Shown here: one piece after another, positions 1 to 64,000 of the stretch | Numbering within the stretch: the stretch's first letter is position 1 | Layout of the letters: every line of letters begins with the position of its first letter | Assembly (NCBI GenBank): GCA_026391215.1 | Contig: JAPLDX010000106.1 | Location: 23,441 to 87,440 of the forward strand | Direction: 5' to 3' | Length of the DNA: 64,000 nt | DNA from: Bacteroidia bacterium | GTDB lineage: Bacteria; Bacteroidota; Bacteroidia; Bacteroidales; VadinHA17 | Notes under the pieces: generated by a model | Seen by the model: only the letters and a program-made list of their open reading frames with translations | The model's database searches: none | Told to the model about the DNA's origin: nothing | Program-made: the position numbers and the translations under genes

Positions 1-476
1 AAATGTAGTACATGCTGTACCCTGGAAAATATTTCCGGTTTTGTACATTTAAGCCAGAGAGCCTGCATTCCTGAATTAAGCATTCCCAACGCAGGTGAAG
101 CTGTTCTTCTGCAGAATTCATCCTGACCGCCTGCTTTTTTATAAACACTTTCAGGGATCCTATCATCAATTGGCTTCAGATAATTATAGATTGGTGTAAG
201 TCTTTTACCTCCGGCATCTAGATATGCAAGAGTGGCTCCATATGTAGCAAAGTTTATTGCAGTAAGTTCATACTTATCTGACCTGACAAGCTTTGTGACC
301 GACTCACGTATCCAGTTTTCAATCAGTTCAATGTCGTCACATTCAAAACCGGCATCATCCTTAATTTCGACAAATTTTTCCTCTGATTCTGAAACCAGCT
401 TTAAATTATAATTAAAGAGCAGTATCTTCTTATTGGTTTTACCCACATCAAATACTGCAACAACTTTTTCTTTCAT
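1..476 (-). CDS. FGGY-family carbohydrate kinase, probable rhamnulokinase (runs off the left edge of the window; not in the ORF track)
   Basis: Manual translation from ATG at 476: MKEKVVAVFDVGKTNKKILLFN...AINFATYGATLAYLD...ASPALGMLNSGMQ. DxGKTN phosphate-1 motif; ATGA overlap with the rhaA stop; rha operon context. Confidence 0.8.
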   Translation of the reverse strand, partial: MKEKVVAVFDVGKTNKKILLFNYNLKLVSESEEKFVEIKDDAGFECDDIELIENWIRESVTKLVRSDKYELTAINFATYGATLAYLDAGGKRLTPIYNYLKPIDDRIPESVYKKAGGQDEFCRRTASPALGMLNSGMQALWLKCTKPEIFSRVQHVLH

Positions 477-1738
477 CTTTTCATTAAAACTTCTTTTTCG
501 TATTTAATTATCTCTTCAATATAGTCCTGTCCAATAGGAACATTATTCTTCAGACAATAATAATCCCACACGGCTCCGAATGGCTTTGATTTCATCAGCT
601 CAGAAAGGGAGAGCCTTTCGAAGTTCTTTCCCTGTTCTTCGAATTTAAGAAGTGTTTCCTGAGGTTCAAGAAGGGCATATAAGAATGCCATCTGTGCTGA
701 ACGTGTACCAATAACATATGCGCCTATCCTGTTCAGGCTTGCATCAAAGAAATCGAGACCTATGTTCACTCTGCCAAGCGCCTTTGCACGGATAATTTCC
801 TGGGCAATAAGAAGGAGCTCATCATTAAAGGTAACAACATGGTCGCTATCCCAGCGTACACCCCTGGTAAGATGAAGAAGCAACTCGTCAACATAAAGGA
901 GGATTGAAGATATCTTGTCTCCTACCTGTTCTGTAGGATGGAAATGACCATTATCGAGAGTGATCATCGTATTGTTCTTAACTGCATATCCGAGGTAGAA
1001 ATCATGTGACCCCACCACCATTGATTCTGACCCTATTCCGAACAACTTGCTTTCAATGGAATCCTTGAGGTACTTTTTTGGATATTTAACTGAGAATATC
1101 TCATCAAGCGATTTTTTAAGCAGTTTCCTGAGAGTGTACCTGTCAACAGGAGTATCTTTTGATCCGTCCGGGATCCAGATATTATGAACAGCAGGTGTGC
1201 CAAGCTGTTTCCCCATTTCAGCTGCTATCTTACGGCAACGTTTATTGTGTTCAACCCAGAATTTTCTTATTCTTGGATTCTTGCTTGAAAGTGTAAATCC
1301 ATCATCGGCGAGAGGATGAGAGAAACAGGTACAGTTAAAATCGAGACCTATCTTTCTCTTCTTTGCCCAGTTGATCCAGCCCTGATAATGTTTGACTTCT
1401 ATCTGATCGCGATCTACCAGCTTTCCTCCGAACTCTCCATATATAGCATGAAGATTAAGCCTTTGCTTTCCGGGCAAAAGGGACATGACCTTGTCAAGGT
1501 CGGCTCTCATCTGAATAATTGTCTTTGCTTTACCCGGGAAATTTCCTGTGGCTTGTATCCCGCCGCCTCCAAGCTCAGCTCCCTCTTTTTCAAATCCGCT
1601 GACATCATCTGTCTGCCAGCAGTGCAGACTAATGACAACATTATCCATTTCCTTAATTACTTTGCCGGTATCAACCCCTAATTCAGCATATTGCTGCTTT
1701 GCAAGCTGATAAGCTTTTTCCAGTGCATCTTTTTTCAT
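473..1738 (-). CDS. rhaA: L-rhamnose isomerase
   Basis: SLHCWQxDDV, NLHAIY, ESKLFGIGSES, RGVRWDSDHV and GLDFFDASLNR motifs. ATG start (MKKDALE) preferred over the TTG at 1756. Confidence 0.95.
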   Translation of the reverse strand: MKKDALEKAYQLAKQQYAELGVDTGKVIKEMDNVVISLHCWQTDDVSGFEKEGAELGGGGIQATGNFPGKAKTIIQMRADLDKVMSLLPGKQRLNLHAIYGEFGGKLVDRDQIEVKHYQGWINWAKKRKIGLDFNCTCFSHPLADDGFTLSSKNPRIRKFWVEHNKRCRKIAAEMGKQLGTPAVHNIWIPDGSKDTPVDRYTLRKLLKKSLDEIFSVKYPKKYLKDSIESKLFGIGSESMVVGSHDFYLGYAVKNNTMITLDNGHFHPTEQVGDKISSILLYVDELLLHLTRGVRWDSDHVVTFNDELLLIAQEIIRAKALGRVNIGLDFFDASLNRIGAYVIGTRSAQMAFLYALLEPQETLLKFEEQGKNFERLSLSELMKSKPFGAVWDYYCLKNNVPIGQDYIEEIIKYEKEVLMKR

Positions 1739-1760
1739 TTCAATATTTATTTTCAATTAA

Positions 1761-2087
1761 TTATTCCAAGTAAAATACTTGTTCCAGCGGAATGGAAATA
1801 GGTGAATTATCTGGATTGGTCTCCATTATATCAGCCATATACTTCCACCATTTCTTCACTATTTCTGTTGATCCAAGATCCTGTGAGGAGCTTTCTCCTG
1901 TTTGTTCCTGGTAAGCAAAGAGTGTATTTGTCTCTTCATCAAGAAAGATGGAATAATTGCCAATGCCTTCATTCTTTAACAGTTTGACCAGTTCAGGCCA
2001 GATCTCGCTATGCCTTTTCCGGTATTCTTCCTTAAATCCCGGATACATTTTCATTTTAAAACCAAATCTCTTTACCTTACTTTCCAT
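1761..2087 (-). CDS. rhaM: L-rhamnose mutarotase
   Basis: EYRKRHSEIWPEL, NYSIFLDEETNTLFAY, KKWWKYMADIMETNPDNSP; rha context. Confidence 0.93.
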   Translation of the reverse strand: MESKVKRFGFKMKMYPGFKEEYRKRHSEIWPELVKLLKNEGIGNYSIFLDEETNTLFAYQEQTGESSSQDLGSTEIVKKWWKYMADIMETNPDNSPISIPLEQVFYLE

Positions 2088-2088
2088 T

Positions 2089-3117
2089 TTAGCTAAGTTT
2101 GACAATGAACGTGGAAAGAATAAGAACTATTATTCCGATTACCAGTATAATTATGGTTTTTGTCTTTACGCCCTTCCACTCCTTTAATATAATGCCCCAG
2201 ATATTGCTAATGGCAATGTTGAGCGCCATAAGGATGCTCCATCCGAACACAGCCATACCGGAAGGAAGCTTGCTGGAGCCCATTCCGAAGAAATGGAACT
2301 GAAGGAACCATAATAATCCGGCGATGAAAGTAAATAACAGGTTGTTCAATAAGATGTTCCCGGATACCGTATAGTAATCCTTATAAGTATTATTCTTTAT
2401 ATTTAAGAATCCGCAATAAACAAGGTTAGTAATGAATCCTCCCAGGAGAATGAATATCAGGGACGGGTTTTTCTGGAACAGAGGATTCGTTCCATGGGCC
2501 AGTGCAATATCTTCAATTGGTTTGCCTGCTTCAAAGCCGAAGTTGAAGCATGCACTCATTATCCCTGCAAAGATCGCTATCAGGATGCCTTTCTTTAGCG
2601 CAAATTCCCTGACAGCTGCTTTCTTTTCTTCCTCAGTCATCTCCTTGCTTTTAAGAGAGCCTGCATAACCAATTATAATGATTCCGGCCACAGTAATTGC
2701 CACACCAGCGACAGTAAGAATTCCTCCCCTGGTTGAAAACAAATTCTGACCTGCAATTATCGGTGGTAACAGTGTTCCAAATGCCGCACAAAGACCCAGT
2801 GCAATACTCTGACCTAGAGCCACTCCGAGGTAGCGTAAGCTTAATCCGAATGTCAGTCCTCCAAATCCCCATAAAACTCCAAAGAATGTTGCCATAAGCT
2901 TGGCTGATGAAGGTGCTTCATTAATGATCGGCATCAGCTCGCCCTTAGGTATAAAAATTAGTGCGAAGAGCCAGGGAATGATGAGCCATGCAAAAACACC
3001 CTGGCTCAGCCAGTATGATTCCCATGCCCATGACTTGACTTTCTTAAATGGGACATAAAAGCTTGCAGCACCTATGCTGCCTAATGCAATTAATAGTATA
3101 CCTGCAATCGGATCCAT
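2089..3117 (-). CDS. rhaT: L-rhamnose/proton symporter
   Basis: ASFYVPFKKVKSWAWESYW, GGLTFGLSLRYLG, WGIILKEWKG; about 10 hydrophobic segments. Confidence 0.93.
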   Translation of the reverse strand: MDPIAGILLIALGSIGAASFYVPFKKVKSWAWESYWLSQGVFAWLIIPWLFALIFIPKGELMPIINEAPSSAKLMATFFGVLWGFGGLTFGLSLRYLGVALGQSIALGLCAAFGTLLPPIIAGQNLFSTRGGILTVAGVAITVAGIIIIGYAGSLKSKEMTEEEKKAAVREFALKKGILIAIFAGIMSACFNFGFEAGKPIEDIALAHGTNPLFQKNPSLIFILLGGFITNLVYCGFLNIKNNTYKDYYTVSGNILLNNLLFTFIAGLLWFLQFHFFGMGSSKLPSGMAVFGWSILMALNIAISNIWGIILKEWKGVKTKTIIILVIGIIVLILSTFIVKLS

Positions 3118-3237
3118 ATAATTTTATTTAAATTGAATCGCAATTTAAAAACTTTAGCGGAGGAAATCAGCGGTTGATCTGTTTTTTTATTTGCACATTT
3201 GTAATAATCTTTAATAGTACAATTAATAACAGATATT

Positions 3238-5967
3238 ATGAAAACATTTCTTGCATCGCTTATACTGCTTTTCATTTCTTCCGGCATATTTGCACAGGAT
3301 TTTACAGTTAAAGAACTGACAGTTGAACATAAGAAAAATCCTGTTGGCATTGATATTAAGCAACCCGGATTTTCATGGAAAATTTTCGGTACCGGAACAA
3401 GCATTTTACAAACCGCTTATTCAATTAGAATAGCAACAGATCAGAAATTCTCTTCCGGGAAAATTATATGGCAATCAGGGAAGGTTATGACGGATGCCTC
3501 TGTACTCCAGATTTACAATGGCCCTGCTCTGAAATCAGGACTGAGGTATTTCTGGCAGGTGAAAGTCTGGGACAATAAAGGAAGGGAATCGAAATGGAGC
3601 GAACCGGCATTCTGGGAAATGGGCTTGCTCTCTCCTTCCGACTGGAAGGCAAAATGGATTGAAATGGATGGAGATACAAACCGCTACGCTCCATCTCCTC
3701 ATTTCAGAAAGGAATTCTCAATCGATAAAACTATCTCAAAAGCAGTTATATATGTAACTGCTCATGGATTATATGAGCTCCATCTTAACGGTAAAAAAGT
3801 CGGAGACGAGGTGCTTACTCCAGGATGGACTTCATATGGAAAAAGAATCCAGTACCAGGTATTTGATGTAACAGACCAGCTTGTAAAAGGGAAAAATGCT
3901 GTTGGTGCAGTACTTGGTGACGGCTGGTACAGGGGAACGTTAGCCTGGGGTGATAACTGGGCTATCTACGGAAAGAGGCTTGGATTGCTGATGCAGATGA
4001 AGATAACCTATTCTGACGGAAGTGAATCTTTAATAGTGACAGATGAAACCTGGAAATGCAATAATGATGGTGCAATTCGAATGAACGATCTGTACAACGG
4101 GGAAATATATGATGCAAATAAAAAACTTACAGGATGGAATATGACCGGCTATAATGAAAGTAGCTGGAACAAGGTAAGTATCGGAAATTATAATATACCA
4201 CTTATTGCTTCTGAAAGCGTTCCCGTCAGGAAGGTTGAGGAAATTAAACCTGTAAAGATCTTTAAAACTCCGAACGGAAGCCTTATTGCAGATATGGGAC
4301 AGAATATGGTAGGCTGGATAAGACTTAAGGTATCAGGAACAAAGGGGACCGAAGTCACCGTTCGTCATGCAGAGGTACTTGACAAATACGGAGAGTTTTA
4401 TACTGAGAATCTTCGGTCAGCTAAAGCTCAGTTTAAATACATACTTGCAGGTAGCGGTGAAGAAATATACGAACCGCGGTTCACCTTCTTCGGCTTCAGG
4501 TACATTGAAGTCTCAGGATTTCCAGGAACATTGACTGCCGATAATATTACTGGTGTTGTCGTTCATTCCAACATGGAACCGACAGGTACCTATAGTTGTT
4601 CCAATCCCCTTTTAAATCAGCTTCAGCATAATATTATATGGGGTCAGAAAGGAAATTTTGTGGATGTCCCTACAGATTGTCCCCAGAGGGATGAACGTCT
4701 TGGCTGGACAGGTGATGCACAGGCTTTCAGCCGTACAGCTGCTTTCAATTTCAATGTGGCTCCCTTCTTTACAAAATGGCTGAAGGATGTCGCTATTGAT
4801 CAGAAACCCGGCGGAGAAGTACCTGACGTTATTCCCGATGTACTGAACATGCAGAATGCAAAGACAGCTCAACCGTCAGCAGGATGGGGAGATGTTGCAG
4901 TGATTGTTCCCTGGACCATGTATACAGTGTATGGAGATAAACGACTTCTGGAAACCCAATACCCCAGCATGAAAGCCTGGGTAGAGTATATCAGGAACAT
5001 AGCAGGCGACAGCTATATATGGAAAGGAGGAAGCACATATGGTGACTGGCTCTTCTATCATCCGCCTGTGAACAGCCATTCAACTCCTGACGGTCATACC
5101 GATCATGATTTTATTGCTACTGCTTTCTACGCCTATTCAACGAGTTTACTTGCGAAGGCAGCCAGAGAACTTGGAAAAACAGAGGATGAGCAATTCTATT
5201 CAGAACTTTTCGAAAAGATAAAAACAGTATTTATAAATGAATATGTTACACCTGCGGGAAGGGTAGGTACCAATTCACAGACATCTTATGTTCTTGCCCT
5301 GATGTTTAATCTCCTCCCTGAAAACCTCAGAGAAAAATCAGCGCAGTTTCTTGTTGATGATATAAAGAGCAGGGATAACCATCTTTCAACAGGATTTCTG
5401 GGAACCGTTTTCCTTTGTCATGTGCTTACACAGGAAGGCTATTCAGACGTTGCATACGACCTGCTGCTCCAGGAAACTTATCCGTCATGGCTTTATCCGG
5501 TGAAGATGGGTGCAACCACTATCTGGGAGCGTTGGGACGGACAAAGACCCGACAGCACTTTCCAGGATGCCGGGATGAATTCATTCAACCACTATGCGTA
5601 TGGAGCAATAGGTGACTGGATGTACAGGGTATCTGCCGGAATTGAGGCCCTTGAACCGGGTTACAAGCAAATCATGATCCAGCCCCATTTTACAAAAAGA
5701 CTTGACTATTCTAAAGCTTCCTATGAGAGTTCTTATGGCAAAATTGCTTCAGGCTGGGAAAGAAAATCAGGGAAGATCATACTTAAAGTAAACATACCTG
5801 AAAATACCAGTGCAATAATCCTGATTCCAACTGATGATCCGGGAAAAATAACCGAAAGCGGAATAACTATTACCGGAAATACAAAATTCAAATCAATCGG
5901 TAAGGAAAAGAACATGACAGCCATAAACACAGGTTCGGGTGAATATGTTTTTGAGATCGCTGAATAG
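3238..5967 (+). CDS. alpha-L-rhamnosidase (GH78), secreted
   Basis: Signal peptide; PTDCPQRDERLGWTGDAQ, GATTIWERW and MNSFNHYAYGA motifs; divergent from the rha operon. Confidence 0.93.
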   Translation: MKTFLASLILLFISSGIFAQDFTVKELTVEHKKNPVGIDIKQPGFSWKIFGTGTSILQTAYSIRIATDQKFSSGKIIWQSGKVMTDASVLQIYNGPALKSGLRYFWQVKVWDNKGRESKWSEPAFWEMGLLSPSDWKAKWIEMDGDTNRYAPSPHFRKEFSIDKTISKAVIYVTAHGLYELHLNGKKVGDEVLTPGWTSYGKRIQYQVFDVTDQLVKGKNAVGAVLGDGWYRGTLAWGDNWAIYGKRLGLLMQMKITYSDGSESLIVTDETWKCNNDGAIRMNDLYNGEIYDANKKLTGWNMTGYNESSWNKVSIGNYNIPLIASESVPVRKVEEIKPVKIFKTPNGSLIADMGQNMVGWIRLKVSGTKGTEVTVRHAEVLDKYGEFYTENLRSAKAQFKYILAGSGEEIYEPRFTFFGFRYIEVSGFPGTLTADNITGVVVHSNMEPTGTYSCSNPLLNQLQHNIIWGQKGNFVDVPTDCPQRDERLGWTGDAQAFSRTAAFNFNVAPFFTKWLKDVAIDQKPGGEVPDVIPDVLNMQNAKTAQPSAGWGDVAVIVPWTMYTVYGDKRLLETQYPSMKAWVEYIRNIAGDSYIWKGGSTYGDWLFYHPPVNSHSTPDGHTDHDFIATAFYAYSTSLLAKAARELGKTEDEQFYSELFEKIKTVFINEYVTPAGRVGTNSQTSYVLALMFNLLPENLREKSAQFLVDDIKSRDNHLSTGFLGTVFLCHVLTQEGYSDVAYDLLLQETYPSWLYPVKMGATTIWERWDGQRPDSTFQDAGMNSFNHYAYGAIGDWMYRVSAGIEALEPGYKQIMIQPHFTKRLDYSKASYESSYGKIASGWERKSGKIILKVNIPENTSAIILIPTDDPGKITESGITITGNTKFKSIGKEKNMTAINTGSGEYVFEIAE

Positions 5968-5970
5968 AAA

Positions 5971-6873
5971 ATGGATTTTATTGCTGGTCATTATGGTGAG
6001 TTTGCAGCGCTTCTTGTCGCTTTTTTCTGGACAGTATCTGCCCTGGCATTTGAATCAGCAAGCCGCAAGGTAGGATCTTTAGCCGTCAATATTCTAAGGC
6101 TTGTTGCTGGTTTTATTTTTCTGAGCATTTTCACTTTTATACGCAGAAGGCTTATTTTACCTACAGATGCCAGTGCAGAAAACTGGTTATGGCTGGCGCT
6201 CTCCGGACTGGTCGGATTTGTTTTTGGTGATCTGTTTTTATTCAAGGCATTTACAGTTATCGGATCGAGGTTCTCAATGCTTTTAATGACTTTGGTCCCT
6301 CCCATTACTGCTTTTTTCGGATGGATTATACTTGGGGAACACCTTACGTTGATTCATTTTTTAGGAATGGCACTTACTTTTACAGGAATAGCAATGGCTA
6401 TCTTTAACCGTAAATCAGAAGGTGAAAAACTTACCCTGAAGATTTCGCCATCGGGGATACTCTATGCACTAGGTGGAGCAGTCGGCCAGGCACTTGGCCT
6501 GATATTAAGCAAATTAGGTGTCAGGGAATATGATCCTTTTTCTGCAACTCAGATCAGGATCATTGCCGGTATTGCAGGATTCTCAGTATTGATTACAGTC
6601 ATGGGAAGATGGGGAAGTGTCAGAAATGCTGTAAAAAATGCGAGTGCTATGAAATCTCTCACCCTCGGTGCATTTTTCGGTCCCTTCCTTGGAGTCTCTT
6701 TCTCCCTGATAGCAGTCATGTTCACTGAAGCCGGAATTGCTTCGACAATTATGGCCCTGGTACCGATATTCATTATTATACCTTCTGCGATTATATATAA
6801 GGATAAAATAAAGTCTGCAGAAGTTATTGGAGCAATTATTAGTGTTGGAGGTGTTGCATTGTTTTTCATATAG
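5971..6873 (+). CDS. DMT/EamA-family transporter
   Basis: 300 aa, about 10 TM helices in two repeats; GFVFGD and LGE motifs. Confidence 0.85.
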   Translation: MDFIAGHYGEFAALLVAFFWTVSALAFESASRKVGSLAVNILRLVAGFIFLSIFTFIRRRLILPTDASAENWLWLALSGLVGFVFGDLFLFKAFTVIGSRFSMLLMTLVPPITAFFGWIILGEHLTLIHFLGMALTFTGIAMAIFNRKSEGEKLTLKISPSGILYALGGAVGQALGLILSKLGVREYDPFSATQIRIIAGIAGFSVLITVMGRWGSVRNAVKNASAMKSLTLGAFFGPFLGVSFSLIAVMFTEAGIASTIMALVPIFIIIPSAIIYKDKIKSAEVIGAIISVGGVALFFI

Positions 6874-6879
6874 CATAAA

Positions 6880-7305
6880 ATGGTTGCTGAAGAATTAAGA
6901 AGTCGCATTTCTCCCAGAGAATTAATCTTTTCCACTTCCCGCAGCAGCGGACCCGGCGGACAAAACGTCAATAAGGTAAATACAAAAGTGGAGCTGAGGT
7001 TTTATGTACAAGGATCATCAAATCTTTCTGCTCAGGAAAAAGAAAAGATACTTGAGAAACTTAATAAGAAGATCAACGCTGACGGCGAGCTGATTGTAGT
7101 TTCACAATCAGAAAGAACCCAGCTCATGAACAGGAAGAAATCTGAAGAGAAATTTTTCAAACTGCTTGCTGCTGCACTTACGGAAAAACGAAAACGCAGA
7201 TCAACAAAACCAACTGATGCATCAAGAAAAAAACGGCTTGAGAAAAAGAAAAAAAGAGGTTCAGTTAAAAAGCTAAGGAAGATATTTGAGATAAATGAAG
7301 AATAG
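6880..7305 (+). CDS. arfB: Alternative ribosome-rescue peptidyl-tRNA hydrolase ArfB (YaeJ)
   Basis: RSSGPGGQNVNKVNTKVELRF (GGQ motif) and basic C-terminal tail. Confidence 0.93.
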   Translation: MVAEELRSRISPRELIFSTSRSSGPGGQNVNKVNTKVELRFYVQGSSNLSAQEKEKILEKLNKKINADGELIVVSQSERTQLMNRKKSEEKFFKLLAAALTEKRKRRSTKPTDASRKKRLEKKKKRGSVKKLRKIFEINEE

Positions 7306-8727
7306 TTAAACTTCCTTTAACTTCCATTTTCCCTTACGGAAGACCAGGAAAGCGGTCAGTGTCATTATTGTTTCAGCAATGACTATTGCCACATAAACAC
7401 CATTCTCGTTCATTCCCGATGTTATGGCAAATATATATGCCAGCGGTATTTCAATGAGCCAGTAAGCAAATATATTTATCTTAAGCGGTGTCGTCGTATC
7501 ACCGGCTCCGTTGAAGGAGTTGGCCAGCACCATTCCGAACCCGTATCCTATAAATCCGATGCTAATAATTCTGAGGCATTCTATGCCTGGTTTAACAACA
7601 GTCGGATCGTCTATAAAAAGCCTGATGAACGGTTCCGGAAATGCAACAAGAATGATTCCAACGATGCCGAGCAGGATCATATTAACCCAGCCTGTTATCA
7701 TCACTGACCGCTCAGCCCGTTCAGGTTTTCCTGCTCCAAGATTTTGTCCTACAAGAGTGGAGGCGGCATTGCTTATTCCCCATGATGGCAGAAGGACGAA
7801 ATTGATTATCCTGATGGCAATTGTATATCCTGCAACCACATCACTTCCAAATATTGATATAATCCTTACAAGGGCTATCCAGCTTGACGTGCCAATTAGG
7901 TTTTGTCCAATACTGCCAAGTGAGATCTTTATAAGCTTTGCTATTATCCTGAAGTTTATCCCAAAGTGTTTTAATGAAAGCTGTATACGTTTTTTACCAA
8001 AGAAAAGAAGATACAACTGATATAATACCGCTATACCACGTCCAATAGTTGTTGCAATAGCAGCGCCCTTTATACCAAGCTCAGGGAATGGACCTAAACC
8101 GAATATCAGACATGGATCAAGTATTATGTTTATAATATTGCCTACCCAGAGAACCCTCATTGCAACAGCTGCATCACCTGCGCTGCGGAAAATTGCATTA
8201 ATAATGAACAACATCATTATGACAATATTTCCTCCAAGCATGATCCTTGCATATCCCGACATTTCATTAACGATCACAGGTGAAGCGCCCATGATATTAA
8301 GAAGATCTTTTGCAAACAGGACACCAGGTATGGCAATGATCACTGATACTATTGCACCGGTAAGAATGGCCTGAAATGCAGTCCCTGATGCCTTATCGGG
8401 ATTCTTCTCTCCTATTCTTCTGGAGACCATCGATGTTGTGGCAGTTGCAAGTCCCAAAGAAATTGCATAAACAATTGTTATCAGAGATTCAGTCAGCCCG
8501 ACTGTAGCTACAGCATCCGCACCGAGCTTTGACACAAAGAAAATATCGACAATGACAAAGACTGACTCCATTATCATTTCAAGCACGGCAGGAATCGAAA
8601 GCAATAGTATTGCACGACTAAGTCTCACCTCGGTGAAATCCTGCTCGGTTCCTGCAACAGCTTCTCTGACATCACTGAAGAACAGTCGTATTTTCTGTCC
8701 TGTAATATTGCTTAAATGTCGAATCAT
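7306..8727 (-). CDS. MATE-family efflux transporter
   Basis: About 12 TM; RSAGDA, NIILDPCLIFG, GQNLGAGKPERA motifs. Confidence 0.92.
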   Translation of the reverse strand: MIRHLSNITGQKIRLFFSDVREAVAGTEQDFTEVRLSRAILLLSIPAVLEMIMESVFVIVDIFFVSKLGADAVATVGLTESLITIVYAISLGLATATTSMVSRRIGEKNPDKASGTAFQAILTGAIVSVIIAIPGVLFAKDLLNIMGASPVIVNEMSGYARIMLGGNIVIMMLFIINAIFRSAGDAAVAMRVLWVGNIINIILDPCLIFGLGPFPELGIKGAAIATTIGRGIAVLYQLYLLFFGKKRIQLSLKHFGINFRIIAKLIKISLGSIGQNLIGTSSWIALVRIISIFGSDVVAGYTIAIRIINFVLLPSWGISNAASTLVGQNLGAGKPERAERSVMITGWVNMILLGIVGIILVAFPEPFIRLFIDDPTVVKPGIECLRIISIGFIGYGFGMVLANSFNGAGDTTTPLKINIFAYWLIEIPLAYIFAITSGMNENGVYVAIVIAETIMTLTAFLVFRKGKWKLKEV

Positions 8728-9180
8728 TCCCCTTTATGCGATTCTGAATTTTCAGAAAGACAAAAGTATTTTATTTTTATTTATGACAATAATTCATATA
8801 GAATAGTTCTGGCATCATTATTGAATAAATGACTTTTCAAAAAATAAAAATTGACGCTGGAAGAAGTTCTGGTGGTGAAAAAATGAATATAAAAATGCTA
8901 CAGAAAAAAATGAGTCGAAATAATACCAATAGTCTTTGCAAATGCATTGATGATGAATATATGCATAATATGCTTATAGACAGGTGTTTAACTGATGATA
9001 ATTCTGATCGGGAAATTATTGATGTTAATAAAATGCTATTAGTGTTAATATTTCTGATGGTCAAGTGATACAATGTATTAATAGAATATATATTTTCGCA
9101 CCAATTAATTTTTTAATAATAGTATAAATTTAAAAACCACACACTCTTAAAAGAAACGATGAATTATTTCATCATCTGCT

Positions 9181-10422
9181 ATGAACGCTAACAAAAATGA
9201 GGCTACGGCTGTCCGTGGTGACAGTCGCCTCGTGGGTAGTTCTTCCGAAGAAGAACCTGGCGCGAAAACCATGATTTTTTCGCAAAACGAGATCCCAATT
9301 CAGTTAGTTAGCAACCGAAGTTCGGAGTTCATGCACCGCTACTTCCCCCTAACAACTATCGATTCCTGGAATGATTGGAAATGGCAAATGCGAAATGCTA
9401 TCACAAGCATTGACGAGCTAAAGAAAATCATGAAATTATCCGAAAAGGAGATTATGGCTATTAATAATCTTAAGGGCCGCCTCCCAATGAGGATAACTCC
9501 GTATTTTGCTTCGCTTATTTTTGACACCGGGTATTCACATCCTCTCAGGAGAAACGTAATACCTGTTGTTGAAGAGCTGCTACAAAGCAGCAGTGAGCAA
9601 TCCGATCCGTTACATGAGAAATCATCTTCTCCTGTTAAAGGTATAGTTCACAGATACCCCGACAGGATACTTTTCACTGTAACCCAGGTATGTTCTAATT
9701 ATTGCAGATATTGTACACGTTCGCATTCTGTAGGCAAACTGGACAAGCTCGGCAAACAGGATTTTGAGAAAGCCTTTAATTATATTGCTACTCATAAGGA
9801 GGTAAGAGACGTTCTCATCAGCGGTGGAGATCCACTTACCCTCAGCGATGCTCTCCTTGAATACATTGTTTCAAATATTAGAAGCATTGCACATGTTGAA
9901 ATAATACGTATAGGCACAAGAACACCTGTTGTATTACCCCAGAGGATTACTGACAACCTGGTCAACATGCTGAAAAAATATCAGCCTCTTTATTTCAGCC
10001 TTCATTTTTCGCATCCTGCTGAAGTAACTGACGAATGTGCAAAAGCTTGCAACAAGCTGGCCGATGCCGGATTTCCTCTTGGAAGTCAGACTGTCCTTCT
10101 TAAGGGCATTAATGATAATGTCCCCGTTATGAAGGAGCTCATGCACAAGCTGCTTATGATAAGAGTACGGCCTTATTATTTATATCAATGTGATCTCATT
10201 CCCGGTTCAGGTCATTTCAGGACCACTGTGAAGAAAGGTCTCGAAATAATGAAAGGATTACGAGGTTTCACAAGCGGTTATGCTGTGCCTACTTTTGTTG
10301 TTGATGCTCCTGGAGGAGGTGGTAAGATCCCGTTGATTCCGAATTATGTTGTTGAGCATAACAGTGAAAAAATAGTGCTGCGTAACTATAAGGGTGTTCT
10401 ATGTGAATACCCTGAAAAATAA
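9181..10422 (+). CDS. KamA-family radical SAM protein (lysine 2,3-aminomutase-like)
   Basis: HRYPDR, CSNYCRYCTR (CxxxCxxC), SGGDPL, YLYQCD, VVDAPGGGGKIP (PLP lysine). Confidence 0.9.
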   Translation: MNANKNEATAVRGDSRLVGSSSEEEPGAKTMIFSQNEIPIQLVSNRSSEFMHRYFPLTTIDSWNDWKWQMRNAITSIDELKKIMKLSEKEIMAINNLKGRLPMRITPYFASLIFDTGYSHPLRRNVIPVVEELLQSSSEQSDPLHEKSSSPVKGIVHRYPDRILFTVTQVCSNYCRYCTRSHSVGKLDKLGKQDFEKAFNYIATHKEVRDVLISGGDPLTLSDALLEYIVSNIRSIAHVEIIRIGTRTPVVLPQRITDNLVNMLKKYQPLYFSLHFSHPAEVTDECAKACNKLADAGFPLGSQTVLLKGINDNVPVMKELMHKLLMIRVRPYYLYQCDLIPGSGHFRTTVKKGLEIMKGLRGFTSGYAVPTFVVDAPGGGGKIPLIPNYVVEHNSEKIVLRNYKGVLCEYPEK

Positions 10423-10427
10423 TACTT

Positions 10428-11405
10428 TTGATGAAAGTTGGTTTGACTTATGACCTGCGGTCATGGTATCTTGACCAGGGTTATTCTATGGAGGATACTG
10501 CAGAATTTGATAAGCAGGAGACTGTTGATGCTATTGATTCAGCCATCCGTAAAATGGGATTTGAAACTGAACCTGTCGGCAATTGCTTCCAGTTAATTGA
10601 AGCATTGGCCGCAGGCAAGAAATGGGACCTGGTATTTAATATTGCAGAAGGACTCTATGGCGACGGACGCGAATCAGTGGTCCCTGCAATACTGGATCAA
10701 TATAAAATTCCATACGTCTTTAGCGGACCTGTCATCCTTGGAGTTTCACTGAATAAATATCTTACAAGACTGATTGTTTCAGCAGCAGGAGTTCCGGTGA
10801 GTCCTGGTATGCTTATATCAACCAGAGAAGATATCAGAAAATGCAAACTGGAGTATCCTCTGTTTATAAAACCAGTTTCTGAAGGCACCGGAAAAGGCAT
10901 TACTGAAAAGAACCTGCTGAAATCACCGGCTGAATTAAAGGAAATGGCAGAATATATCCTGGACAGGTTCAACCAGCCTGCTCTTGTTGAAGAATATCTT
11001 CCGGGAAGGGAGTTTACTGTTGGTGTGATCGGATCGGGTGATGAAACTGTTGCGATAGGTGGCATGGAAATAGAATGCAAGAATAACTACCCCTACTCCG
11101 TCGAGTACAAGGAAAACTATCAGGAATTCTGTAAATATATCCCGATGACTAAGGAGTTCAGTGAAGAATGCAAAACTGTCGCTCTGAATGTATGGAAAGC
11201 ACTCGGCGGTGTCGATGCAGGTAGAGTTGATGTTAAAGCCGACAGGAATGGTAGGATTTGCTTCATGGAGGTGAACCCACTCGCCGGACTTCACCCTATC
11301 CATTCCGACCTGCCTATATTATCCAGACTGATTAATATTGATTATCAGACACTGATGGAGATGATAATTAAATCAACCTTAAAAAGGCACGGATTGAAGC
11401 TATGA
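10428..11405 (+). CDS. ATP-grasp ligase, D-Ala-D-Ala ligase-like (copy 1)
   Basis: VFNIAEG, FIKPVSEGTGKGI, EEYLPGREFTVG, RVD, EVNPLAG. Confidence 0.85.
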   Translation: MMKVGLTYDLRSWYLDQGYSMEDTAEFDKQETVDAIDSAIRKMGFETEPVGNCFQLIEALAAGKKWDLVFNIAEGLYGDGRESVVPAILDQYKIPYVFSGPVILGVSLNKYLTRLIVSAAGVPVSPGMLISTREDIRKCKLEYPLFIKPVSEGTGKGITEKNLLKSPAELKEMAEYILDRFNQPALVEEYLPGREFTVGVIGSGDETVAIGGMEIECKNNYPYSVEYKENYQEFCKYIPMTKEFSEECKTVALNVWKALGGVDAGRVDVKADRNGRICFMEVNPLAGLHPIHSDLPILSRLINIDYQTLMEMIIKSTLKRHGLKL

Positions 11406-12373
11406 CCAGACAAAGATGCTGCATATTATTTAATCAACCACGTGAAAATGCCACATCAGACGAACTGGATGTTCTTGACCAGGTGGAATATATTGAAAAC
11501 AATTTAAGGGAACTTGGCATTGAGACTTACCGGAAAGGCATAACTCTTGATTTTATAAACGAGATAGCATCTCTCTCCGCAGATAAACCGGATTTTGTAT
11601 TTAACCTGGTTGAATCAATAAACAATAAGGGTGAGCTGTGTTATTTCATACCAGCTCTTTTGAATATGCATTCGATACCATATTCAGGAAATCCCCTGGA
11701 GGCAATGTTTATCACAACAAGCAAGGCGCTTACCAGCAAGACATTAAAAAAAGCAGGGATAAATAATCCTCAGGGATATTATCCTTCACAGTACACTCTT
11801 CTTGTTCCGGGAAATAAGTATATCATTAAGCCAATATGGGAAGATGGCTCACTGGGCATAACAGGCGACTCCGTTTTTACCTATGAACCTGGTTATGTGG
11901 CCAAGCTGAAGAACTTCAGCGATTCACACTGGTTCATTGAAGACTATATTGACGGAAGGGAATTTAATATAAGTGTCATTTACAGTGAAAACGGGCCGGA
12001 AGTATTGCCTGCCGCAGAAATGACATTCAATAACTATTCTGACGAAATGCCACGGATAGTAGATTTTAAGGCAAAATGGGAAGAAGGCAGCTTTGAATAT
12101 GAAAATACAATCAGGAAATTCCCCGGCATGAATCTCAATCCCCGTCTTAAGGAAAGAATTGAATCTGCCGCCCTGAAGTGCTGGTCTGAATTCGGACTTA
12201 AAGGTTATGCAAGAGTAGATATGCGGGTCGACCAAAATGATAATCCTTACGTGATTGAAGTTAATGCAAATCCGTGTCTGTCTCCTGATAGCGGTGTTGT
12301 TGCAGCCACAATCGCAGCTAACCTGCCGTTTACTACTGTTCTTACACGGATAATCAGCGATTTAAATAAATAA
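11402..12373 (+). CDS. ATP-grasp ligase, D-Ala-D-Ala ligase-like (copy 2)
   Basis: VFNLVES, IIKPIWEDGSLGI, EDYIDGREFN, GYARVDMR, EVNANP; 4-nt overlap with the upstream gene. Confidence 0.85.
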   Translation: MTRQRCCILFNQPRENATSDELDVLDQVEYIENNLRELGIETYRKGITLDFINEIASLSADKPDFVFNLVESINNKGELCYFIPALLNMHSIPYSGNPLEAMFITTSKALTSKTLKKAGINNPQGYYPSQYTLLVPGNKYIIKPIWEDGSLGITGDSVFTYEPGYVAKLKNFSDSHWFIEDYIDGREFNISVIYSENGPEVLPAAEMTFNNYSDEMPRIVDFKAKWEEGSFEYENTIRKFPGMNLNPRLKERIESAALKCWSEFGLKGYARVDMRVDQNDNPYVIEVNANPCLSPDSGVVAATIAANLPFTTVLTRIISDLNK

Positions 12374-12374
12374 A

Positions 12375-12863
12375 ATGATGACAGTTATTTCTGAAGGTAT
12401 CAAGCCTGAAGACAGGAAAAAGATTGAAGAGATACTCAGATCGACAAATTTCTTTTACGAATTTGAGATCAACACTGCACTGGATATTGCTGATGAGACG
12501 TTGTCGGAAGGGATGGAAAAAAGCGGATATTTCTGGCTCAAAGCAACTGATGAGGATGGCGTAGTGGCATTTGCCAACTACGGGAAGAATGAATTTTCGA
12601 CGCACTCTTGGGAGCTATACTGGATTGCAGTTCATGACTCATCAAGAAATAAGAAACTGGGTTCAGCAATGTTAAAAGCTGTCGAGGATAATGTAATCAA
12701 ATCAGGGGGTAAGATCCTTTGGATCGAAACATCGGGACGTCCTTTGTATGCTTCAACTGAAGCCTTCTATAAGCATAAGGGATATGAACTGGCAGCTAGT
12801 TTGAAAGACTTCTACGGACCAGGTGATCCTAAACAAGTTTATGTCAAGGTCCTGAAAACTTAA
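12375..12863 (+). CDS. GNAT-family N-acetyltransferase
   Basis: LYWIAVHDSSRNKKLGSAML (acetyl-CoA motif A), IETSG, FYKHKGY. Confidence 0.88.
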   Translation: MMTVISEGIKPEDRKKIEEILRSTNFFYEFEINTALDIADETLSEGMEKSGYFWLKATDEDGVVAFANYGKNEFSTHSWELYWIAVHDSSRNKKLGSAMLKAVEDNVIKSGGKILWIETSGRPLYASTEAFYKHKGYELAASLKDFYGPGDPKQVYVKVLKT

Positions 12864-12870
12864 AAGCTGA

Positions 12871-13320
12871 TTATTTTATCAGATTTGCATTGTAATACTC
12901 CGATTTTCCTGTCACCTCATCTCCCAACCAGTCAGGTTTCTCAAATTTTTCGGATTCAGAGCCCAGTTCTATTTCGGCAATTACCAGTCCTTCATTCTTA
13001 TCGTGAAATACATCAACTTCAAAAATATGTTTCCCTTGTGGTACCATGTGCCTCGTTTTCTCGATCTTGCCGGGAAGACAGATCTTCATTATTTCCACCG
13101 CATCTGCCATTGGAATCTGGATTTCCCATTCACCGCGGGCAATTGATATGCCATGTGGCTTGCTCTTTATTGTAAGAAAGGCTTTTCTTCCTGCAGTTCT
13201 GACTCTTATTGTTTTATCAGGATCTATCGAAAGGTAAGTCTGTTTGATATTTACTTTCTTAATTGCCAGATGCCTGAACTCTCCTTTTACAAGGAATTTA
13301 CGTTCAATTTCGGTGCCCAT
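12871..13320 (-). CDS. CYTH-domain (triphosphate tunnel) protein
   Basis: N-terminal EIERKFLV, plus IEKTR, EVDVF, AEIEL. Confidence 0.92.
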   Translation of the reverse strand: MGTEIERKFLVKGEFRHLAIKKVNIKQTYLSIDPDKTIRVRTAGRKAFLTIKSKPHGISIARGEWEIQIPMADAVEIMKICLPGKIEKTRHMVPQGKHIFEVDVFHDKNEGLVIAEIELGSESEKFEKPDWLGDEVTGKSEYYNANLIK

Positions 13321-13519
13321 CTTTTTTCTGTAAAGTTAGAGCGTTTGTCAAAAAATGAGTAACGTTAGTGGAATTAATCTTAAGCAATAATGGATATAAT
13401 TTTTGAGATTTCCAATTTATCTACAGGCCTTCATCTTAAGAAAAACATGGTTCATAACTGATTATGCCATGTTCGTGTAAAAAATTTGGATTGTATTTAA
13501 AGATTTGATAAATTTGAAA

Positions 13520-13652
13520 GATTAGACTCTTATTTTTAAAATCTTAATGAGATTGAGTCCTTTGTTATATTATCAGCAGAAGTAGTTTTAGTTTAGGTTG
13601 GTAGGGTGATTAGGTAAAGGGGCTGTCAGATTCTGAGACAGTCCTTTTATTT
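13520..13652 (+). ncRNA. Candidate small RNA or attenuated leader upstream of ung
   Basis: Bacteroidota promoter TTTG (13484)...TAAATTTG (13509-13516), followed by about 130 nt ending in an intrinsic terminator before ung. Confidence 0.35.
13616..13652 (+). terminator. Rho-independent terminator
   Basis: Stem aaaggggctgtc / gacagtcctttt with a 9-nt loop, followed by attt. Confidence 0.7.
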
Positions 13653-13676
13653 AGGTACAGCGAATTACTATATTAA

Positions 13677-14342
13677 ATGGACGTACTGATAGAATCAAGC
13701 TGGAAGTCGAGGCTCAGCCCGGAATTTGAGAAGGAATACTTCATCAGGCTTTCTGAGTTTGTAAAGGATGAATACAGGACAAAAACCATTTTCCCTCCAG
13801 GCTCTCTTATCTTCAATGCTTTCAATTTATGTCCCTTCGATAAAATAAAGGCAGTGATAATCGGTCAGGATCCATATCATGGTCCGGGACAGGCTCACGG
13901 ATTATGCTTTTCAGTAAGGGAAAGCGTGGAATTTCCTCCAAGCCTGGTTAATATATTCAAAGAGATAGAATCAGACCTTGGCTACAAGCCAATGCTTACA
14001 GGAAATCTTGAAAGATGGGCAGCACAGGGAGTCCTTCTTCTTAATGCAACTCTTACTGTCAGGGCCCATCAGGCTGGTTCGCACCAAAAAAAGGGATGGG
14101 AGGAATTTACAGATACCGTTATAAGAATAATCAATACTGAAAGGACGAATATAGTATTCTTCCTCTGGGGCGCTTATGCACAGAAAAAGGGTGAATCAAT
14201 AGACAGATCAAGGCACCTTGTGCTTGAATCGGTACACCCCTCCCCTCTCTCTGCAGCCAGAGGTTTTTTTGGCAATAAACACTTCAGCAAGTGTAATGAA
14301 TACATGTCTGAAAAAGGCATTGAACCTATAAACTGGAGATAG
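13677..14342 (+). CDS. ung: Uracil-DNA glycosylase
   Basis: GQDPYH, GVLLLN and HPSPLS motifs. Confidence 0.97.
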   Translation: MDVLIESSWKSRLSPEFEKEYFIRLSEFVKDEYRTKTIFPPGSLIFNAFNLCPFDKIKAVIIGQDPYHGPGQAHGLCFSVRESVEFPPSLVNIFKEIESDLGYKPMLTGNLERWAAQGVLLLNATLTVRAHQAGSHQKKGWEEFTDTVIRIINTERTNIVFFLWGAYAQKKGESIDRSRHLVLESVHPSPLSAARGFFGNKHFSKCNEYMSEKGIEPINWR

Positions 14343-15507
14343 CTTCCAGCGCTGAAGAAATAATTCCGGTGAGCTCCCCTGTATCTTCAAAACCTGCTGA
14401 TAACCTTATCATCCCGGGTTCAGGGTATTTTGCCCCCCATACTGATTCAACCGGCAGCATCATTGTACGCGGATCGCCAAGACTTGGTATTATCCTTATC
14501 CTCTCTGAGACTGCTTTTATGAATCCATCCCTGATAAGTTTTTTTTCAGAACCTGAATTACCTTTAAAATCAACTGTTACCATTCCCCCAAAACCATTAC
14601 CTGCGAAAAGCTTTACAGCCTCCTCGTAGCTCGGATGCTCCGGTAACCCCGGATACCAGACTTTTCTTACCCTCTTTGACGCACCTAATAATCCGGCAAT
14701 CACTGAAGCATTCACGCATTGCCGTCTGAACCTTAAACTGAAAGTCTGTATCTGATCATGAAGCCTGTATGCATCATCAGCCGAAAGCATATGACCTGTA
14801 AGTTTCCTGTATTCAACAGCAGCTTTCATGAGTTCATTATCATTTCCGCACACAACTCCTGCAGTGATATTACCATGTCCCGATAAATACTTTGTAGCGC
14901 TGTGAATTACGACATCTGCTCCGCTGACAAGAGGCTTCCACAGTTCAGGAGTAGCGAAAGTATTGTCAACAATGACTTTTGCTTTGTATTTTCTTGCTAT
15001 TTCAATCACACCAGCAGCATCAGGAACTATAAGCATCGGATTGGAAATTGATTCAATATAGACCAGCTCCGGTCTTAGTGTCTCCATGACTGATTCAAAT
15101 TCATGAAGATCATATTGTTCATTCTGCGGTGAAAAGTAATGAATATCAAGCCCTCTTCTTTTTTTCAGGACTGACTCAGCAAATGATAATGTACCGCCGT
15201 AAATCTCATTGAAGAACAGCCATGGCTTAATAGAATTTCCATCCTGGAAAACAGAAAGTGTTATATCTATAGCTGACATTCCGGACTCTGTCAGGAGAGT
15301 CCATTCTGATCCCTCCAGCTTCATAATCTCCTCTTCAGCCGCCACAACTGTTGGATTCCGGTAACGGGAATAGATATACAGATCCGGTACACGCTGATTT
15401 TCAGTCTCTTTCCTGAAAGCTTCTGATGCGGTATCCGCATCAAATAGCTCAAATCCGGCATCCCTGTACACAGGAATACGCTGACTGTTAATTTCTTTAT
15501 TCTTCAT
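14326..15507 (-). CDS. Cys/Met metabolism PLP-dependent enzyme (trans-sulfuration family)
   Basis: YSRYRNPT, SGMSAI, VDNTFATP, HSATKYLSGHG (PLP lysine), SLG, IRLSAGFED. Likely start MKNKEIN. Confidence 0.88.
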   Translation of the reverse strand: MKNKEINSQRIPVYRDAGFELFDADTASEAFRKETENQRVPDLYIYSRYRNPTVVAAEEEIMKLEGSEWTLLTESGMSAIDITLSVFQDGNSIKPWLFFNEIYGGTLSFAESVLKKRRGLDIHYFSPQNEQYDLHEFESVMETLRPELVYIESISNPMLIVPDAAGVIEIARKYKAKVIVDNTFATPELWKPLVSGADVVIHSATKYLSGHGNITAGVVCGNDNELMKAAVEYRKLTGHMLSADDAYRLHDQIQTFSLRFRRQCVNASVIAGLLGASKRVRKVWYPGLPEHPSYEEAVKLFAGNGFGGMVTVDFKGNSGSEKKLIRDGFIKAVSERIRIIPSLGDPRTMMLPVESVWGAKYPEPGMIRLSAGFEDTGELTGIISSALEAISSL

Positions 15508-15586
15508 TAACTCAATTTTATGTGTCAGGAGACTTTTCATTCCCGGCAGGAATGAAACCAAAATCAGGACAGAATCTGTCAAAAAC

Positions 15587-15985
15587 CTATTTCAGAACAA
15601 GAGCTTCATCGAGAATTGTTTCGTCAATTTCAAGTATTTTACTATCCCAGTTCTTAATATAAACCACATAAGTGATTTTCATCAGTCCCATATAATGAGA
15701 GTAGGTATTATCGACTGGTCCGGTGGAAAAGAGTATCCCGTTAATTCTCGCGGATATTTCTGCATAAGGATATGCAGTTTCAAAACGGTGATATTCAGAG
15801 GCATTTCCTGCGGTTATATTACCCAGTGTGTCGACCTCATCGTCTATTTTGACTATTAATTCATTGAATGTCTGGTCGGAAATGTTTCTGACTCGTACGT
15901 CAGTTGGCCCCTTGGGCTCAAATTCTGTTTTTTTGCAGGAGACGACAGCAACCGCTATTAAAACAAGATAAAATAACTTCTTCAT
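15587..15985 (-). CDS. Hypothetical lipoprotein
   Basis: Lipoprotein signal MKKLFYLVLIAVAVVSC-KKTE. Confidence 0.75.
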   Translation of the reverse strand: MKKLFYLVLIAVAVVSCKKTEFEPKGPTDVRVRNISDQTFNELIVKIDDEVDTLGNITAGNASEYHRFETAYPYAEISARINGILFSTGPVDNTYSHYMGLMKITYVVYIKNWDSKILEIDETILDEALVLK

Positions 15986-16049
15986 AGCCGGGGAAGATTA
16001 TTTGTTTCAGATATTTGACGCTAAATATAGCAAAAAAGTTGCAAAAGGA

Positions 16050-16811
16050 TCAAATTATTTCAAGACTGCTTACAGGGATCCATCCCTTATTGCCGTCTGA
16101 AAGCCTTATCTCGTACCATTCGCCTACTTCATCCTCAACTGTCACTTTAGTTCCTTCATGAAGCACAAACAAGTCTGTTCCGCTGCTGTCAGGCGAGCTT
16201 TTCCCATTGACAGCGGGGCTGTAGATTATTGCTTTCTTACTGTCGTAAACCATATTTTTGTTTCTCAGCGATAAAGCCAGGGAGGTTATGGACACAATAA
16301 AAAACAGGACGGCAAGCCAGAATCCAAGTACCTTAAGCTTATATTTTGAGGTATAAAAATAAAGTGAGAGGAATAAAAGACAAAGGATAAAAGAAGCAAT
16401 GCTGATCTTCGCCCATGTATTTGTCGAAAGAGAAAGTGCAAGGAGATTATACCACCTCACGAAAAAGAGCTCAGGGATCTCCTCAAAACGGTCAACGACA
16501 AGAGTACGAGCGATCTGGAGGTTATAATTTATATTTTCATCTCCTGGTTTCAGCAGATAAGCTCTCTCAAAGAATAGAATAGCACCGGGTATATTATTTA
16601 ACTTGAAATAAGCGTTCCCGATGTTATATTCAAGTTCAGCTGAACGATAGCCGGTTCTGTAAATATCTACCCATGACTCAAGCGCTTTTTCGTAATTGCC
16701 CGAAGAAAAGCTCTCTGCTCCAGCCTTGAATTTCTCTTCCGTAGTTTCCTGTGAAAGGAGATTTACAGACAAGACCATGAGTAATATTAATAATGTTCTC
16801 AGTTTCATCAT
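16050..16811 (-). CDS. batE: BatE (TPR + SH3b)
   Basis: YNIGNAYFK TPR; LHEGTKV...GWIP SH3-like C-terminus; position in the bat operon. Confidence 0.9.
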   Translation of the reverse strand: MMKLRTLLILLMVLSVNLLSQETTEEKFKAGAESFSSGNYEKALESWVDIYRTGYRSAELEYNIGNAYFKLNNIPGAILFFERAYLLKPGDENINYNLQIARTLVVDRFEEIPELFFVRWYNLLALSLSTNTWAKISIASFILCLLFLSLYFYTSKYKLKVLGFWLAVLFFIVSITSLALSLRNKNMVYDSKKAIIYSPAVNGKSSPDSSGTDLFVLHEGTKVTVEDEVGEWYEIRLSDGNKGWIPVSSLEII

Positions 16812-18619
16812 CTGATAATTGAATTTTCCACTGACCTTATAAAACGAGCTGTGCCGTCATAAATGTTTGCAGCTTCAGTTCCTGATGAGGCCGGAGCATA
16901 TCTTTCATATTCACAGCTGTCGAGAATGCCTGTCAGGCTTGTTATATCATCATCGCTAATGCCTTTTTCCTTCAGGGCTGTAACGGCATTGTTCCTGGTA
17001 AGATCTGACACAGGGATATTCAGCTTATCGCTAAGATAGCCCCAGATGGCTTTAAGTATCTCTTCATGGAACCTGTCCATTTCTCCCCGCTTCATACAAC
17101 CTGAGGCAGCTTTGAGTCTTTTCCCGGCTATTTTTCCTGCTTTGCGATTGCGAACTGCCGTCAGGTCAGCATTGCGTCTGATATGCTCCCTCCTTACAAA
17201 AAGGACTATGAGGAAAATCAGAAGCGCTATTGCGAAGATGCTGTAAAATGAAGTATTTGAAATTATGTTATTTACTGATCTGGTAAGTTTACCGGGATCC
17301 GGCTTTATAAAGCGGATATCTTTTCCGACATATTTGACATCTTCCTTTGATACTCCTCCATATACCGTTATGCCAGAGGCTGATTCGGTCCCTTTGCGGG
17401 CGTAAAACCTGAATTCCTTTGTCTTCAGAGTTTCATATTTTCCAGAGGAAGTGTTGAAATAGGAATATGTTACCGGTGGTACTGTAAAATCGCCATAATG
17501 ACGTGGAATAAGAAGATATTCAAAGGTCCTTTGTCCTGATGTACCGCTAAGGCTGTTCTTTATATTATCAGTAAACTTGGGATCATAGATCTCAATATCA
17601 GGAGATAACGTCAATTTTGGAGCTTCAGCAAGCTTCAGGTTTCCATTTCCCGAGATAGTAATCTTCAGATTGACAGCGTCATTAACATCAACAGAATCTT
17701 TATTGATGGTCGCCTTAAGATCCAGCTTGCCTACAACACCTGAGAAGTCTTCAGGTTTTATGCCGGGCAGAGGCTTGACATTTACTTTAACAACAGGGCT
17801 TACGACAGCCAGCTGAACTGTCTGAAAATTCGAGAAGAAATCACCGAAAAATGGATCGGTTTGACTCGACTTCTGACGAACAAGCACGGTTAACTGGACA
17901 GGATCGATCGTTATCTCTCCAGTCACCTGGGGAAATAGCAGGAAGTTCTGGATAACGCCTGTTCCATATACTGTCCCGTTAATATTTTCCTGCCGCAACT
18001 GGGTAAGTGGCGGCGTTTCAATATCTGATTTAAGAAATCCGGTAAATGACGGGTATTTGATCTCAGTTATCCCTGAAAGATCAACTTTTGTATAGATCTT
18101 CACAGTTGCTGCGATATGTTCACCTATATATACCTCTTTACGGTTAAGGGAAAGATCAACAGAAACATCACCCCCTGCTGGCTGAGCCTTTGAAGCTGTT
18201 CCTGCATTTGTTCCTGGCTGCACACTCTGCTGGCTGGCACCCGTTCCTAAGACTTCAATTCGAATCGAGTCGGAATAGTATGTCTTATTCTTCAGAGTAT
18301 AGGAAGCAGGAGGAATGACATAAGTACCCTCGTTAAGAGCCTGCAGATAATATAAATAACTGTAAGTGGTCTCATGCGACATTTTGCCGTTTATTATCTG
18401 GGTGCTTGAGCTGTATGATGTCTGCGGACCCATAAGCTTGTAAAATCCTTCAAATGAAGGTGCAGCGAATTCTCCGCCACCTGAATTGACTGTCCATGCT
18501 ACTGAAAACTGTCGTCCTGCTTCCACTGCTGAAGGGTACTCAGCCTCAATTGTTATATCCTGAGCGTGAAGCGCTAAGGCTGCCAGAAGGAACAGATTAT
18601 ATAATATTACTCTTTTCAA
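16808..18619 (-). CDS. batD: BatD
   Basis: GPQTSYSSSTQIING, YLLIPR, GYLSDKLNIP; operon position. Confidence 0.9.
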   Translation of the reverse strand: MKRVILYNLFLLAALALHAQDITIEAEYPSAVEAGRQFSVAWTVNSGGGEFAAPSFEGFYKLMGPQTSYSSSTQIINGKMSHETTYSYLYYLQALNEGTYVIPPASYTLKNKTYYSDSIRIEVLGTGASQQSVQPGTNAGTASKAQPAGGDVSVDLSLNRKEVYIGEHIAATVKIYTKVDLSGITEIKYPSFTGFLKSDIETPPLTQLRQENINGTVYGTGVIQNFLLFPQVTGEITIDPVQLTVLVRQKSSQTDPFFGDFFSNFQTVQLAVVSPVVKVNVKPLPGIKPEDFSGVVGKLDLKATINKDSVDVNDAVNLKITISGNGNLKLAEAPKLTLSPDIEIYDPKFTDNIKNSLSGTSGQRTFEYLLIPRHYGDFTVPPVTYSYFNTSSGKYETLKTKEFRFYARKGTESASGITVYGGVSKEDVKYVGKDIRFIKPDPGKLTRSVNNIISNTSFYSIFAIALLIFLIVLFVRREHIRRNADLTAVRNRKAGKIAGKRLKAASGCMKRGEMDRFHEEILKAIWGYLSDKLNIPVSDLTRNNAVTALKEKGISDDDITSLTGILDSCEYERYAPASSGTEAANIYDGTARFIRSVENSIIR

Positions 18620-18631
18620 TATTTATAAATG

Positions 18632-19378
18632 TTACCAGTTTTTGACTGTCATGGTTTTAGCTTTCAATGCTTTTGCAAGTTTAACCTTTTCCTGGACATT
18701 TTTTTCATCATTTGCCAGGGCGTTCAGCAGCCTTTCAGCATCCTCCTTTGAAATACCCTGCTGCTGTTGTTGTTCGGGTTTCTGGTCCTGCTGCTGTTGC
18801 TGCTGATTTTGGTTATTCTTGTTATCCCCGCTATCCTTTTTATCCTGCTTGTCCTGCTGATCTTTATTCTGATCCTGTTTTGGATTGTCCTGCTGCTGTT
18901 GCTGCTGTTCTTCCTGTTTCCTGAGCAGATCCTGGGCATAGGCAAGATTATACTTTGCTTCCATATTTTCAGGATTCAGCTTCAGTGATCCTTTATATGC
19001 ATCAATGCTCTCTTTCACTTTGTCCGACATAAGAAGGGAATTGCCAAGGTTATAAAGACTGGCAGATTTCTTTTTTTTATCATCATTCATGTCGTGATTC
19101 TCAGCAAACTGCTTGCCTGCATCTTCAAATTTCTTCTGCTTATAGAGAGCATCTCCGGAATTGAATACAGCATCAGCTGATTCCTTATTCTTATCAATAG
19201 CTTTTCTATAAGAGATCTCCGACTCTGCAAACTTTTCCTTTTCATATTCCCTGTTACCCTGCCTGATCATTTTTTTGTCTACCTGAGAATAAGCAGGTAA
19301 TGCAGCAATAAGCATAAAGCCTGCGAGAACCATCCATGTATAGCGGGCCTTCTTATTTATATATTTAATCAAGAGCAT
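18632..19378 (-). CDS. batC: BatC (TPR with Gln-rich linker)
   Basis: YNLGNSL TPR, Q-rich linker, AERLLNALANDEK. Confidence 0.88.
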   Translation of the reverse strand: MLLIKYINKKARYTWMVLAGFMLIAALPAYSQVDKKMIRQGNREYEKEKFAESEISYRKAIDKNKESADAVFNSGDALYKQKKFEDAGKQFAENHDMNDDKKKKSASLYNLGNSLLMSDKVKESIDAYKGSLKLNPENMEAKYNLAYAQDLLRKQEEQQQQQQDNPKQDQNKDQQDKQDKKDSGDNKNNQNQQQQQQDQKPEQQQQQGISKEDAERLLNALANDEKNVQEKVKLAKALKAKTMTVKNW

Positions 19379-19391
19379 AAATGAATGTATA

Positions 19392-20432
19392 TTATATCCT
19401 GAATTTGAACAGCCTTATATTTGCTAGCTTCCTGTTCTTTCTTTCCATAATGATAAAATCGATGAAAAGAAGGAATAATGCAATTACTGCAAATATCTGA
19501 AATTGATCATTATATTCAGTATACATGGTGCTTTCCATCTCCTGGGTTTTCATCTTCTTTATTTCACCATATATCTCATCGAGTCCAATATTTGAGCTGC
19601 TTGCCCTCACATAATTACCTTCAGCTGATATAGCAATTCTTTTCAGAATATCTTCATCCAGTTTTGTAATTACTGTATTACCGTCAACGTCTTTAAGATA
19701 ATCAATTTTACCTCCACGCATCACAGGCACCGGTACACCATCCGGGGATCCGATCCCGATCGTATGAATAACTATTCCGGCAGCAGCTGCCTCAGAAGCC
19801 TTAGCTACGGGATCATCCTCATGATTCTCTCCGTCGGTAATAATAATCATAGTCTTGCTTTTCCCCTCTCCCGGGCTGAATGACCTCATTCCCAGGTCAA
19901 TTGCGGCTCCTATCGCTGTACCCTGTTTTGGCACCATCTCAGGATTGATAGCAGACAGGAACATCTTTGCAGAGACATAATCAGTGGTAATTGGTATTTG
20001 TGTATAGGCATCACCTGCAAAGACGATCAGACCTATTTTATCGTTATCCAGATTATCTATCAGTCTCGTTAAAGCCTGTTTAGCCCTGGTGAGCCTGTCA
20101 GGCTGAATATCCTGTGCCAGCATTGAATTGCTGACATCAAGGGCAATGATTACTTCCACACCCTGTTTCTTCACTTCTTCAAGCTTTGATCCGAACTGCG
20201 GACGTGCAATTATTATAATAACTGCTGCAATTACAAGAAACTGAAGAAAGAATTTAAATGCGGATCTTATTCCTGAAAGTTCAGGCAGCAGCCTGTCGAC
20301 CAACTCTGTTTCACCAAGTCTTTTCAGGGCTTGCTTCTTACGTATATCATTTAATATCCATAATATAACCATCACCGGCAGCAGAAGCAGCAGGTACAGG
20401 AAGTCTGGATTTGCAAATCTGAATAACTGCAT
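19392..20432 (-). CDS. batB: BatB (vWA)
   Basis: ARPQFG, DVSNSM MIDAS, ITDGENHE. Confidence 0.9.
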   Translation of the reverse strand: MQLFRFANPDFLYLLLLLPVMVILWILNDIRKKQALKRLGETELVDRLLPELSGIRSAFKFFLQFLVIAAVIIIIARPQFGSKLEEVKKQGVEVIIALDVSNSMLAQDIQPDRLTRAKQALTRLIDNLDNDKIGLIVFAGDAYTQIPITTDYVSAKMFLSAINPEMVPKQGTAIGAAIDLGMRSFSPGEGKSKTMIIITDGENHEDDPVAKASEAAAAGIVIHTIGIGSPDGVPVPVMRGGKIDYLKDVDGNTVITKLDEDILKRIAISAEGNYVRASSSNIGLDEIYGEIKKMKTQEMESTMYTEYNDQFQIFAVIALFLLFIDFIIMERKNRKLANIRLFKFRI

Positions 20433-20443
20433 TATCGTCCTGT

Positions 20444-21436
20444 TTAAGTGAGGTTTTTATAAATCGTATGGCGTAAAATAGCTTCCAGTGCAAGAATCAG
20501 GAAAGCTATGATAGCCGGTAACATAAATTTTTCCTCTTTACGTGTGAATTGCCTGACATCAATCTTTGACTTTTCCAGCTTGTCTATTTCCGCATAAACC
20601 TGGACAAGCTTATCATTGTCAGTAGCTCTGAAATAATTGCCGCCTGTTTTTGATGCAATTTCCTTCAATATAGCTTCATCAATCTCTACCTGCATGTTCT
20701 GGTACTGAACTCCAAAAGGTGTCTGGACAGGATAAGGAGCAGTGCCACGGGTGCCTACTCCTATTGTATAAACCCTTATTCTATATGTCTTTGCGATATC
20801 TGCAGCAGTAGATGGAGCAATATCGCCTCTGTTATTGACTCCGTCGGTCAATAGAATTATGACTTTGCTGATAGCCTCTGAATCCTTGATCCTGTTTATT
20901 GCAGTTGCAAGGCCGTTTCCGATTGCTGTTCCATCTTCAATCATCCCGCTCTGTATCTCCCTCATCAGGTTTATCAGAACGGCATGGTCTGTAGTAAGAG
21001 GACACTGTGTAAAGCTTTCCCCACTGAATACAACCAGTCCGAGCCGGTCATAAGGACGGCCTGAAATGAACTCAGTTGCAACATTCTTTGATGCCTCAAG
21101 CCTGTCGGGTTTAAAATCACGGGCAAGCATGCTTCCTGAAATATCAAGGGCAAGCATGATATCTATCCCTTCAGTAATCTCATTCTGAAATTGATCTGTC
21201 TTCTGTGGACGGGCAAGAACGATTATCAACAATGTTATTGCAATAATTCGTAATGCAAATAGAATATGTCTTAGATAGTGCCTGAATGTCTTCCCGACCC
21301 TGTCAAATTGTTCAAGTCCTGGCATGTGCAATGAGGCAGATGTTTTTTGCTGTCTCAGGATATAAAAGGCAATCATTCCCGGAATTAAAACCAGAAGCCA
21401 GAGGAACAGAGGTTCGGCGTATGTTATTCCGTTCAT
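20444..21436 (-). CDS. batA: BatA (vWA)
   Basis: LARPQ, DISGSM MIDAS, DGTAIG, LLTDGVNN, IDKLEK. Confidence 0.92.
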   Translation of the reverse strand: MNGITYAEPLFLWLLVLIPGMIAFYILRQQKTSASLHMPGLEQFDRVGKTFRHYLRHILFALRIIAITLLIIVLARPQKTDQFQNEITEGIDIMLALDISGSMLARDFKPDRLEASKNVATEFISGRPYDRLGLVVFSGESFTQCPLTTDHAVLINLMREIQSGMIEDGTAIGNGLATAINRIKDSEAISKVIILLTDGVNNRGDIAPSTAADIAKTYRIRVYTIGVGTRGTAPYPVQTPFGVQYQNMQVEIDEAILKEIASKTGGNYFRATDNDKLVQVYAEIDKLEKSKIDVRQFTRKEEKFMLPAIIAFLILALEAILRHTIYKNLT

Positions 21437-22389
21437 GATTTCATTTCGTTTTGTTCTTCCGTAACCATTGTGGCTTCAACAAATGCCCAGGAACTCTGAA
21501 AATGAGTATCATTTTCAGCAGGCTCAGGTTTGTATTTTGCAAATTTCACAAGGTCGGAACCATTAAGGATTGTCTTTAGATTCGTATATAAATTGTCCTT
21601 TTTAAATCCGGTCTTCACAAGAGCTTCGAGGGTTTCAGAAGTCGTTAGTTCAAGGGAATAAACTCCATATCTGTTTTCAAGGTACTGGCGCAATATTTCA
21701 GTAAGCCTTGAATAGTAAAGTTTTACCTCTCCCTTTTGCCATACCTGTTCATCCCTTAGTTTTTCGAGATCCCTGAAGGCAATTACATGAGCAGGATCGG
21801 GATTTATGATAGTTTCAGGTTCCTTTTTCTGTCTTTTTAATCTGCGCAGTAGCCTTACAACGACCCATATCGCTGCGGCTGAAAGAGCTGTAATAAGAAC
21901 CCACGGGAGTATCTCTCCAATGGTAACAGGTGCCCTGTAGGGCTTTATTATGTCAAAGATATTTGCTGAAGTATCAGCAGGAGCAATTTTCACCCTCATC
22001 ACTTCAAGAGGAGAATATCCTGAGTAAAATCTTTTTATTCCTGATTCTTTTCTTATTTCAGCAAAGGTCGGGGGTGCCTGATATAATCCTGAATCAAAAG
22101 ATGTTATAAGATACCTGCTGAATATTTTAAGCCGCTCCTTTCCGATTGTGGTACTGTCAAAAACTGGTCCTGAGAGTATCTCAATATTTTTACATAGAGT
22201 GTCTTTCAGCAGAGGAAACTCAAGTACGAGATCTGCAGGCTGATCGACTGTGATCGTATAATTGATCTGATCGCCTACATAGATCCTTGAGCTGTCAAAA
22301 GCAGCAGTTACGTAAACATCCTGTCCCTTCGAAGCTGAAAACGCTCCTGTAAGCAGCCACATAAGTACTAATGACCGTCTCATTTTCAT
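21433..22389 (-). CDS. bat-operon membrane protein (conserved hypothetical)
   Basis: Signal peptide, central TM, LRQYLENRY and DLVKFAKYKP; usual position between DUF58 and batA. Confidence 0.75.
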   Translation of the reverse strand: MKMRRSLVLMWLLTGAFSASKGQDVYVTAAFDSSRIYVGDQINYTITVDQPADLVLEFPLLKDTLCKNIEILSGPVFDSTTIGKERLKIFSRYLITSFDSGLYQAPPTFAEIRKESGIKRFYSGYSPLEVMRVKIAPADTSANIFDIIKPYRAPVTIGEILPWVLITALSAAAIWVVVRLLRRLKRQKKEPETIINPDPAHVIAFRDLEKLRDEQVWQKGEVKLYYSRLTEILRQYLENRYGVYSLELTTSETLEALVKTGFKKDNLYTNLKTILNGSDLVKFAKYKPEPAENDTHFQSSWAFVEATMVTEEQNEMKS

Positions 22390-23249
22390 CTGCTCTCAAA
22401 TAACCTGATCAGCGGCTTAACATAATCTTCACCTGTACTCATAAAAGCCGAGTCAACACCGCATTTTGTAAACACATTCTTAATCTTTACAACATGATCT
22501 TCCCACCATTTTCTGTATGTTTCCCTGGCTTTTCCTGATGATGTATCTATCCATTTTTCAGCCCCTGTTTCAGAATCTGTTATTTTAGTCAATCCTATGT
22601 CAGGTAATGATGTCTCAACCTTGTCATATACTTTTATAGCCGCAATATCATGCTTATTTGAAGCAATACGCAGAGCTTCCTCAAAATCCGGCGCTATAAA
22701 ATCAGAAATAATGAAAGCTGTGCACCTTTTCTTTATTGCATTGGTCAGAAAACGCAAAGGTTCATCAAGATCTGTCCTGTTGCTTTCCGACCGGAAGCCA
22801 AGAAGCTCCCTTATTATTCTGAGAATATGTTTTCGGCCCTTCTGAGGAGGTATGAATTTCTCAACCTTATCGGTAAAGAAGATCACTCCTATTTTATCGT
22901 TGTTGAATATAGCAGAGAATGAGAGTACTGCTGCCACCTCAGTCATCACATCGCGCTTGAAGCTTACAGTAGTGCCGAAATTTCCTGAACCGCTTACGTC
23001 AATCAGAAGCATGACAGTCAGTTCCCGTTCTTCTTCAAATATTTTCACATATGGATGGTTAAATCTCGCAGTAACATTCCAGTCAATGCTTCTTATATCA
23101 TCACCATACTGATATTCTCTCACTTCGCTGAAGGCAATGCCTCTCCCCTTAAAGGCGCTATGGTACTCCCCGGCAAAAATATGCCTGGTCAGTCCCCTGG
23201 CCTTTATTTCAATCCTCCGTACTTTTTTTAATAAGTCTGTCTCTTCCAT
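22386..23249 (-). CDS. DUF58 family protein
   Basis: EVREYQYGDDIRSIDWNVTAR, FEEERELT, DVSGS. Confidence 0.92.
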   Translation of the reverse strand: MEETDLLKKVRRIEIKARGLTRHIFAGEYHSAFKGRGIAFSEVREYQYGDDIRSIDWNVTARFNHPYVKIFEEERELTVMLLIDVSGSGNFGTTVSFKRDVMTEVAAVLSFSAIFNNDKIGVIFFTDKVEKFIPPQKGRKHILRIIRELLGFRSESNRTDLDEPLRFLTNAIKKRCTAFIISDFIAPDFEEALRIASNKHDIAAIKVYDKVETSLPDIGLTKITDSETGAEKWIDTSSGKARETYRKWWEDHVVKIKNVFTKCGVDSAFMSTGEDYVKPLIRLFESR

Positions 23250-23252
23250 ATT

Positions 23253-24248
23253 CTAAGGAACCTCCACAACATTAAGAATCTCTGCAATTATCTTATCCTG
23301 ATTAACATTTTCAGCTTCAGCTTCATAGGTCAGCCCTATCCTGTGACGCATGACATCCGGACAGATTGCCCTGACATCTTCAGGAATAACATAGCCTCTG
23401 CGACGGATGAATGCAAAAGCTTTGGATGCAAGTGAAAGGTATATTGAGGCACGGGGTGATGCTCCATAGGATATCATGTTTTTAAATGCAGGCAAACCAA
23501 ATTTTTCAGGATTCCGGCTGGCAAAAACGATATTCAGTATGTAGTTTTCAATTTTTTCATCCATATATACTTCCCTGACAGTATCCCTGGCTCGTATGAT
23601 GTCAGAAGTTTTAAGAACGGAATTGGTTCTTGGAAAATCTTTTGCCAGGTTTTCCCTTATTATAAGCTTTTCCTCATCCATTGTAGGATAATCAATAACT
23701 ACTTTCATCATGAACCTATCGACCTGGGCTTCAGGAAGAGGGTAAGTTCCCTCCTGCTCTATCGGGTTTTGAGTGGCAAGCACAAGGAATGGCTCATCAA
23801 GCTTGAATGTGGATTCACCGATTGTGATCTGCCTCTCCTGCATGGCTTCAAGCAAGGCGCTCTGTACTTTTGCAGGTGACCGGTTTATTTCATCTGCAAG
23901 AATGAAATTCGCAAAAACTGGTCCTTTCTTGACAATGAATTCTTCCTTCTTCTGACTATAGATCATTGTTCCGATAAGGTCTGCGGGAAGAAGATCAGGA
24001 GTAAACTGTATTCTGCTGAATTTTGCATCAATGATTGCGCCAAGTGATTTTATGGCAAGCGTTTTGGCTAGTCCAGGGACTCCTTCAAGAAGAATATGAC
24101 CATTGGCCAGAAGCCCTATCATCAGGCTGTCTGTAAGGTGTTTCTGCCCTATTATCACTTTATTCATCTCCATACGGATAATATCGACAAAAGCACTCTC
24201 TTTTTCGATTTTTTCATTAAGGATCCTTATGTCAGTTGTCTGCTCCAT
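23253..24248 (-). CDS. moxR: MoxR-family AAA+ ATPase
   Basis: GVPGLAKT, RIQFTPDLLPAD, DEINR, ATQNPIEQEGTYPLPEAQ. Confidence 0.95.
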   Translation of the reverse strand: MEQTTDIRILNEKIEKESAFVDIIRMEMNKVIIGQKHLTDSLMIGLLANGHILLEGVPGLAKTLAIKSLGAIIDAKFSRIQFTPDLLPADLIGTMIYSQKKEEFIVKKGPVFANFILADEINRSPAKVQSALLEAMQERQITIGESTFKLDEPFLVLATQNPIEQEGTYPLPEAQVDRFMMKVVIDYPTMDEEKLIIRENLAKDFPRTNSVLKTSDIIRARDTVREVYMDEKIENYILNIVFASRNPEKFGLPAFKNMISYGASPRASIYLSLASKAFAFIRRRGYVIPEDVRAICPDVMRHRIGLTYEAEAENVNQDKIIAEILNVVEVP

Positions 24249-24325
24249 GGTTTATGTATTTTAATCTATCGAATCATTTTGCTGCAAAAGAAGCTGCCTA
24301 TTTACTAAAGAGGTGTTAAGGAGTG

Positions 24326-25537
24326 TTAAATTTCTGTTAATTGTGCGGATAGCGGGTTCCAACTGAAGCCTGACCTCATGGAACATCTTACCGCGAGCAT
24401 CAGCATAAGCGGTATGAAAGCGGTGTTAAAAGCGCTGGGAAATACTATCTGTATGGCGAATATCAGAAGCGAAAGGAATAATACAATTTTGAACCATGTA
24501 TACCACTCCTTATTCAGGATCAGGCTGACTAGGCACAATATAATAAACGGACTTAGCCATATAATATTCAGGTTCCATTTCATCTGCTGATGATCGGTAA
24601 AGAAATTAAAGAAGATCATCATAAGCGCCAGAAGTGAAAAGAATGAAAAGATAACCAGATCAATAGCTTTGTTGGCAGTTCTTCCTCTTACAGTCGCAGA
24701 TAATACTATAATTATTATCAGGAGCAGTGAAAAGATAAACATGGGTGAAGTAAAAAATCCGGGTTTTGTTTCCGGTGGATCAAATTCAAGAAGATATGAC
24801 GGATTCTGGAGAAGAGGTACCATTTTACCATTCCTGTTAACCACCGTATGGGATAATCCTTCCTTAAGATCAATAGGAAGGAACATTCTGTCTCTTAAAC
24901 TGGCTTTTTTGTCCCCGGGTGTGCCCATCAGGAAGTCTATACCCATCTGAAGCCAGGGGTATGGCTGCTGATATTCATTAACCTTTTCCCTGAATGTCGG
25001 GATATCTTTTGAAATTTCAGGAGGGTATTTAAGCTTTTCTCCGACTGATTTCTCAAGCAGATCCCTTATACGCGTTGAACAATCATCATAGAAAAAGTCG
25101 TACCTGTATTTTCTGTTCTCCGGTTTAAGGTTTTCGGTTATCAGAGCAAAAAGAATCTCAATCTCACCAGGTTCCAGGTTAATTTTTTGCTGGATAACTG
25201 ATCTCTTCTCAAGAAAATAGTCCTGGAGAAACCTGTCAAATGAATAGACTCCAAGCATATATTCGAGACGGCCTTTGGCAAATTTCCAGGCAAAGTTAGG
25301 TGTGGCAAAATCAAATACGCCCCAGTTATAGGCCATATCGAGGTTTTCCGAAGGAATTACGATTCGCAGGGCACTGTGCCCGTAAATTGAATACGTTTCG
25401 GTACCCGGGGAACAGGTGACAAGATAGACTTCTGCTCCAGGGGATTGTTGCGAAAAGAGATTATAATTTACTGATATTAAAAGTATTAACAGAATAAAGC
25501 TTATCTTTTTCATAAAAAGATTCTTTGAATGAATCAT
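24326..25537 (-). CDS. DUF4105 (Lnb-like) membrane protein
   Basis: YGHSALR, YNWGVFDF, YRYDFFYDDCSTR; C-terminal TM helices. Confidence 0.82.
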   Translation of the reverse strand: MIHSKNLFMKKISFILLILLISVNYNLFSQQSPGAEVYLVTCSPGTETYSIYGHSALRIVIPSENLDMAYNWGVFDFATPNFAWKFAKGRLEYMLGVYSFDRFLQDYFLEKRSVIQQKINLEPGEIEILFALITENLKPENRKYRYDFFYDDCSTRIRDLLEKSVGEKLKYPPEISKDIPTFREKVNEYQQPYPWLQMGIDFLMGTPGDKKASLRDRMFLPIDLKEGLSHTVVNRNGKMVPLLQNPSYLLEFDPPETKPGFFTSPMFIFSLLLIIIIVLSATVRGRTANKAIDLVIFSFFSLLALMMIFFNFFTDHQQMKWNLNIIWLSPFIILCLVSLILNKEWYTWFKIVLFLSLLIFAIQIVFPSAFNTAFIPLMLMLAVRCSMRSGFSWNPLSAQLTEI

Positions 25538-25644
25538 AATAATATACGAATGTGCGAATAAGTATGCTATTTGCAGTTAAAACTGTGTATTTTTTTTCAA
25601 AGTGAGGATTAGTTATATTTTTGAGCTGGTTTTAATTTTACGAC

Positions 25645-26460
25645 ATGATTTTTGAAGGTTGGACAGATAGAAGTCCGGTTTTCCTGGCTTTGATAGCAAC
25701 ACTGTTTACGTATGGCTTTACTGCTCTGGGAGCAGGAATGGTGTTCTTTTTCAAGAATATCAATAAAAAGATCCTCAATTCAATGCTGGGATTTGCTGCC
25801 GGAGTGATGATTGCAGCCAGTTTCTGGTCACTTTTAAAACCTGCAATAGAAATGTCTGAAGCAGCAGGGAATAATTCATGGATGCCAGCTGTGATCGGCT
25901 TCCTCGCAGGCGGATTATTCTTATACTTGATGGACAAGCTTTTACCTCACCTGCATCATAATTTATCTATTGATAAAGCCGAAGGGATAAAAACATCGTG
26001 GCAGAGGAGTGTGCTGCTCGTCCTTGCAATTACATTGCATAATATACCGGAAGGCCTGGCGGTAGGAGTTGCTTTTGGGGCACTGGCGAGCAATTCAGGC
26101 GAAGGGATGATAGCTGGTGCCTTAGTGCTTGCTCTGGGAATCGGCATTCAGAATTTTCCGGAAGGCGCTGCCGTTTCTATTCCTTTGCGGCGTGAAGGGT
26201 TCTCAAGAATGAAATCATTCTGGTACGGCCAGCTGTCAGGCATTGTTGAGCCGATAGCCGGAGTGGCCGGAGCTCTTGCTGTAGTGGCAATAAAACCAAT
26301 CCTTCCTTATGCATTATCGTTTGCTGCAGGTGCCATGATATTTGTCGTTGTGGAAGAGCTGATCCCTGAATCTCAGACCGGAAATGAAACCGACCTTTCA
26401 ACGATCGGAGCTATACTTGGGTTTGCAGTAATGATGCTGCTGGATGTTGCTTTAGGGTAA
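25645..26460 (+). CDS. ZIP-family metal transporter (ZupT/GufA-like)
   Basis: TLHNIPEGLAVG, IQNFPEG, GFAAGVM, ELIPES. Confidence 0.93.
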   Translation: MIFEGWTDRSPVFLALIATLFTYGFTALGAGMVFFFKNINKKILNSMLGFAAGVMIAASFWSLLKPAIEMSEAAGNNSWMPAVIGFLAGGLFLYLMDKLLPHLHHNLSIDKAEGIKTSWQRSVLLVLAITLHNIPEGLAVGVAFGALASNSGEGMIAGALVLALGIGIQNFPEGAAVSIPLRREGFSRMKSFWYGQLSGIVEPIAGVAGALAVVAIKPILPYALSFAAGAMIFVVVEELIPESQTGNETDLSTIGAILGFAVMMLLDVALG

Positions 26461-26480
26461 TAATTATAATAACTTAAAAT

Positions 26481-27275
26481 ATGAAAACGAGAATCAGCTT
26501 TATCATAATATCATTATCCCTGTTTATTATGAGTTGTAAGGAAAAAGAACAACTCCCGATCACTGACCTGCATATTCATTTAAAAGGAGATTTCAGCATT
26601 GACGATGCTGTCAAAAAATCCCAGGCAGAAAATATCAAATATGGTATCGCATTCAACTGTGGATTGAAATTCCCTGTTCACCAGGACAGCCAGATTGATT
26701 CCGTGATTCTGACAATGAAAGATTATCCCCAATTTCTTTTAGGCATGCAGGCTGAAGGAAGAGAATGGGTAAATATGTTTTCAAAGGAATCCATGCAGAA
26801 GTTTGATTATGTATTTACTGATGCAATGACTTTTACAGACGAAAAAGGCAGAAGGAACAGAATATGGATGAAGAACGAGACATGGATTGATAATGAGGAG
26901 GAATTCATGAATTATCTTGTAAGGACTATTGTGAAGATCATGAATGAAGAGCCTATTAACATTTATGTAAATCCCACATTTCTTCCTGAACAGATGGCCG
27001 GCAGATATGACATCTTCTGGACAAATGAGAGGATGTATAAAGTTATACAGGCTGCGAAAATGAATAATATTGCAATAGAGATCAACAACAGGTACAGGAT
27101 CCCTTCATCTGAGTTCATTAAGAGGGCAAGAAATGCCGGTGTTAAATTCACTGTTGGTACAAATAACCTGGACAGCAATTTTTCAGGAGCAGAATATGCC
27201 CGTGAAATGATTAAAGAATGCAGCCTGACAGAAGAGGATTTTTACAAACCTTTTAATAAAAGGCAGAATGGATAA
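26481..27275 (+). CDS. PHP/amidohydrolase-like lipoprotein
   Basis: Lipobox FIMSC; DLHIHLKG, QAEGREW, AIEINNRY. Confidence 0.6.
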   Translation: MKTRISFIIISLSLFIMSCKEKEQLPITDLHIHLKGDFSIDDAVKKSQAENIKYGIAFNCGLKFPVHQDSQIDSVILTMKDYPQFLLGMQAEGREWVNMFSKESMQKFDYVFTDAMTFTDEKGRRNRIWMKNETWIDNEEEFMNYLVRTIVKIMNEEPINIYVNPTFLPEQMAGRYDIFWTNERMYKVIQAAKMNNIAIEINNRYRIPSSEFIKRARNAGVKFTVGTNNLDSNFSGAEYAREMIKECSLTEEDFYKPFNKRQNG

Positions 27276-27915
27276 TTTTGATCTGTTCAGGACATTAAAG
27301 TTCCTTCCGGGTATAATTCTTGGGCTCACCATTCATGAGTTCAGCCATGCTTTCATTGCAAACAGGTGCGGTGATTCAACATCAAAGGACCAGGGCAGGG
27401 TAACACTTAATCCTTTTAAACACATTGATCCACTTGGATTTATAATGCTCCTGGTGGCTGGTTTCGGCTGGGCAAAACCGGTTGAATTTGATGAAAAGAA
27501 CCTGAGAAATCCAAAAACTGATGTACTTAAAATAGCGATAGCAGGTCCGGCTTCAAATGCATTGCTGGCAATGCTGCTTTCAGTAATCTTTGTTATTTTC
27601 AAAAACCTTGAAACGACTGATTTTTACTATGGAAAGTTCCTGATCACCGAACTGTTCGTATATGCGATATATATAAACTGGGGACTTTTCATCTTCAATC
27701 TTATACCTATTCCCCCGCTTGATGGCTCTCATCTCCTGTTAAGTTATTTAAAGAAATTCCCTTCTTTATATAATGCTCTTTATAAATATGGAACACTGGT
27801 ATTATTTGGACTCATTATTATATCAGCAATCTCGAAAGTAAACCTTCTGCCGATATGGCCGGCGATCGAGTTTCTAGGAGAAGGATTTCTTTCAGTTTTA
27901 GGATATAATTTGTAA
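27268..27915 (+). CDS. Site-2 protease (M50) family
   Basis: HEFSH, AGPASN, NLIPIPPLDG. Confidence 0.93.
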   Translation: MDNFDLFRTLKFLPGIILGLTIHEFSHAFIANRCGDSTSKDQGRVTLNPFKHIDPLGFIMLLVAGFGWAKPVEFDEKNLRNPKTDVLKIAIAGPASNALLAMLLSVIFVIFKNLETTDFYYGKFLITELFVYAIYINWGLFIFNLIPIPPLDGSHLLLSYLKKFPSLYNALYKYGTLVLFGLIIISAISKVNLLPIWPAIEFLGEGFLSVLGYNL

Positions 27916-27954
27916 TTCAGGTAATTCTTATACTTAGAGCTCCTGCACTGAAAT

Positions 27955-28683
27955 ATGCAGGATTTTTTATATATTAGAGGAAATAAGCTTGTTGTGAAGA
28001 ACCTTCTGCTTATACAAATATTAATTATGGCAGGCTGCTTTGTTCCACAGACCGATAAGTATGAATCACAAAGGCAAAAAATGGTTGAAACCCAAATCCG
28101 GAAAAGAGGTATTACAAATCCGGAGGTTCTCGATGCAATGAGAAAAGTGCCGAGGCATCTTTTCGTCCCGAAGGATTATGAAAATGACGCCTATAATGAT
28201 TATCCTCTCCCGATAGGGTATGGACAAACTATTTCACAACCATTTATTGTAGCATATATGACAGAGGCTGTAAAACCGGCCAACAGAAAAAATGCTCTTG
28301 AGATAGGAACAGGATCAGGCTATCAGGCTGCCATTCTGGCCGAGATAGTCGACAAAGTATATACAATTGAAATAGTGCCTGAACTGGCAAAAGAATCTGC
28401 TGAACGTTTAAAAAATATGGGTTATGACAATATTGTCTGCAAATTTGGTGATGGTTACCAGGGTTGGTCTGAACATGCGCCATTCGATATTATTGTCGTA
28501 ACTGCAGCACCTGATCAGATTCCCCAGCCTTTAATAGATCAGCTTGCAGAAAACGGAAGGCTCATCATACCGGTCGGCTCACCCGGCGGAGTCCAGGAGC
28601 TGATTCTGGTAATTAAAAGGAACGGCAAAACTGAAACCAGACGCCTGACTTTTGTAAGATTTGTGCCGTTTAAGAGACTTTAA
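27955..28683 (+). CDS. pcm: Protein-L-isoaspartate O-methyltransferase (start uncertain)
   Basis: GQTISQP, LEIGTGSGYQAA, VRFVP. Confidence 0.95.
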   Translation: MQDFLYIRGNKLVVKNLLLIQILIMAGCFVPQTDKYESQRQKMVETQIRKRGITNPEVLDAMRKVPRHLFVPKDYENDAYNDYPLPIGYGQTISQPFIVAYMTEAVKPANRKNALEIGTGSGYQAAILAEIVDKVYTIEIVPELAKESAERLKNMGYDNIVCKFGDGYQGWSEHAPFDIIVVTAAPDQIPQPLIDQLAENGRLIIPVGSPGGVQELILVIKRNGKTETRRLTFVRFVPFKRL

Positions 28684-28730
28684 ATTATTACTTTTTACTT
28701 TTAACCTGAAAGCCGCTTTTCGCGCCTTTT

Positions 28731-28804
28731 GTGATTCCGGGGCGATTGTTCGCTCGGTTCGAACGCCCGACTCATCCCGCGTACTCGGGATTGCTCTATC
28801 CAAC
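28731..28804 (-). pseudogene. Degenerate partial copy of tRNA-Arg (tRNA-like remnant)
   Basis: Shares gtgattccgg, cgaacgc and tgctctatccaac with the tRNA 113 bp away. Anticodon arm replaced by atcccg-cgtact-cgggat, insertion in the T-loop, 5' acceptor strand absent. Confidence 0.65.
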
Positions 28805-28812
28805 ATAATAAT

Positions 28813-28838
28813 AAAAAAAGACACTCTTATTGAGTGTC
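28813..28838 (-). terminator. Intrinsic terminator downstream of tRNA-Arg
   Basis: gacactc/gagtgtc stem with an A7 run on + (U-tail on the - strand). Confidence 0.7.
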
Positions 28839-28843
28839 CCAGG

Positions 28844-28917
<74 letters not shown>

Positions 28918-28971
28918 AAATACCGGCGCAAAAATACATTTTTTTTCAATTCGCGCAATTCTGATCTCGGG

Positions 28972-30747
28972 TCAGATTGATTTCATATAATTGACAAGTC
29001 CCTTTTTATCAATTATTTGCTTTAACTTATCAGGAAGAGGTTCAAAACTGAATTTATGTTCTCCAATTATTATTTCGCCCTTCTCAAAGCTCAGATCAAC
29101 ATTATCACCCTGATTGTAAGATTCAACAGCCTCTTTATGCACTATTAGCGCCAGACCCTGGTTTATTGATGAACGATAGAAGATCCTGTTCACGGATTTT
29201 ACTATCACAGCCTTTATACCTGCATGTGCTAAACCCACTGACGGGTGCTCTCTTGAGCTTCCGCAACCAAAGTTGTCTCCGGCAATGAGAATATCACCTT
29301 TTGTTACACTCCGGCTGAATGAAGGGTCAAAATCTGCGAAAAGGAGTGGCAGGATTGCATCAGGATCTGTGCTTAAAACATTATAAGTATGTTTCCCGGC
29401 AAACATCTGATCGGTGTTAAGATTATCAACATCCGAGTAATTCCAGACATTTCCAGATTTTCTTGTTTCTCCTGCCCTGATCTCAGAAGTCTTGCTCTGT
29501 GCCTGACTGTATGGAAACTTTTCATTTCCGGCTTTTTCCCGCGGATCAGTAATAACTCCATTAAGTGCTGACATTGCGACAGTTGCCGGAGAGGCCAGAT
29601 AGATCGATGCTTCTTTATTGCCCATCCTGCCAGGGAAATTGCGATTAGCGGTAGAGATTACCGTATGTCCGTTTGCCGGGATACCCTGTCCTGTTCCCAG
29701 GCATGGGCCGCATGAGGGAGTAAGAACATTTGCTCCGGATTGCAGCAGAGTGGAAATAATTCCCTCTTCAATTGCCTGCAGGAATATTTCCCTCGAAGCA
29801 GGAATAATACTAAGCTGAAAGCCTTCGCGTATTGTTTTGCCTTTAAGGATATGAGCAGCAACGCGCAGATCTTCAATCCGGCCGTTTGTGCAGGTGCCAA
29901 TAAGCCCCTCGTTGACAACTGTACCTGATACTTCATGAACAGACTTGATATTATCCACGTTATGAGGCGCTGCTACTACAGGGAATATCTCATTTAAACT
30001 GAGGCTTATCTCTTTAAAATATTTTGCGCCAGGATCTGCCCACACTCCCTTAATATCTTTCCTGAAGAATTCAGAAAGGACCTGGTCAGCAGGGAAAACT
30101 GCATTCTTGGCTCCCATTTCAGAAGCCAGGTTTGCAATGGTCATTCTATCGGATATATTCAGGCTTTTCACTCCATCGCCATGATATTCAATTGACATGT
30201 AGTTAGCGCCGTCCGATCCTATCATCCCTATTATCCAGAGTGCCAGATCCTTGGCAGATACTCCTTCCTGCAATTGCCCTGTTATGGCAATCTTAATAGA
30301 TTCGGGTACCCTGAACCAGGTCTCCCCTCTTTTCCATATCCCGGCAGATTCTGTACGGTCAATTCCTGCAGCAAAAGCATTGAAAGCGCCGGCAGTTGAT
30401 GTATGGCTGTCGCTTCCAACTATCAGCATGCCCGGCTCAGCGTGATACGACATTATCTGGTGGCATATTCCTTTTCCGGAATCATAGAACTTATTGATAC
30501 CCTGCTGTTTTACGATGTTTCTTATATCCTGGTACTGCGTTGCCAGCTTTGCATCAGCTGGGGGAGCATTATGATCAAGTACAACAAGCATCTGGCCAGG
30601 ATCAGACACTTTCTGTCCGCCCATATTACAGAAAGTCTTAAAAATACTTGAGGTATTATCGTGGGAAAGGATAATATCAGGTTTTGCAAAAACTATTGTT
30701 CCTGCAGAAGCATTGAAAATCTTTTCAGCAAAGGTGAATTGTTTCAT
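28972..30747 (-). CDS. Aconitase-family dehydratase, fused LeuC/HacA + LeuD/HacB-like (paralog 2)
   Basis: DH, GICHQ, GSDSHT, GTCTNGR, CGPCLG, STANRNFPGRMG, then NTDQM and NFGCGSSREH. Confidence 0.88.
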   Translation of the reverse strand: MKQFTFAEKIFNASAGTIVFAKPDIILSHDNTSSIFKTFCNMGGQKVSDPGQMLVVLDHNAPPADAKLATQYQDIRNIVKQQGINKFYDSGKGICHQIMSYHAEPGMLIVGSDSHTSTAGAFNAFAAGIDRTESAGIWKRGETWFRVPESIKIAITGQLQEGVSAKDLALWIIGMIGSDGANYMSIEYHGDGVKSLNISDRMTIANLASEMGAKNAVFPADQVLSEFFRKDIKGVWADPGAKYFKEISLSLNEIFPVVAAPHNVDNIKSVHEVSGTVVNEGLIGTCTNGRIEDLRVAAHILKGKTIREGFQLSIIPASREIFLQAIEEGIISTLLQSGANVLTPSCGPCLGTGQGIPANGHTVISTANRNFPGRMGNKEASIYLASPATVAMSALNGVITDPREKAGNEKFPYSQAQSKTSEIRAGETRKSGNVWNYSDVDNLNTDQMFAGKHTYNVLSTDPDAILPLLFADFDPSFSRSVTKGDILIAGDNFGCGSSREHPSVGLAHAGIKAVIVKSVNRIFYRSSINQGLALIVHKEAVESYNQGDNVDLSFEKGEIIIGEHKFSFEPLPDKLKQIIDKKGLVNYMKSI

Positions 30748-30779
30748 AGAAATCTATAAGCATTTGAATTAACTAAATA

Positions 30780-32594
30780 TCAACCAAAGAGACTTCCGTT
30801 CTGCCATATTTCATACTGCACATCAGAAAATGGCACGGCAGATGTTGTTTTATTGTTACGTGAATTTGTGACTATTCCTGTCCTGAGATGAATTTTGATA
30901 TTATCTCCATCATGCAAATCCAGTTCATCAAGCGATTTGCAGGAAATAATCGGCAGGGCGGCGTTTATTGCGTTTCTCTCGTATATTGCCCCGAACGATT
31001 CAGCAAGGATGCCCTGTATGCCAAGTGAGATAAAGCAATCGACAGCCTGTTGTCTTGAGCTGCCGCTTCCAAAATTCTTACCTGTAACTACAATATCTCC
31101 AGATCTTGCTTTTTTCGAAAATTGCTCATATCCTTTCAGGTTATCGAATGTATATTGACCCATCTCCTTCATATCTGTAATTGCCAGGTACCTGTTATGA
31201 AAGATCATGTCTGTATCAATATTGTCTTTTTTAATCAGCCATATTATTCCTTCTATATAATCAGGTTTGGCTTTTTTGTCTTTGTGCCTGTCTTTCTTGT
31301 AATTATTTGAAACTGATTTAGACGGCTGACTGAAAACGGAAGGTTTAGCCGGAATTTTATCGGGTGTCGTTATATATCCAGCCACGGCAGAAGCTGCAAC
31401 CACAGCAGGTGAAGCCAGGTATACGCTTCCCTTCCCCTGCTTTCCGGGAAAATTCCTGTTTCCTGTGCTTATAGTCACCTCCTCCGGACCATTCTGCCCG
31501 ACCTGCCCTGCTGCACAACCGGCACAGCCTGCATTTGAAACCAGTGCTCCGGCCTTCTTAAAAATATCAATCAATCCATCCATAAGACAGTTCTTCCATA
31601 TTTCGTCAGTTGCAGGTACAATTTTCAGAATAACGCCTGGGGCGACTTTTCTGTCCTTAAGTATCTCGGCAGCCTTTTGCATATCTTCCATTCTTCCGTT
31701 TGTACAGCTACCGATAAATGCAGAATCTATTTTCTGTCCTTCTACCGATGCTGCATCGACAGTGTCATGAGGTTCTCCCGGGCGGGATATCACCGGAAGA
31801 AATTTTGTGACATCCAGGTCGAATTTCTTTTCGTATGACGCATCATTATCGGCAAAAACGGGAGTAAACTTATTTTTTGAATTGCGGCTGCAAAATTCAA
31901 TAATCTCCTTGGATGGCGGGAATAATATTATTATGGCACCCATCTCGGTTGCCATTGATGAGACAGTTATCCTGGCATCAAGGCTCATTTTATCAACCGA
32001 ATCACCATATAGCTCCACTGAATATCCAAGAAGAGAGTTTGCCCCGAAGATCTTCAGTAGGTTCAGTATAATATCTTTTGAAGTTATGTTTTCCGGAAAT
32101 TCTCCATTTAACTGGATCCTGACAGAAGGAGGCACCTTAAACCATATCCTTCCGTTATGCCATGATGCAGCTATATCCATATCTCCCATTCCCTGACCAA
32201 AAGCGCCGACAGCTCCAAGGATGTTGGCATGTGAATCGGTTGAGACGGCTGTTGCACCCGGATATACATATCCTTTGTCAATCAGTATATGCGTACCTAT
32301 ACCAGCATCAATATCGAAAATCTTAATACCATTTTCACGGGCAAAAAGTCGGCAAATATGTTGATTTACTGCATATTTCTGATCAGATCCTGTCGGATTG
32401 CAATCGAAGGTAAACAGGGTTTTTTCAGGATTTTCTATCTGCAATCCGTGATCCCTGATATTTTTGACAACATTTGCACCTCCAAAATCACGCGCGACCC
32501 TGACATCTATGCCAACATCAATTATTTCATCCGGATGTACAGTTTCATTTTTTGAATGTGCTGCAAGTATTTTTTCAACCAATGTCATTGTCAT
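30780..32594 (-). CDS. Aconitase-family dehydratase, fused large+small subunit (paralog 1)
   Basis: TDSHA, GSCTNGR, CAGC, STGNRNFPGKQG, then DNIDTD and NFGSGSSRQQA. Confidence 0.88.
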   Translation of the reverse strand: MTMTLVEKILAAHSKNETVHPDEIIDVGIDVRVARDFGGANVVKNIRDHGLQIENPEKTLFTFDCNPTGSDQKYAVNQHICRLFARENGIKIFDIDAGIGTHILIDKGYVYPGATAVSTDSHANILGAVGAFGQGMGDMDIAASWHNGRIWFKVPPSVRIQLNGEFPENITSKDIILNLLKIFGANSLLGYSVELYGDSVDKMSLDARITVSSMATEMGAIIILFPPSKEIIEFCSRNSKNKFTPVFADNDASYEKKFDLDVTKFLPVISRPGEPHDTVDAASVEGQKIDSAFIGSCTNGRMEDMQKAAEILKDRKVAPGVILKIVPATDEIWKNCLMDGLIDIFKKAGALVSNAGCAGCAAGQVGQNGPEEVTISTGNRNFPGKQGKGSVYLASPAVVAASAVAGYITTPDKIPAKPSVFSQPSKSVSNNYKKDRHKDKKAKPDYIEGIIWLIKKDNIDTDMIFHNRYLAITDMKEMGQYTFDNLKGYEQFSKKARSGDIVVTGKNFGSGSSRQQAVDCFISLGIQGILAESFGAIYERNAINAALPIISCKSLDELDLHDGDNIKIHLRTGIVTNSRNNKTTSAVPFSDVQYEIWQNGSLFG

Positions 32595-32645
32595 AGCTTA
32601 TTTTTTAGTAAGATCAGGTAATAATCAAACCCGGAAAGATTTAAT

Positions 32646-33494
32646 TTATCTGTACTGAGCCCTGTAATCACGTGGTGAAATGCCTTCAGTCTTCCTGAAC
32701 TGCTTATTGAAATTAGATATGCTCTCAAAACCGCATTCAACCGCAATATCATGAATCTGGTATTCTGTTTCACGGAGAAGATAGCATGCCTTGTTTGTCC
32801 GCACCCTGTTAACATACTCGACAAATCCTGCCCCGCTGTTCTTTTTAAAGAAACGGCTAAAAGCGTATGGGTTCATTTGTGCTATTTTAGAAACTTTTTC
32901 CAGTGATATCGGTTTAAAATAGTTTTCTCTGACATAGGTATACGCATCAGCCATTTTTTTGTTCCCACGTTCATCATAAACCTGCTTATAATTTTCGGAG
33001 CAAAGAAGGATCTTTTTCTCAGACTGGCACATGATTCTGACAACATTAAAGAAATCGATCATTTTTTCAATTCCGGCATTGCCGGTCATCTCAACAAGAT
33101 GTTTTTCGACCTTTTTTGCATCCTCAACTGAAAAGCCAATTCCTCTATCAGCCTGGGCCAGCAGCTCTCTCACGCAATGCATTTCATGCTGTCCGAGAAG
33201 TGCATCGCCCAATGACGACTGCCTGAAATGAACCACGATACCATGCTTTTCAGGCAGATCTTTTTCGGGTTTGTAATAATTCCATGAATGAGGAATATTT
33301 CCGGCGACAAGAACCATATCGTACTGATCAAATAATTCGACGCTATCACCTACGATACGGGTTCCATTGCTTTTAATATTCAGCACGAGTTCATATTCCG
33401 GATGGAAATGCCACATTCCTCCGGTATCGGTTATATATTCAGCAATAAAACCGCCTCCGTCATCATAACTTATCTTCTCAAGTTCCGCTATCAT
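32646..33494 (-). CDS. AraC-family transcriptional regulator
   Basis: Cupin WHFHPEYEL; C-terminal HTH IAVECGFESISNFNKQFRK. Likely start MIAELEK. Confidence 0.92.
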   Translation of the reverse strand: MIAELEKISYDDGGGFIAEYITDTGGMWHFHPEYELVLNIKSNGTRIVGDSVELFDQYDMVLVAGNIPHSWNYYKPEKDLPEKHGIVVHFRQSSLGDALLGQHEMHCVRELLAQADRGIGFSVEDAKKVEKHLVEMTGNAGIEKMIDFFNVVRIMCQSEKKILLCSENYKQVYDERGNKKMADAYTYVRENYFKPISLEKVSKIAQMNPYAFSRFFKKNSGAGFVEYVNRVRTNKACYLLRETEYQIHDIAVECGFESISNFNKQFRKTEGISPRDYRAQYR

Positions 33495-33625
33495 CAGGAA
33501 ATATAATTTAACCGGTATCCTTTCAAATTTAAACAATATTACGTCAATTTCCGCTGAGAAAGATTTCAAAATAATTTTTCTTTAATAATTTGAAATTACA
33601 AATTTTATATGTAAATTTGTTACCA

Positions 33626-33841
33626 AGCTCATGCTATTGGTATAAGAGGAGATGAGCAAGGGTTGGGAGTGAGAATCAACAGGATTGTATTGCAGACATT
33701 GACTTTCACATCTGGGACCTGAGGAACAGCGCCAGCTTTCCGTGGTTCCATCCTTTTATCAGACAGTAGACACGGGAATTATCTTTTTAATAAAACCCGC
33801 TCCCTGATTCTCACAACCACCCTTCCTCCTCTTATTTTTTT
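33626..33841 (+). ncRNA. Candidate structured ncRNA (6S-like long rod)
   Basis: TTTG...TAAATTTG promoter (33612-33619). The 5' end ataagaggag..aagggt..gtgagaatca pairs with the 3' end tgattctcac..accctt..ctcctcttat; internal stems; terminal T-run. Confidence 0.45.
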
Positions 33842-33959
33842 ATACCCTCTGATATGCCTGCACGGCTGGTTATATATATCATTTCACGAGTAAAATAATT
33901 CATTATCTTTGTTTTTGGGTGAATTGGGTAATCTGATTTTTTAATATTAACGCGAGGCC

Positions 33960-34691
33960 ATGAGAACTTATATCAGGCGCAGGGAGAAGAATGATCAGCT
34001 TGTCGTCTTTTACGGAGGATGGGGTATGGATGAGAATGTCTTTACTCCGTTATGCAATGATGAGTTTGATTTTATTCTTTTTTATAACTATTCCGCTAAT
34101 GAAGCCCTGGTACTTCCGGAGATGAAGGTATATAAGAAAATCACTCTTATCGGATATTCTCTTGGAGTTTGGGCCGCGGAATATCTTTCATCAAAAACCG
34201 GAATAAAGCCTGATGTAACTATAGCTGTTAACGGAACTCCTATACCTGCCGATGACAATTACGGCATACCACTTAAGATATTTGAGGGGACACTTAATAA
34301 TATTACTGAAGCGCACATGGACAAATTCTATTTGAGGATGTTCGGCGACAGGAAGACCTTCAGAATGAATGCAGACAGAATACCACACAGAACAATCAAG
34401 TCGCTTCACGACGAACTTAGATGGCTCTATAACAGAATAATGGAACAAACTGAGCCGGGTTTCAGATGGGATTATGCTGTATCAAGCGAAAATGACCGTG
34501 TTTTTCCGGCAGGTAATGTCAAAAGTTACTGGCAAAAGGAAAAGCTCACACGGCATATTATTCTTCCCCTTCCCCATTATTTATTTAATCAATGGAATTC
34601 CTTCACTGATTTCATAAGCTATGTGGAGCAGTTCAGAAAGAAAAGGGTTCCAAAAAGGAAAATACAGGAAGCTGTTCTTAAAGATCTTTGA
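33960..34691 (+). CDS. DUF452 / BioG-like alpha/beta-hydrolase (pimeloyl-ACP methyl esterase-like)
   Basis: GWGMD, GYSLG nucleophile elbow, AVNGTP, GIP, DRVFP, terminal PH. Confidence 0.78.
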   Translation: MRTYIRRREKNDQLVVFYGGWGMDENVFTPLCNDEFDFILFYNYSANEALVLPEMKVYKKITLIGYSLGVWAAEYLSSKTGIKPDVTIAVNGTPIPADDNYGIPLKIFEGTLNNITEAHMDKFYLRMFGDRKTFRMNADRIPHRTIKSLHDELRWLYNRIMEQTEPGFRWDYAVSSENDRVFPAGNVKSYWQKEKLTRHIILPLPHYLFNQWNSFTDFISYVEQFRKKRVPKRKIQEAVLKDL

Positions 34692-36021
34692 TCAGGATAT
34701 TGGAATCGGATTTTGCCATCTGTTTTTCAAATTTCTCAAGCATTGAGACTACCTTTTCGTAGTCTTTGTTTTTTAAAACTGTCTGTTGTTCAATGCCTTT
34801 TTTATCCAGCCGTGACAGTACATAACTTACAGTAAGCTTATTAATATCCAGAGCCGGCTGGTAGAGCCTTTCAATCGCATCCTTTTCGTGAATTACCGAA
34901 ACAAGATTAGAACTGCTGAGATCCTTAAGAATGTCACGTGCAAGCCGGACAGGGATTTTCAGCGTTTTCCCAATATCTTCTGTACTTACAGCTTTTTCTC
35001 CTATTGCAAAGTTCCTGATGATCATATTCATGATTAATATAATCAAGGCGCGCTTATGAAAGTGGCTCACATTCAGCGCTTCAGATTCAGACTCATAACG
35101 TGAGATATTCTGATTGGCAAAGGAAAGCTCGGCTCCAAGGAGGACTATAATCCAGCTGGTCTGTAAGAAAATAATAAACAGGGGTACAGCTGCCAATCCT
35201 CCATAGATAGCACTTAGTTTTGTGATCCCAAACTGAAGATCCAGATATACCCATTGTAAAATCTTCAGAATTGTACCTGCAATAATGCCTGATATCAGTG
35301 CTGGCATAAACTTAACCTTGGCATTTGGCATCACTATAAATAACAGTGTTAGAATGAGCCAGGTCAGTAAATATGGTGCAAACTTGATTAGAAAGCTTAT
35401 CACAGGCTTGAAAAAACCTAGTATTGGCGCTTTAGTCATAAACTCGGTCAGATAAGCACTGATAAATACTGTAATACTGCTTGATATTACGAGAAGTACC
35501 GGGGCAATCAGCATAATTGTCAGGTAATCAGTGAATTTCCTGTACCATGCCCTTGGTGATGATATCTGCCAGATATGGTTGAATGAGTTTTCGATCTGGC
35601 TTAGTAAGGATACAACAGACCAGAAGAGGATTATCACTCCCACCCCGGCAATATAACCGCCACTTGTATTTTGAACTGTCTGACTTGCTTTCTCAAGCAG
35701 CGGTGTCAGGATTTCACTATATGACTGAAAATCCTTTGAGTTTGTTATTATTGACTGCAGATTCTGATCAAGCCCAAAACCTTTGGCTATAGCAAATGCT
35801 ATTGCAATTACAGGAATAATGGACATAAGTGTATAAAATGTCAGAGCGGATGCACGCAAGTCGACTTTATCCTTCAATGAACTCTTGCCAGCAATGAATA
35901 GGATCCTTCCCTGTTTGATCAAAAATGTCTTTCTTTTCGATAATTCGGAAAGCGGAGTGTGCCAAATTGCATCGTTTACCCTCTTAACCTGCTCCAGAGC
36001 CCATGATACAGGATTTGCCAT
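34678..36021 (-). CDS. YihY/virulence factor BrkB family membrane protein with C-terminal wHTH
   Basis: RASALTFYT, IENSFNHIW, IYGGLAAVPLF, LLGAELSFA. Likely start MANPVS. Confidence 0.9.
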   Translation of the reverse strand: MANPVSWALEQVKRVNDAIWHTPLSELSKRKTFLIKQGRILFIAGKSSLKDKVDLRASALTFYTLMSIIPVIAIAFAIAKGFGLDQNLQSIITNSKDFQSYSEILTPLLEKASQTVQNTSGGYIAGVGVIILFWSVVSLLSQIENSFNHIWQISSPRAWYRKFTDYLTIMLIAPVLLVISSSITVFISAYLTEFMTKAPILGFFKPVISFLIKFAPYLLTWLILTLLFIVMPNAKVKFMPALISGIIAGTILKILQWVYLDLQFGITKLSAIYGGLAAVPLFIIFLQTSWIIVLLGAELSFANQNISRYESESEALNVSHFHKRALIILIMNMIIRNFAIGEKAVSTEDIGKTLKIPVRLARDILKDLSSSNLVSVIHEKDAIERLYQPALDINKLTVSYVLSRLDKKGIEQQTVLKNKDYEKVVSMLEKFEKQMAKSDSNILIKDL

Positions 36022-36104
36022 GGTGTTTGTTTTTTCAAATATACAAAATACACAAGGTGTATAAATAAAAATAATTATTATTTTCACTTTGAAGAATAAC
36101 ACTT

Positions 36105-36797
36105 ATGAAGATTGAAATCCTGGAATTTGTAGAGGGGGCAAAAAAAGCTACAGGACTGACTGTCATTATTGATGTTTTCAGGGCATTTTCAGTAGCCTGC
36201 TATACGTTTGATTCAGGTGCTGTTCGTCTGATAGTTACTTCTGAGGTACAGAAGGCCTTTGATTTAAAAGCGACATATAAGAATTCTATCCTTACAGGAG
36301 AAAGAGGAGAAAGAAAAATTGAGGGATTTGACTTCGGGAACAGTCCGACAGAGATAATTAAAGCCGATCTTCAAGGGAAAACAGTGATTCAAACGACAAC
36401 TGCAGGAACAAATGGTTTGATAAAAGCTGAAAATGCCGATATTCTGTTAACTGGGAGCATGGTTAATGCAGACGCAATTGTGAAATATATCAAAACTCTG
36501 AATCCGTCAAATGTATCCCTGGTAGCAATGGGTTACAGGGCATCTTCTTCTGCTGAAGAGGATCTAATATGTGCAGAAATGATAAGATCAGAACTTATGG
36601 GAACAGATATAAGCTTTGAAAAGAGAATCGCCGAACTACGGTATGGGAGCGGAAGCAGGTTCTTTGATCCTACAAACCTAAGCTACTCTCCTCCTACTGA
36701 TTTTTTTCTTTGCACAATGGTTAATAAGTTCAATTTTGTACTGAAAGGAGAAAAAAGGCCGGACGGGAATATGGATCTGATGAAGATTGATGTATGA
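36105..36797 (+). CDS. 2-phosphosulfolactate phosphatase (ComB) family
   Basis: IIDVFRAFS, GERG, FDFGNSP, TTTAGT, EEDLICA. Confidence 0.88.
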   Translation: MKIEILEFVEGAKKATGLTVIIDVFRAFSVACYTFDSGAVRLIVTSEVQKAFDLKATYKNSILTGERGERKIEGFDFGNSPTEIIKADLQGKTVIQTTTAGTNGLIKAENADILLTGSMVNADAIVKYIKTLNPSNVSLVAMGYRASSSAEEDLICAEMIRSELMGTDISFEKRIAELRYGSGSRFFDPTNLSYSPPTDFFLCTMVNKFNFVLKGEKRPDGNMDLMKIDV

Positions 36798-36815
36798 CCA
36801 GGTATAGATATGTTC

Positions 36816-37772
36816 TTATAGATCTATAGTCCCAGGTAAAAATAAAGGAATAAACTTTCTTCTGCTGTGAATTTCACGGAAAGCACAGAACATGCAGACT
36901 TTATAAAAATTGAACAGCCAGAGAGGCGGATCAGATGAATCAATACGGAGTTCCATTCTTTCCCTGTAACGTATAAATATAGCGACAAGGATCAGCCTGA
37001 CCCGGAAAATACGAATCTTGTTATAAATACGAAGCATCCTTACGGTTGAGGAGAAAGTCCTCTTGTCAGTGACACTGTCATAGAGCCTGCTAAGGTTTTC
37101 CAGTCTCAGCTTTGTCTTGTCAAGAAACTCACGGTTTGACTCCAGGCCTTCATGCAAAAGCCCGTTATCTATATGGAATATGTCAATGTCAGCTTTCTTA
37201 AGCTGGTAACTTAACAGGGTGTCCTCATGACCATATTGCTTAAGTTCCTCATTGAAACGCAGTTTTGAGAAAATAGTCCTGTCTATAAGTACATTAAATG
37301 TAGTAAATGCAGCATGTGGATGCTTGTTTCTCTCAAAAGCTTTTCTCTGTTCCCTTTTAATTCCGTATTTCCACCTCAGTATCTTTTCAGGATCTCCAGG
37401 AGGACTTTCATGATACAGAATACCTCCGGATATAACCCTTGCAGAAGCCATAACCGCTATCCAGTTATTCAAATAGGTCTCTGCAGTGGCCGGTATCATG
37501 GCATCAGAGTCAATATACAGCAGGAAGTCCCCTTTTGCTTCGAGGGCAAGTTTGTTTCTTATAGCAGCTCTCCCGATATTTTTTTCTGAGACAATAACCC
37601 TTACTCCATCACCTCTAAGGGACTTATATTTCAAACGATTCTCAGCTGAAGAGCCATCATCCCCTATAATTATCTCAAGTAATTCCGGAATTTTGCCGAT
37701 ACAACTCCTCATGCTGCAGACCAATGCCACAATGTCATAATCACAAACCGGAATGAGCAAGGAAATTGTCAT
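36816..37772 (-). CDS. GT2 glycosyltransferase
   Basis: LIPV, DDGS, GRAAIRN, DSD (DxD), YGHED. Confidence 0.88.
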   Translation of the reverse strand: MTISLLIPVCDYDIVALVCSMRSCIGKIPELLEIIIGDDGSSAENRLKYKSLRGDGVRVIVSEKNIGRAAIRNKLALEAKGDFLLYIDSDAMIPATAETYLNNWIAVMASARVISGGILYHESPPGDPEKILRWKYGIKREQRKAFERNKHPHAAFTTFNVLIDRTIFSKLRFNEELKQYGHEDTLLSYQLKKADIDIFHIDNGLLHEGLESNREFLDKTKLRLENLSRLYDSVTDKRTFSSTVRMLRIYNKIRIFRVRLILVAIFIRYRERMELRIDSSDPPLWLFNFYKVCMFCAFREIHSRRKFIPLFLPGTIDL

Positions 37773-37895
37773 TAGCTACCCATAGAATTAACAGACCAAA
37801 AATACAATATATTTCTTTATAATAGAAAGTAATGAATTTGGCAAAGAAATTGTAATGACTAATTTTGTCTTCAACATTTACTATTAGACAATTAG

Positions 37896-39160
37896 ATGAA
37901 AAAGAATATTCCCTTGTTTATCCTGCTTCTTCAGCTGTCGTTACCGGGAGCGGGCCAGCTTAAAAACAATCACGAGATCTCAATGACAATTTCAGGTCTC
38001 AGGGATTCATCAATTTATCTCGCATATCATTTCGGTGATAAACAATATATTAAAGACACTATCAAACTGGACAGCCGGGGTCATGGCATATTTTCAGGAC
38101 CAGAGAGCCTCCCTCATGGTATTTATATGATAGTTCTGCCAGGAAGGCAATATTTTGAGTTTCTTGCCTCTGATGACCAGCTTTTCTCTCTTACCTGCAG
38201 CTATGAGGATTATTACAATACTCTCAAATTCACAGGTTCAGACGAGAATTCAGCTTTCATTGAATATCAGAAAAAATGGTCAGCATTGCAACAGCAGGCA
38301 ATAGGTATTTCGAAGAGACTGCAAACAAACAAACAGAACAGCGATTCCGTGAAGCTTCTTATCGAAAAGCAGAAAAAGCAGGAAGAATACATGAAATCCT
38401 ATCTCAGGAATATCATAGATGCTAATGGTAATAATCTGCTTTCTGTACTGGTTAAATCAATGCTTCCGATCGAGGTGCCCGACTTTAAGTAATACAGTAC
38501 CCCGATTCCATTAACAGGGAGATTGACAAACTGATAGCGAAATGCCAACCAAATTATAAGGTGTTCCAGTTTGTTTCAGTTTTTCTCTTCAATCATTTCC
38601 GCGAGAGCGAGATTATGGGTCATGATGCAGTTATGGTGAAGCTGGCTGATGATATTTACCTTTCAGGTAAGGCAGACTGGACGACAAAAGAATTCCGGGA
38701 CGATCTTTCAAGGCAGGTTGAGCTCCTTAGAAATAACCTTATAGGTTTGAAAGCAAAGGACCTTGTCATGAATTCTTATAAAGGCACATTTGTTTCTCTT
38801 TATGATATAGAAAAGGATTTCACCATACTTTACTTCTGGGAGCCTAACTGCGGGCATTGCAAGGAAGCCACACCAAAACTGAAAGCTTATTATGAAAAAG
38901 CCAGAAATGAGGGTGTTGAAATTTTTGCTGTCTGTACAGTTGATGATAAACCGGCCTGGACAAAGTATATTGAAGAGAACGGACTGACATGGATCAATGG
39001 CTGGGATCCGGAACGAAAGACGTATTTTGATTTCTATTATAACGTTCAATCCACACCGATGATCTACATCCTTGACAGAGATAAAAAAATAATTGCCAAG
39101 AAGCTTTCTGTTGATGATATTCCTTCATTTATAGATAATTACAGGAAGTACAACATGTAA
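37896..39160 (+). pseudogene. Periplasmic TlpA/redoxin-domain protein (DUF4369/DUF5106-like), split into two ORFs by a frameshift
   Basis: ORF1 (signal peptide, GIYMIVLP) stops at 38492. ORF2's frame is already open at about 38489 (VIQYPDSINREIDKLI) and continues to WEPNCGHCK (thioredoxin CxxC). Confidence 0.65.
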
Positions 39161-39161
39161 T

Positions 39162-40163
39162 TTATTTCTGCAGTACTCTAATCAGTTCATATATTGAATT
39201 GAAACTTTCTGTTTTGTCATCACTGGTGAGCAGCCATTTCTGATCAGTATCGTCAGTAATATGAATATAAGGATTGGTAATTGACGAAGACAACTGGTAC
39301 CCCTCTCTTATTAAAGCTCTTTCGGTCCATTTTCTTATTAAACCTTCACCCCTGACAAATATACTTCCCCTTGATTCTCTGAGAAATGAAAAATTGCCAT
39401 CGCCGGAACTGAATTGCACAATTGATGATTCGAACAAATGCTCAAAAGCGCCGCTGAGCATAAGATCTTCGGGAGCTCCTTCAATAAGGTTATTTTCCAG
39501 AATCAGCCATATTTTGTCAGCCTGGTTTACGGCTATATTGAAATCGTGAGTCGAGAATATTATTGTCTTGCCATCCCTTGTCAGCTCCCGCATCAGGCTG
39601 ATGATCTCATATTTACTGGCAATATCAAGAAACGCTGTAGGCTCATCCATTATCATCAGCTCAGCATCCTGGGCGAGAACCCTTGCTATCATCGCTTTCT
39701 GTCGTTCTCCGTCAGAAAGCTCAGAAATGTTCCTCGCTCTCAGGCTAGTCAATCCGGCTCTGGCAATAGCGTTTTCAATTGCCAGCCTTCCTGAATTATC
39801 TATAGTACCAAGCCAGTTTGTATGAGGAAAGCGCCCTAGAGCGACCAAATCGGAAACTCTCATGTTATTTACTTTAATAACTTCAGTGGATATATATCCG
39901 ATTTTCCTTGCCAGCACTATTCTTGAATATTCAGAGATATTTTTACCGTTCAGGATCACTTCTCCTCCAAGTGATGGCTGTAATCCTGCAATAGTCCTCA
40001 GCAGCGTGCTTTTCCCGATTCCGTTCCTGCCAATTACCGCAATGAGCTCACTACCGTTTGATGATGTGGATAATGGCGGTAATAATTCAGCTGAGTGCTT
40101 CCCTTTTGCATAACCAATACTCAGATTGTCAAGAATTAATATTTTGGTCTCGTTTTTCTCCAT
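39162..40163 (-). CDS. btuD: Cobalamin/iron-chelate ABC transporter ATPase
   Basis: GRNGIGKST, LSDGERQK, MDEPT; cobalamin-riboswitch operon. Confidence 0.85.
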   Translation of the reverse strand: MEKNETKILILDNLSIGYAKGKHSAELLPPLSTSSNGSELIAVIGRNGIGKSTLLRTIAGLQPSLGGEVILNGKNISEYSRIVLARKIGYISTEVIKVNNMRVSDLVALGRFPHTNWLGTIDNSGRLAIENAIARAGLTSLRARNISELSDGERQKAMIARVLAQDAELMIMDEPTAFLDIASKYEIISLMRELTRDGKTIIFSTHDFNIAVNQADKIWLILENNLIEGAPEDLMLSGAFEHLFESSIVQFSSGDGNFSFLRESRGSIFVRGEGLIRKWTERALIREGYQLSSSITNPYIHITDDTDQKWLLTSDDKTESFNSIYELIRVLQK

Positions 40164-41230
40164 TAGAATGAACCAGTATCTCTTTTATTTCTGAGTATAA
40201 TCCATAGAACCACCGGAATTCCTATTAGCGATGTTACCGAATTTACTGGAAGGATATTTACAGATCCTGGCAGTTGCGATATAATATCACTGATGAGCAT
40301 AACAACCCCTCCTGCAATGATAGTTCCCGGTACGAGGATCCTGTGATCCGATGTCCTGAACAGATTCCTGGTGATATGAGGAACCGCAATTCCTATGAAT
40401 CCGATTGGGCCGCAAAAGGCTGTTACGCTTCCGGCAAGTATGCTTGTACAGGTAAAGATCACTATTCTTGAAAGACGCAAATTCAGACCTATACTGACTG
40501 CATAATTTTCACCCAGCAACAAGGCGTTCAGCATTTTAACTGAAGCCAGGCTTAATATCATTCCTGCTGCCACTGTCAATAATAACACTTGCAACTGTCC
40601 TGCTGAAAGGTTTCCAAGACTTCCCATAGTCCAAATCACGTATGCCTTGAGCATCGTTTCGTTGCTGAAATACTGCATGATGCTAACGATTGCCGATATA
40701 CCGCTGGCCAGCATGATCCCAATGATCAGGATGGTCATTATATCCCTTATTTTTGAAGAAAGGAACATTATAAGCATCATCACAGCTCCTGCCCCTAACC
40801 ATGCTGAGACAACCAGCACCCAGTTGCCAAGACGCGGGAAGCTTCCAGGAACAAATTGTGCAGAGAAGCCAAGGATGACAAGAGCAACTCCCAGACTTGC
40901 CCCGGAGCTCACTCCCAGGACATATGGACCTGCCATCGGGTTCCTGAACAGGGTTTGCATCTGCAGTCCGCTTAAAGAAAGGGCAATGCCTGCTGCCAGG
41001 GCAGTTAAGGCTTTTGGCAATCTGAACTTAAAAATTATTGTTTCTATTTCGGAATCTGTTCGTTCAAAAAATGCTCTGAAAATATCTGCAGGCCTGATGC
41101 TTACAGATCCGAGCACGATGTCAAGTATGAAAAAGAAGATAAGCAGAATGAATAAGACTAAGAAGATGAGGCTTTTATTCCTTCTCAATCTTATTTCTTC
41201 AGGAACCGTTGCTAACACTTCAGATTTCAA
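40163..41230 (-). CDS. btuC: Cobalamin ABC permease (FecCD family)
   Basis: RLPKA, QTLFRNPMAGPYVLGVSSGA, GPIGFIGIAVPH. Confidence 0.87.
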   Translation of the reverse strand: MKSEVLATVPEEIRLRRNKSLIFLVLFILLIFFFILDIVLGSVSIRPADIFRAFFERTDSEIETIIFKFRLPKALTALAAGIALSLSGLQMQTLFRNPMAGPYVLGVSSGASLGVALVILGFSAQFVPGSFPRLGNWVLVVSAWLGAGAVMMLIMFLSSKIRDIMTILIIGIMLASGISAIVSIMQYFSNETMLKAYVIWTMGSLGNLSAGQLQVLLLTVAAGMILSLASVKMLNALLLGENYAVSIGLNLRLSRIVIFTCTSILAGSVTAFCGPIGFIGIAVPHITRNLFRTSDHRILVPGTIIAGGVVMLISDIISQLPGSVNILPVNSVTSLIGIPVVLWIILRNKRDTGSF

Positions 41231-41241
41231 ATACTCTGATT

Positions 41242-42423
41242 TTATTCAATTTTACGGTAATAGATAAGCCCTGTGTCCGGGAATAGTTCCGGATGCAGTA
41301 TTGCTGCAATATCCTTAAGTATCAGGTGAGGATTAATGATTCCGCTTTCCCAGTAATCATTGCCTCCTGATGGTGAGATCCTTTTATTATTATTATATAT
41401 GTTACCATCCCTGTAACAGGGTATAGATTCCAGCCTTAAATCAAGCGAAGATATTTCTTTCTTTGAGCTTACACTGCCTATATTAAGCCAGTAATCAGCT
41501 TTAAGCGCTCTTAAGAAAACATCTTCAATACTGTAAGGCATCGATACTGATGATTCTGTATTGTCCCATAGATAATTACCTCCTGCATCTTCAATGAACT
41601 TTCCTGCATAGGAGTTGCCAGGAGAAATAAACCATGTATCCCGGAAAGGGAGCCCCAGAAGCACCTCCGGCCTCTCTTTACTGTTCTGACTGACATAAGC
41701 TTTTGTACGGTTATACGATTCAGATACGGAGTTAAATATTGAATCCGCCATTTTTTCTTTGCAAAATAGAGCACCGAACAGCTTTATCCATTCAGCTTTT
41801 CCCAGCGGATCTGTTTCAAGATAGTCAGCATTGAACATAACCTTAATACCCAGCTCCTTAATTTTACCTGTATAACCAGCCGATTCACTGCCAATCCCGT
41901 AAATCATAATCAGGTCTGGAGATAGGCTTATAATCAATTCATTATTCATCCCGGACTCATATCCTACATCATATATCAGGCCTTCCTTTATTCTTTGAGA
42001 TATTCTTGTATCATATATTAAATCTGTCCCGGAAACACCAGCAATAGCCTCTTCTTCGCCCAGGGCAGCCACCATGGCAAGGTGAGTTGTTGACATGCAG
42101 ATTATCTTCTTCAGAGGAACATAAACAACGGAAGACACATCCTTTATCACCAATTTTTTTTCATCTCTGTTAATGAGGTAATAAATCTGCTTTATTTTAT
42201 TGGCTCCCTGCCACGGATCAGTTATAGTAAGAATTGTACAGGTGTCAGTTTTTTCAAGTGAGAATCGTTGCGCTCGTGTGACTACGGCCCCTGGGCCCGG
42301 TAAATCAGAATTCGTCCTGGTACCATCACCTGACGTACATGAGGCAGCTATGGCTGCGATGACAAAAAGCATCCGGCAAAATTCAGATAAATGGCGACAG
42401 GTTATTTCTGGAACAATCATCAT
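41242..42423 (-). CDS. btuF: Cobalamin ABC substrate-binding protein
   Basis: STTH, DYLETDPLGKAEWIK, NDYWESG, ILHPEL; ATGA overlap with the btuG stop. Confidence 0.85.
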   Translation of the reverse strand: MMIVPEITCRHLSEFCRMLFVIAAIAASCTSGDGTRTNSDLPGPGAVVTRAQRFSLEKTDTCTILTITDPWQGANKIKQIYYLINRDEKKLVIKDVSSVVYVPLKKIICMSTTHLAMVAALGEEEAIAGVSGTDLIYDTRISQRIKEGLIYDVGYESGMNNELIISLSPDLIMIYGIGSESAGYTGKIKELGIKVMFNADYLETDPLGKAEWIKLFGALFCKEKMADSIFNSVSESYNRTKAYVSQNSKERPEVLLGLPFRDTWFISPGNSYAGKFIEDAGGNYLWDNTESSVSMPYSIEDVFLRALKADYWLNIGSVSSKKEISSLDLRLESIPCYRDGNIYNNNKRISPSGGNDYWESGIINPHLILKDIAAILHPELFPDTGLIYYRKIE

Positions 42424-43484
42424 TCTGTATTTGAAGGGGATTGAACTTTGAAGCACATTGAACCCGGAATGATACCTGCCTTATATCCTGCAACAGAATC
42501 ACCTTTATTACTATACCTGATTACAAATCCATTCTGCTGATAATCAACAGCATCAGTGACAAAGATATCTCCATTAACCGGATTGATACCCAGCTTATAA
42601 AACATATGGCCTTTTTCCGTGATGAAAGATACTTCCGGTACTCCGGCCGCGTCAATGTCCATCCGCTTCACACCTTTTTCCAGAAAGAATAATGTATCTC
42701 CGTCCCCATTAATACTCAGGCATGATGGAGAATCAAGTTTGGAAGGAAAAACCAGCTTCTTCGTTATTTCATGTGTTTGTGTGTTTATTCCTATCAGCTC
42801 GGCATAATTCTCTCTCATCCATCCTCCGTTGCAAAGTACCCACAGAATATATTTTTTGTCTATTGCCATGCTTTCAGGTTCTTTCCCGACTTCAACGGAA
42901 TCAATCATTTTATCCAGGTCTGTGTTGACAACTACCACCTCATTGCCACCGTTCCAGTTTGAAATGAACGCTTTCTTGCCGGTCAGTACAATAGATTCAG
43001 AAGTCCTGCGAATATTAACATAACCTGAAATTGTGTTATTCTTCAGATTAATAATTGTAAGAGAATCTGAATAAAGACTTGTAATATAAGCCTTACTGTT
43101 ATCGATAACAACTACATTTCGTGGTGACTTGAGTCCTGTTATTGTTGCTTGAGATTTCAGGGAATTCCTCTTTACTACCTCTATTTTCCCTGAATTATTA
43201 ACAACAATATATGCGTAATCGCCATTAATTGTCATTGAATTAGGGACATCTCCAAGCGGTCTGGCGTTCATTTTTTGAAAAATGTCATTGAATATTATGG
43301 ATGAATCATACGAGAAATACGATATGGAACCGTTTCCCCACGTATAGTTGCCTTCATTTATAATAAAGACTCCATTACCAGCAAGGAAAGACTCTTCCGG
43401 ATCCAGAGTGCCAGGATCTTCAGGTTTCGTACATGAACATGCAATCAGTACAGGCAGAATTAAGAAAAATAATCGTTTCATCAA
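42420..43484 (-). CDS. btuG: BtuG-like surface lipoprotein (beta-propeller, cobalamin capture)
   Basis: Lipobox; FIINEGNY, LGDVPNSM, VVNNSGKI, SPR, DAVDYQQNG, GIIPG; directly after btuB. Confidence 0.85.
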   Translation of the reverse strand: MMKRLFFLILPVLIACSCTKPEDPGTLDPEESFLAGNGVFIINEGNYTWGNGSISYFSYDSSIIFNDIFQKMNARPLGDVPNSMTINGDYAYIVVNNSGKIEVVKRNSLKSQATITGLKSPRNVVVIDNSKAYITSLYSDSLTIINLKNNTISGYVNIRRTSESIVLTGKKAFISNWNGGNEVVVVNTDLDKMIDSVEVGKEPESMAIDKKYILWVLCNGGWMRENYAELIGINTQTHEITKKLVFPSKLDSPSCLSINGDGDTLFFLEKGVKRMDIDAAGVPEVSFITEKGHMFYKLGINPVNGDIFVTDAVDYQQNGFVIRYSNKGDSVAGYKAGIIPGSMCFKVQSPSNTE

Positions 43485-45430
43485 TTGGACTCGTTAATGA
43501 ACTTATATAAAAGTGAAATATGATATGACCTTCCCGGTTGAGGATAATGAGCTATCGCCTGATAGCTTAAATTAAATACATTTTCAATCCGGAAATTTAC
43601 ATCAAACGAATGCTTCTTATACGGTATTTTAATCCCGGCAATGAAATTACTTACAGTATACCCCGGGAGATGCCGCGAATTATCTACAACTATATATCTA
43701 CGCCCTGTGAAAATCGTAGTCCAGACAGAATAAATGTTCTTGTACCTGGTAGATAATGATCCATTAGCCTGGTTCTCAGGAATATATATCAGCTGGTTCA
43801 TTATCTTTTCTTCAGTGCCGGCTTCTGCAGAAACTGACCTTGTAAAAGAATATCCTGCATTCAGATTAATTGAAAGCTCATTAAGCGAATACGCAGCTGA
43901 AAATGAAGACTCAAATCCTGTTGAATTGACCCTGCTCAGATTATCAGCAACCCAGTATGTATATTCACCAGGATGCCATTGTATCATGTCCCTTATAAGG
44001 TTTCTGAAGAAGCCCAGCTCAGAGCTTATTGAGATCGCCGGAGATAGTCTCTGGTTCATTTTATAGCCCAGATCGTATAGAAACGCATATTCGTTCTTAA
44101 GCTGCTCATTGCCACCGGGAAACCAGTAGCGGTCATTCATGGAAGGTACTCGGGATGTACGTGAAAATCCGGATCTAAGGAAATGATCCTCATCCGCAAA
44201 CAATCTGAATTCTGCACCTGCAGAAAAATCAGGGATAAGTAACACTGTATTATCCAGAGTTTCCCTTATCATAATGGTTGATCCGAAACGATTCCTGGAT
44301 TTTTTATCAGCAATAACAGTAATGGATGCTGTGTTTCTTGAAACATTGTTTTCGTAATTATTTGATTGAATGACATTTAGCTCATTATTTATGAAGATTC
44401 TCAGTTTAGTACTATTTAATATCCTTGTTTCAATACCGCCCTTAAGAGTGAATGAATTGGAAACATTTTTTGATTCAATTGATGCAAGAGGGTTGGAATA
44501 ATCAAGCCTGTCATGCATCCATGCTCCGGTAACGAAATAATCAGTTTTTCCTCTTTCAGATTTAAAGCTGAATATGCTTCTTATTGATTCATCAACCTGT
44601 TCCTCACCTTGAGTTCCTGATTGTATCAGCATTGATCCGGGAAGATTTCTGTCGGTTGACTGGTACCATATCCGGGCAGAAAAATCATTATCCTGCTTCC
44701 TCAGATAAAACTCCTGCAAGAAATCTTTCCGCGACAACTGGCTGTTCTCTCTTTTTTCCAGGACAGGTTCTGAGCTGATTTCAGTATTCAGATAGGGAAA
44801 ATCATTTTCGGTATAATTCACATGAGCTTTTGTAACTGACTGGAAATTGTCATTTCCTGTTTTTACACCTGCAAGCAGAACATACCTGCTAAAGCTTCCA
44901 ACGTCCGGATTGACCATAACACTAGTCCTGTTGCTCCAGTCAGGATTGTTTTCAAGGCTTATTATTCCGCCGATACCCCCGTTTCCGGTTTCCATCGAGG
45001 CCCCTCCCAGACTTATCCGGACGTCATCAATCAATCCTGATGTTATCAGCGAGAAATCGGTTTGTCCCAGCATCGGATTATTAATATTGATCCCATTCCA
45101 TGAGACCTGAGTATGTGAAGCACCTGTGCCGCGTAGAGAAGAAGTCGAGGAACCGCCTGATCCATAACTTTTTATAAAAACCTGGGAACTTAAAGCAAGC
45201 AGTTCGGCCAGTGAAATATTAGTGTAATTTTTAAGAAGTGTTGTATCAATGCTGATTTTCCTGAAACCGGGAAGATCTGAGCTTATCTGCTTTCTGCTGA
45301 TTATTACTTCCTTTATTCTTATTGTATCCTCACTTAATGAATTTTGTCCCTGCAGAGGAATATAGATAAAGAACACACCACAAAGCAGTATATGTCTGAG
45401 TATTGTTCCGGAAGCTTTCCTTTTTATCAT
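43481..45430 (-). CDS. btuB: TonB-dependent cobalamin receptor
   Basis: Plug SLRGTGASHTQVSWNG, ENVFN and PQPGRSY C-terminus; first gene after the cobalamin riboswitch. Confidence 0.85.
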   Translation of the reverse strand: MIKRKASGTILRHILLCGVFFIYIPLQGQNSLSEDTIRIKEVIISRKQISSDLPGFRKISIDTTLLKNYTNISLAELLALSSQVFIKSYGSGGSSTSSLRGTGASHTQVSWNGININNPMLGQTDFSLITSGLIDDVRISLGGASMETGNGGIGGIISLENNPDWSNRTSVMVNPDVGSFSRYVLLAGVKTGNDNFQSVTKAHVNYTENDFPYLNTEISSEPVLEKRENSQLSRKDFLQEFYLRKQDNDFSARIWYQSTDRNLPGSMLIQSGTQGEEQVDESIRSIFSFKSERGKTDYFVTGAWMHDRLDYSNPLASIESKNVSNSFTLKGGIETRILNSTKLRIFINNELNVIQSNNYENNVSRNTASITVIADKKSRNRFGSTIMIRETLDNTVLLIPDFSAGAEFRLFADEDHFLRSGFSRTSRVPSMNDRYWFPGGNEQLKNEYAFLYDLGYKMNQRLSPAISISSELGFFRNLIRDMIQWHPGEYTYWVADNLSRVNSTGFESSFSAAYSLNELSINLNAGYSFTRSVSAEAGTEEKIMNQLIYIPENQANGSLSTRYKNIYSVWTTIFTGRRYIVVDNSRHLPGYTVSNFIAGIKIPYKKHSFDVNFRIENVFNLSYQAIAHYPQPGRSYHISLLYKFINESN

Positions 45431-45539
45431 TCCGTTCCTTCGTTTTAATAGTGACCTATATCCGGGGATTTCAGAAGGATAAGAATGGAATCATTTGAGA
45501 CTCTGAGCCTTACTTCCCGAAAGCCTTGAACATAGTTTG

Positions 45540-45726
45540 TCTGGCAGGTCTTCTGACTTGTCCCGGTCTTATGAAGCCTTCCCATCCCGTTATACCGGAA
45601 CAGTGGCAGGTTATCATAAAACCATCATCGTTAGAACGATCGGGCATCACAGCAGCGGGTACTGTCGCGGATTCACACCGCATTCCCTTTTCATTGCAAT
45701 GATTTTATTTCATTGCAACACCAATA
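45540..45726 (-). promoter_or_regulatory. Cobalamin (AdoCbl) riboswitch
   Basis: On the - strand: AAAAGGGAATGCGGTGTGAATCCGCGACAGTACCCGCTGCTGTG ... GCCACTG ... GGGAAGGC ... AAGTCAGAAGACCTGCC (B12 box). TATCTTTG promoter at 45732-45739. Confidence 0.93.
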
Positions 45727-45800
45727 CGAAACAAAGATAAATTATTTTTGATGTAAATAACTGTTAATAAACGACTGAGATATTAACAGAATAAAAAATA

Positions 45801-47999
45801 TTAGTCAGGGATCAGGTCTTTCCTGATCTTTATAATTATGGTTTTATGTTCACCTTTCGCGAGATCAAAAAACGAAATATTTGAAAGTATCCTGTCACCT
45901 ATCCTGTTACCGGTTACCACCATATAATGTCCTGGTGTCAACGGCAACTCTTTTTTAAAAGTATTTATGCGCTTATTGTACTCATATTCAAGAGTATTGT
46001 AGCGTCCGTTCTCAAAACGAGCAATGGTAAAATGAGTATAGTATTCCGGGACAGGATTGACGTCAGGTGATGTGAATTTCAGAAATCCCTTTTCAGATGA
46101 AGGATGTTTCTGATCGGCAAAATAGACATCGGTCCATTCAGAATTCTTATAGAATTGTGGCACCATGCTTCCAGGTTCAAGCCTGGCCGGTATTCCCAGG
46201 GTTCTGCAAACAGCAACAAAAAAGATAGATCTTGACCTGGAATCCGAGACTCTCAGCTCATTTGCACCTATCGGAGTTAAAGGCGTTTTTGAATAATTCT
46301 CACTGTCTGCAATTATTATATTCTTTTCCAGCCATTCAGTGATCAGGGCAGGAGAATCAGATGCATTGATTTTCAGCTCCTCAGGAAGGTTCTTTAAGAA
46401 ATAACTTCGCCAGGAGACAAGAATTTCATTTGAAATACGAGGATTAAGAACATACTGAATGAACAATGAATCATCCATATCTTCAATATCGGTGCAGAAT
46501 GGTACAGAGTACATAAGATGATCTGTCAGGATGTTCTCCCTGGTGTCTCTGAGGTCTTTTTCTGCAATAACTTCAAGGAGTGAGATAGCTATCTTTTTCA
46601 AAGTATCAGGAGTATAATTCAGAAAATTAATAATGCTTCTGTAATTACCCATACTCCTGTCAATTATCTTCGTAATCTTTGTACTGTCATTCCCAAACTG
46701 ACTGGCAAAGATCTTTGCTTCATCAGGTTTGATCCAGAAATTAATATATTTCTGTCTGATGGCGTTTTCTGCATCAAGCCTTAAAGAGTTAGCTTCTGAG
46801 AGTTCGGAAGATGGTCCTGGTAACGGTTTGGGTGCCAGCGGTACTTCAAGATCAAGATCAATGCTCAGAGGGGCATTATGACTCCGTAAAGTCAATATTA
46901 ATGTATCAGTCCCTGCAACCGAAATTTTCCTGAAATCAAAATCATCATCCTTCCTGGCCCATACCAGAAGATCTCCAAGTCCTGTCATAAATCCGCTTAT
47001 TCCGTTATTTTCTGACATTACTGAAGCCAGGGGGTAGAATTCGGCATAATTATAAAGTTGGAACTCTACCGTTGCATCTTTAACAGGATTGCCCAGGGAA
47101 TCAACAGTTTTTACGTAAATCTGTTTCGTTACAGCATATTTCGGGAGATTGTTTATCTCAGCATATTTTTCATGACTGTTAATAATAATTTCATTGCCGT
47201 TATAGGCACCGAAAGCTTTTGTATGAACGAGCATTGCACGACGTGCCGGTTCAGAAAACCATCCGCGATCGATAACCGGTTCTGGTTCACAGGCGCCCAT
47301 ATAATACCACTCTCCGTTGTTCCATATCTCAACCCAGGCATGATTATCGTCACTGTGAGCCCATCTTGGAGTATAAACCTGTCGGGCTGGTATTCCCGCG
47401 GTCCTAAGGGCAGCAACGGTGAATGTTGACTCCTCCCCGCATCTTCCCCTTGCCGACAGGATGGTGCTCATAGGCGCTGATGTTCTTGAATCGGATGGCT
47501 GATATGTGACTTTTTCGTGGCACCAGTGATTTATCTCGAGAGCTGCCTCAATTATATCCTTTTCCTTGATCCTATTCATAATCTCATCATAATAGATGAT
47601 CCTGAATGAATCAAGGTTCTCATTGTTTACCCTTACAGGTAAAACATAATGAAGAAAAACATCTTCAGGAATTATTTTCCCCCAGGGAGTTTCCTCCCTG
47701 GTTCTGAGCGACATATCAACATTTGCAAGAAAGAACTCACCAGTACAATCAGCCAGATCATTTAACGGCATATAGGCATAAAGGAATTTCAAGGCTTCTG
47801 TTTGCCTTAACGAAAGATTATTTTCAAATACTGAAAATATATGCTCATTCCTATTCTGCGCAAGGTTTTCAGCTTGAGAAAAAGAAACATAAACTTTATC
47901 CCTGTAATCCTTATTTTTAATAAGATGGTCAGTGGTGCAACCGGAAGCCGTGATTAAGATAATATTAATCAGAGCACAGTATCTGTATTTCATAATCAA
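45801..47999 (-). CDS. Transglutaminase-like domain lipoprotein
   Basis: Lipobox TASGC; GRCGEES (Cys), NHAWVE (His); second degenerate repeat (VAVCRTLGIPAR). Confidence 0.85.
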   Translation of the reverse strand: MIMKYRYCALINIILITASGCTTDHLIKNKDYRDKVYVSFSQAENLAQNRNEHIFSVFENNLSLRQTEALKFLYAYMPLNDLADCTGEFFLANVDMSLRTREETPWGKIIPEDVFLHYVLPVRVNNENLDSFRIIYYDEIMNRIKEKDIIEAALEINHWCHEKVTYQPSDSRTSAPMSTILSARGRCGEESTFTVAALRTAGIPARQVYTPRWAHSDDNHAWVEIWNNGEWYYMGACEPEPVIDRGWFSEPARRAMLVHTKAFGAYNGNEIIINSHEKYAEINNLPKYAVTKQIYVKTVDSLGNPVKDATVEFQLYNYAEFYPLASVMSENNGISGFMTGLGDLLVWARKDDDFDFRKISVAGTDTLILTLRSHNAPLSIDLDLEVPLAPKPLPGPSSELSEANSLRLDAENAIRQKYINFWIKPDEAKIFASQFGNDSTKITKIIDRSMGNYRSIINFLNYTPDTLKKIAISLLEVIAEKDLRDTRENILTDHLMYSVPFCTDIEDMDDSLFIQYVLNPRISNEILVSWRSYFLKNLPEELKINASDSPALITEWLEKNIIIADSENYSKTPLTPIGANELRVSDSRSRSIFFVAVCRTLGIPARLEPGSMVPQFYKNSEWTDVYFADQKHPSSEKGFLKFTSPDVNPVPEYYTHFTIARFENGRYNTLEYEYNKRINTFKKELPLTPGHYMVVTGNRIGDRILSNISFFDLAKGEHKTIIIKIRKDLIPD

Positions 48000-48005
48000 A
48001 TATTT

Positions 48006-49040
48006 CTAAAGAGTTCCGCAGGAATTCCTGACAATCAGCTCCGGTGTTATATTTACCTGCCGCTTGAATTTACCTTTCCCTGAATTCCTGACTTCCGACC
48101 AGATCATGTTTGCAACTTTGATCGCTATTCCCGGAAGGGGTTTTCTTAGGCAGGTCAAGGGTGAAAACATAAGATCAAAGCCGGCACCTTCTTCCATGGA
48201 TATGACTGCAATGTCCTGGGGAACACGCAGCTTCTTTTTACGCAATATTGCCATCAATGGGTAGACCAAGAATGAATTCATTACAATAATGACATCAGCC
48301 CTATAGGGCGGGCGTAGAAATTTATCAAGCTGTGAAAAATCAATATCGCTATCAGAAGCTGAATTATCAAACTCCAGCAGCACAGGTTTATTAATAGTTT
48401 CTATCTTGCTGAATGCGTCTTCTATCTCATTCAGATTATTCCGGTCAGCCTTGATGGATTTTCTGTCTGCGGCAATTACTATATTATGATAACCAAGTTT
48501 TGCTATATGGTTTGTAACGAGCCTTGCTCCTGCTGAATAATCGGTGCATACAGTATTGAGGCGCAAAGTCTTTGGTAATTTTTCAAGCAGTATAAACGGA
48601 TAATCTGTAGAGCGCAGGTTACGTATTGTGGTATCATCAGCAGCATCTCCTACCAGGATCATGCCGCTGAAGAATTTTTTGAAAGCTCCGGTAAGCCTGT
48701 CAAATCTCTGATCATCAGGATCCCTGGTTATTATAGAGAATCCTACACCAATGCTGGCGAATGCTTTTTGCAGATAGGGAGTTATTCCTGCAACAAAAGG
48801 ATCTCCAAGTGAGGGTACTATCATACCTATCACACCGGGTTTTTCATCAACAGACGACAATTCATTTTTTTCATCAAGTGAAGTGAAATAGCCCATCTGC
48901 TTTGCCAGTGCAAGTACCCTTTCCTGGGTATCTTTTCTTATGCCGTGTTGGTCGGCCTTATTATTCAGTACTAATGAAACGAGAGTGCCAGAGACACCTA
49001 ATTTAGCTGCTAAATCTTTGTTTTTAAACTTTTTACCCAT
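48006..49040 (-). CDS. LacI-family transcriptional regulator
   Basis: KDLAAKLGVSGTLVSLVLN HTH; RVPQDIAVI; ELIVRNSC. Start MGKKFK lies downstream of a TAAATTTG promoter (49091-49098, -). Confidence 0.88.
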   Translation of the reverse strand: MGKKFKNKDLAAKLGVSGTLVSLVLNNKADQHGIRKDTQERVLALAKQMGYFTSLDEKNELSSVDEKPGVIGMIVPSLGDPFVAGITPYLQKAFASIGVGFSIITRDPDDQRFDRLTGAFKKFFSGMILVGDAADDTTIRNLRSTDYPFILLEKLPKTLRLNTVCTDYSAGARLVTNHIAKLGYHNIVIAADRKSIKADRNNLNEIEDAFSKIETINKPVLLEFDNSASDSDIDFSQLDKFLRPPYRADVIIVMNSFLVYPLMAILRKKKLRVPQDIAVISMEEGAGFDLMFSPLTCLRKPLPGIAIKVANMIWSEVRNSGKGKFKRQVNITPELIVRNSCGTL

Positions 49041-49110
49041 TGTCCCGAAGTATGAGGAACTAAATTTAGAAGTTTTTTCTAATGTTGTCACAAATTTAAT
49101 ATTTTTTAAC

Positions 49111-49141
49111 AAAAAAGCTGCCCGGAACATTACCTGGCAGC
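49111..49141 (-). terminator. Intrinsic terminator after yidC
   Basis: gctgcc...ggcagc stem with A6 on + (U-tail on -). Confidence 0.65.
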
Positions 49142-49168
49142 CTTCACTGTATCTGAAATAATCAATAA

Positions 49169-51136
49169 TTATCTTTTCGGCGGAGTTACGCCTCTTTGCT
49201 TTGCTGCTGCTTCAAGCCTCTGCTGCCATTTTGATTTTTTGACCGGCTTTTTGCGGTTCTCTTCAATAGCAGCCAGAACTTTGTCCTTATCAATAAAACG
49301 CTTGGTAATCATGTTCTGTCCCCAGGTAAGCATATTAGCCAGGAAATAATAATATGTCAGACCTGCTGGAAAATTATTCATCATAACCAGGAACATCACA
49401 GGCATCATGTACATCATTACCTTCATTCCCGGCTGATCCTGTCCTGCTTGCTGACCTGACATCTTTGTTGTGATCACGGATGAAATTGTCATAAGAATCG
49501 TGAAGAGGCTGACATGACTACCATACATCGGTATGTTAAACGGCAGATTCAGGATTGAATCATATGTTGAAAGATCCGTAGCCCAGAGAAATGGTTCCTG
49601 TCTTAATTCGATTGATACAGGGAAAAACCTGAACATTGCAAACAGGATTGGAAACTGCAGAAGCATCGGCAGGCATCCTCCCATTGGATTTATTCCAGCT
49701 CTTTTATACAGATCCATGGTCGCCTGCTGTTTTTTCATGGCATCATCCTTGTTTGGATATTTCTTGCCAATCTCATCTACCATGGGTTTCAGTACCGCCA
49801 TTTTTGCCTGCGACTGGTAGGATTTGAATGTAAGAGGGAACAGGACTATTTTAATTAAAATGGTGAGGATCAGAATTATGAGTCCATAATTGCTTATATA
49901 TCTTTCAAGCCAGTTAAATACAGGTATTATTACAAACCGGTTGATCCATCCTATAATGTTCTTGCCAAGGATTATTATCTTATCCAGATCCTGGCCTTCT
50001 TTTCTCAGTGTGGAAATGTGATTGGGGCCAAAGTACAGCCTCATTCCAAGATTTGTCTCCTCACCTGAATTAAAAGGAACACCTATTTCCGCAGTATAAT
50101 ACCTTATATATTTTTTTGATGTAAGGGTTTTGGTTGAGACCACGGATCCATTCAGGAAAAAATCATCGCTGATTATGATAGATGAAAAGAATTGATCAAC
50201 AAATGCAACCCAGCTTAATTTGGTTGTAAGATCCACCTCTTCAACCTCCTTGTTTGAGCTGAGCCTTAGTCCATCAACTTCATCCTGGTAGTATTTATAT
50301 TTAATTGTAGTATAGCGTTCCTCGTTCTGTCTTCCCTTTTCCTGCTGGGGAATGTACATCCGCCAGTCAAGGGTTATAGTGTTCTGATTGGCTGGTAAGA
50401 TTTCAGCCAGGTTTCTGAAGGTGACATCAAAGTCGAGGCTGTACTTTTCAGGTTCCAGGGTATATTTATATTCAATGTACCTGTCATCACCTGCCAGAAG
50501 CCTGAGGATCACGCTTAATGGCTGCGATTCAACCACGTAAAATCTTTCTTCCGAGACAGGCTTGAAATAAAGATCATTTGTCATAACAGCTTTATTGTCG
50601 GCAGTGAAAAAATTGAATCCGAAGTTTGTGGAATCACCTGAGAACAGAATCAAAGGCAGTGAATCGTGTGTGGTATATTCTTTAAGACGTGCTGAATAAA
50701 CCCTTCCTCCCTTCATAGAAATCTTTAATTCAATCTTATCATTTTCAAGAGTAATAAAGCCTCCTTCTCCGTTTGCTGCTTCAGAAAATTGTCCATACCG
50801 GCTACCATCGGTTGCGGTGGAAGCAGGAACAACGGGTCTGTTTTCTACTGCAACTGCTTTAACTTCTGTTGTATCTTTGACTGGTTCTGCAGGTACTATG
50901 CCGAGCTTAATATTAAGCTCATTAAGCTCTTCCAGCACAGCTGGATCATTTGGCTTGAATCTCAAAGCATTAACATATTCTGTCCTTGCGCGCTCCAGGT
51001 TACCCTTTGCGACTTCAGCTTCGGCAACCGCTACTGCCTTTTGATAGCCTTTTTTAAGCCGGGAGTTATTAAATATGCTTGCTCCAATGAAGATCGCAAT
51101 AATCAGAACAATTCCTATAATCGTATTCTTATCCAT
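49169..51136 (-). CDS. yidC: Membrane protein insertase YidC
   Basis: NYGLIILILTILIK, GINPMGGCLPMLLQFPI, LWATDLS, KKSKWQQRLE. Confidence 0.96.
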   Translation of the reverse strand: MDKNTIIGIVLIIAIFIGASIFNNSRLKKGYQKAVAVAEAEVAKGNLERARTEYVNALRFKPNDPAVLEELNELNIKLGIVPAEPVKDTTEVKAVAVENRPVVPASTATDGSRYGQFSEAANGEGGFITLENDKIELKISMKGGRVYSARLKEYTTHDSLPLILFSGDSTNFGFNFFTADNKAVMTNDLYFKPVSEERFYVVESQPLSVILRLLAGDDRYIEYKYTLEPEKYSLDFDVTFRNLAEILPANQNTITLDWRMYIPQQEKGRQNEERYTTIKYKYYQDEVDGLRLSSNKEVEEVDLTTKLSWVAFVDQFFSSIIISDDFFLNGSVVSTKTLTSKKYIRYYTAEIGVPFNSGEETNLGMRLYFGPNHISTLRKEGQDLDKIIILGKNIIGWINRFVIIPVFNWLERYISNYGLIILILTILIKIVLFPLTFKSYQSQAKMAVLKPMVDEIGKKYPNKDDAMKKQQATMDLYKRAGINPMGGCLPMLLQFPILFAMFRFFPVSIELRQEPFLWATDLSTYDSILNLPFNIPMYGSHVSLFTILMTISSVITTKMSGQQAGQDQPGMKVMMYMMPVMFLVMMNNFPAGLTYYYFLANMLTWGQNMITKRFIDKDKVLAAIEENRKKPVKKSKWQQRLEAAAKQRGVTPPKR

Positions 51137-51170
51137 TCTGCCATTTTTTTTATTTATCTGTAATTTCTCT

Positions 51171-52781
51171 TCATCCCTTCCTGTTTATGCAAGCCTTAAT
51201 GAACTGAACAAAGAGAGGATGAGGATTTATTACAGTACTGCTGTATTCCGGATGAAACTGAACCCCGACGAACCATTTATGGTCAGTTAGTTCCATTATT
51301 TCAACAAGTCCCGAATCAGGATTAATTCCAACAGGGATCATTCCATTATCCCTAAACTGATCCAGGTATTTATCGTTGAATTCATACCTGTGACGATGCC
51401 GCTCCACTGTCTCGGTTTTTCCATAAGCAGCATAGCTTTTTGAATTTTTACTTATTACACATTTATAACCTCCAAGTCTCATAGTTCCTCCCTTATCGGT
51501 CACACTTTTCTGTTCCTCCATGAGATCAATTACAGGATATGCAGTTTTATGATCAATTTCTGTTGAATGAGCTCCGGTGAGGTTAAGAACATTCCGTGCA
51601 AATTCAATTACAGCACATTGCATTCCAAGACAGATCCCCAGAAATGGCACATTATTTTCTCTGGCATATTTTGCTGCAGCAATCTTACCATCTATTCCTC
51701 TTGCCCCGAATCCGGGTGCTACCAGTATCCCGTCAAGATTTCCAAGCCGCTCATTCATGTTTGTTTCATTTATATCCTCTGACTGGATATAATCAATATT
51801 TATTTTACATTCATTTGTTGAGCCGCTGTGTATTAATGACTCCGAGATTGATTTATAAGCGTCAGGAAGTTCTACATATTTACCCACCAGGCCTATCTTG
51901 ATTGAATGTTTCGGATTCTTAAGTCTTTTCAGGAACTCTCTCCAGTTTGTGAGATCAGGTGCTTCTCCAATTGGCAAACCAAGTTTAGTTAGTACTGTCT
52001 GGTCAAGCTTTTCATCCAGCATTTTAATCGGGACCTCATAAATTGTAGAGACATTCACCGATTCCACTACGGCTTTTTCCTCTACGTTGCAGAAAAGTGC
52101 AACTTTACGTTTAATGCCGGCATTAAGGTTTCTTTCTGTCCGTAAAACCAGTATATCGGGTTGAATCCCTTCTTCAAGCAACGTCTTTACTGAATGCTGG
52201 GTAGGCTTTGTTTTTGATTCACCGGTCGCAGCTAAGTAAGGGACTAGAGTAAGATGGATCACAATACAGTTCTGGGCCCCAAGCTCCCATTTCAGCTGGC
52301 GGACCGCTTCAATGTAAGGCAACGATTCAATATCACCCACAGTCCCTCCTATTTCTGTAAGAACGATTTCAAATTTATTTCCGGCGCTTACAAGTTTGAT
52401 CCTCCTCTTTATTTCATCGGTGATATGAGGAATGATCTGGACGGTTTTTCCGAGGTAGTCTCCCTTTCTCTCTTTCTCAATTACTGTCTGGTAGATCTTT
52501 CCAGTAGTAACATTATTCACCTTGCCTGTCGGAACATTCAGAAACCTTTCATAATGGCCAAGATCCAGATCAGTTTCGGCGCCATCCAGAGTAACATAGC
52601 ATTCACCATGCTCATAAGGATTGAGTGTTCCCGGGTCAACGTTTATATAGGGATCAAGTTTTTGAATTGTCACTGAATAGCCTCTTGCCTGCAGTAATTT
52701 TGCAAGAGATGCCGCCAGGGTCCCTTTCCCGAGTGAAGAAGTAACCCCTCCGGTAATAAATATGTATTTTACATCTTTCAA
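51171..52781 (-). CDS. pyrG: CTP synthase (TTG start)
   Basis: GGVTSSLGKG, DPYINVDPGT, GICLGMQ, ERHRHRYE, QFHPE. Confidence 0.98.
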   Translation of the reverse strand: MKDVKYIFITGGVTSSLGKGTLAASLAKLLQARGYSVTIQKLDPYINVDPGTLNPYEHGECYVTLDGAETDLDLGHYERFLNVPTGKVNNVTTGKIYQTVIEKERKGDYLGKTVQIIPHITDEIKRRIKLVSAGNKFEIVLTEIGGTVGDIESLPYIEAVRQLKWELGAQNCIVIHLTLVPYLAATGESKTKPTQHSVKTLLEEGIQPDILVLRTERNLNAGIKRKVALFCNVEEKAVVESVNVSTIYEVPIKMLDEKLDQTVLTKLGLPIGEAPDLTNWREFLKRLKNPKHSIKIGLVGKYVELPDAYKSISESLIHSGSTNECKINIDYIQSEDINETNMNERLGNLDGILVAPGFGARGIDGKIAAAKYARENNVPFLGICLGMQCAVIEFARNVLNLTGAHSTEIDHKTAYPVIDLMEEQKSVTDKGGTMRLGGYKCVISKNSKSYAAYGKTETVERHRHRYEFNDKYLDQFRDNGMIPVGINPDSGLVEIMELTDHKWFVGVQFHPEYSSTVINPHPLFVQFIKACINRKG

Positions 52782-52823
52782 AATAAGAAGAATCTGCTGC
52801 TGTATAATTTAAATCATCCGGTA

Positions 52824-54818
52824 TTATTCATCAAGACCCGACTGGTCTATCATTTTGACCTTTTCTTCAAGAGTCTTTATCATTTTCTTTGCATGATCAA
52901 TTTTCTCTTCCACCTCCCGGATCAAAGTATCCGCATTGGATGATTTTGCAAAGAAACCAATATTATTTTCCCATAAGACAATATCACCTTCAAGCTGTTT
53001 GATCTTGGTGACAAACTTATCCCGCTCATTCCTCACCTTTCGTGATGCTTTGGGATTTGTCTTCAGGCTGTCAAGCTTAGTCTTGTATTTAAGGATGCTC
53101 TTATCCTCATCTCCGATTTTCAGCTTATCGAATTCCTTATTAACCGCATTCCTGTACCGGTTTGTAATTTCATCCTTCATATTGAAAGGAACGAATCCGA
53201 TCTCTGTCCATTTCTTCTGCATCTCCTTCAGTCGATCGAAAGCTACCTGAACGTCAGAACCTGGTTCAAATTTCTCAAGTTCTTCAATTAGAGCCATTTT
53301 AGCTTTAAGGTTATCTTCATAGGAGGTATCCAGCTCAGCAAAATACTGTGCTTTCCTGTTAAAGAAATGATCGCAGGCTTTTCTGAATCGCTTCCAGCTT
53401 TTTTCCGATTGTTTCCTTGGAACGGGTCCAACTTCCTTCCATTCTTTCTGAAGCTTTATAAGAGCATCTGAAGCTGATTTCCAGTCTGTGCTTTCCTGGA
53501 GCGCTTCAGCCTGGATACAAAGTTCAATCTTCAACTGCAGATTGTTTTGCTGGATCTCCTTATTATCAGCATAAAATCTTCTTTTCTTTTCAAAGAAGTT
53601 GTCGCAGGCATCCCTGAATCTCTGATATACTTTATTATTCTGCTTTTTCGGAGCAAATCCAATTGTTCTCCACATTTTCTGCAGATCAACGACTTTTTCA
53701 GCTTTTTCGTCAAATTCCTTGAAGTTCTTGATTTCAGATGCATTGATAGCTTCCACTTCCTCACAAAGAGTCATTTTAGCTTCCAGGTTATTGCGCTGAT
53801 CGTCCTTTTGTTTCTCAAAAAACTCATGATGTCTTTTATTAATCTGCGAAGTAGCTTCCTTAAATCTCTCCCAGATTTCATTTTTGGATTCCTGGGGTAC
53901 AGGACCTATCTCACGCCATTGATTGTGAAAATCCTGCAATGATCTGAAGGCATTTATGGGATGGGGTTCCAGAAGGAGTTGTTCAGCTTTTTCGCATAAA
54001 GCAATCTTTAGTTCCAGGTTCTTTTTCAGATCAAGATCCCTGAGCTCTTTATTGATCTTAATATAATCGTAGAAGATCTCAACATTATGATGATAATTTT
54101 CCCAAAGGTCTTTCAGTGCATTCTGAGGCACAATCCCTATTGAATGCCATTCATTCTGAAGTGACCTGAACTCATGAAATGTTTTATTTATTGATTCCTC
54201 GCGATTGACAAGTTCCTTAATATTATCAATTATATCGTATTTCTTTTTGAGGTTTTCGAATTTCTCGGCTTCCTGTATCCTATTATAATCCGACTTTCTT
54301 TCCTTATATTTCTCAAGAAGGTGTTTTACTCTTGCTTCTGAGGGATCAACCCAGGCACGGTACTCTTCAATCTTGCCTCCTTCTGCCAGGAATTTATTCT
54401 TCCGATCATCAGATTCCTGTTTCAGCTTCTTGTAAAAAAGTGCCTTGATACGGTCTATATCATTATGGATCTCGGCAGGTGGTCTGTTATCTATAATCAG
54501 AGAGAGAGTTTCTACCAGCTCATTTTTCGTATATCCCGAATAATCAACCGGAGGAAGAATAACATCATCCAGACTTGGGACATTTTCTTCCTTTACTTCT
54601 TCATTCTCTGACTCTGCAGCATCGGCTTTTCTTGATCTTCGCCTTACTTTCTTACTGACACCCTCTGTGCTTTCCGCTTCTTTTTCAATCTCAACCTTAG
54701 TGTCTTTTTCATCCGCTTTTTCAGCATGTGTGGTCTCTTCAGTTCCGGCGGCATTTCCATTTGCCCCGGATTGTTCTTCATGAACAGAGTCATCCGGATT
54801 TTTCTCAATCATAATCAA
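52824..54818 (-). CDS. DUF349 repeat protein
   Basis: Repeated W(R/K)xIGPVP...WxRFxxAxDxFF units. Confidence 0.9.
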   Translation of the reverse strand: MIMIEKNPDDSVHEEQSGANGNAAGTEETTHAEKADEKDTKVEIEKEAESTEGVSKKVRRRSRKADAAESENEEVKEENVPSLDDVILPPVDYSGYTKNELVETLSLIIDNRPPAEIHNDIDRIKALFYKKLKQESDDRKNKFLAEGGKIEEYRAWVDPSEARVKHLLEKYKERKSDYNRIQEAEKFENLKKKYDIIDNIKELVNREESINKTFHEFRSLQNEWHSIGIVPQNALKDLWENYHHNVEIFYDYIKINKELRDLDLKKNLELKIALCEKAEQLLLEPHPINAFRSLQDFHNQWREIGPVPQESKNEIWERFKEATSQINKRHHEFFEKQKDDQRNNLEAKMTLCEEVEAINASEIKNFKEFDEKAEKVVDLQKMWRTIGFAPKKQNNKVYQRFRDACDNFFEKKRRFYADNKEIQQNNLQLKIELCIQAEALQESTDWKSASDALIKLQKEWKEVGPVPRKQSEKSWKRFRKACDHFFNRKAQYFAELDTSYEDNLKAKMALIEELEKFEPGSDVQVAFDRLKEMQKKWTEIGFVPFNMKDEITNRYRNAVNKEFDKLKIGDEDKSILKYKTKLDSLKTNPKASRKVRNERDKFVTKIKQLEGDIVLWENNIGFFAKSSNADTLIREVEEKIDHAKKMIKTLEEKVKMIDQSGLDE

Positions 54819-55174
54819 TCCTTTCTAGTTTCAGCCTCGTTTCCATTCTTCACCATGGCGTTCCATGGATTTTTAAGACTACGAAAATATTGAAATATTT
54901 ATTAAAACTCTAGAAAGTTTAATAATATCTTTGAAAAAAATTGCAAGTCATAAAAGCTGTTTAACCAGCTAAACAGTGCAAAATATCATATTTTATGGAT
55001 ACAACAGAAGTAATCTTAATTGCAGCAGCCTTACTGGCACTTGGATTCAGCCTTTACAGGAAATTTGTTAAAAAGGACCAGGGGAAAAGCAGCTATGGTC
55101 AAAAAGAAAAGCCAGGTTCAGCATTCTCTTTGTACTCAAAGGATGATGATTATGAACCGTATTCAAAAAAATAA

Positions 55175-56467
55175 TCAGCTCCGTCTGCTTTTTGATGCCA
55201 GGTAACGGAATGGATTGATGATTTTCTGGATTAATCTCAGATCTTCCGTAATTATTTCAGCGGTGCCCTGCATATTCTGGGTAAAATCGAGCTTCCTGCC
55301 ATACAGGGTAGTGAGTCCCTTCGGTAAAGTGACTTCAATTACATATGAATCGCCGGCAGGGACAAGCGATTTTGATTTAACGATGCCTCTCACCATACCA
55401 TATTCAAGATATGGAAATCCGCTCAGTTTTATATTGACGGCCTGATCAATCTTCACTTTCCCTGACCTTTGCATTTTCAGATTTATTCTGCCAACAAAGT
55501 CTCCTGCATTTTTCGGCACAACGGAAATTACCGGTTGATTAATGCTTATTGATTGATTTTCGCTCCAGTAATCGGTAAATGCCACTATTCCTTCTACCGG
55601 AGATATAAGAAGATAACTGTTCTCCCATATTTGCATTTGTGCATTCAGGTTAAGGAATGCTTCGTTGAGGGCAGATACAAGCTTTTCCTTCTCCTCTTGC
55701 CTGTTAATGCGATAATCCTGCAGGAGCTGATTTTTTTCAGCCAGTTCAATCACTTTCGCTGAATTGTCAAGCCTGACTTCCTGCAATTCCAGCCTGATCC
55801 TGATAAATGCCTGCCTGGAATTTTCAAGATCACTTTCCGAATACACCCTGCCGGAATGAAGTATTGAATCTCTTTCATATTTTCTTTTTTCAATGATCAG
55901 GTTCTCTGAAACAAGCTGTTCCTTTATATTGATCCTTTCAATGTAATCTTGTATTCCTGCTATCTCATCAGTAATTGAATTGATTTTACTTCCATAAAAA
56001 TCATTATTCATATAAGTATTATAATCAGAAAGGACTTTCATAAATGATGCATAATATTCCTGGATCTCACCAAGTTTATATAAACCGGGAAATGACTCAG
56101 ATAATAATATCTCAGGCCTCTGTACTGTATCAATAATCGTTTTCAGCAGTTCAATTTCGCGTATAGAAGCAGCAGTCTCCATAACTGCCAGAAGCTGTCC
56201 CGGTGAAACATTTTCCCCGTTTTTTACGTATAATTTATTTATATGCCCTGTTATTTTACTGACAAGCGTTACAGGAGGATTTATCGTTGTTATCTCCACA
56301 GGAGCAGGAATAACATCAGGATACTTTATAAGCCAGGACAAGAGTATTATTAATGCAAAAACCGAGAATATCACTGTTGTCCCCCACCTTATAATCTTTC
56401 GCGGCGGATTGGAAATAATCTCCTTCACAGGATCAGAATATAATATCTCAGGTTTCTTGTCTTTCAT
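55175..56467 (-). CDS. HlyD-family membrane fusion protein
   Basis: N-terminal TM after PPRKIIRWG, long coiled coil, GQLLA, FPYLEYG, GTAEIITED. Confidence 0.9.
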   Translation of the reverse strand: MKDKKPEILYSDPVKEIISNPPRKIIRWGTTVIFSVFALIILLSWLIKYPDVIPAPVEITTINPPVTLVSKITGHINKLYVKNGENVSPGQLLAVMETAASIREIELLKTIIDTVQRPEILLSESFPGLYKLGEIQEYYASFMKVLSDYNTYMNNDFYGSKINSITDEIAGIQDYIERINIKEQLVSENLIIEKRKYERDSILHSGRVYSESDLENSRQAFIRIRLELQEVRLDNSAKVIELAEKNQLLQDYRINRQEEKEKLVSALNEAFLNLNAQMQIWENSYLLISPVEGIVAFTDYWSENQSISINQPVISVVPKNAGDFVGRINLKMQRSGKVKIDQAVNIKLSGFPYLEYGMVRGIVKSKSLVPAGDSYVIEVTLPKGLTTLYGRKLDFTQNMQGTAEIITEDLRLIQKIINPFRYLASKSRRS

Positions 56468-56476
56468 TAACGCAAA

Positions 56477-58663
56477 CTATTTCCCCAGCTCAAGCTGGTT
56501 TTTCACAAGATTGAAATACGGTCCGTTGTCCTCTATAAGTGATCCATGTGTTCCTGTTTCCACAATTCTGCCGTTGTCCATGACAACAATTTTATCAGCG
56601 TTTCTGACGGTACTGAGTCTGTGAGCAACAATAATCACTGTTTTACCCTTGAAGAAACTTGTAAGATTTTCTACAATAGCCTTTTCATTGTTGGCATCCA
56701 GCGAGTTTGTTGCTTCATCAAAAATTATAATATCAGGATTTTTGTAGACAACCCGTGCTATCAGCAATCTTTGCATTTGTCCCTCACTCAGGCCATGGCC
56801 ATTGGCTCCTACTTTTGTATTATACCCGATAGGCAGTGATTCTATAAATCCTTTAATATTTGCTGTCTCTGCTGCCCTGACCATTTTCTCTTCATCAATT
56901 TCCGCTTCGCCGGGAGCAATATTTGCTGCTATCGTATCCGGGAAGAGAAATCCATCCTGCATGACAGCGCCTGTCTTTTCACGCCATACTTTAAGGCTGA
57001 GGTTTGCAAGATGCGTATCTCCTATCAATATCTCTCCGGCTACAGGCTGGTAAAATCCGAGGAGCAGTTTGAGCAGTGTGGTTTTGCCGCTTCCGCTTGT
57101 GCCGACAATTGCTGTAGTCCTGTTTTCCTCGATATAAAGATCGGCATCTTTTATAGCATATGGTGAATGAGGTCCTTCGTATTGAAATGAAACGTTATTA
57201 ATAAAAATATCCTTTCTTTCAGGAAGCTTTCTTACCTTATATTCGGGATCAATCTCCTCGTCCTGCATTTCGTGAACTTCTGAGAGGCGGTCAAGACTCA
57301 TCTTTGCATCCTGCGACATTCTGAAAAAGGCAATTATCTGGCTTACCGGCACATTCATCTGGCCTATGATAAACTGTACTGCAAGCATCATACCCAGGGT
57401 CATGCTTCCCTTGAGTACAGATGTTGCTGCAACGATGGTGATCAACAGATTGGTTACTTCGTTTATGAATGTTGCACCTGCAGACTGATACTGGATTATT
57501 CCAAGACCTTTGATCTTAAGCCCGAAAAGTGTTGCCTGCAGCTTTTCCCAATCCCATCTCTTGCTTGTTTCACTTTGTGTGAGCTTGATCTCCTGCATTC
57601 CATTCACAATATTTATCAGCTTATTTCCTGACAGTGACATCTGCTTAAAACGCTGCTGGTCAAGCCTGGCTCGTGACTTCATGAATAGTGATACCCACAA
57701 GATATACAGGGCAGATCCAATAAGGAACACAGTCAGTATCTTAACATTGAAAATTGCGAGAACAATACCAAAAATTATAAGATTGAAGAAAGAGAAAAGG
57801 ATAGAAAGACTAGCCGAAGTAAGGAATTCTTCTATCCTGTTATTGTCTTCTATTCTCTGAAGAATATCACCTGTAAGTTTTGTATCGAAGAAAGCAATTG
57901 GCAAGGACATCAGTTTCTGAAGGAAACCTGAAATTATTGCTACATTAATCCTGGTCCCTATATGCAGGAGGAGCCATCCCCTGATGAATTCAACCGACAT
58001 TCTTCCGATCACTAGAGCAAGTTGTGCAAACAGGATCAGGTAAATGAAGCCTATGTCGTTATTATTCAGTCCAATATCTATTATTGACTTTGTAAGGAAA
58101 GGTATAATCAACTGGATCAGGCTTCCGAGAAGCAAACCAAGGATCAGTTGGAAAAGGTACTTGTCATACAGACGGAAATATTTGAAGAGGAACCTGAATC
58201 CATTTGATTTCTCATGTTCGTTCTCTTTTTCGAAAAGTGCAGGTGTGGGTTCAATAATAAGTACCAGTCCTGCCGGCTTTCCTTCGGACATAGTTGAAGC
58301 CCAGTTGCTGGTAAACTCATCGCGGTCATATTTAACAAGTCCGATAGCCGGATCAGCAGCCCATACTTTGTCATTCTTAATCTTATAAACCACAATGAAA
58401 TGACGTTGCCGCCAATGAACTATGCATGGCAGAGGGACACGCTCTTCCATCATTTCAAAAGGGATCTTAACGCCAATTGTTTTGAATCCCAGAGAATCAG
58501 CAGCCTCTGAAAGCCCAAGAAATGATACTCCCTCTCTGGTAATAAAACATTTTCTCCGGATGGTTTCCAGAGAAAAGTTTTTTTTGTAAAACGCTGCAAC
58601 CATTTTCAGGCATGCCGGCCCGCAATCCATTGCATCAGGTTGTTTTACAAAGGGAAACGACAT
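56477..58663 (-). CDS. Peptidase-containing ABC transporter (C39 PCAT; double-glycine peptide exporter)
   Basis: C39 domain QPDAMDCGPACL / HWRQRHFIVV / DP; TM domain; Walker A GTSGSGKTT, Walker B FDEAT, AHRLST. Confidence 0.93.
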   Translation of the reverse strand: MSFPFVKQPDAMDCGPACLKMVAAFYKKNFSLETIRRKCFITREGVSFLGLSEAADSLGFKTIGVKIPFEMMEERVPLPCIVHWRQRHFIVVYKIKNDKVWAADPAIGLVKYDRDEFTSNWASTMSEGKPAGLVLIIEPTPALFEKENEHEKSNGFRFLFKYFRLYDKYLFQLILGLLLGSLIQLIIPFLTKSIIDIGLNNNDIGFIYLILFAQLALVIGRMSVEFIRGWLLLHIGTRINVAIISGFLQKLMSLPIAFFDTKLTGDILQRIEDNNRIEEFLTSASLSILFSFFNLIIFGIVLAIFNVKILTVFLIGSALYILWVSLFMKSRARLDQQRFKQMSLSGNKLINIVNGMQEIKLTQSETSKRWDWEKLQATLFGLKIKGLGIIQYQSAGATFINEVTNLLITIVAATSVLKGSMTLGMMLAVQFIIGQMNVPVSQIIAFFRMSQDAKMSLDRLSEVHEMQDEEIDPEYKVRKLPERKDIFINNVSFQYEGPHSPYAIKDADLYIEENRTTAIVGTSGSGKTTLLKLLLGFYQPVAGEILIGDTHLANLSLKVWREKTGAVMQDGFLFPDTIAANIAPGEAEIDEEKMVRAAETANIKGFIESLPIGYNTKVGANGHGLSEGQMQRLLIARVVYKNPDIIIFDEATNSLDANNEKAIVENLTSFFKGKTVIIVAHRLSTVRNADKIVVMDNGRIVETGTHGSLIEDNGPYFNLVKNQLELGK

Positions 58664-58785
58664 CTCTCTTTCTGAAATAGATTCTTATACCTGTAAAGAT
58701 ATTTATATTTTGAATAGAAAATAACGGTAACCGCCATAAATTCAAAACTCGCACCTATTTCAAATATTATCCTGTGTGGAAATAC

Positions 58786-58793
58786 TATATTTG
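58786..58793 (+). promoter_or_regulatory. Bacteroidota housekeeping -7 element for the ECF sigma gene
   Basis: TATATTTG matches TAnnTTTG, about 25 nt before the TTG at 58819. Confidence 0.5.
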
Positions 58794-58818
58794 CCAATTA
58801 TATTCTATCAGACCGGGG

Positions 58819-59385
58819 TTGTTTAATAAAATATCAGATAAAAGCATAATTGAGGGTATCAGGAAACAGGACGATAAGACCCTGAATTGGCTGTATGATA
58901 ATTATTTTCAAACAGTTAAGAATTATGTTATAAAAAACAGCGGGACTGAAGAGGATGTTTCTGATGTTTTTCAGGATTCAATAATAATATTGTATAATCA
59001 GATTGCCGGAGAGAGCCTGAATCTAACGACTGATCTTAAAGGTTATTTCTTTGGTATAGCCCGCAATATATGGAGTTCCCAGCTACGGAAGAAACGAAGA
59101 ACGACAGGACTTGATATAGACCTTCCTGATGAACTGCCTCATGAAGAAACAGATGAACTGCTGTTTGAAAGGATAGTGAGCAGGGCTTTCCAGAAGCTTA
59201 AGCCTGACAACCAGACTATATTGACGTTATACTCTGATGGTCATTCCTATGAAGAGATTGCTGTCAGAATGAATCTGAAGAATGAAATTTATGCTCGCAG
59301 GAAGAAGTATCTCAGCAAAGAGGCGTTGATAGAAATTATCAAGGAAGATCCGGAATATCAGGAATATTTGAAATACCGGAAATAA
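58819..59385 (+). CDS. ECF (sigma-70 group 4) RNA polymerase sigma factor
   Basis: Region 2 LYDNYFQTVKNYV...DVSDVFQDSII, YFFGIARNIW; region 4 SYEEIAVRM. TTG start at 58819 is favoured by the promoter position. Confidence 0.9.
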   Translation: MFNKISDKSIIEGIRKQDDKTLNWLYDNYFQTVKNYVIKNSGTEEDVSDVFQDSIIILYNQIAGESLNLTTDLKGYFFGIARNIWSSQLRKKRRTTGLDIDLPDELPHEETDELLFERIVSRAFQKLKPDNQTILTLYSDGHSYEEIAVRMNLKNEIYARRKKYLSKEALIEIIKEDPEYQEYLKYRK

Positions 59386-62300
59386 ACGGCAAGCATAAGA
59401 ATAACAATTATAATGATTGCCGCTGGCAAGAATAATCCGGAAGGATATACTGGCGAATTATCTCCGTAGACTACCACCGAGGACCAGAAATATGGATGGG
59501 ACTTCAGCTGACTTGCTTTTTTCAGATATGTCGATCTTGCCTTTCTTAAAGCCATGCTTTTTGATTTTCCCTTATGCAGGTTATCATAGAACATCTTAAT
59601 AATATCTGTTCCTGACTGGTCCTCTATCTCCCACATGGACATAGTCACAGACTGACTGCCTGAATAAAGAAATCCCCTGGCAAGGCTAAGTATCCCTTCA
59701 CCCGAAAAAAGGAAACCGGAACCTGTATTGCATGAGCTGAGTACCACCATTTTTGCTTTCAGAGGTATTCCATAGACTTCATAAGTATTAAGAAGACCAT
59801 CCTCAGGCATATCGTTGATTTGTGAGAATATCATGGCAGAATTCATAGGATTTTGATCGTTAAGGTAGGTATGCATTGCCATATGAATAATATCATATTT
59901 CCCAGCTTCAGCCTTGAAGACAGATTCCCGCGCATCGTCATTAATATACAAAGTACCATGAGATATTTCAGATATATATTCTGCTTCCATGCGGGCATAT
60001 GGCAGGTCATACAGTATTTCGCTTTCCGCTTTTCTCCTCACAAATAGTGAATCAATATAGACCTCTTTTGTGTATGCCGGGGCAAATGCTATAAGATCCC
60101 GTGTTTTTCCATACTCTCTGGCAACAGTCTCTTTCATGAATGATGCAGAATAGGTATATGAGATATTGAATTCATTCATCATGTAAGGCAATTTACGATA
60201 GACAATGCCTTCTCCCTGATAGATGGAAGATAAAAATGCCTCAAATGGAAGGTAAGAAAGAATATTATCCGGCGAAATCACCAAATCATCAGAAATAAAG
60301 TACTTACGTACTGGTTCAACTAGGATTTTATAAAGGTCATGTCCTATTTGCTGATAGGAAGTGAATTTTCCCCTTGCATTTTCCGACAGGTTTGAATTTG
60401 AAAGGAGAGTTCTGAATTCCTTTAGTTTCCATATGAACGTCGAGTCTATATCAGTTTTCAGAATCTGCTGGTACTTCCGGTTTACAATGAAAATATAGAT
60501 GAGGGAATCCGATACTACATAATTGAGATAATTGACATTGCGGCCTATGATCTTCGGAATGTCTTTCATAACAAGAGCAGAGGTACTGTATTTAATAGCG
60601 TAATATCCCGGGTAGTCTCTTTCATAGGTCGCAACCAGTGAATCTCTTATTTGTACTGCTATGAGAAGGCTCTTATTCCATTCTGAGGTTTTGTTAATGT
60701 CAGGGAATTCCATTTCATTCTCTTTTGATATTTCGGCATTATAATAACCTATTTCATTTTGAAGTGATTTTTCCAGCTCAGCAACCGTTGGTGGTATATG
60801 AAAGTCAATTGCGTTCAATTCGCGGGTCGCGGCAAGCAATACTGCTGCTTTGCTCTTTTCAACATACTCAAAAGTCTTTTCCAGGAACCAGTTTTTGCCA
60901 GTATTACGGAAACATAATTCAAAATCGCGTATAGCAAAAAGATATGAGTCTCTGTAGTTGTCTCCAAGCACCATCCTGCTCTCCTCTTCGCTTATATTGA
61001 TCCTTATTCTGTCAATCAGTGAAATTATAAGCTCAGAAGTATTTGCAGCTGATTCCAGTACTTCCTGGTCAGCTGATCCTGAATATATTTTCCATAATAA
61101 TTCATATTTGAAACGAAGTATCCGTAAGGTCCTGTCGTCAGCAGTTAATCTTGAGATGTCAGGATTTTCATATTTCCCATACAATTTCCCCTGATCAATA
61201 TCGGAAAACAGCAATTCCTGTATTTTTTCCATTGCTTTAAGATTATCACCATTTCCCGAAAGGCTTTTTGCATAGCCGACAATTACAGGGTCTCTTAACA
61301 CAACCACTTCTTGATGCTGCTCTATGTATTCAATACATGGCATATAATACCTGATGGAATTCTGATAATCATGCTTATATATCCGTAAATAATTTGCATA
61401 ATTTATTAAAACTTCAATATAAAATCTTGAATCAGAACCATATACATTCTTTGATCTTTGAAGTAAAATGAGCAGCAATTCCTCTCCTTTGTCGATCATC
61501 CCTGAATTTCCAAGCTCATCTGCAAAATTATTTATCAGGTTAAACGCCATGTTTGAATTGCTGGAAAAAGCAAGTTCAAGACCTTTGTCATAATATTCCT
61601 TTTCCTTACTGGTCAGCCCCAGAGTTCCATAGGTGGATGCCAGGTTATTGATCAGGTTTATATAAGCCTCATCCTTAGTCAGATTATTTTTATAATAGAT
61701 TGATTCGGCTTCTTCCAGGTATATTCTTGCTTTTGTATGGTCGGCCAGCCTGGCATAACCGACTCCCATACTGTTATATAACCTGCATAGTTCTGATCCC
61801 TGCAAGGCATTTTTGTTCACACCTAATATTTCCAGAGCTTTAAAGGAATAACTTTTGAAGTTTTCATAATCATTATTCTCAAGGGCTGCACCTACAAGTG
61901 ATGAATATGCTTCTGCGATCTGAGGACTATAATATCCGTACAATTTTGTACCTATTGTTATGTATTGCAGCATATAGTAACCTGATCTTGTAAAATCACC
62001 CAACAAATTATATGCTACCCCGAGGTCATAAATTCCATTGGCATAATGATCATCCGTAATTCCAAACTCCTCCTTTATATCTACACTTAGATTGAGCCAG
62101 GGAAGTGCATAACCGTACTTATTTGCAAGCAGACTGCAGACACCAATATAGTAATATATTTCAGCAAGTGTCACGCTATCCGGGGGATTAATGGTCAGTG
62201 ATCTTTTAAGACTATCGGATAAGGATATTAATCCATTGATATCTTGTGCATCATTTAGAGAATTGACAAATGCATTTAATTTTTCGAGGGAGGCTGGAAG

Positions 62301-62456
62301 CTTTTGAGGTTCTATTGATAAGCTTTTCTTGTTGTTTGAATCCTCTAATGAAGAACCTGTTTGCGGAGAGCCAGGTACCATCGACGATATGAAGATGAAC
62401 CCTGAAAAGAGCGCTATTCTTGTGTGGTATTTGAAAATATGTATCCTCCTTATCAT
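59358..62456 (-). CDS. TPR + CHAT (caspase HetF-associated) domain protease with N-terminal signal and C-terminal TM anchor
   Basis: TPRs (YYYIGVC, IYDLGVAY, LYNSMGVGY); CHAT motifs LVISPDNILSYLPFEA, IIHMAMH, VVLSSCNTG, EGILSLARGF, MSMWEIED, HPYFWS; hydrophobic C-terminus. Confidence 0.9.
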   Translation of the reverse strand: MIRRIHIFKYHTRIALFSGFIFISSMVPGSPQTGSSLEDSNNKKSLSIEPQKLPASLEKLNAFVNSLNDAQDINGLISLSDSLKRSLTINPPDSVTLAEIYYYIGVCSLLANKYGYALPWLNLSVDIKEEFGITDDHYANGIYDLGVAYNLLGDFTRSGYYMLQYITIGTKLYGYYSPQIAEAYSSLVGAALENNDYENFKSYSFKALEILGVNKNALQGSELCRLYNSMGVGYARLADHTKARIYLEEAESIYYKNNLTKDEAYINLINNLASTYGTLGLTSKEKEYYDKGLELAFSSNSNMAFNLINNFADELGNSGMIDKGEELLLILLQRSKNVYGSDSRFYIEVLINYANYLRIYKHDYQNSIRYYMPCIEYIEQHQEVVVLRDPVIVGYAKSLSGNGDNLKAMEKIQELLFSDIDQGKLYGKYENPDISRLTADDRTLRILRFKYELLWKIYSGSADQEVLESAANTSELIISLIDRIRINISEEESRMVLGDNYRDSYLFAIRDFELCFRNTGKNWFLEKTFEYVEKSKAAVLLAATRELNAIDFHIPPTVAELEKSLQNEIGYYNAEISKENEMEFPDINKTSEWNKSLLIAVQIRDSLVATYERDYPGYYAIKYSTSALVMKDIPKIIGRNVNYLNYVVSDSLIYIFIVNRKYQQILKTDIDSTFIWKLKEFRTLLSNSNLSENARGKFTSYQQIGHDLYKILVEPVRKYFISDDLVISPDNILSYLPFEAFLSSIYQGEGIVYRKLPYMMNEFNISYTYSASFMKETVAREYGKTRDLIAFAPAYTKEVYIDSLFVRRKAESEILYDLPYARMEAEYISEISHGTLYINDDARESVFKAEAGKYDIIHMAMHTYLNDQNPMNSAMIFSQINDMPEDGLLNTYEVYGIPLKAKMVVLSSCNTGSGFLFSGEGILSLARGFLYSGSQSVTMSMWEIEDQSGTDIIKMFYDNLHKGKSKSMALRKARSTYLKKASQLKSHPYFWSSVVVYGDNSPVYPSGLFLPAAIIIIVILMLAVYFRYFKYS

Positions 62457-62509
62457 ATGGAAAGAATCAGCATATTATACAGGCGATTCAATAAACATGT
62501 ATTTCTTAT

Positions 62510-62517
62510 CAAATCTA
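62510..62517 (-). promoter_or_regulatory. Housekeeping -7 element for the CHAT gene
   Basis: caaatcta on + reads TAGATTTG on -, about 54 nt upstream of the CHAT start. Confidence 0.45.
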
Positions 62518-62674
62518 ATATTTTTTATTAAGGTTATTCATTTTATAAGTAATTGATTATCTGTGCATATAGAAATAATAATGCATTTTTTTGATTTTTT
62601 TGTGTCACAAATCAGTTATCAATGACATGTAGTATTGAATTACCCTGAATTAAATAATAATTAAAACGAAAATT

Positions 62675-62806
62675 ATGGAAGCCCTGGATCTTAAAAAAAC
62701 AAAAGACATTTTTGCTGAGTTTGCATTATCAAGTGAAGGAATGATTAATGTACGCGGTGGTGATGGTATTCCTCCTACTCCTCCAAATCCCCCGGTAAGA
62801 ATCTGA
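62675..62806 (+). CDS. Double-glycine-leader precursor peptide (43 aa; Pro-rich core DGIPPTPPNPPVRI); not in the ORF track
   Basis: MEALDLKKTKDIFAEFALSSEGMINVRGG|DGIPPTPPNPPVRI*. Leader LSxxxMxxVxGG; A-rich Bacteroidota-type initiation region; C39 PCAT 4 kb away. Confidence 0.8.
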   Translation: MEALDLKKTKDIFAEFALSSEGMINVRGGDGIPPTPPNPPVRI

Positions 62807-62998
62807 AAGATCAAGATAAAATTTCTGTGAAGGAAACAGGAAAATAATTACATCTGCCCAGTGGCTGATGGTTTTGTGGTGCGGGCTAATATAGAGCCCG
62901 ATCTGGAAAGGTACAATAAAAGTTGTGTGAGCGAATACTCTTATGTATTTGAAATACAATTGATTAATAGATATTTAAAATATAAACAACAATAATTT

Positions 62999-63745
62999 AT
63001 GAAAACAATTGACTTTTCATATTTCATCGAAAGGTATAATGCCGGTGAGATGAATGAAGCTGAAACAACATGGTTTCTTAAGGAGCTTGATAATAATGAA
63101 AAGCTTCGGAAAGAAGTTGATTTAAGGAAAAAAACCGACATGGTTCTTAAAACTCATGATGTCATTCAGTTACGAAATAAACTTACGGAAATTGAGAGAA
63201 TAAGGGCAGCAGAAAAACCTGTCAAAACCCCGGTAAAAAGTATGTCATTGAGATACGCTGCAATAATTGCCGGCTTAATGATTGTTGGCGGCATAACTCT
63301 TTATAACGGCAGGAGTATGACCAACGACGAAATACTCGACCGGTTCTATAAATCGTATGAGGTAACTTCACCTTCAAGGTCTCAGCAAGCCATTTTAAAT
63401 TCTGATTATTCCACGGCGATTGAGTATTACAATATCCATGATTACAGGAATGCTGCCCTTTATTTCAGTAAGGTTGTGGATTCTGATCCCAGATATATGG
63501 AATCAACGATGCTCAATGGCGTTTCAAACTTTGAAGTCAGGAATTATCCTGATGCGGAGAGTTCATTTATCAAAGTGATTGACAATAATGACAACCTGTT
63601 CCTGGAGGATTCTCAGTGGTACCTGGCTTTATGCTATCTAAGGACCAATGAACAGGAAAAAGCTTTTAATCAGTTAAATGCAATTAATAAATCTGAAAGT
63701 ATCTACAAAAGGGATGCGAAGAAAATCATGAAAAAAATGAAATAA
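62999..63745 (+). CDS. Putative anti-sigma factor: N-terminal helical domain, single TM, C-terminal TPR
   Basis: IERYNAGEMNEAETTWFLKELDNNEKLRKEV (anti-sigma-like N-terminus); TM YAAIIAGLMIVGGITLY; TPR ...SQWYLALCYL. Confidence 0.72.
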   Translation: MKTIDFSYFIERYNAGEMNEAETTWFLKELDNNEKLRKEVDLRKKTDMVLKTHDVIQLRNKLTEIERIRAAEKPVKTPVKSMSLRYAAIIAGLMIVGGITLYNGRSMTNDEILDRFYKSYEVTSPSRSQQAILNSDYSTAIEYYNIHDYRNAALYFSKVVDSDPRYMESTMLNGVSNFEVRNYPDAESSFIKVIDNNDNLFLEDSQWYLALCYLRTNEQEKAFNQLNAINKSESIYKRDAKKIMKKMK

Positions 63746-63761
63746 CTTTTTTTTGCAGTTC

Positions 63762-64000
63762 ATGCGGAACCTGAAATTAAATACTGATCAAAGCGCTGAA
63801 GAGTGTCCCGGTTGCCAGAATATTATTCCTGAGAATAGTATGATTAACTGTCCAACAATATTACAAGGCATGTCACATGAAGTGAGAACTCACATGAATG
63901 CGATTGTTGCACTCTCATTTCTCATGAGCAGGAACGAATGCAATAAAAGAGACAGGGAAGAATTCAGCGATCAGATATTAGCTTCCTGTGAACAGCTTAT
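63762..64000 (+). CDS. HisKA-domain (histidine kinase-like) protein, runs off the right edge; not in the ORF track
   Basis: MRNLKLNTDQSAEECPGCQNIIPENSMINCPTILQGMSHEVRTHMNAIVALSFLM...EEFSDQILASCEQL; H-box MSHEVRT. Confidence 0.7.
   Translation, partial: MRNLKLNTDQSAEECPGCQNIIPENSMINCPTILQGMSHEVRTHMNAIVALSFLMSRNECNKRDREEFSDQILASCEQL

Follow-up and report, generated by a model that had tools for sequence, protein, structure and literature searches.

A seven-gene cluster in the 64,000-nucleotide stretch of DNA analysed here (the window) probably encodes a self-reinforcing signalling switch of an undescribed kind. Sequence comparisons place its core, a trio of an ECF sigma factor, a membrane-spanning TPR anti-sigma protein and a membrane-anchored periplasmic TPR-CHAT protein, Bacteroidota-wide, and the cluster is conserved throughout a family of uncultured sediment Bacteroidales. 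The explanation that fits best, and that we put forward tentatively, is a signalling module of all seven genes, built on a split DdvA-like switch, in which a peptide feeds a positive loop on the ECF sigma factor.

Open reading frames, together with Pfam and NCBIfam searches, bore out the six genes of the original prediction, each where it had been placed: HlyD adaptor, PCAT exporter, sigma factor, TPR-CHAT protease, double-glycine peptide and anti-sigma-like protein. Missing from that list was a seventh, a sensor-less histidine kinase gene 3' of the anti-sigma gene. Its 5' part (63753..64000, plus strand) starts 8 nt 3' of the anti-sigma stop codon, matches HisKA and is truncated where the contig stops; the gene continues on contig C120 (reverse complement) via a 71-nt overlap. 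Full-length orthologues (~270-280 aa) contain only HisKA and HATPase_c, with no sensor or membrane part, and 74 of 78 related loci have the kinase gene in this position, 3' of the anti-sigma gene. As had been claimed, no RiPP-modifying enzyme was found, either among the upstream neighbours of the cluster (DUF349, CTP synthase and YidC) or among 20 ORFs scanned at 25.6-49.1 kb.

CHAT orthologues were present in 23 of 24 same-genus genomes, and throughout the genus all seven genes are syntenic at a fixed site beside DUF349, pyrG and yidC, so that genus-level synteny alone proves little. At family level, where related genomes are non-independent samples, full-length anti-sigma homologues were found in 125 of 151 genomes (19 of 20 genera), and the genes remain together despite rearranged order in loci L053, L055, L057, L061, L063 and L064. 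Of the named MAG loci, 57 had flanks of at least 9 kb; CHAT and sigma genes were present in all 57, PCAT and the peptide each in 56. At order level, 12 of 40 loci, from 12 different families, have a double-glycine peptide next to the trio; its gene is divergent from the CHAT 5' end in 11 of the 12, the other locus (L075) ending at a contig end with CHAT out of view. An anti-sigma homologue directly follows the sigma gene, on the same strand, in 32/40 order-level and 19/20 phylum-level loci, and CHAT falls within the fetched stretch in 31/40 and 14/20, respectively. The persistence of the association through rearrangement in the family, and its recurrence at order level, make it almost certain that the module is one functional unit, as originally proposed.

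The 43-aa precursor (62675..62806, plus strand) has no Pfam or NCBIfam match. Its leader (62675-62761) ends in VRGG, with hydrophobic residues at -4, -7 and -12, and is followed by a predicted 14-residue core, DGIPPTPPNPPVRI (62762-62803). Since a homologous GG-leader ORF lies 5' of the anti-sigma gene in 37/37 orthologous loci, and likewise in 71 of another 72 loci whose flanks were long enough, we regard this small ORF as a real gene. The cores are short (13-30 aa), acidic (mean net charge -1.8), proline-rich (21%) and nearly cysteine-free (cysteine in 2 cores), unlike bacteriocins, and 75 of them are distinct among 77 loci. Covariation between peptide cores and the CHAT TPRs, which had been suggested as a check, proved non-discriminating: the partial correlation came out alike, at 0.45-0.50, for all of the module's fast-evolving parts.

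The 728-aa PCAT (56477..58663, minus strand) combines a C39 peptidase (Pfam Peptidase_C39, E 3e-35) with an ABC membrane domain and an ATPase (ABC_membrane, ABC_tran). Residues Q8, C14 (58622-58624), H88 (58400-58402) and D104 are kept in at least 75 of 77 orthologues. Downstream of it lies the gene for the HlyD-family periplasmic adaptor (55175..56467, minus strand; 430 aa), which has one N-terminal hydrophobic segment and matches HlyD_3 (E 1.7e-8) and TIGR01843 (E 9e-22). Among the 57 related loci whose flanks are complete, HlyD adjoins PCAT in 37; in genus g29 an HlyD match was absent in 5/5 genomes, the module being otherwise kept. At order level, PCAT and HlyD genes are adjacent in 6 of the 12 peptide-bearing loci, compared with 0 of the 28 in which no peptide was detected. 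An unlinked PCAT orthologue (52-58% identity) was also present in 5/5 tested peptide-bearing genomes and in 0/5 tested peptide-less ones. PCAT very likely cleaves and exports the peptide.

The TPR-CHAT protease (59358..62456, minus strand; 1032 aa; Pfam CHAT, E 4.3e-52) consists of an N-terminal hydrophobic helix (2-24), a disordered segment (25-55), a TPR solenoid (57-416), a helical scaffold (441-637), the CHAT domain (~642-1000) and a C-terminal transmembrane helix (1009-1031). Its model (pLDDT 83.3, pTM 0.78) matched Csx29, separase and DdvA in Foldseek, and H862 (59871-59873) and C909 (59730-59732) are invariant in 30/30 and 24/24 orthologues. The anti-sigma-like protein (62999..63745, plus strand; 248 aa; model pLDDT 80.7) has cytoplasmic helices (7-71), a membrane helix (84-103), a disordered linker (117-134) and a periplasmic 3-TPR domain (135-247). 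It contains no zinc-binding motif, and neither sequence nor fold comparison matched its N-terminus to a solved anti-sigma domain. Within the linker, where pLDDT falls below 50 at residues 126-131, Arg127 is retained in 116/120 family and 43/45 order-level sequences, with variable flanking columns; the Arg127-Ser128 codons (63377..63382, plus strand) mark a candidate site-1 cleavage site.

The predicted CHAT/anti-sigma complex scored 0.74, a level that 58 of 80 solved complexes attained, as did 2 of 110 mismatched pairs, and the best of three controls scored 0.00. Runs shared at least 95% of contacts, with partner pLDDT of at least 85. In the model, anti-sigma residues 121 and 123-132 contact CHAT residues 860-865 and 907-910, such that the linker with Arg127 sits in the His862/Cys909 site. 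Together with the co-occurrence of the trio across the phylum and a near-invariant arginine in an otherwise variable linker, this supports the earlier proposal that CHAT acts on the anti-sigma protein, and we think it rather likely that the docking, which is itself predicted, leads to cleavage. The docking was modelled without any peptide, which counts against a peptide-gated reading.

The sigma factor ORF (58774..59385, plus strand; Sigma70_r2, r4_2; TIGR02937) opens at GTG 58774, and its 3' end overlaps convergently with that of the CHAT gene. A conserved TTG at 58819 and a TATATTTG box (58786..58793, plus strand) lie inside this longer ORF; the start is probably TTG 58819, giving 188 aa. 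The block GGAAAT..TATATTTG 5' of sigma is kept in 19 genus loci, and we take the TATATTTG box to be the Bacteroidetes sigma-A -7 consensus, of housekeeping type (TAnnTTTG).

A different footprint precedes the peptide gene. The bipartite promoter-like motif GTGTCACAAA-N12-GACATGTA (62602..62631, plus strand) lies 44 nt 5' of the peptide start codon and is present in 19/19 genus loci and in 9/18 other-genus loci, all nine with a sigma factor at least 45% identical; motif type tracks sigma clade. In its strict form the motif has two matches in the 3.39-Mb genome, the AAA tail occurring only at 62602..62631. In other families a motif of the form GTTACCTTTT-N11-GGAATTAA occupies the same position 5' of sigma, peptide and kinase genes. 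Its strict form matched 21 times in 656 kb, compared with 0-2 times in shuffled sequence, and of the 21 matches 8 are 5' of sigma genes, 4 of peptide genes and 4 of kinase genes. The strict pattern was drawn up with the sites already in view. In the clade of the window this bipartite motif has diverged. Because the window-type motif differs from that before sigma genes elsewhere, and the window's own sigma gene has a housekeeping-type box, the promoter is assigned to the sigma factor by its position and by the intermediate forms in L065 and L080. Nonetheless, the footprints suggest that the sigma factor drives the operon of peptide, anti-sigma and kinase, which we consider likely, and they support the feedback loop.

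These results are consistent with the following model. The ECF sigma factor, made from a housekeeping-type promoter, would be kept at the inner membrane by the anti-sigma protein, through the latter's cytoplasmic helices. TPR-CHAT, an inner-membrane-anchored protein whose body lies in the periplasm, would dock the anti-sigma TPR domain with the linker in its His862/Cys909 site and, once activated, act as a site-1 protease cutting after Arg127. An RseP-type site-2 protease would then complete sigma release; an RseP-like M50 gene lies elsewhere in the genome, on contig C111. Freed sigma would transcribe from GTGTCACAAA-N12-GACATGTA one operon for the GG-leader peptide, new anti-sigma and the sensor-less kinase, the last serving as an output arm to an unlinked response regulator. 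PCAT, with HlyD where present, would cut the leader after Gly29 and export the acidic, proline-rich core, which would act back on periplasmic TPR surfaces to promote cleavage, more likely through the CHAT solenoid, possibly through the anti-sigma groove. The peptide would close the positive loop and newly made anti-sigma would damp it. That the peptide is the activating ligand is possible, though we hold this step with less confidence than the others graded above. The loop may be quorum-like or autocrine. The original interpretation is supported in part, as regards the conserved unit, the action of CHAT on the anti-sigma protein and the feedback loop. Its quorum-sensing element is uncertain: reception would take place in the periplasm, and genus g29 has the module but no HlyD match, so that the loop may be autocrine.

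It seems unlikely, on balance, that the peptide is purely an output. The trio would then sense another envelope or external cue, and the sigma factor would induce the kinase and a secreted peptide aimed at other cells or the environment, without feedback on the sensor. In favour of this, the trio occurs without a detected peptide in 28/40 order-level and 19/20 phylum-level loci; the protease switch therefore appears generally independent of such a peptide, which would be an add-on input or output and not intrinsic to it. In peptide-less loci the same motif appears to drive a T9SS-sorted protein of ~415 aa (4 loci), suggesting that secreted products are a general theme of sigma targets, and the five identical tandem peptide genes of locus L127 would suit mass production. 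Moreover, PCAT with HlyD normally exports out of the cell, so that a 1.4-kDa peptide would have to re-enter to reach a periplasmic receptor, which counts against the loop. However, the short, acidic, proline-rich and almost cysteine-free cores are unlike membrane-active or cationic antimicrobial peptides, and the module has no conserved gene resembling an immunity gene. Peptide and anti-sigma genes also share one operon, an arrangement familiar from self-inducing pheromone loci, and the HlyD-less module of g29 fits periplasmic delivery.

A second version of the loop, which we rate as improbable, would place the receptor in the anti-sigma 3-TPR domain, in itself as good a candidate as the CHAT TPRs, with peptide binding in its groove altering presentation of the linker to CHAT. 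In its favour, peptide and anti-sigma genes adjoin in one operon in the window's family, the peptide gene coming first, and the nearest folds of the domain are small peptide-binding TPR modules (YbgF TPR, Hop TPR1 with Hsc70 peptide, and CHIP-TPR). In the predicted complex it touches CHAT through helix A-B loops (164-168, 197-204 and 233-235), so that its groove, judged from secondary structure, would stay free. Against this, in L074, L088, L098, L107 and L110 the anti-sigma and sigma genes lie beyond CHAT, yet the peptide stays at the CHAT 5' end. In addition, no other part of the module varies as much as the N-terminal TPRs of CHAT (mean distance 0.71, versus 0.56 for the periplasmic anti-sigma domain), which would suit a specificity-determining receptor.

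More improbable still is a braking role for the peptide, as a securin-like pseudo-substrate or competitor on CHAT or on the anti-sigma docking surface, with the operon serving purely for shut-off. Its co-transcription with anti-sigma, a known type of negative element, would fit, as would the basic residue beside the C-terminus of many genus cores (PPVKI, PPVRI), and separase, a structural relative, is held by a pseudo-substrate (PMC11506125). Many cores, however, lack that residue (endings such as PPVII, EPEI and IIEL), and a dedicated exporter that cleaves leaders, conserved at 55-86% identity, would seem superfluous for an inhibitor. Finally, the fixed genus site would allow two unrelated modules, an ECF/CHAT stress sensor and a small locus for bacteriocin export, to be together merely by shared descent, but an association that outlasts rearrangement, recurs in 12 families, has PCAT adjacent in 6 of 12 peptide-bearing loci and in 0 of 28 others and puts a sigma-type promoter motif on peptide genes makes this highly improbable.

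We therefore return to the peptide-fed loop as our preferred, if tentative, reading. The closest known system, which the original prediction had also missed, is DdvA/DdvS of Myxococcus, and the trio of sigma factor, anti-sigma protein and CHAT protease resembles a split form of it.

The six genes between 55175 and 63745 lie on alternating strands and are followed, 8 bases further on, by a seventh. Open reading frames with Pfam and NCBIfam matches identified an HlyD-type adaptor (55175-56467, minus strand), a PCAT (56477-58663, minus), an ECF sigma factor (58774-59385, plus) and a TPR-CHAT protein of 1032 residues (59358-62456, minus). Open reading frames also define a GG-leader peptide of 43 codons (62675-62806, plus) and an anti-sigma-like TPR protein of 248 residues (62999-63745, plus). 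The seventh gene, a histidine kinase gene with a HisKA match that begins at 63753 on the plus strand, is cut by the end of the contig, with which the window also ends; it continues on the reverse complement of C120, another contig of the same genome, via a 71-base overlap. All seven genes are single-copy in the 3.39-Mb genome. Genes for a DUF349 protein, CTP synthase and YidC lie upstream of the cluster. The window also encodes, at 39162-45430, a TonB-dependent receptor plug protein, a DUF5074 protein, a periplasmic binding protein, a FecCD permease and an ABC ATPase, which form an uptake cluster with no relation to the peptide/CHAT module.

The sigma protein carries Sigma70_r2 and Sigma70_r4_2 and scores 55.4 bits against TIGR02937 (cut-off 42.9), the domain content expected of an ECF sigma factor. 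Its longest frame opens at a GTG (58774), but since this codon lies upstream of a conserved -7 box and the TTG at 58819 is conserved, the latter is the more likely start, giving a protein of 188 residues. The TPR-CHAT protein matches the CHAT domain PF12770 with an E-value of 4.3e-52, and H862 and C909, invariant in 30/30 and 24/24 full-length orthologues, would form the His-Cys catalytic dyad of a clan CD protease. Variation among orthologues is far greater over the first 450 residues than in the protease domain. The structural model (pLDDT 83.3, pTM 0.78) runs from a hydrophobic N-terminal helix through a disordered stretch, a TPR solenoid (57-416), a helical scaffold and the CHAT domain to a C-terminal membrane helix, a layout that predicts attachment to the inner membrane, with the body of the protein on the periplasmic side. 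A Foldseek search with this model returned Csx29 first (8eey_B, E 7.7e-15, TM 0.42/0.56) and then separase, with the DdvA structures 8rw5 and 8rot at ranks 17 and 19 (E about 1e-12); a sequence search of the PDB gave 0 matches.

In the model of the anti-sigma-like protein (pLDDT 80.7), four helices (7-71) precede a membrane helix (84-103), after which a disordered linker (117-134) leads to a compact domain of three TPRs (135-247). With helices 7-71 predicted to be cytoplasmic, this is the layout of a class I transmembrane anti-sigma factor. The membrane helix is moderately hydrophobic, with no 19-residue window at the Kyte-Doolittle cut-off of 1.8. No known anti-sigma domain was matched in Pfam, NCBIfam, PDB sequence and profile searches or Foldseek; the PDB sequence, profile and fold searches returned TPR proteins only, and nothing for the N-terminus. 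Neither a zinc motif nor any other conserved His/Cys motif is present in the alignment of the family (A1). In the window, the CHAT and peptide genes separate the putative anti-sigma gene from the sigma gene, and the assignment rests on predicted topology and on the pairing of the gene with a sigma gene in relatives. In one locus (L079:9580-11079, genome G246) the anti-sigma frame is open for 519 residues, and ahead of its membrane and TPR part the N-terminal cytoplasmic domain is matched three times in succession, which has the look of a triplication.

The linker of the putative anti-sigma factor contains one conspicuous residue, Arg127, which is kept in 116/120 family and 43/45 order-level sequences, while its neighbours vary freely. 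We modelled residues 152-1005 of the CHAT protein together with residues 104-248 of the anti-sigma protein, each with its own alignment. This pairing, which the original prediction had proposed to model, emerged with a score of 0.74, compared with 0.00 for the best of three controls, and with the linker placed in the catalytic site. A score of 0.74 was reached by 58 of 80 solved complexes versus 2 of 110 mismatched pairs, counts that are only rough because our own alignments were used. Three runs agreed in at least 95% of contacts, with a partner pLDDT of at least 85. The confident interface joins the stretches around the catalytic His and Cys (CHAT 860-865 and 907-910) to anti-sigma residues 121 and 123-132; in addition, the A-B loops of the TPRs (164-168, 197-204 and 233-235) face CHAT 688-695, 748-755 and 980-987. 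Within the anti-sigma family, conservation is highest in the block 197-204. The placement of the linker in the CHAT active site carries the confidence of a model, not of a measurement. We know of no like complex of two separate chains, although some memory of the DdvA structure on the part of the model is possible, since DdvA combines the two parts in a single chain. The preference of clan CD proteases for Arg or Lys at P1, together with the conserved Arg127, leads us to infer a P1 Arg specificity for the CHAT protein.

Orthologues of the CHAT protein (38-57% identity) were present in 23 of 24 genomes of the same genus, and the gene order of the window was kept, as far as the contigs reach, in 19 of 20 fetched stretches of up to 20 kb. 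The twentieth (L050), from another family, has a CHAT homologue only, with 27% identity and alone among housekeeping genes; not every TPR-CHAT protein is part of such a module. Anti-sigma homologues were found in 125 of 151 family genomes and 19 of 20 genera (E <= 1e-5). The expectation that these genes recur together was borne out in 18 loci from 16 other genera, with the order changed in six (L053, L055, L057, L061, L063 and L064); in L055, for example, it runs HlyD, PCAT, kinase, anti-sigma and peptide, then CHAT and sigma. A GG-leader frame lies upstream of the anti-sigma gene in 37/37 orthologous loci, and was not found in two paralogous ones.

A scan of one genome per species over 185,579 species yielded 277 relatives by one pattern. 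The best 80 of these 277 all come from uncultured Bacteroidales MAGs, some labelled Rikenellaceae, recovered from fens, lakes, sediments and digesters. Within these 80, the CHAT gene was present in 57/57 loci with at least 9 kb upstream, and where the flank sufficed so were the sigma gene (57/57), PCAT (56/57), peptide (56/57) and HlyD (37/57), with the kinase in 74 of 78 loci with enough downstream flank; these relatives are non-independent samples, and some of the MAG loci duplicate genomes of the earlier locus sets.

Beyond the family, the anti-sigma profile matched 182 of 301 genomes of the order, in 132 of 208 genera (E <= 1e-8), and, in a sample of 251 genomes from the phylum, 32 (E <= 1e-15). 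In 32/40 order-level and 19/20 phylum-level loci the anti-sigma gene was immediately preceded by the sigma gene on the same strand, which is the pairing with an ECF sigma gene expected of a class I anti-sigma factor. A CHAT gene was in the fetched stretch in 31/40 and 14/20, a GG peptide in 12/40 and 1/20, and a PCAT in 6/40 and 0/20, respectively, several of the order-level loci being cut by contig ends. This distribution suggests that the core is a phylum-wide trio of ECF sigma factor, membrane-spanning TPR anti-sigma factor and periplasmic TPR-CHAT protease, and that the peptide is an add-on.

Order-level peptide frames were detected by HMM, a regular expression having been too strict and having missed true peptides. 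The 12 peptide-bearing loci of the order represent 12 different families, and the peptide gene is divergent from the 5' end of the CHAT gene in all 11 with that gene in view (the remaining one, L075, ends at a contig end). PCAT and HlyD genes are adjacent in 6/12 peptide-bearing loci and in 0/28 of the others. Six peptide-bearing genomes lack an adjacent PCAT; of these, five were searched, and 5/5 have a full-length orthologue elsewhere (52-58% identity), in two cases on the same contig as the module and within about 10-17 kb of it; among the 28 peptide-less genomes, 0/5 of those searched have an orthologue.

The exporter itself has the features of a PCAT-type transporter. An N-terminal C39 peptidase (Pfam E 3e-35), whose Q8, C14, H88 and D104 are kept in at least 75 of 77 orthologues, shares a chain with ABC_membrane and ABC_tran domains, and the putative substrate gene lies 4 kb away and co-occurs with it in related loci. 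Double-glycine leaders are about 15-30 residues long, end in GG and are hydrophobic at -4, -7 and -12. The leader encoded here (...LSSEGMINVRGG) ends VRGG, has V-4, M-7 and L-12, and is followed by a 14-residue core; the hydrophobic -4/-7/-12 pattern is common to all homologues listed. The peptide matches 0 curated precursor families in Pfam and NCBIfam at E <= 0.01. Across 77 non-redundant loci there are 75 distinct cores of 13-30 residues (median 17), with a mean net charge of -1.8, 21% proline and cysteine in just two; most have a PP[VI] centre followed by hydrophobic residues. We take such acidic, proline-rich and nearly cysteine-free cores to be unlike bacteriocins, and no conserved immunity-like gene is present in the module. 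Tandem peptide genes also occur, as two differing copies (L042:11824-12140), four near-identical and longer ones (L088:4637-5558) or five identical ones (L127). One genome has, about 2 kb downstream of its module, a second and different GG-leader frame whose core is rich in cysteine (L080:14600-14770).

One whole genus, g29 (L060, L067 and 22 loci, L151 to L188), keeps the PCAT, sigma, CHAT, peptide, anti-sigma and kinase genes and has no HlyD gene beside the PCAT gene. The HlyD of the window found no match in 5/5 g29 genomes, in a search without its own positive control; the same query finds orthologues at 35-67% identity in other genera. This absence fits delivery of the peptide to the periplasm, the site of both candidate receptors.

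Promoter-like sequences may link the peptide to the sigma factor. A motif of the form TTTTT..TGTCACAAA-N12-GACATGTA lies 60-110 nt before the peptide start codon in 19/19 loci of the genus, the copy in the window being at 62602-62631. Of its two strict-form matches in the genome, the window copy alone possesses the full -35-like element. The motif is retained in nine of 18 loci from other genera, all nine with a sigma factor at least 45% identical to that of the window; loci whose sigma factor is 24-35% identical, or not in view, have another motif, roughly GGGTAACC-N15-GAATTAAGG. The window-type motif was absent upstream of 43 sigma genes from other families and orders. A de novo look at other families showed this other motif, here called the second type, as GT[TA]ACCTTTT-N11-GGAATTAA just 5' of the sigma gene in the sigma/anti-sigma operon, and a motif before its own sigma gene would be the usual signature of an autoregulated ECF promoter. 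The strict second-type expression, which was written after the sites had been seen and gives a count that is not blind, matched 21 times in 656 kb of order-level loci, compared with 0-2 times in each of twenty block shuffles; the gene behind the match was a sigma gene in 8 cases, a peptide gene in 4, a kinase gene in 4 and another gene in 5. Intermediate forms of the motif are found in L065 and L080. A conserved TATATTTG box belongs to the sigma gene of the window, and a similar box to its PCAT gene; by their consensus we take both to be housekeeping-type promoters. The sigma factor and the exporter may be made constitutively, and the peptide, anti-sigma factor and kinase on demand by the sigma factor.

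Full-length orthologues of the kinase consist of HisKA and HATPase_c only, behind about 30 N-terminal residues, with no sensor and no membrane segment, and the locus contains no response regulator. In one order-level locus (L098:13849-15573) the promoter motif precedes the peptide gene and again a receiver-domain gene, which is followed by a LytTR DNA-binding gene; LytTR is the regulator type of Gram-positive peptide pheromone circuits.

These results suggest a model in which a constitutive sigma factor would be held by its anti-sigma factor until the CHAT protease cuts the linker after Arg127. The sigma factor would then be freed and the operon of peptide, anti-sigma factor and kinase transcribed, and the PCAT would process and export the peptide. 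The site-2 protease might be the RseP-like M50 protein of 445 residues encoded on another contig of the genome (C111:11771-13030); the window itself encodes, at 27268-27915, a small Peptidase_M50 protein (215 residues). The step that would make this chain a signalling loop would be activation of cleavage by the peptide, which we can only infer. The original prediction had the exported 14-mer bind the TPRs of the CHAT protein, so that the cores might covary with these repeats. In 77 non-redundant of 84 complete loci, a partial Mantel comparison of peptide-core distance with each protein part, with PCAT distance controlled, gave 0.45-0.50 for all parts and -0.04 for the C39 domain. This comparison singles out no receptor. 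In most lineages the trio works without such a peptide.

An alternative is that the peptide is an output only, a secreted product of the sigma factor without feedback on its own sensor. In four peptide-less trios (L082:4808-6110, L089:4892-6208, L097:12869-14208 and L100:7243-8663) the sigma-type motif precedes the gene for a protein of about 415 residues with a signal peptide, CarboxypepD_reg/SdrD_B-like domains and a T9SS C-terminal sorting domain; in three of these loci it is the immediate upstream neighbour of the CHAT gene, and the fourth, L100, ends at its contig end. Since the motif drives a T9SS-sorted protein in these loci, secreted sigma targets beside the CHAT gene would seem to be a wider theme, and this theme keeps the output-only explanation alive, although we regard it as rather unlikely. 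The possibility of a RiPP cluster was rejected, as no modifying enzyme was present among the neighbours of the cluster or in 20 ORFs scanned at 25.6-49.1 kb; the original prediction had seen none either. A defence system was likewise rejected, as PADLOC gave the PCAT generic ATPase matches only and assigned 0 families to five further proteins of the module (CHAT, sigma, anti-sigma, HlyD and kinase); the locus has no CBASS or CRISPR genes.

A bolder interpretation is a phylum-wide, uncharacterised Bacteroidota family in which a free-standing periplasmic TPR-CHAT protein acts as the gated site-1 protease for the transmembrane TPR anti-sigma factor of an ECF sigma factor. In some Bacteroidales this device would be wired to a self-made, PCAT-exported and sigma-induced linear peptide, with the caspase-like protease as its receptor, which would make it the first peptide-autoinduced ECF circuit in a diderm. 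We advance this whole tentatively, as an interpretation with somewhat less than an even chance of being right. ECF sigma/anti-sigma pairs are a major bacterial signalling route, and for most groups the trigger is unknown. If the interpretation is correct, the large ECF repertoire of Bacteroidota includes a widespread protease-gated class whose only studied relative is DdvA, a fused form from another phylum. The analysis yields directly testable predictions: the cleavage site at Arg127, the docking surface (the conserved DNLF loop region) and the promoter. With the peptide-coupled form, the logic of double-glycine pheromones would reach diderm anaerobes and a receptor that is not a kinase, and the module would offer a compact peptide-to-transcription switch for Bacteroidales engineering. 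All organisms found are uncultured, and heterologous systems are therefore needed for any such work.

In the literature we found nothing on the Bacteroidota trio or its peptide-coupled form; the main texts of two papers, on ECF reclassification (PMC7826278) and ECF evolution (PMC7671368), do not contain the word 'CHAT', and their supplementary group tables may list such context. The closest known system is DdvA-DdvS of Myxococcus xanthus, described in the available part of the article as a transmembrane anti-sigma factor with a periplasmic TPR-CHAT domain and an ECF sigma factor (Bernal-Bernal et al, 2024; PMC11506125). The same part proposes a signal-induced CHAT cut in the flexible linker beside the membrane helix, followed by RseP, and reports DdvA-like proteins only in Myxococcota and one Comamonas species (PMC11506125). 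Both systems would place an ECF sigma factor under a single-pass anti-sigma factor and, as modelled here, a separase/craspase-type TPR-CHAT fold on the periplasmic side, and the linker cut proposed for DdvA is the step that our model places in the active site. The likeness is one of fold (8rw5 and 8rot, E about 1e-12), with no sequence-level match. Unlike DdvA, which is one polypeptide with a zinc anti-sigma domain, the anti-sigma factor (62999-63745) and TPR-CHAT protein (59358-62456) are two proteins with their own membrane anchors, and the former has no zinc motif and has a small TPR domain of its own; the His-Cys dyad here is intact and invariant. DdvA is tied, in the text available, to defence islands with CBASS or CRISPR, whereas no such genes or defence-specific PADLOC families are found here. 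The present module, from Bacteroidota, also comprises a GG peptide and its PCAT exporter, sometimes accompanied by HlyD, together with a kinase that lacks a sensor.

In the type III-E craspase, Csx29, also a TPR-CHAT protein, cuts Csx30, which holds an ECF-type sigma factor, according to the available part of the report (Strecker et al, 2022; PMC10028731). The two systems share a TPR-CHAT protease and a partner cleavage thought to free a sigma factor, and Csx29 is the best fold match of our CHAT protein (8eey_B). However, craspase is cytoplasmic and RNA-gated through Cas7-11. The present locus has no Cas genes, and it encodes a predicted periplasmic, membrane-anchored protease that is proposed to act on a transmembrane anti-sigma factor.

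The nearest analogue in mechanism would be DegS/RseA and, for the peptide arm, ComC/ComAB. In the E. coli DegS-RseA-RseP-sigmaE pathway, a periplasmic, membrane-anchored site-1 protease activated by peptide ends cuts a single-pass anti-sigma factor, and a site-2 protease frees the ECF sigma factor. DegS is a serine protease with a PDZ sensor, activated by the ends of misfolded outer-membrane proteins; the present enzyme would be a clan CD cysteine protease with TPR sensors, and its candidate peptide is encoded by a dedicated gene, has an exporter of its own and is, apparently, under sigma control. In Gram-positive ComC/ComAB/ComDE and class II bacteriocin loci, a GG peptide, expressed together with the regulatory genes from a self-activated promoter, is cut and exported by a C39-ABC transporter, and the pheromone is sensed by a membrane histidine kinase with a LytTR regulator. 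Our module resembles these circuits in its GG-leader peptide and C39-ABC transporter, in a peptide gene that would share a self-activated promoter with regulatory genes, and in cores that differ between species (75 distinct in 77 loci). Unlike ComCDE, it has a kinase without a sensor or membrane part and no regulator in the locus, and sensing is proposed to run instead through a protease, an anti-sigma factor and an ECF sigma factor in a diderm envelope.

What the first reader, a model, noticed from the sequence alone, without database searches (positions are those of the whole stretch)
62675..62806. Unannotated 43-aa double-glycine precursor with a (xPP)3 proline-rich core
Seen: leader ...FALSSEGMINVRGG has hydrophobic residues at -12 (L), -7 (M) and -4 (V) relative to the GG cleavage, as in C39 substrates. 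The core DGIPPTPPNPPVRI has 6 Pro of 14 in a 3-residue period (I-PP-T-PP-N-PP) and no Cys or aromatic residue, so it offers little for typical RiPP chemistry. Inference: an unmodified polyproline-II-type, protease-resistant peptide suited to binding a TPR groove (pheromone). A Pro-rich antimicrobial peptide is the alternative. It falls below the ORF track's length cutoff.
Basis: partly seen in the sequence, partly recalled or inferred. Interest (0 to 1): 0.85.

Follow-up and report, generated by a model that had tools for sequence, protein, structure and literature searches.

The report
Secreted proline-rich peptide with sigma-factor module
A real, conserved 43-residue gene encodes a small exported proline-rich peptide that sits inside a conserved set of regulator, protease and exporter genes in uncultured Bacteroidales, and it may be the bacteria's own signal for switching that regulator on.

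Summary
The ORF is there as described (62675-62806, +) and is a real gene. It stays open and homologous in 32 of 36 same-genus genomes. Its invariant residues are the PCAT-recognition positions Leu-12, Met-7, Val-4 and Gly-Gly. It lies beside the genome's only C39-ABC exporter.

The family has 732 protein clusters, named only "hypothetical protein". Its conserved core ends [DE]-P-I-[IVL]-[KL]-P-x-x-P-P-[VI]-[KRI]-I. The (xPP)3 period is peculiar to this lineage (2 of 123).

In the genus the gene sits in a fixed module: HlyD, PCAT, ECF sigma, membrane-anchored periplasmic TPR-CHAT protease, peptide, TPR membrane protein with an anti-sigma-like N-terminal fold, and a sensor-less histidine kinase. 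Variants of the module recur in other genera of the order. No modifying enzyme or immunity gene is present.

The peptide operon has its own conserved non-housekeeping promoter, unique in the genome. In another genus the same promoter box also precedes the sigma gene.

Best reading (about 0.5): a linear exported autoinducer sensed in the periplasm, releasing the ECF sigma through the TPR-CHAT protease. Binding, cleavage and expression are untested. The complex predictor was unavailable and no RNA data were found.

The parts
62603..62631 (+). Conserved promoter-like element upstream of the peptide gene: TGTCACAAA, a 14-nt variable spacer, then GACATGTA
   Evidence: TGTCACAAA and ACATG are present in all 25 aligned same-genus upstream regions, read by eye in the alignment. 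TGTCAC-N14-18-GACATG occurs once in the 3.39-Mb genome, and looser forms give 1-6 hits. It lacks the TAnnTTTG box seen before the sigma and PCAT genes. Its role as an ECF-dependent promoter is inferred.
62637..62652 (+). Conserved block GAATTACCCTGAATTA in the presumed 5' untranslated region
   Evidence: At least 60-80% conserved columns in the 25-sequence alignment. No Rfam match. Function unknown.
62675..62761 (+). Leader of the precursor (residues 1-29), ending in Gly-Gly
   Evidence: Invariant L18, M23, V26, G28, G29 in alignment A1. 5 of 26 members weakly match TIGR04149 (best E 0.02, below cut-off).
62762..62806 (+). Core of the precursor (residues 30-43) plus stop codon. This is the predicted exported peptide.
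   Evidence: Family statistics on 123 members: C-terminal I in 118, V/I at -3 in 123, P at -4 in 120, P at -5 in 122, P at -8 in 99, P at -12 in 113, D/E at -13 in 117. The window's copy departs at -12 and -13.
62822..62842 (+). Hairpin / inverted repeat (stem UUUCUGU...ACAGGAA) 16 nt after the stop codon
   Evidence: A YCCUG...CAGGR repeat lies at the same place in most orthologues. 74% of cells pair against 42-53% when slid, but covariation is not above shuffles. No T-tract terminator.
62999..63745 (+). 248-aa membrane protein: N-terminal cytoplasmic helical domain, one TM helix, periplasmic TPR domain. Putative anti-sigma factor and candidate peptide receptor.
   Evidence: Only TPR families by Pfam/NCBIfam/PDB sequence search. 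AF2 model of residues 1-100 has pLDDT 81.6. Top structural neighbours among 48,161 chains are anti-sigma domains: RsiW Z 6.8, RslA Z 6.0, then the AlgU-MucA and SigK-RskA entries. It lies right after an ECF sigma gene in several other genera.
63753..64000 (+). 5' part of a small histidine kinase (HisKA + HATPase_c, 254-279 aa in intact orthologues, no TM or sensor domain), cut by the contig end
   Evidence: Pfam on full-length orthologues, N-termini. The rest of the gene appears on contig C120.
59358..62456 (-). 1032-aa TPR-CHAT protease with N-terminal signal-like helix and C-terminal TM anchor
   Evidence: Pfam CHAT E 4e-52. H858, H862 and C909 invariant in 25 of 25 aligned homologues. AF2 pLDDT 84.7, pTM 0.80, TPR 55-640, CHAT 640-1000, TM 1009-1031. 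Foldseek matches Csx29/craspase at E 7.5e-15, separase and DdvA at E 2e-12.
58774..59385 (+). ECF-type sigma-70 factor. The true start is probably the TTG at 58819.
   Evidence: TIGR02937 55.4 bits against a cut-off of 42.9. Pfam Sigma70_r2 and r4_2. The start is inferred from conservation and from a TATATTTG box inside the longer ORF.
56477..58663 (-). Peptidase-C39 ABC transporter (PCAT), the only one in the genome
   Evidence: Peptidase_C39 E 3e-35, ABC_membrane, ABC_tran. TIGR01193/TIGR03796 similarity. C39 motif positions aligned with 6mpz, 4ry2, 3k8u. Other genome hits cover only the ABC part.
55175..56467 (-). HlyD-family membrane fusion protein, partner of the PCAT
   Evidence: TIGR01843 E 9e-22 (below cut-off), Pfam HlyD_3. 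Always next to the PCAT in the genus.

Best explanation
The ORF is a translated gene for a double-glycine precursor. The adjacent PCAT, with its HlyD partner, cuts after Gly29 and exports a short linear proline-rich peptide. In this genome that peptide is 14 residues. In most of the family it is a 15-17-mer whose conserved part is the last 13 residues.

The peptide is the self-made signal of the module in which it is embedded. Outside the cytoplasm it is recognised by a TPR surface, either on the periplasmic domain of the membrane protein encoded just downstream or on the membrane-anchored TPR-CHAT protease. This changes CHAT-dependent proteolysis of the anti-sigma-like protein. The ECF sigma factor is then freed and transcribes the peptide / anti-sigma / kinase operon from its special promoter, giving an autoinduction loop. 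The sensor-less histidine kinase is a likely output.

Shown: gene reality, leader features, an exporter with the C39 motif kept, module conservation, protease dyad, fold similarities, the distinct promoter.

Inferred: export, absence of modification, which TPR binds, the direction of the effect, cleavage of the anti-sigma, sigma dependence of the promoter.
For: Gene and substrate:
- The frame is open in 32 of 36 same-genus genomes, with a coding signature.
- Invariant L-12, M-7, V-4 and GG match the leader residues bound by LahT.
- The genome has a single PCAT, a single CHAT of this type and a single such peptide.
- The C39 motif is kept.

Module:
- Identical gene order in 15 of 16 loci and in 22 of 22 loci. 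The two sets partly overlap.
- Among 20 further loci (19 from other genera), a CHAT homologue lies within the fetched DNA in 17, the TPR membrane protein in 12, sigma in 10 and PCAT in 10. All of these plus a Pro-rich GG peptide occur together in 7.
- Of the five same-genus genomes without a peptide match, one has the orthologous CHAT at a contig end. The other four have only paralogues of 34% identity or less, or none. Peptide and protease are therefore lost together.

Anti-sigma:
- The N-terminal model's best structural neighbours are ECF anti-sigma domains.
- ESM nearest named clusters carry zf-HC2, DUF4880 and RseA_N (scores below 0.9, lead only).

Protease:
- Invariant His/Cys.
- Whole-architecture match to craspase, separase and the anti-sigma DdvA.
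- DdvA's periplasmic TPR-CHAT is proposed as a signal-activated site-1 protease whose signal is unknown (passages read).

Promoter:
- Unique conserved element before the peptide.
- Housekeeping-type TAnnTTTG boxes before sigma and PCAT.
- In two species of another genus the same GGGGTTACCTTTTT box precedes both the sigma gene and the peptide gene.

Rates:
- Peptide core (0.58), CHAT TPR region (0.59) and the periplasmic TPR of the membrane protein (0.51) diverge fastest. PCAT is slowest at 0.22.
- Close relatives with 89-92% identical PCAT carry different cores.
- Metagenome contigs of relatives align through the leader and again from the next gene, but not across the core.

No modifying enzyme or immunity gene lies in the module.
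Against: - No direct evidence of expression, cleavage, export or binding.
- The anti-sigma assignment rests on modest Z scores (6.8 or less, in the range the tool warns is common for helical models). No sequence family supports it.
- Mantel tests of core divergence against the TPR domains, controlled for PCAT divergence, are not significant: r 0.23 with p 0.07, and r 0.20 with p 0.10, on 14 loci.
- The sigma gene in this genus does not carry the peptide promoter. Six of eight loci from other genera showed no shared box.
- If HlyD recruits an outer-membrane channel, the peptide leaves the cell. A 1.3-1.8 kDa peptide would then need a way back into the periplasm, and none is encoded in the module.
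- The histidine kinase has no partner response regulator in the locus.
- PCAT plus HlyD plus a hypervariable core is also the classical bacteriocin layout.
Confidence: 0.5

Rival explanations
1. The peptide is an antimicrobial: a short class-II-microcin-like or Pro-rich peptide exported by PCAT/HlyD to kill competitors. The sigma / anti-sigma / CHAT genes only regulate its production or sense envelope damage.
For: A GG leader plus PCAT plus HlyD is the standard export route of class II bacteriocins and microcins (abstracts seen in the listing: PMC6671954, PMC12219008). The core is hypervariable between close relatives, as expected in an arms race. The Pro-rich C-terminus ending in a basic then an aliphatic residue recalls apidaecin-type peptides (recalled, not tested).
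Against: - Cores are 13-17 aa with side-chain net charge -1 or 0 in 105 of 123 members, and Cys is 0.2% of residues.
- The penultimate basic residue is replaced by I, V, L or M in 23 of 123 members.
- No immunity-like gene belongs to the module. The nearby 59-aa TM protein stays next to DUF349 in a genome that lacks the module.
- The locus is a fixed, single-copy, syntenic part of the chromosome in most species of the genus rather than a patchy accessory island.
- The peptide gene is paired with a TPR membrane protein gene across genera.
Confidence: 0.2
2. The peptide is a substrate or a securin-like pseudosubstrate of the CHAT protease rather than a TPR ligand. Either CHAT trims the acidic N-terminal part after the near-invariant Asp/Glu to release the conserved 12-mer, or the Asp/Glu-Pro bond resists cleavage and the peptide blocks the active site.
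For: D/E at -13 followed by P at -12 in 117 and 113 of 123 members. [DE]P occurs in 81 of 127 more distant cores. CHAT is a caspase-fold protease with an intact dyad. Separase is held by a pseudosubstrate inhibitor (mentioned in the passages; details recalled).
Against: The window's own peptide lacks the D/E-P pair at that position. The P1 preference of this CHAT is unknown. The one invariant residue in the flexible juxtamembrane linker of the membrane protein is an Arg (R127). If that is the cleavage site, it argues for a basic rather than an acidic P1.
Confidence: 0.15
3. The peptide is a RiPP precursor modified by enzymes encoded elsewhere in the genome.
For: The leader resembles the Bacteroidetes GG-leader RiPP family TIGR04149 in 5 of 26 members (best E 0.02). 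PCATs accompany rSAM RiPP clusters in Bacteroidales (passages read).
Against: No radical SAM, YcaO, LanM, ATP-grasp or other maturase lies between the flanking housekeeping genes in this or the related loci. The cores have almost no Cys, and Ser/Thr appear only at variable positions. The module boundaries are the same in the 15 syntenic same-genus loci.
Confidence: 0.08
4. The ORF is a chance open frame in an intergenic region.
For: It is short, and no Pfam or NCBIfam model matches it.
Against: Conservation, coding signature and synteny. 732 homologous protein clusters at E <= 0.001 and 130 clusters at 50% identity.
Confidence: 0.01

Closest known systems
ComC (competence-stimulating peptide) / ComAB / ComDE of streptococci, and related Blp systems
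   Same: A short unmodified peptide with a double-glycine leader is cut and exported by a PCAT with an accessory protein. It is encoded next to its sensing genes, is autoinduced, and its mature part diversifies into variants. The ComA peptidase domain is a sequence match of this PCAT's C39 domain. The biology is recalled and from review abstracts in the listing.
   Different: Here the host is a Gram-negative Bacteroidales. The co-encoded regulator is an ECF sigma with a TPR membrane protein and a TPR-CHAT protease. The only histidine kinase has no membrane or sensor domain, and no response regulator is in the locus.
DdvA/DdvS of Myxococcus xanthus (anti-sigma with periplasmic TPR-CHAT, PDB 8rot/8rw5)
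   Same: An ECF sigma is coupled to a periplasmic TPR-CHAT with a His-Cys dyad. The CHAT model matches DdvA at E 2e-12. The authors propose signal-activated CHAT cleavage as the site-1 step before RseP, with the signal unknown.
   Different: In DdvA the TPR-CHAT is fused to the anti-sigma domain and the regulon is a defence island. Here the protease is a separate protein with its own C-terminal anchor, and the anti-sigma-like protein carries only a small TPR domain. A secreted peptide and its exporter are part of the module. PADLOC finds no defence family in the CHAT, sigma, membrane protein, kinase or peptide.
DegS / RseA / sigma-E of E. coli (recalled)
   Same: C-terminal peptides bind a regulatory domain of a periplasmic protease, which then makes the site-1 cut in a single-pass anti-sigma factor. 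The peptide here has a conserved free C-terminus ending in an aliphatic residue.
   Different: The DegS signal is the exposed C-terminus of misfolded outer-membrane proteins, the sensor is a PDZ domain, and the protease is a serine protease. Here the peptide is a dedicated gene product, the candidate sensors are TPR domains, and the protease has a caspase fold.
Type III-E CRISPR craspase (Csx29 TPR-CHAT, Csx30, RpoE)
   Same: Best structural match of the protease (E 7.5e-15). A TPR-CHAT protease is linked to control of an ECF-type sigma factor. I saw the abstract of PMC10028731 in the listing, and it mentions only the protease. The sigma link is recalled.
   Different: Craspase is cytoplasmic and RNA-activated through Cas7-11. 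This protein is predicted to be extracytoplasmic and has no CRISPR context.
Bacteroidetocins and GG-leader RiPP precursors of Bacteroidales (TIGR04149 type)
   Same: Bacteroidota peptides with the L-S-x-x-E-[LM]-x-x-[IV]-x-G-G type of leader and an adjacent PCAT.
   Different: Those have longer Cys-containing or rSAM-modified cores and are antibacterial or of unknown role. This family has 13-17-residue Pro-rich cores almost free of Cys, no maturase, and a sigma / CHAT context that the RiPP mining paper does not mention (no CHAT domain, no sigma).

Membership tests
Double-glycine leader peptides (PCAT substrates) | Gly-Gly (or Gly-Ala/Ser) at -2/-1 before the core | tested here: met
   G28 and G29 are invariant in 26 of 26 sequences. 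All 123 database members passed the [VIALCTM]-[RKQNS]-G-G pattern.
Double-glycine leader peptides (PCAT substrates) | Hydrophobic residues at -4, -7 and -12 on one face of a leader helix | tested here: met
   V26, M23 and L18 are invariant. [quoted passage not shown]
Double-glycine leader peptides (PCAT substrates) | A PCAT with catalytic C39 domain encoded nearby | tested here: met
   Peptidase_C39 E 3e-35. The Q/C/H/D motif positions align with 6mpz, 4ry2 and 3k8u. It lies 4 kb away and is the only PCAT in the genome.
Double-glycine leader peptides (PCAT substrates) | Cleavage after Gly-Gly and export | not testable with these tools
   Needs biochemistry.
Double-glycine leader peptides (PCAT substrates) | Match to a curated leader model (TIGR01847, TIGR04149 and the like) | tested here: not met
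   0 families for the window's peptide at E <= 1. 5 of 26 relatives match TIGR04149 only weakly (best E 0.02).
rSAM-modified GG-leader RiPPs (TIGR04149 type) | Radical SAM or other maturase in the cluster and a Cys-containing core | tested here: not met
   No maturase lies between DUF349 and the TPR-PD40-OmpA gene. A 209-aa rSAM gene lies beyond that boundary in L021. Cys is 0.2% of core residues.
Class II bacteriocins / class II microcins | Dedicated immunity gene next to the precursor | tested here: inconclusive
   None was recognised. The only small TM protein nearby (54995-55174) stays with DUF349 in a genome lacking the module. An unrecognised immunity function of another gene cannot be excluded.
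Pro-rich antimicrobial peptides (apidaecin/oncocin type; features recalled) | Strongly cationic, Arg/Pro-rich sequence | tested here: not met
   Net side-chain charge is -1 or 0 in 105 of 123 cores and +1 or +2 in 4.
ECF sigma / class I anti-sigma pair | ECF sigma factor with regions 2 and 4 | tested here: met
   TIGR02937 at 55.4 bits against a cut-off of 42.9. Pfam Sigma70_r2 and r4_2 above their cut-offs.
ECF sigma / class I anti-sigma pair | Anti-sigma domain (helical bundle) at the N-terminus of a single-pass membrane protein | tested here: inconclusive
   The model has three helices plus a TM helix. Top structural neighbours are RsiW, RslA and the AlgU-MucA and SigK-RskA entries, at Z 5.1-6.8. 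Foldseek gave only two rows, both RsiW, at E 3.4 and 6.8. No sequence-family match.
ECF sigma / class I anti-sigma pair | Physical binding of the two proteins | not testable with these tools
   The complex predictor was unavailable.
DdvA-like anti-sigma with TPR-CHAT | TPR-CHAT fold with His-Cys dyad on the periplasmic side | tested here: met
   The periplasmic location is inferred from the N-terminal signal-like helix and the C-terminal TM helix followed by a basic tail.
DdvA-like anti-sigma with TPR-CHAT | TPR-CHAT and anti-sigma domain in one polypeptide | tested here: not met
   They are separate genes on opposite strands. The CHAT protein has no anti-sigma-like N-terminus.
ComC/ComD-type peptide quorum sensing | Membrane histidine kinase receptor plus response regulator beside the peptide gene | tested here: not met
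   The kinase has only HisKA and HATPase_c and no TM segment, and no response regulator lies in the locus.

The most novel reading that the evidence does not exclude
A dedicated, self-exported proline-rich peptide is the long-sought kind of signal that switches on a periplasmic caspase-like TPR-CHAT protease. The protease cuts a TPR-bearing anti-sigma factor and releases an ECF sigma factor. This would be a peptide quorum-sensing circuit in Gram-negative Bacteroidota built from parts not previously seen together, with lineage-specific peptide variants acting like pherotypes.
Probability: 0.33. Interest if true: 0.85.

Novelty: new variant of a known kind. Interest (0 to 1): 0.68.

Why it matters
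Peptide signalling through double-glycine precursors is textbook in Gram-positive cocci. It is hardly known in Gram-negative bacteria, and I found no description of it in Bacteroidota.

The one characterised ECF system with a periplasmic TPR-CHAT protease (DdvA/DdvS) still lacks a known signal. This module supplies an obvious candidate ligand encoded in the same locus. That makes the question 'what activates a bacterial periplasmic CHAT protease?' directly testable with a synthetic 12-17-mer.

The work also defines an unnamed peptide family: 732 clusters at 90% identity and 130 at 50% identity, with a clear signature. It also identifies a candidate single-target promoter, which would make a useful orthogonal switch if the circuit works as proposed.

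None of my seven literature searches found the module described. Supplementary tables that I could not open might list such contexts. These are table S7 of the DdvA paper and the group-context tables of the ECF reclassification.

Tried and rejected
- Complex prediction (peptide alignment against the periplasmic TPR domain) was not available, so nothing was folded and binding is untested.
A single protein worked.
- The look-up of sequencing runs listed 20 DNA holders and no RNA holder, which says nothing about expression.
- Read laying used contigs only. Holes in cover over 62815-62936 in two runs are not evidence by themselves. What contigs cover is used only as a hint that homology ends near the leader/core junction.
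- Rfam: no credible match in 62300-63100.
- No sigma-70-type promoter excess and no intrinsic terminator in 62400-63100.
- RNAalifold gave no consensus for the post-stop hairpin. Pair counting shows conservation by sequence, not covariation.
- PDB sequence searches with the membrane protein (whole; N-terminus) gave only TPR or insignificant hits.
- Pfam on 17 homologues gave only TPR families among the 25 most-matched families shown, of 63 matched.
- ESM Atlas scores were below 0.9.
- PADLOC: no defence family except generic ABC ATPase similarity of the PCAT.
- Mantel tests were not significant.
- A genome-wide regex scan for other GG-leader ORFs gave only implausible hits.
- A phylum-wide sample found only 1 of 400 other genomes with a leader-only match.
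- The idea that the 59-aa TM protein is an immunity protein was dropped.
- The CxxC in the kinase N-terminus is not conserved.
Full report
**Observation.** The window holds an ATG-to-TGA ORF at 62675-62806 on the + strand. It encodes MEALDLKKTKDIFAEFALSSEGMINVRGGDGIPPTPPNPPVRI. No Pfam or NCBIfam model matches it at E <= 1. The window is the end of contig C73 of a 3.39-Mb, 135-contig assembly.

**Is it a gene?**
- A tblastn search of 60 relatives found an open, stop-free match in 32 of 36 other same-genus genomes (28 at E <= 0.01). Outside the genus there were only weak matches.
- The translated orthologues share a 29-residue leader and a 14-22-residue core.
- In the 26-sequence alignment A1 the invariant columns are L18, M23, V26, G28, G29 and P39.
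- Across 23 orthologues with ungapped leaders, differences per site at codon positions 1, 2 and 3 are 0.27, 0.24 and 0.44. pN/pS is about 0.51 in the leader and 0.31 in the last five codons.
- A profile search of 5.8 billion proteins found 732 clusters at E <= 0.001. Where named, they are 'hypothetical protein' from Bacteroidia, Bacteroidales or Bacteroidota MAGs, and none has a Pfam domain.
- An exhaustive HMM search of 1.84 billion 50%-identity representatives found 130 at E <= 0.001 and 51 at E <= 1e-10.
- The ORF is therefore a real, translated and so far unnamed gene family.

**Family signature.** These figures come from 123 database members.
- Cores are 15-17 residues in 119.
- The last residue is I in 118. 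Position -2 is K, R or I in 118. Position -3 is V or I in all 123.
- Positions -4 and -5 are P in 120 and 122. Position -8 is P in 99, -11 is I in 94, -12 is P in 113, and -13 is D or E in 117.
- 120 of the 123 cores are distinct. Variation is concentrated at -6, -7, -9 and -10 and in the short acidic or Gly-rich N-terminal part.
- Net side-chain charge is -1 or 0 in 105. Cys is 0.2% of residues.
The window's copy is an atypical member, with I at -12 and G at -13.
- In more distant representatives, 112 of 127 cores have at least 3 Pro and 81 contain [DE]P. Many end in a run of beta-branched residues.

**Leader and exporter.**
- The gene at 56477-58663 (-) is a full PCAT with Peptidase_C39 at E 3e-35, ABC_membrane and ABC_tran.
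- Its first 150 residues align to LahT150 (6mpz), PCAT1 (4ry2) and ComA (3k8u), and the Gln, Cys, His and Asp motif positions are kept.
- A HlyD-family gene follows it.
- tblastn of the window's proteins on the whole genome finds no second PCAT (other hits cover only the ABC part), no second CHAT of this type and no second such peptide.

**The module.**
- In 15 of 16 fetched 20-kb same-genus loci the order is DUF349 protein, HlyD, PCAT, ECF sigma, TPR-CHAT, peptide, TPR membrane protein, small histidine kinase. The sixteenth locus was a weak hit beside a 27%-identical CHAT paralogue.
- A second retrieval with the membrane protein gave 22 orthologous loci from uncultured Bacteroidales MAGs. All have the peptide gene upstream and the same order. 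Some are the same genomes as before, judging by equal contig lengths.
- The module is bounded by DUF349 and a convergent TPR-PD40-OmpA gene. No maturase lies inside.
- One genome has two peptide genes in tandem.
- Of the five same-genus genomes with no peptide match, one has the orthologous CHAT (61% identity) ending at a contig end. Three have only paralogues of 34% identity or less, and one has none.
- An order-wide sample of 401 genomes gave matches at E <= 0.01 in 24 genomes and 17 of 236 genera, counts that include the window's own genome and genus.
- I fetched 20 of those places. A CHAT homologue lay within the fetched DNA in 17, the TPR membrane protein in 12, an ECF sigma in 10 and a PCAT in 10. 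All four plus a Pro-rich GG peptide occurred together in 7. Several contigs ended early.
- In those genera the cores differ but again start acidic and turn Pro-rich. In three loci a second copy of the TPR membrane protein follows the sigma gene directly.
- A phylum-wide sample found a match in only 1 of 400 other genomes.

**The partners.**
- The sigma gene reaches the curated ECF threshold: TIGR02937 at 55.4 bits against 42.9.
- The 1032-aa protein has a CHAT domain at E 4e-52. H858, H862 and C909 are invariant in 25 of 25 homologues.
- Its AF2 model has pLDDT 84.7 and pTM 0.80. It shows an N-terminal hydrophobic helix, a disordered linker, a TPR superhelix at 55-640, the CHAT fold at 640-1000 and a C-terminal TM helix at 1009-1031.
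- Foldseek places the model with Csx29 craspase (E 7.5e-15), separase (about 4e-13) and the anti-sigma DdvA (8rw5 and 8rot, 2e-12 and 2e-11).
- The 248-aa protein has only TPR hits by sequence.
- A model of its first 100 residues has pLDDT 81.6 and shows three helices and a TM helix. Foldseek returned just two rows, both the anti-sigma RsiW, at non-significant E values.
- A Foldseek-independent scan of 48,161 chains ranked RsiW first (Z 6.8), RslA second (Z 6.0), and the AlgU-MucA and SigK-RskA entries fifth and sixth (Z 5.2, 5.1).
- These Z values lie in the range the tool warns can be common for helical models. I therefore call the anti-sigma assignment likely, not shown.
- Its flexible juxtamembrane segment carries an invariant Arg127 and a near-invariant Tyr120.
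- The kinase has only HisKA and HATPase_c, with a variable N-terminus.

**Promoters.**
- All 25 aligned same-genus upstream regions carry TGTCACAAA, a variable spacer and (G/T)ACATG(T/A) about 45-75 nt before the ATG. A conserved GAATTACCCTGAAT block follows.
- The bipartite element occurs once in the genome.
- The divergent PCAT-sigma intergenic region carries two conserved TAnnTTTG-type boxes. This is the Bacteroidetes housekeeping -7 element as I recall it.
- Other genera show related GT(C/T)AC ... CAT(A/G)TA elements before their peptide genes.
- In two species of one genus the same GGGGTTACCTTTTT box precedes both the sigma gene and the peptide gene. The other six loci showed no shared box.
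- This fits, but does not prove, sigma-dependent transcription of the peptide operon.
- A conserved inverted repeat follows the stop codon, and no T-tract terminator separates the peptide gene from the next gene.

**Rates.**
- Over 14 loci, mean pairwise distances (1 - identity) were:

| Part | Distance |
|---|---|
| PCAT body | 0.22 |
| C39 domain | 0.27 |
| Sigma | 0.36 |
| HlyD | 0.40 |
| CHAT protease part | 0.42 |
| Anti-sigma-like N-terminus | 0.45 |
| Leader | 0.46 |
| Periplasmic TPR domain | 0.51 |
| Peptide core | 0.58 |
| CHAT TPR region | 0.59 |

- Partial Mantel correlations of core distance with the two TPR regions are positive but not significant (r 0.23, p 0.07; r 0.20, p 0.10). 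They are about zero for the protease part, the N-terminal domain and C39 (all).
- Relatives with 89-92% identical PCAT have quite different cores.
- Contigs of related organisms in other metagenomes align through the leader to about 62744-62767 and again from about 62998. One contig's unmatched continuation, read by eye, runs on in frame with a consensus-type core.

**Interpretation.**
- The parts fit a circuit in which an exported linear peptide is sensed outside the cytoplasm by a TPR surface and acts through the CHAT protease on the anti-sigma-like protein to release the ECF sigma. That in turn drives the peptide operon.
- The nearest characterised system, DdvA/DdvS, was proposed to work by signal-induced CHAT cleavage followed by RseP. 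[quoted passage not shown]
- The ECF reclassification paper's main text mentions neither CHAT nor C39. A Bacteroidales RiPP mining paper mentions neither the CHAT domain nor sigma factors.
- Seven literature searches found no description of this module.

**What remains open.** Expression, cleavage, export route, modification state, the binding partner, the sign of the effect and the regulon are all open. The antimicrobial reading and the substrate or pseudosubstrate reading are not excluded. The complex predictor was unavailable and no RNA data were listed.

**Verdict.**
- The '(xPP)3' emphasis is not.
- The 'TPR-binding pheromone' idea is a reasonable, testable hypothesis. Conserved context, a private promoter, co-loss with the protease and rapid diversification of core and TPR regions all strengthen it.

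Noticed in passing
window 54995-55174 (+): A 59-aa single-TM protein with a conserved C-terminal DDDYEPYSKK is conserved between DUF349 and HlyD in at least 25 same-genus loci. It was not found in 149 genomes of other genera with this query. It stays beside DUF349 in a genome that lacks the peptide module, so it is probably unrelated to it. No Pfam family above threshold.
   Followed up: yes
window 62822-62842 and the same place in L087-L107: A conserved inverted repeat (YCCUG, loop, CAGGR) lies 10-20 nt after the peptide stop codon. The 200-nt spacer folds with a z-score of -3.4. Pairing is kept mostly by sequence conservation, not covariation. It could be a stabilising or attenuating hairpin, or a protein site.
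   Followed up: partly
window 63753-64000 and G000 contig C120 near 9241-9309: The histidine kinase gene is cut by the contig end. Its last 23 window-encoded residues are found again, identical, on contig C120, so the two contigs overlap and the gene continues there.
   Followed up: no
window 58774-58821: The sigma ORF listed from GTG 58774 probably starts at the TTG at 58819. Conservation begins there, and a conserved TATATTTG promoter box lies inside the longer ORF.
   Followed up: partly
window 62999-63745, residues 106-135: The segment between the TM helix and the TPR domain of the membrane protein has an invariant Arg127 and a near-invariant Tyr120 across 17 homologues down to 20% identity. 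This makes it a candidate protease site.
   Followed up: no
L027 (G018:C2) 9924-10061 and 10115-10237; L071, L074: Some genomes carry two peptide genes in tandem with slightly different cores. Some loci in other genera carry two copies of the TPR membrane protein, one after the sigma gene and one after the peptide genes.
   Followed up: partly
L024 (G032:C8:313300-333200): In this relative the CHAT, PCAT, HlyD and DUF349 genes are broken into many short frames while the peptide and membrane protein genes are intact. This looks like indel-rich assembly rather than decay, but was not checked.
   Followed up: no
L035 (G012:C57) and G003, G161, G034: Same-genus genomes hold more distant CHAT paralogues (27-34% identity). 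One of them lies next to a weak leader-like match, hinting at further, separate peptide/CHAT systems.
   Followed up: no
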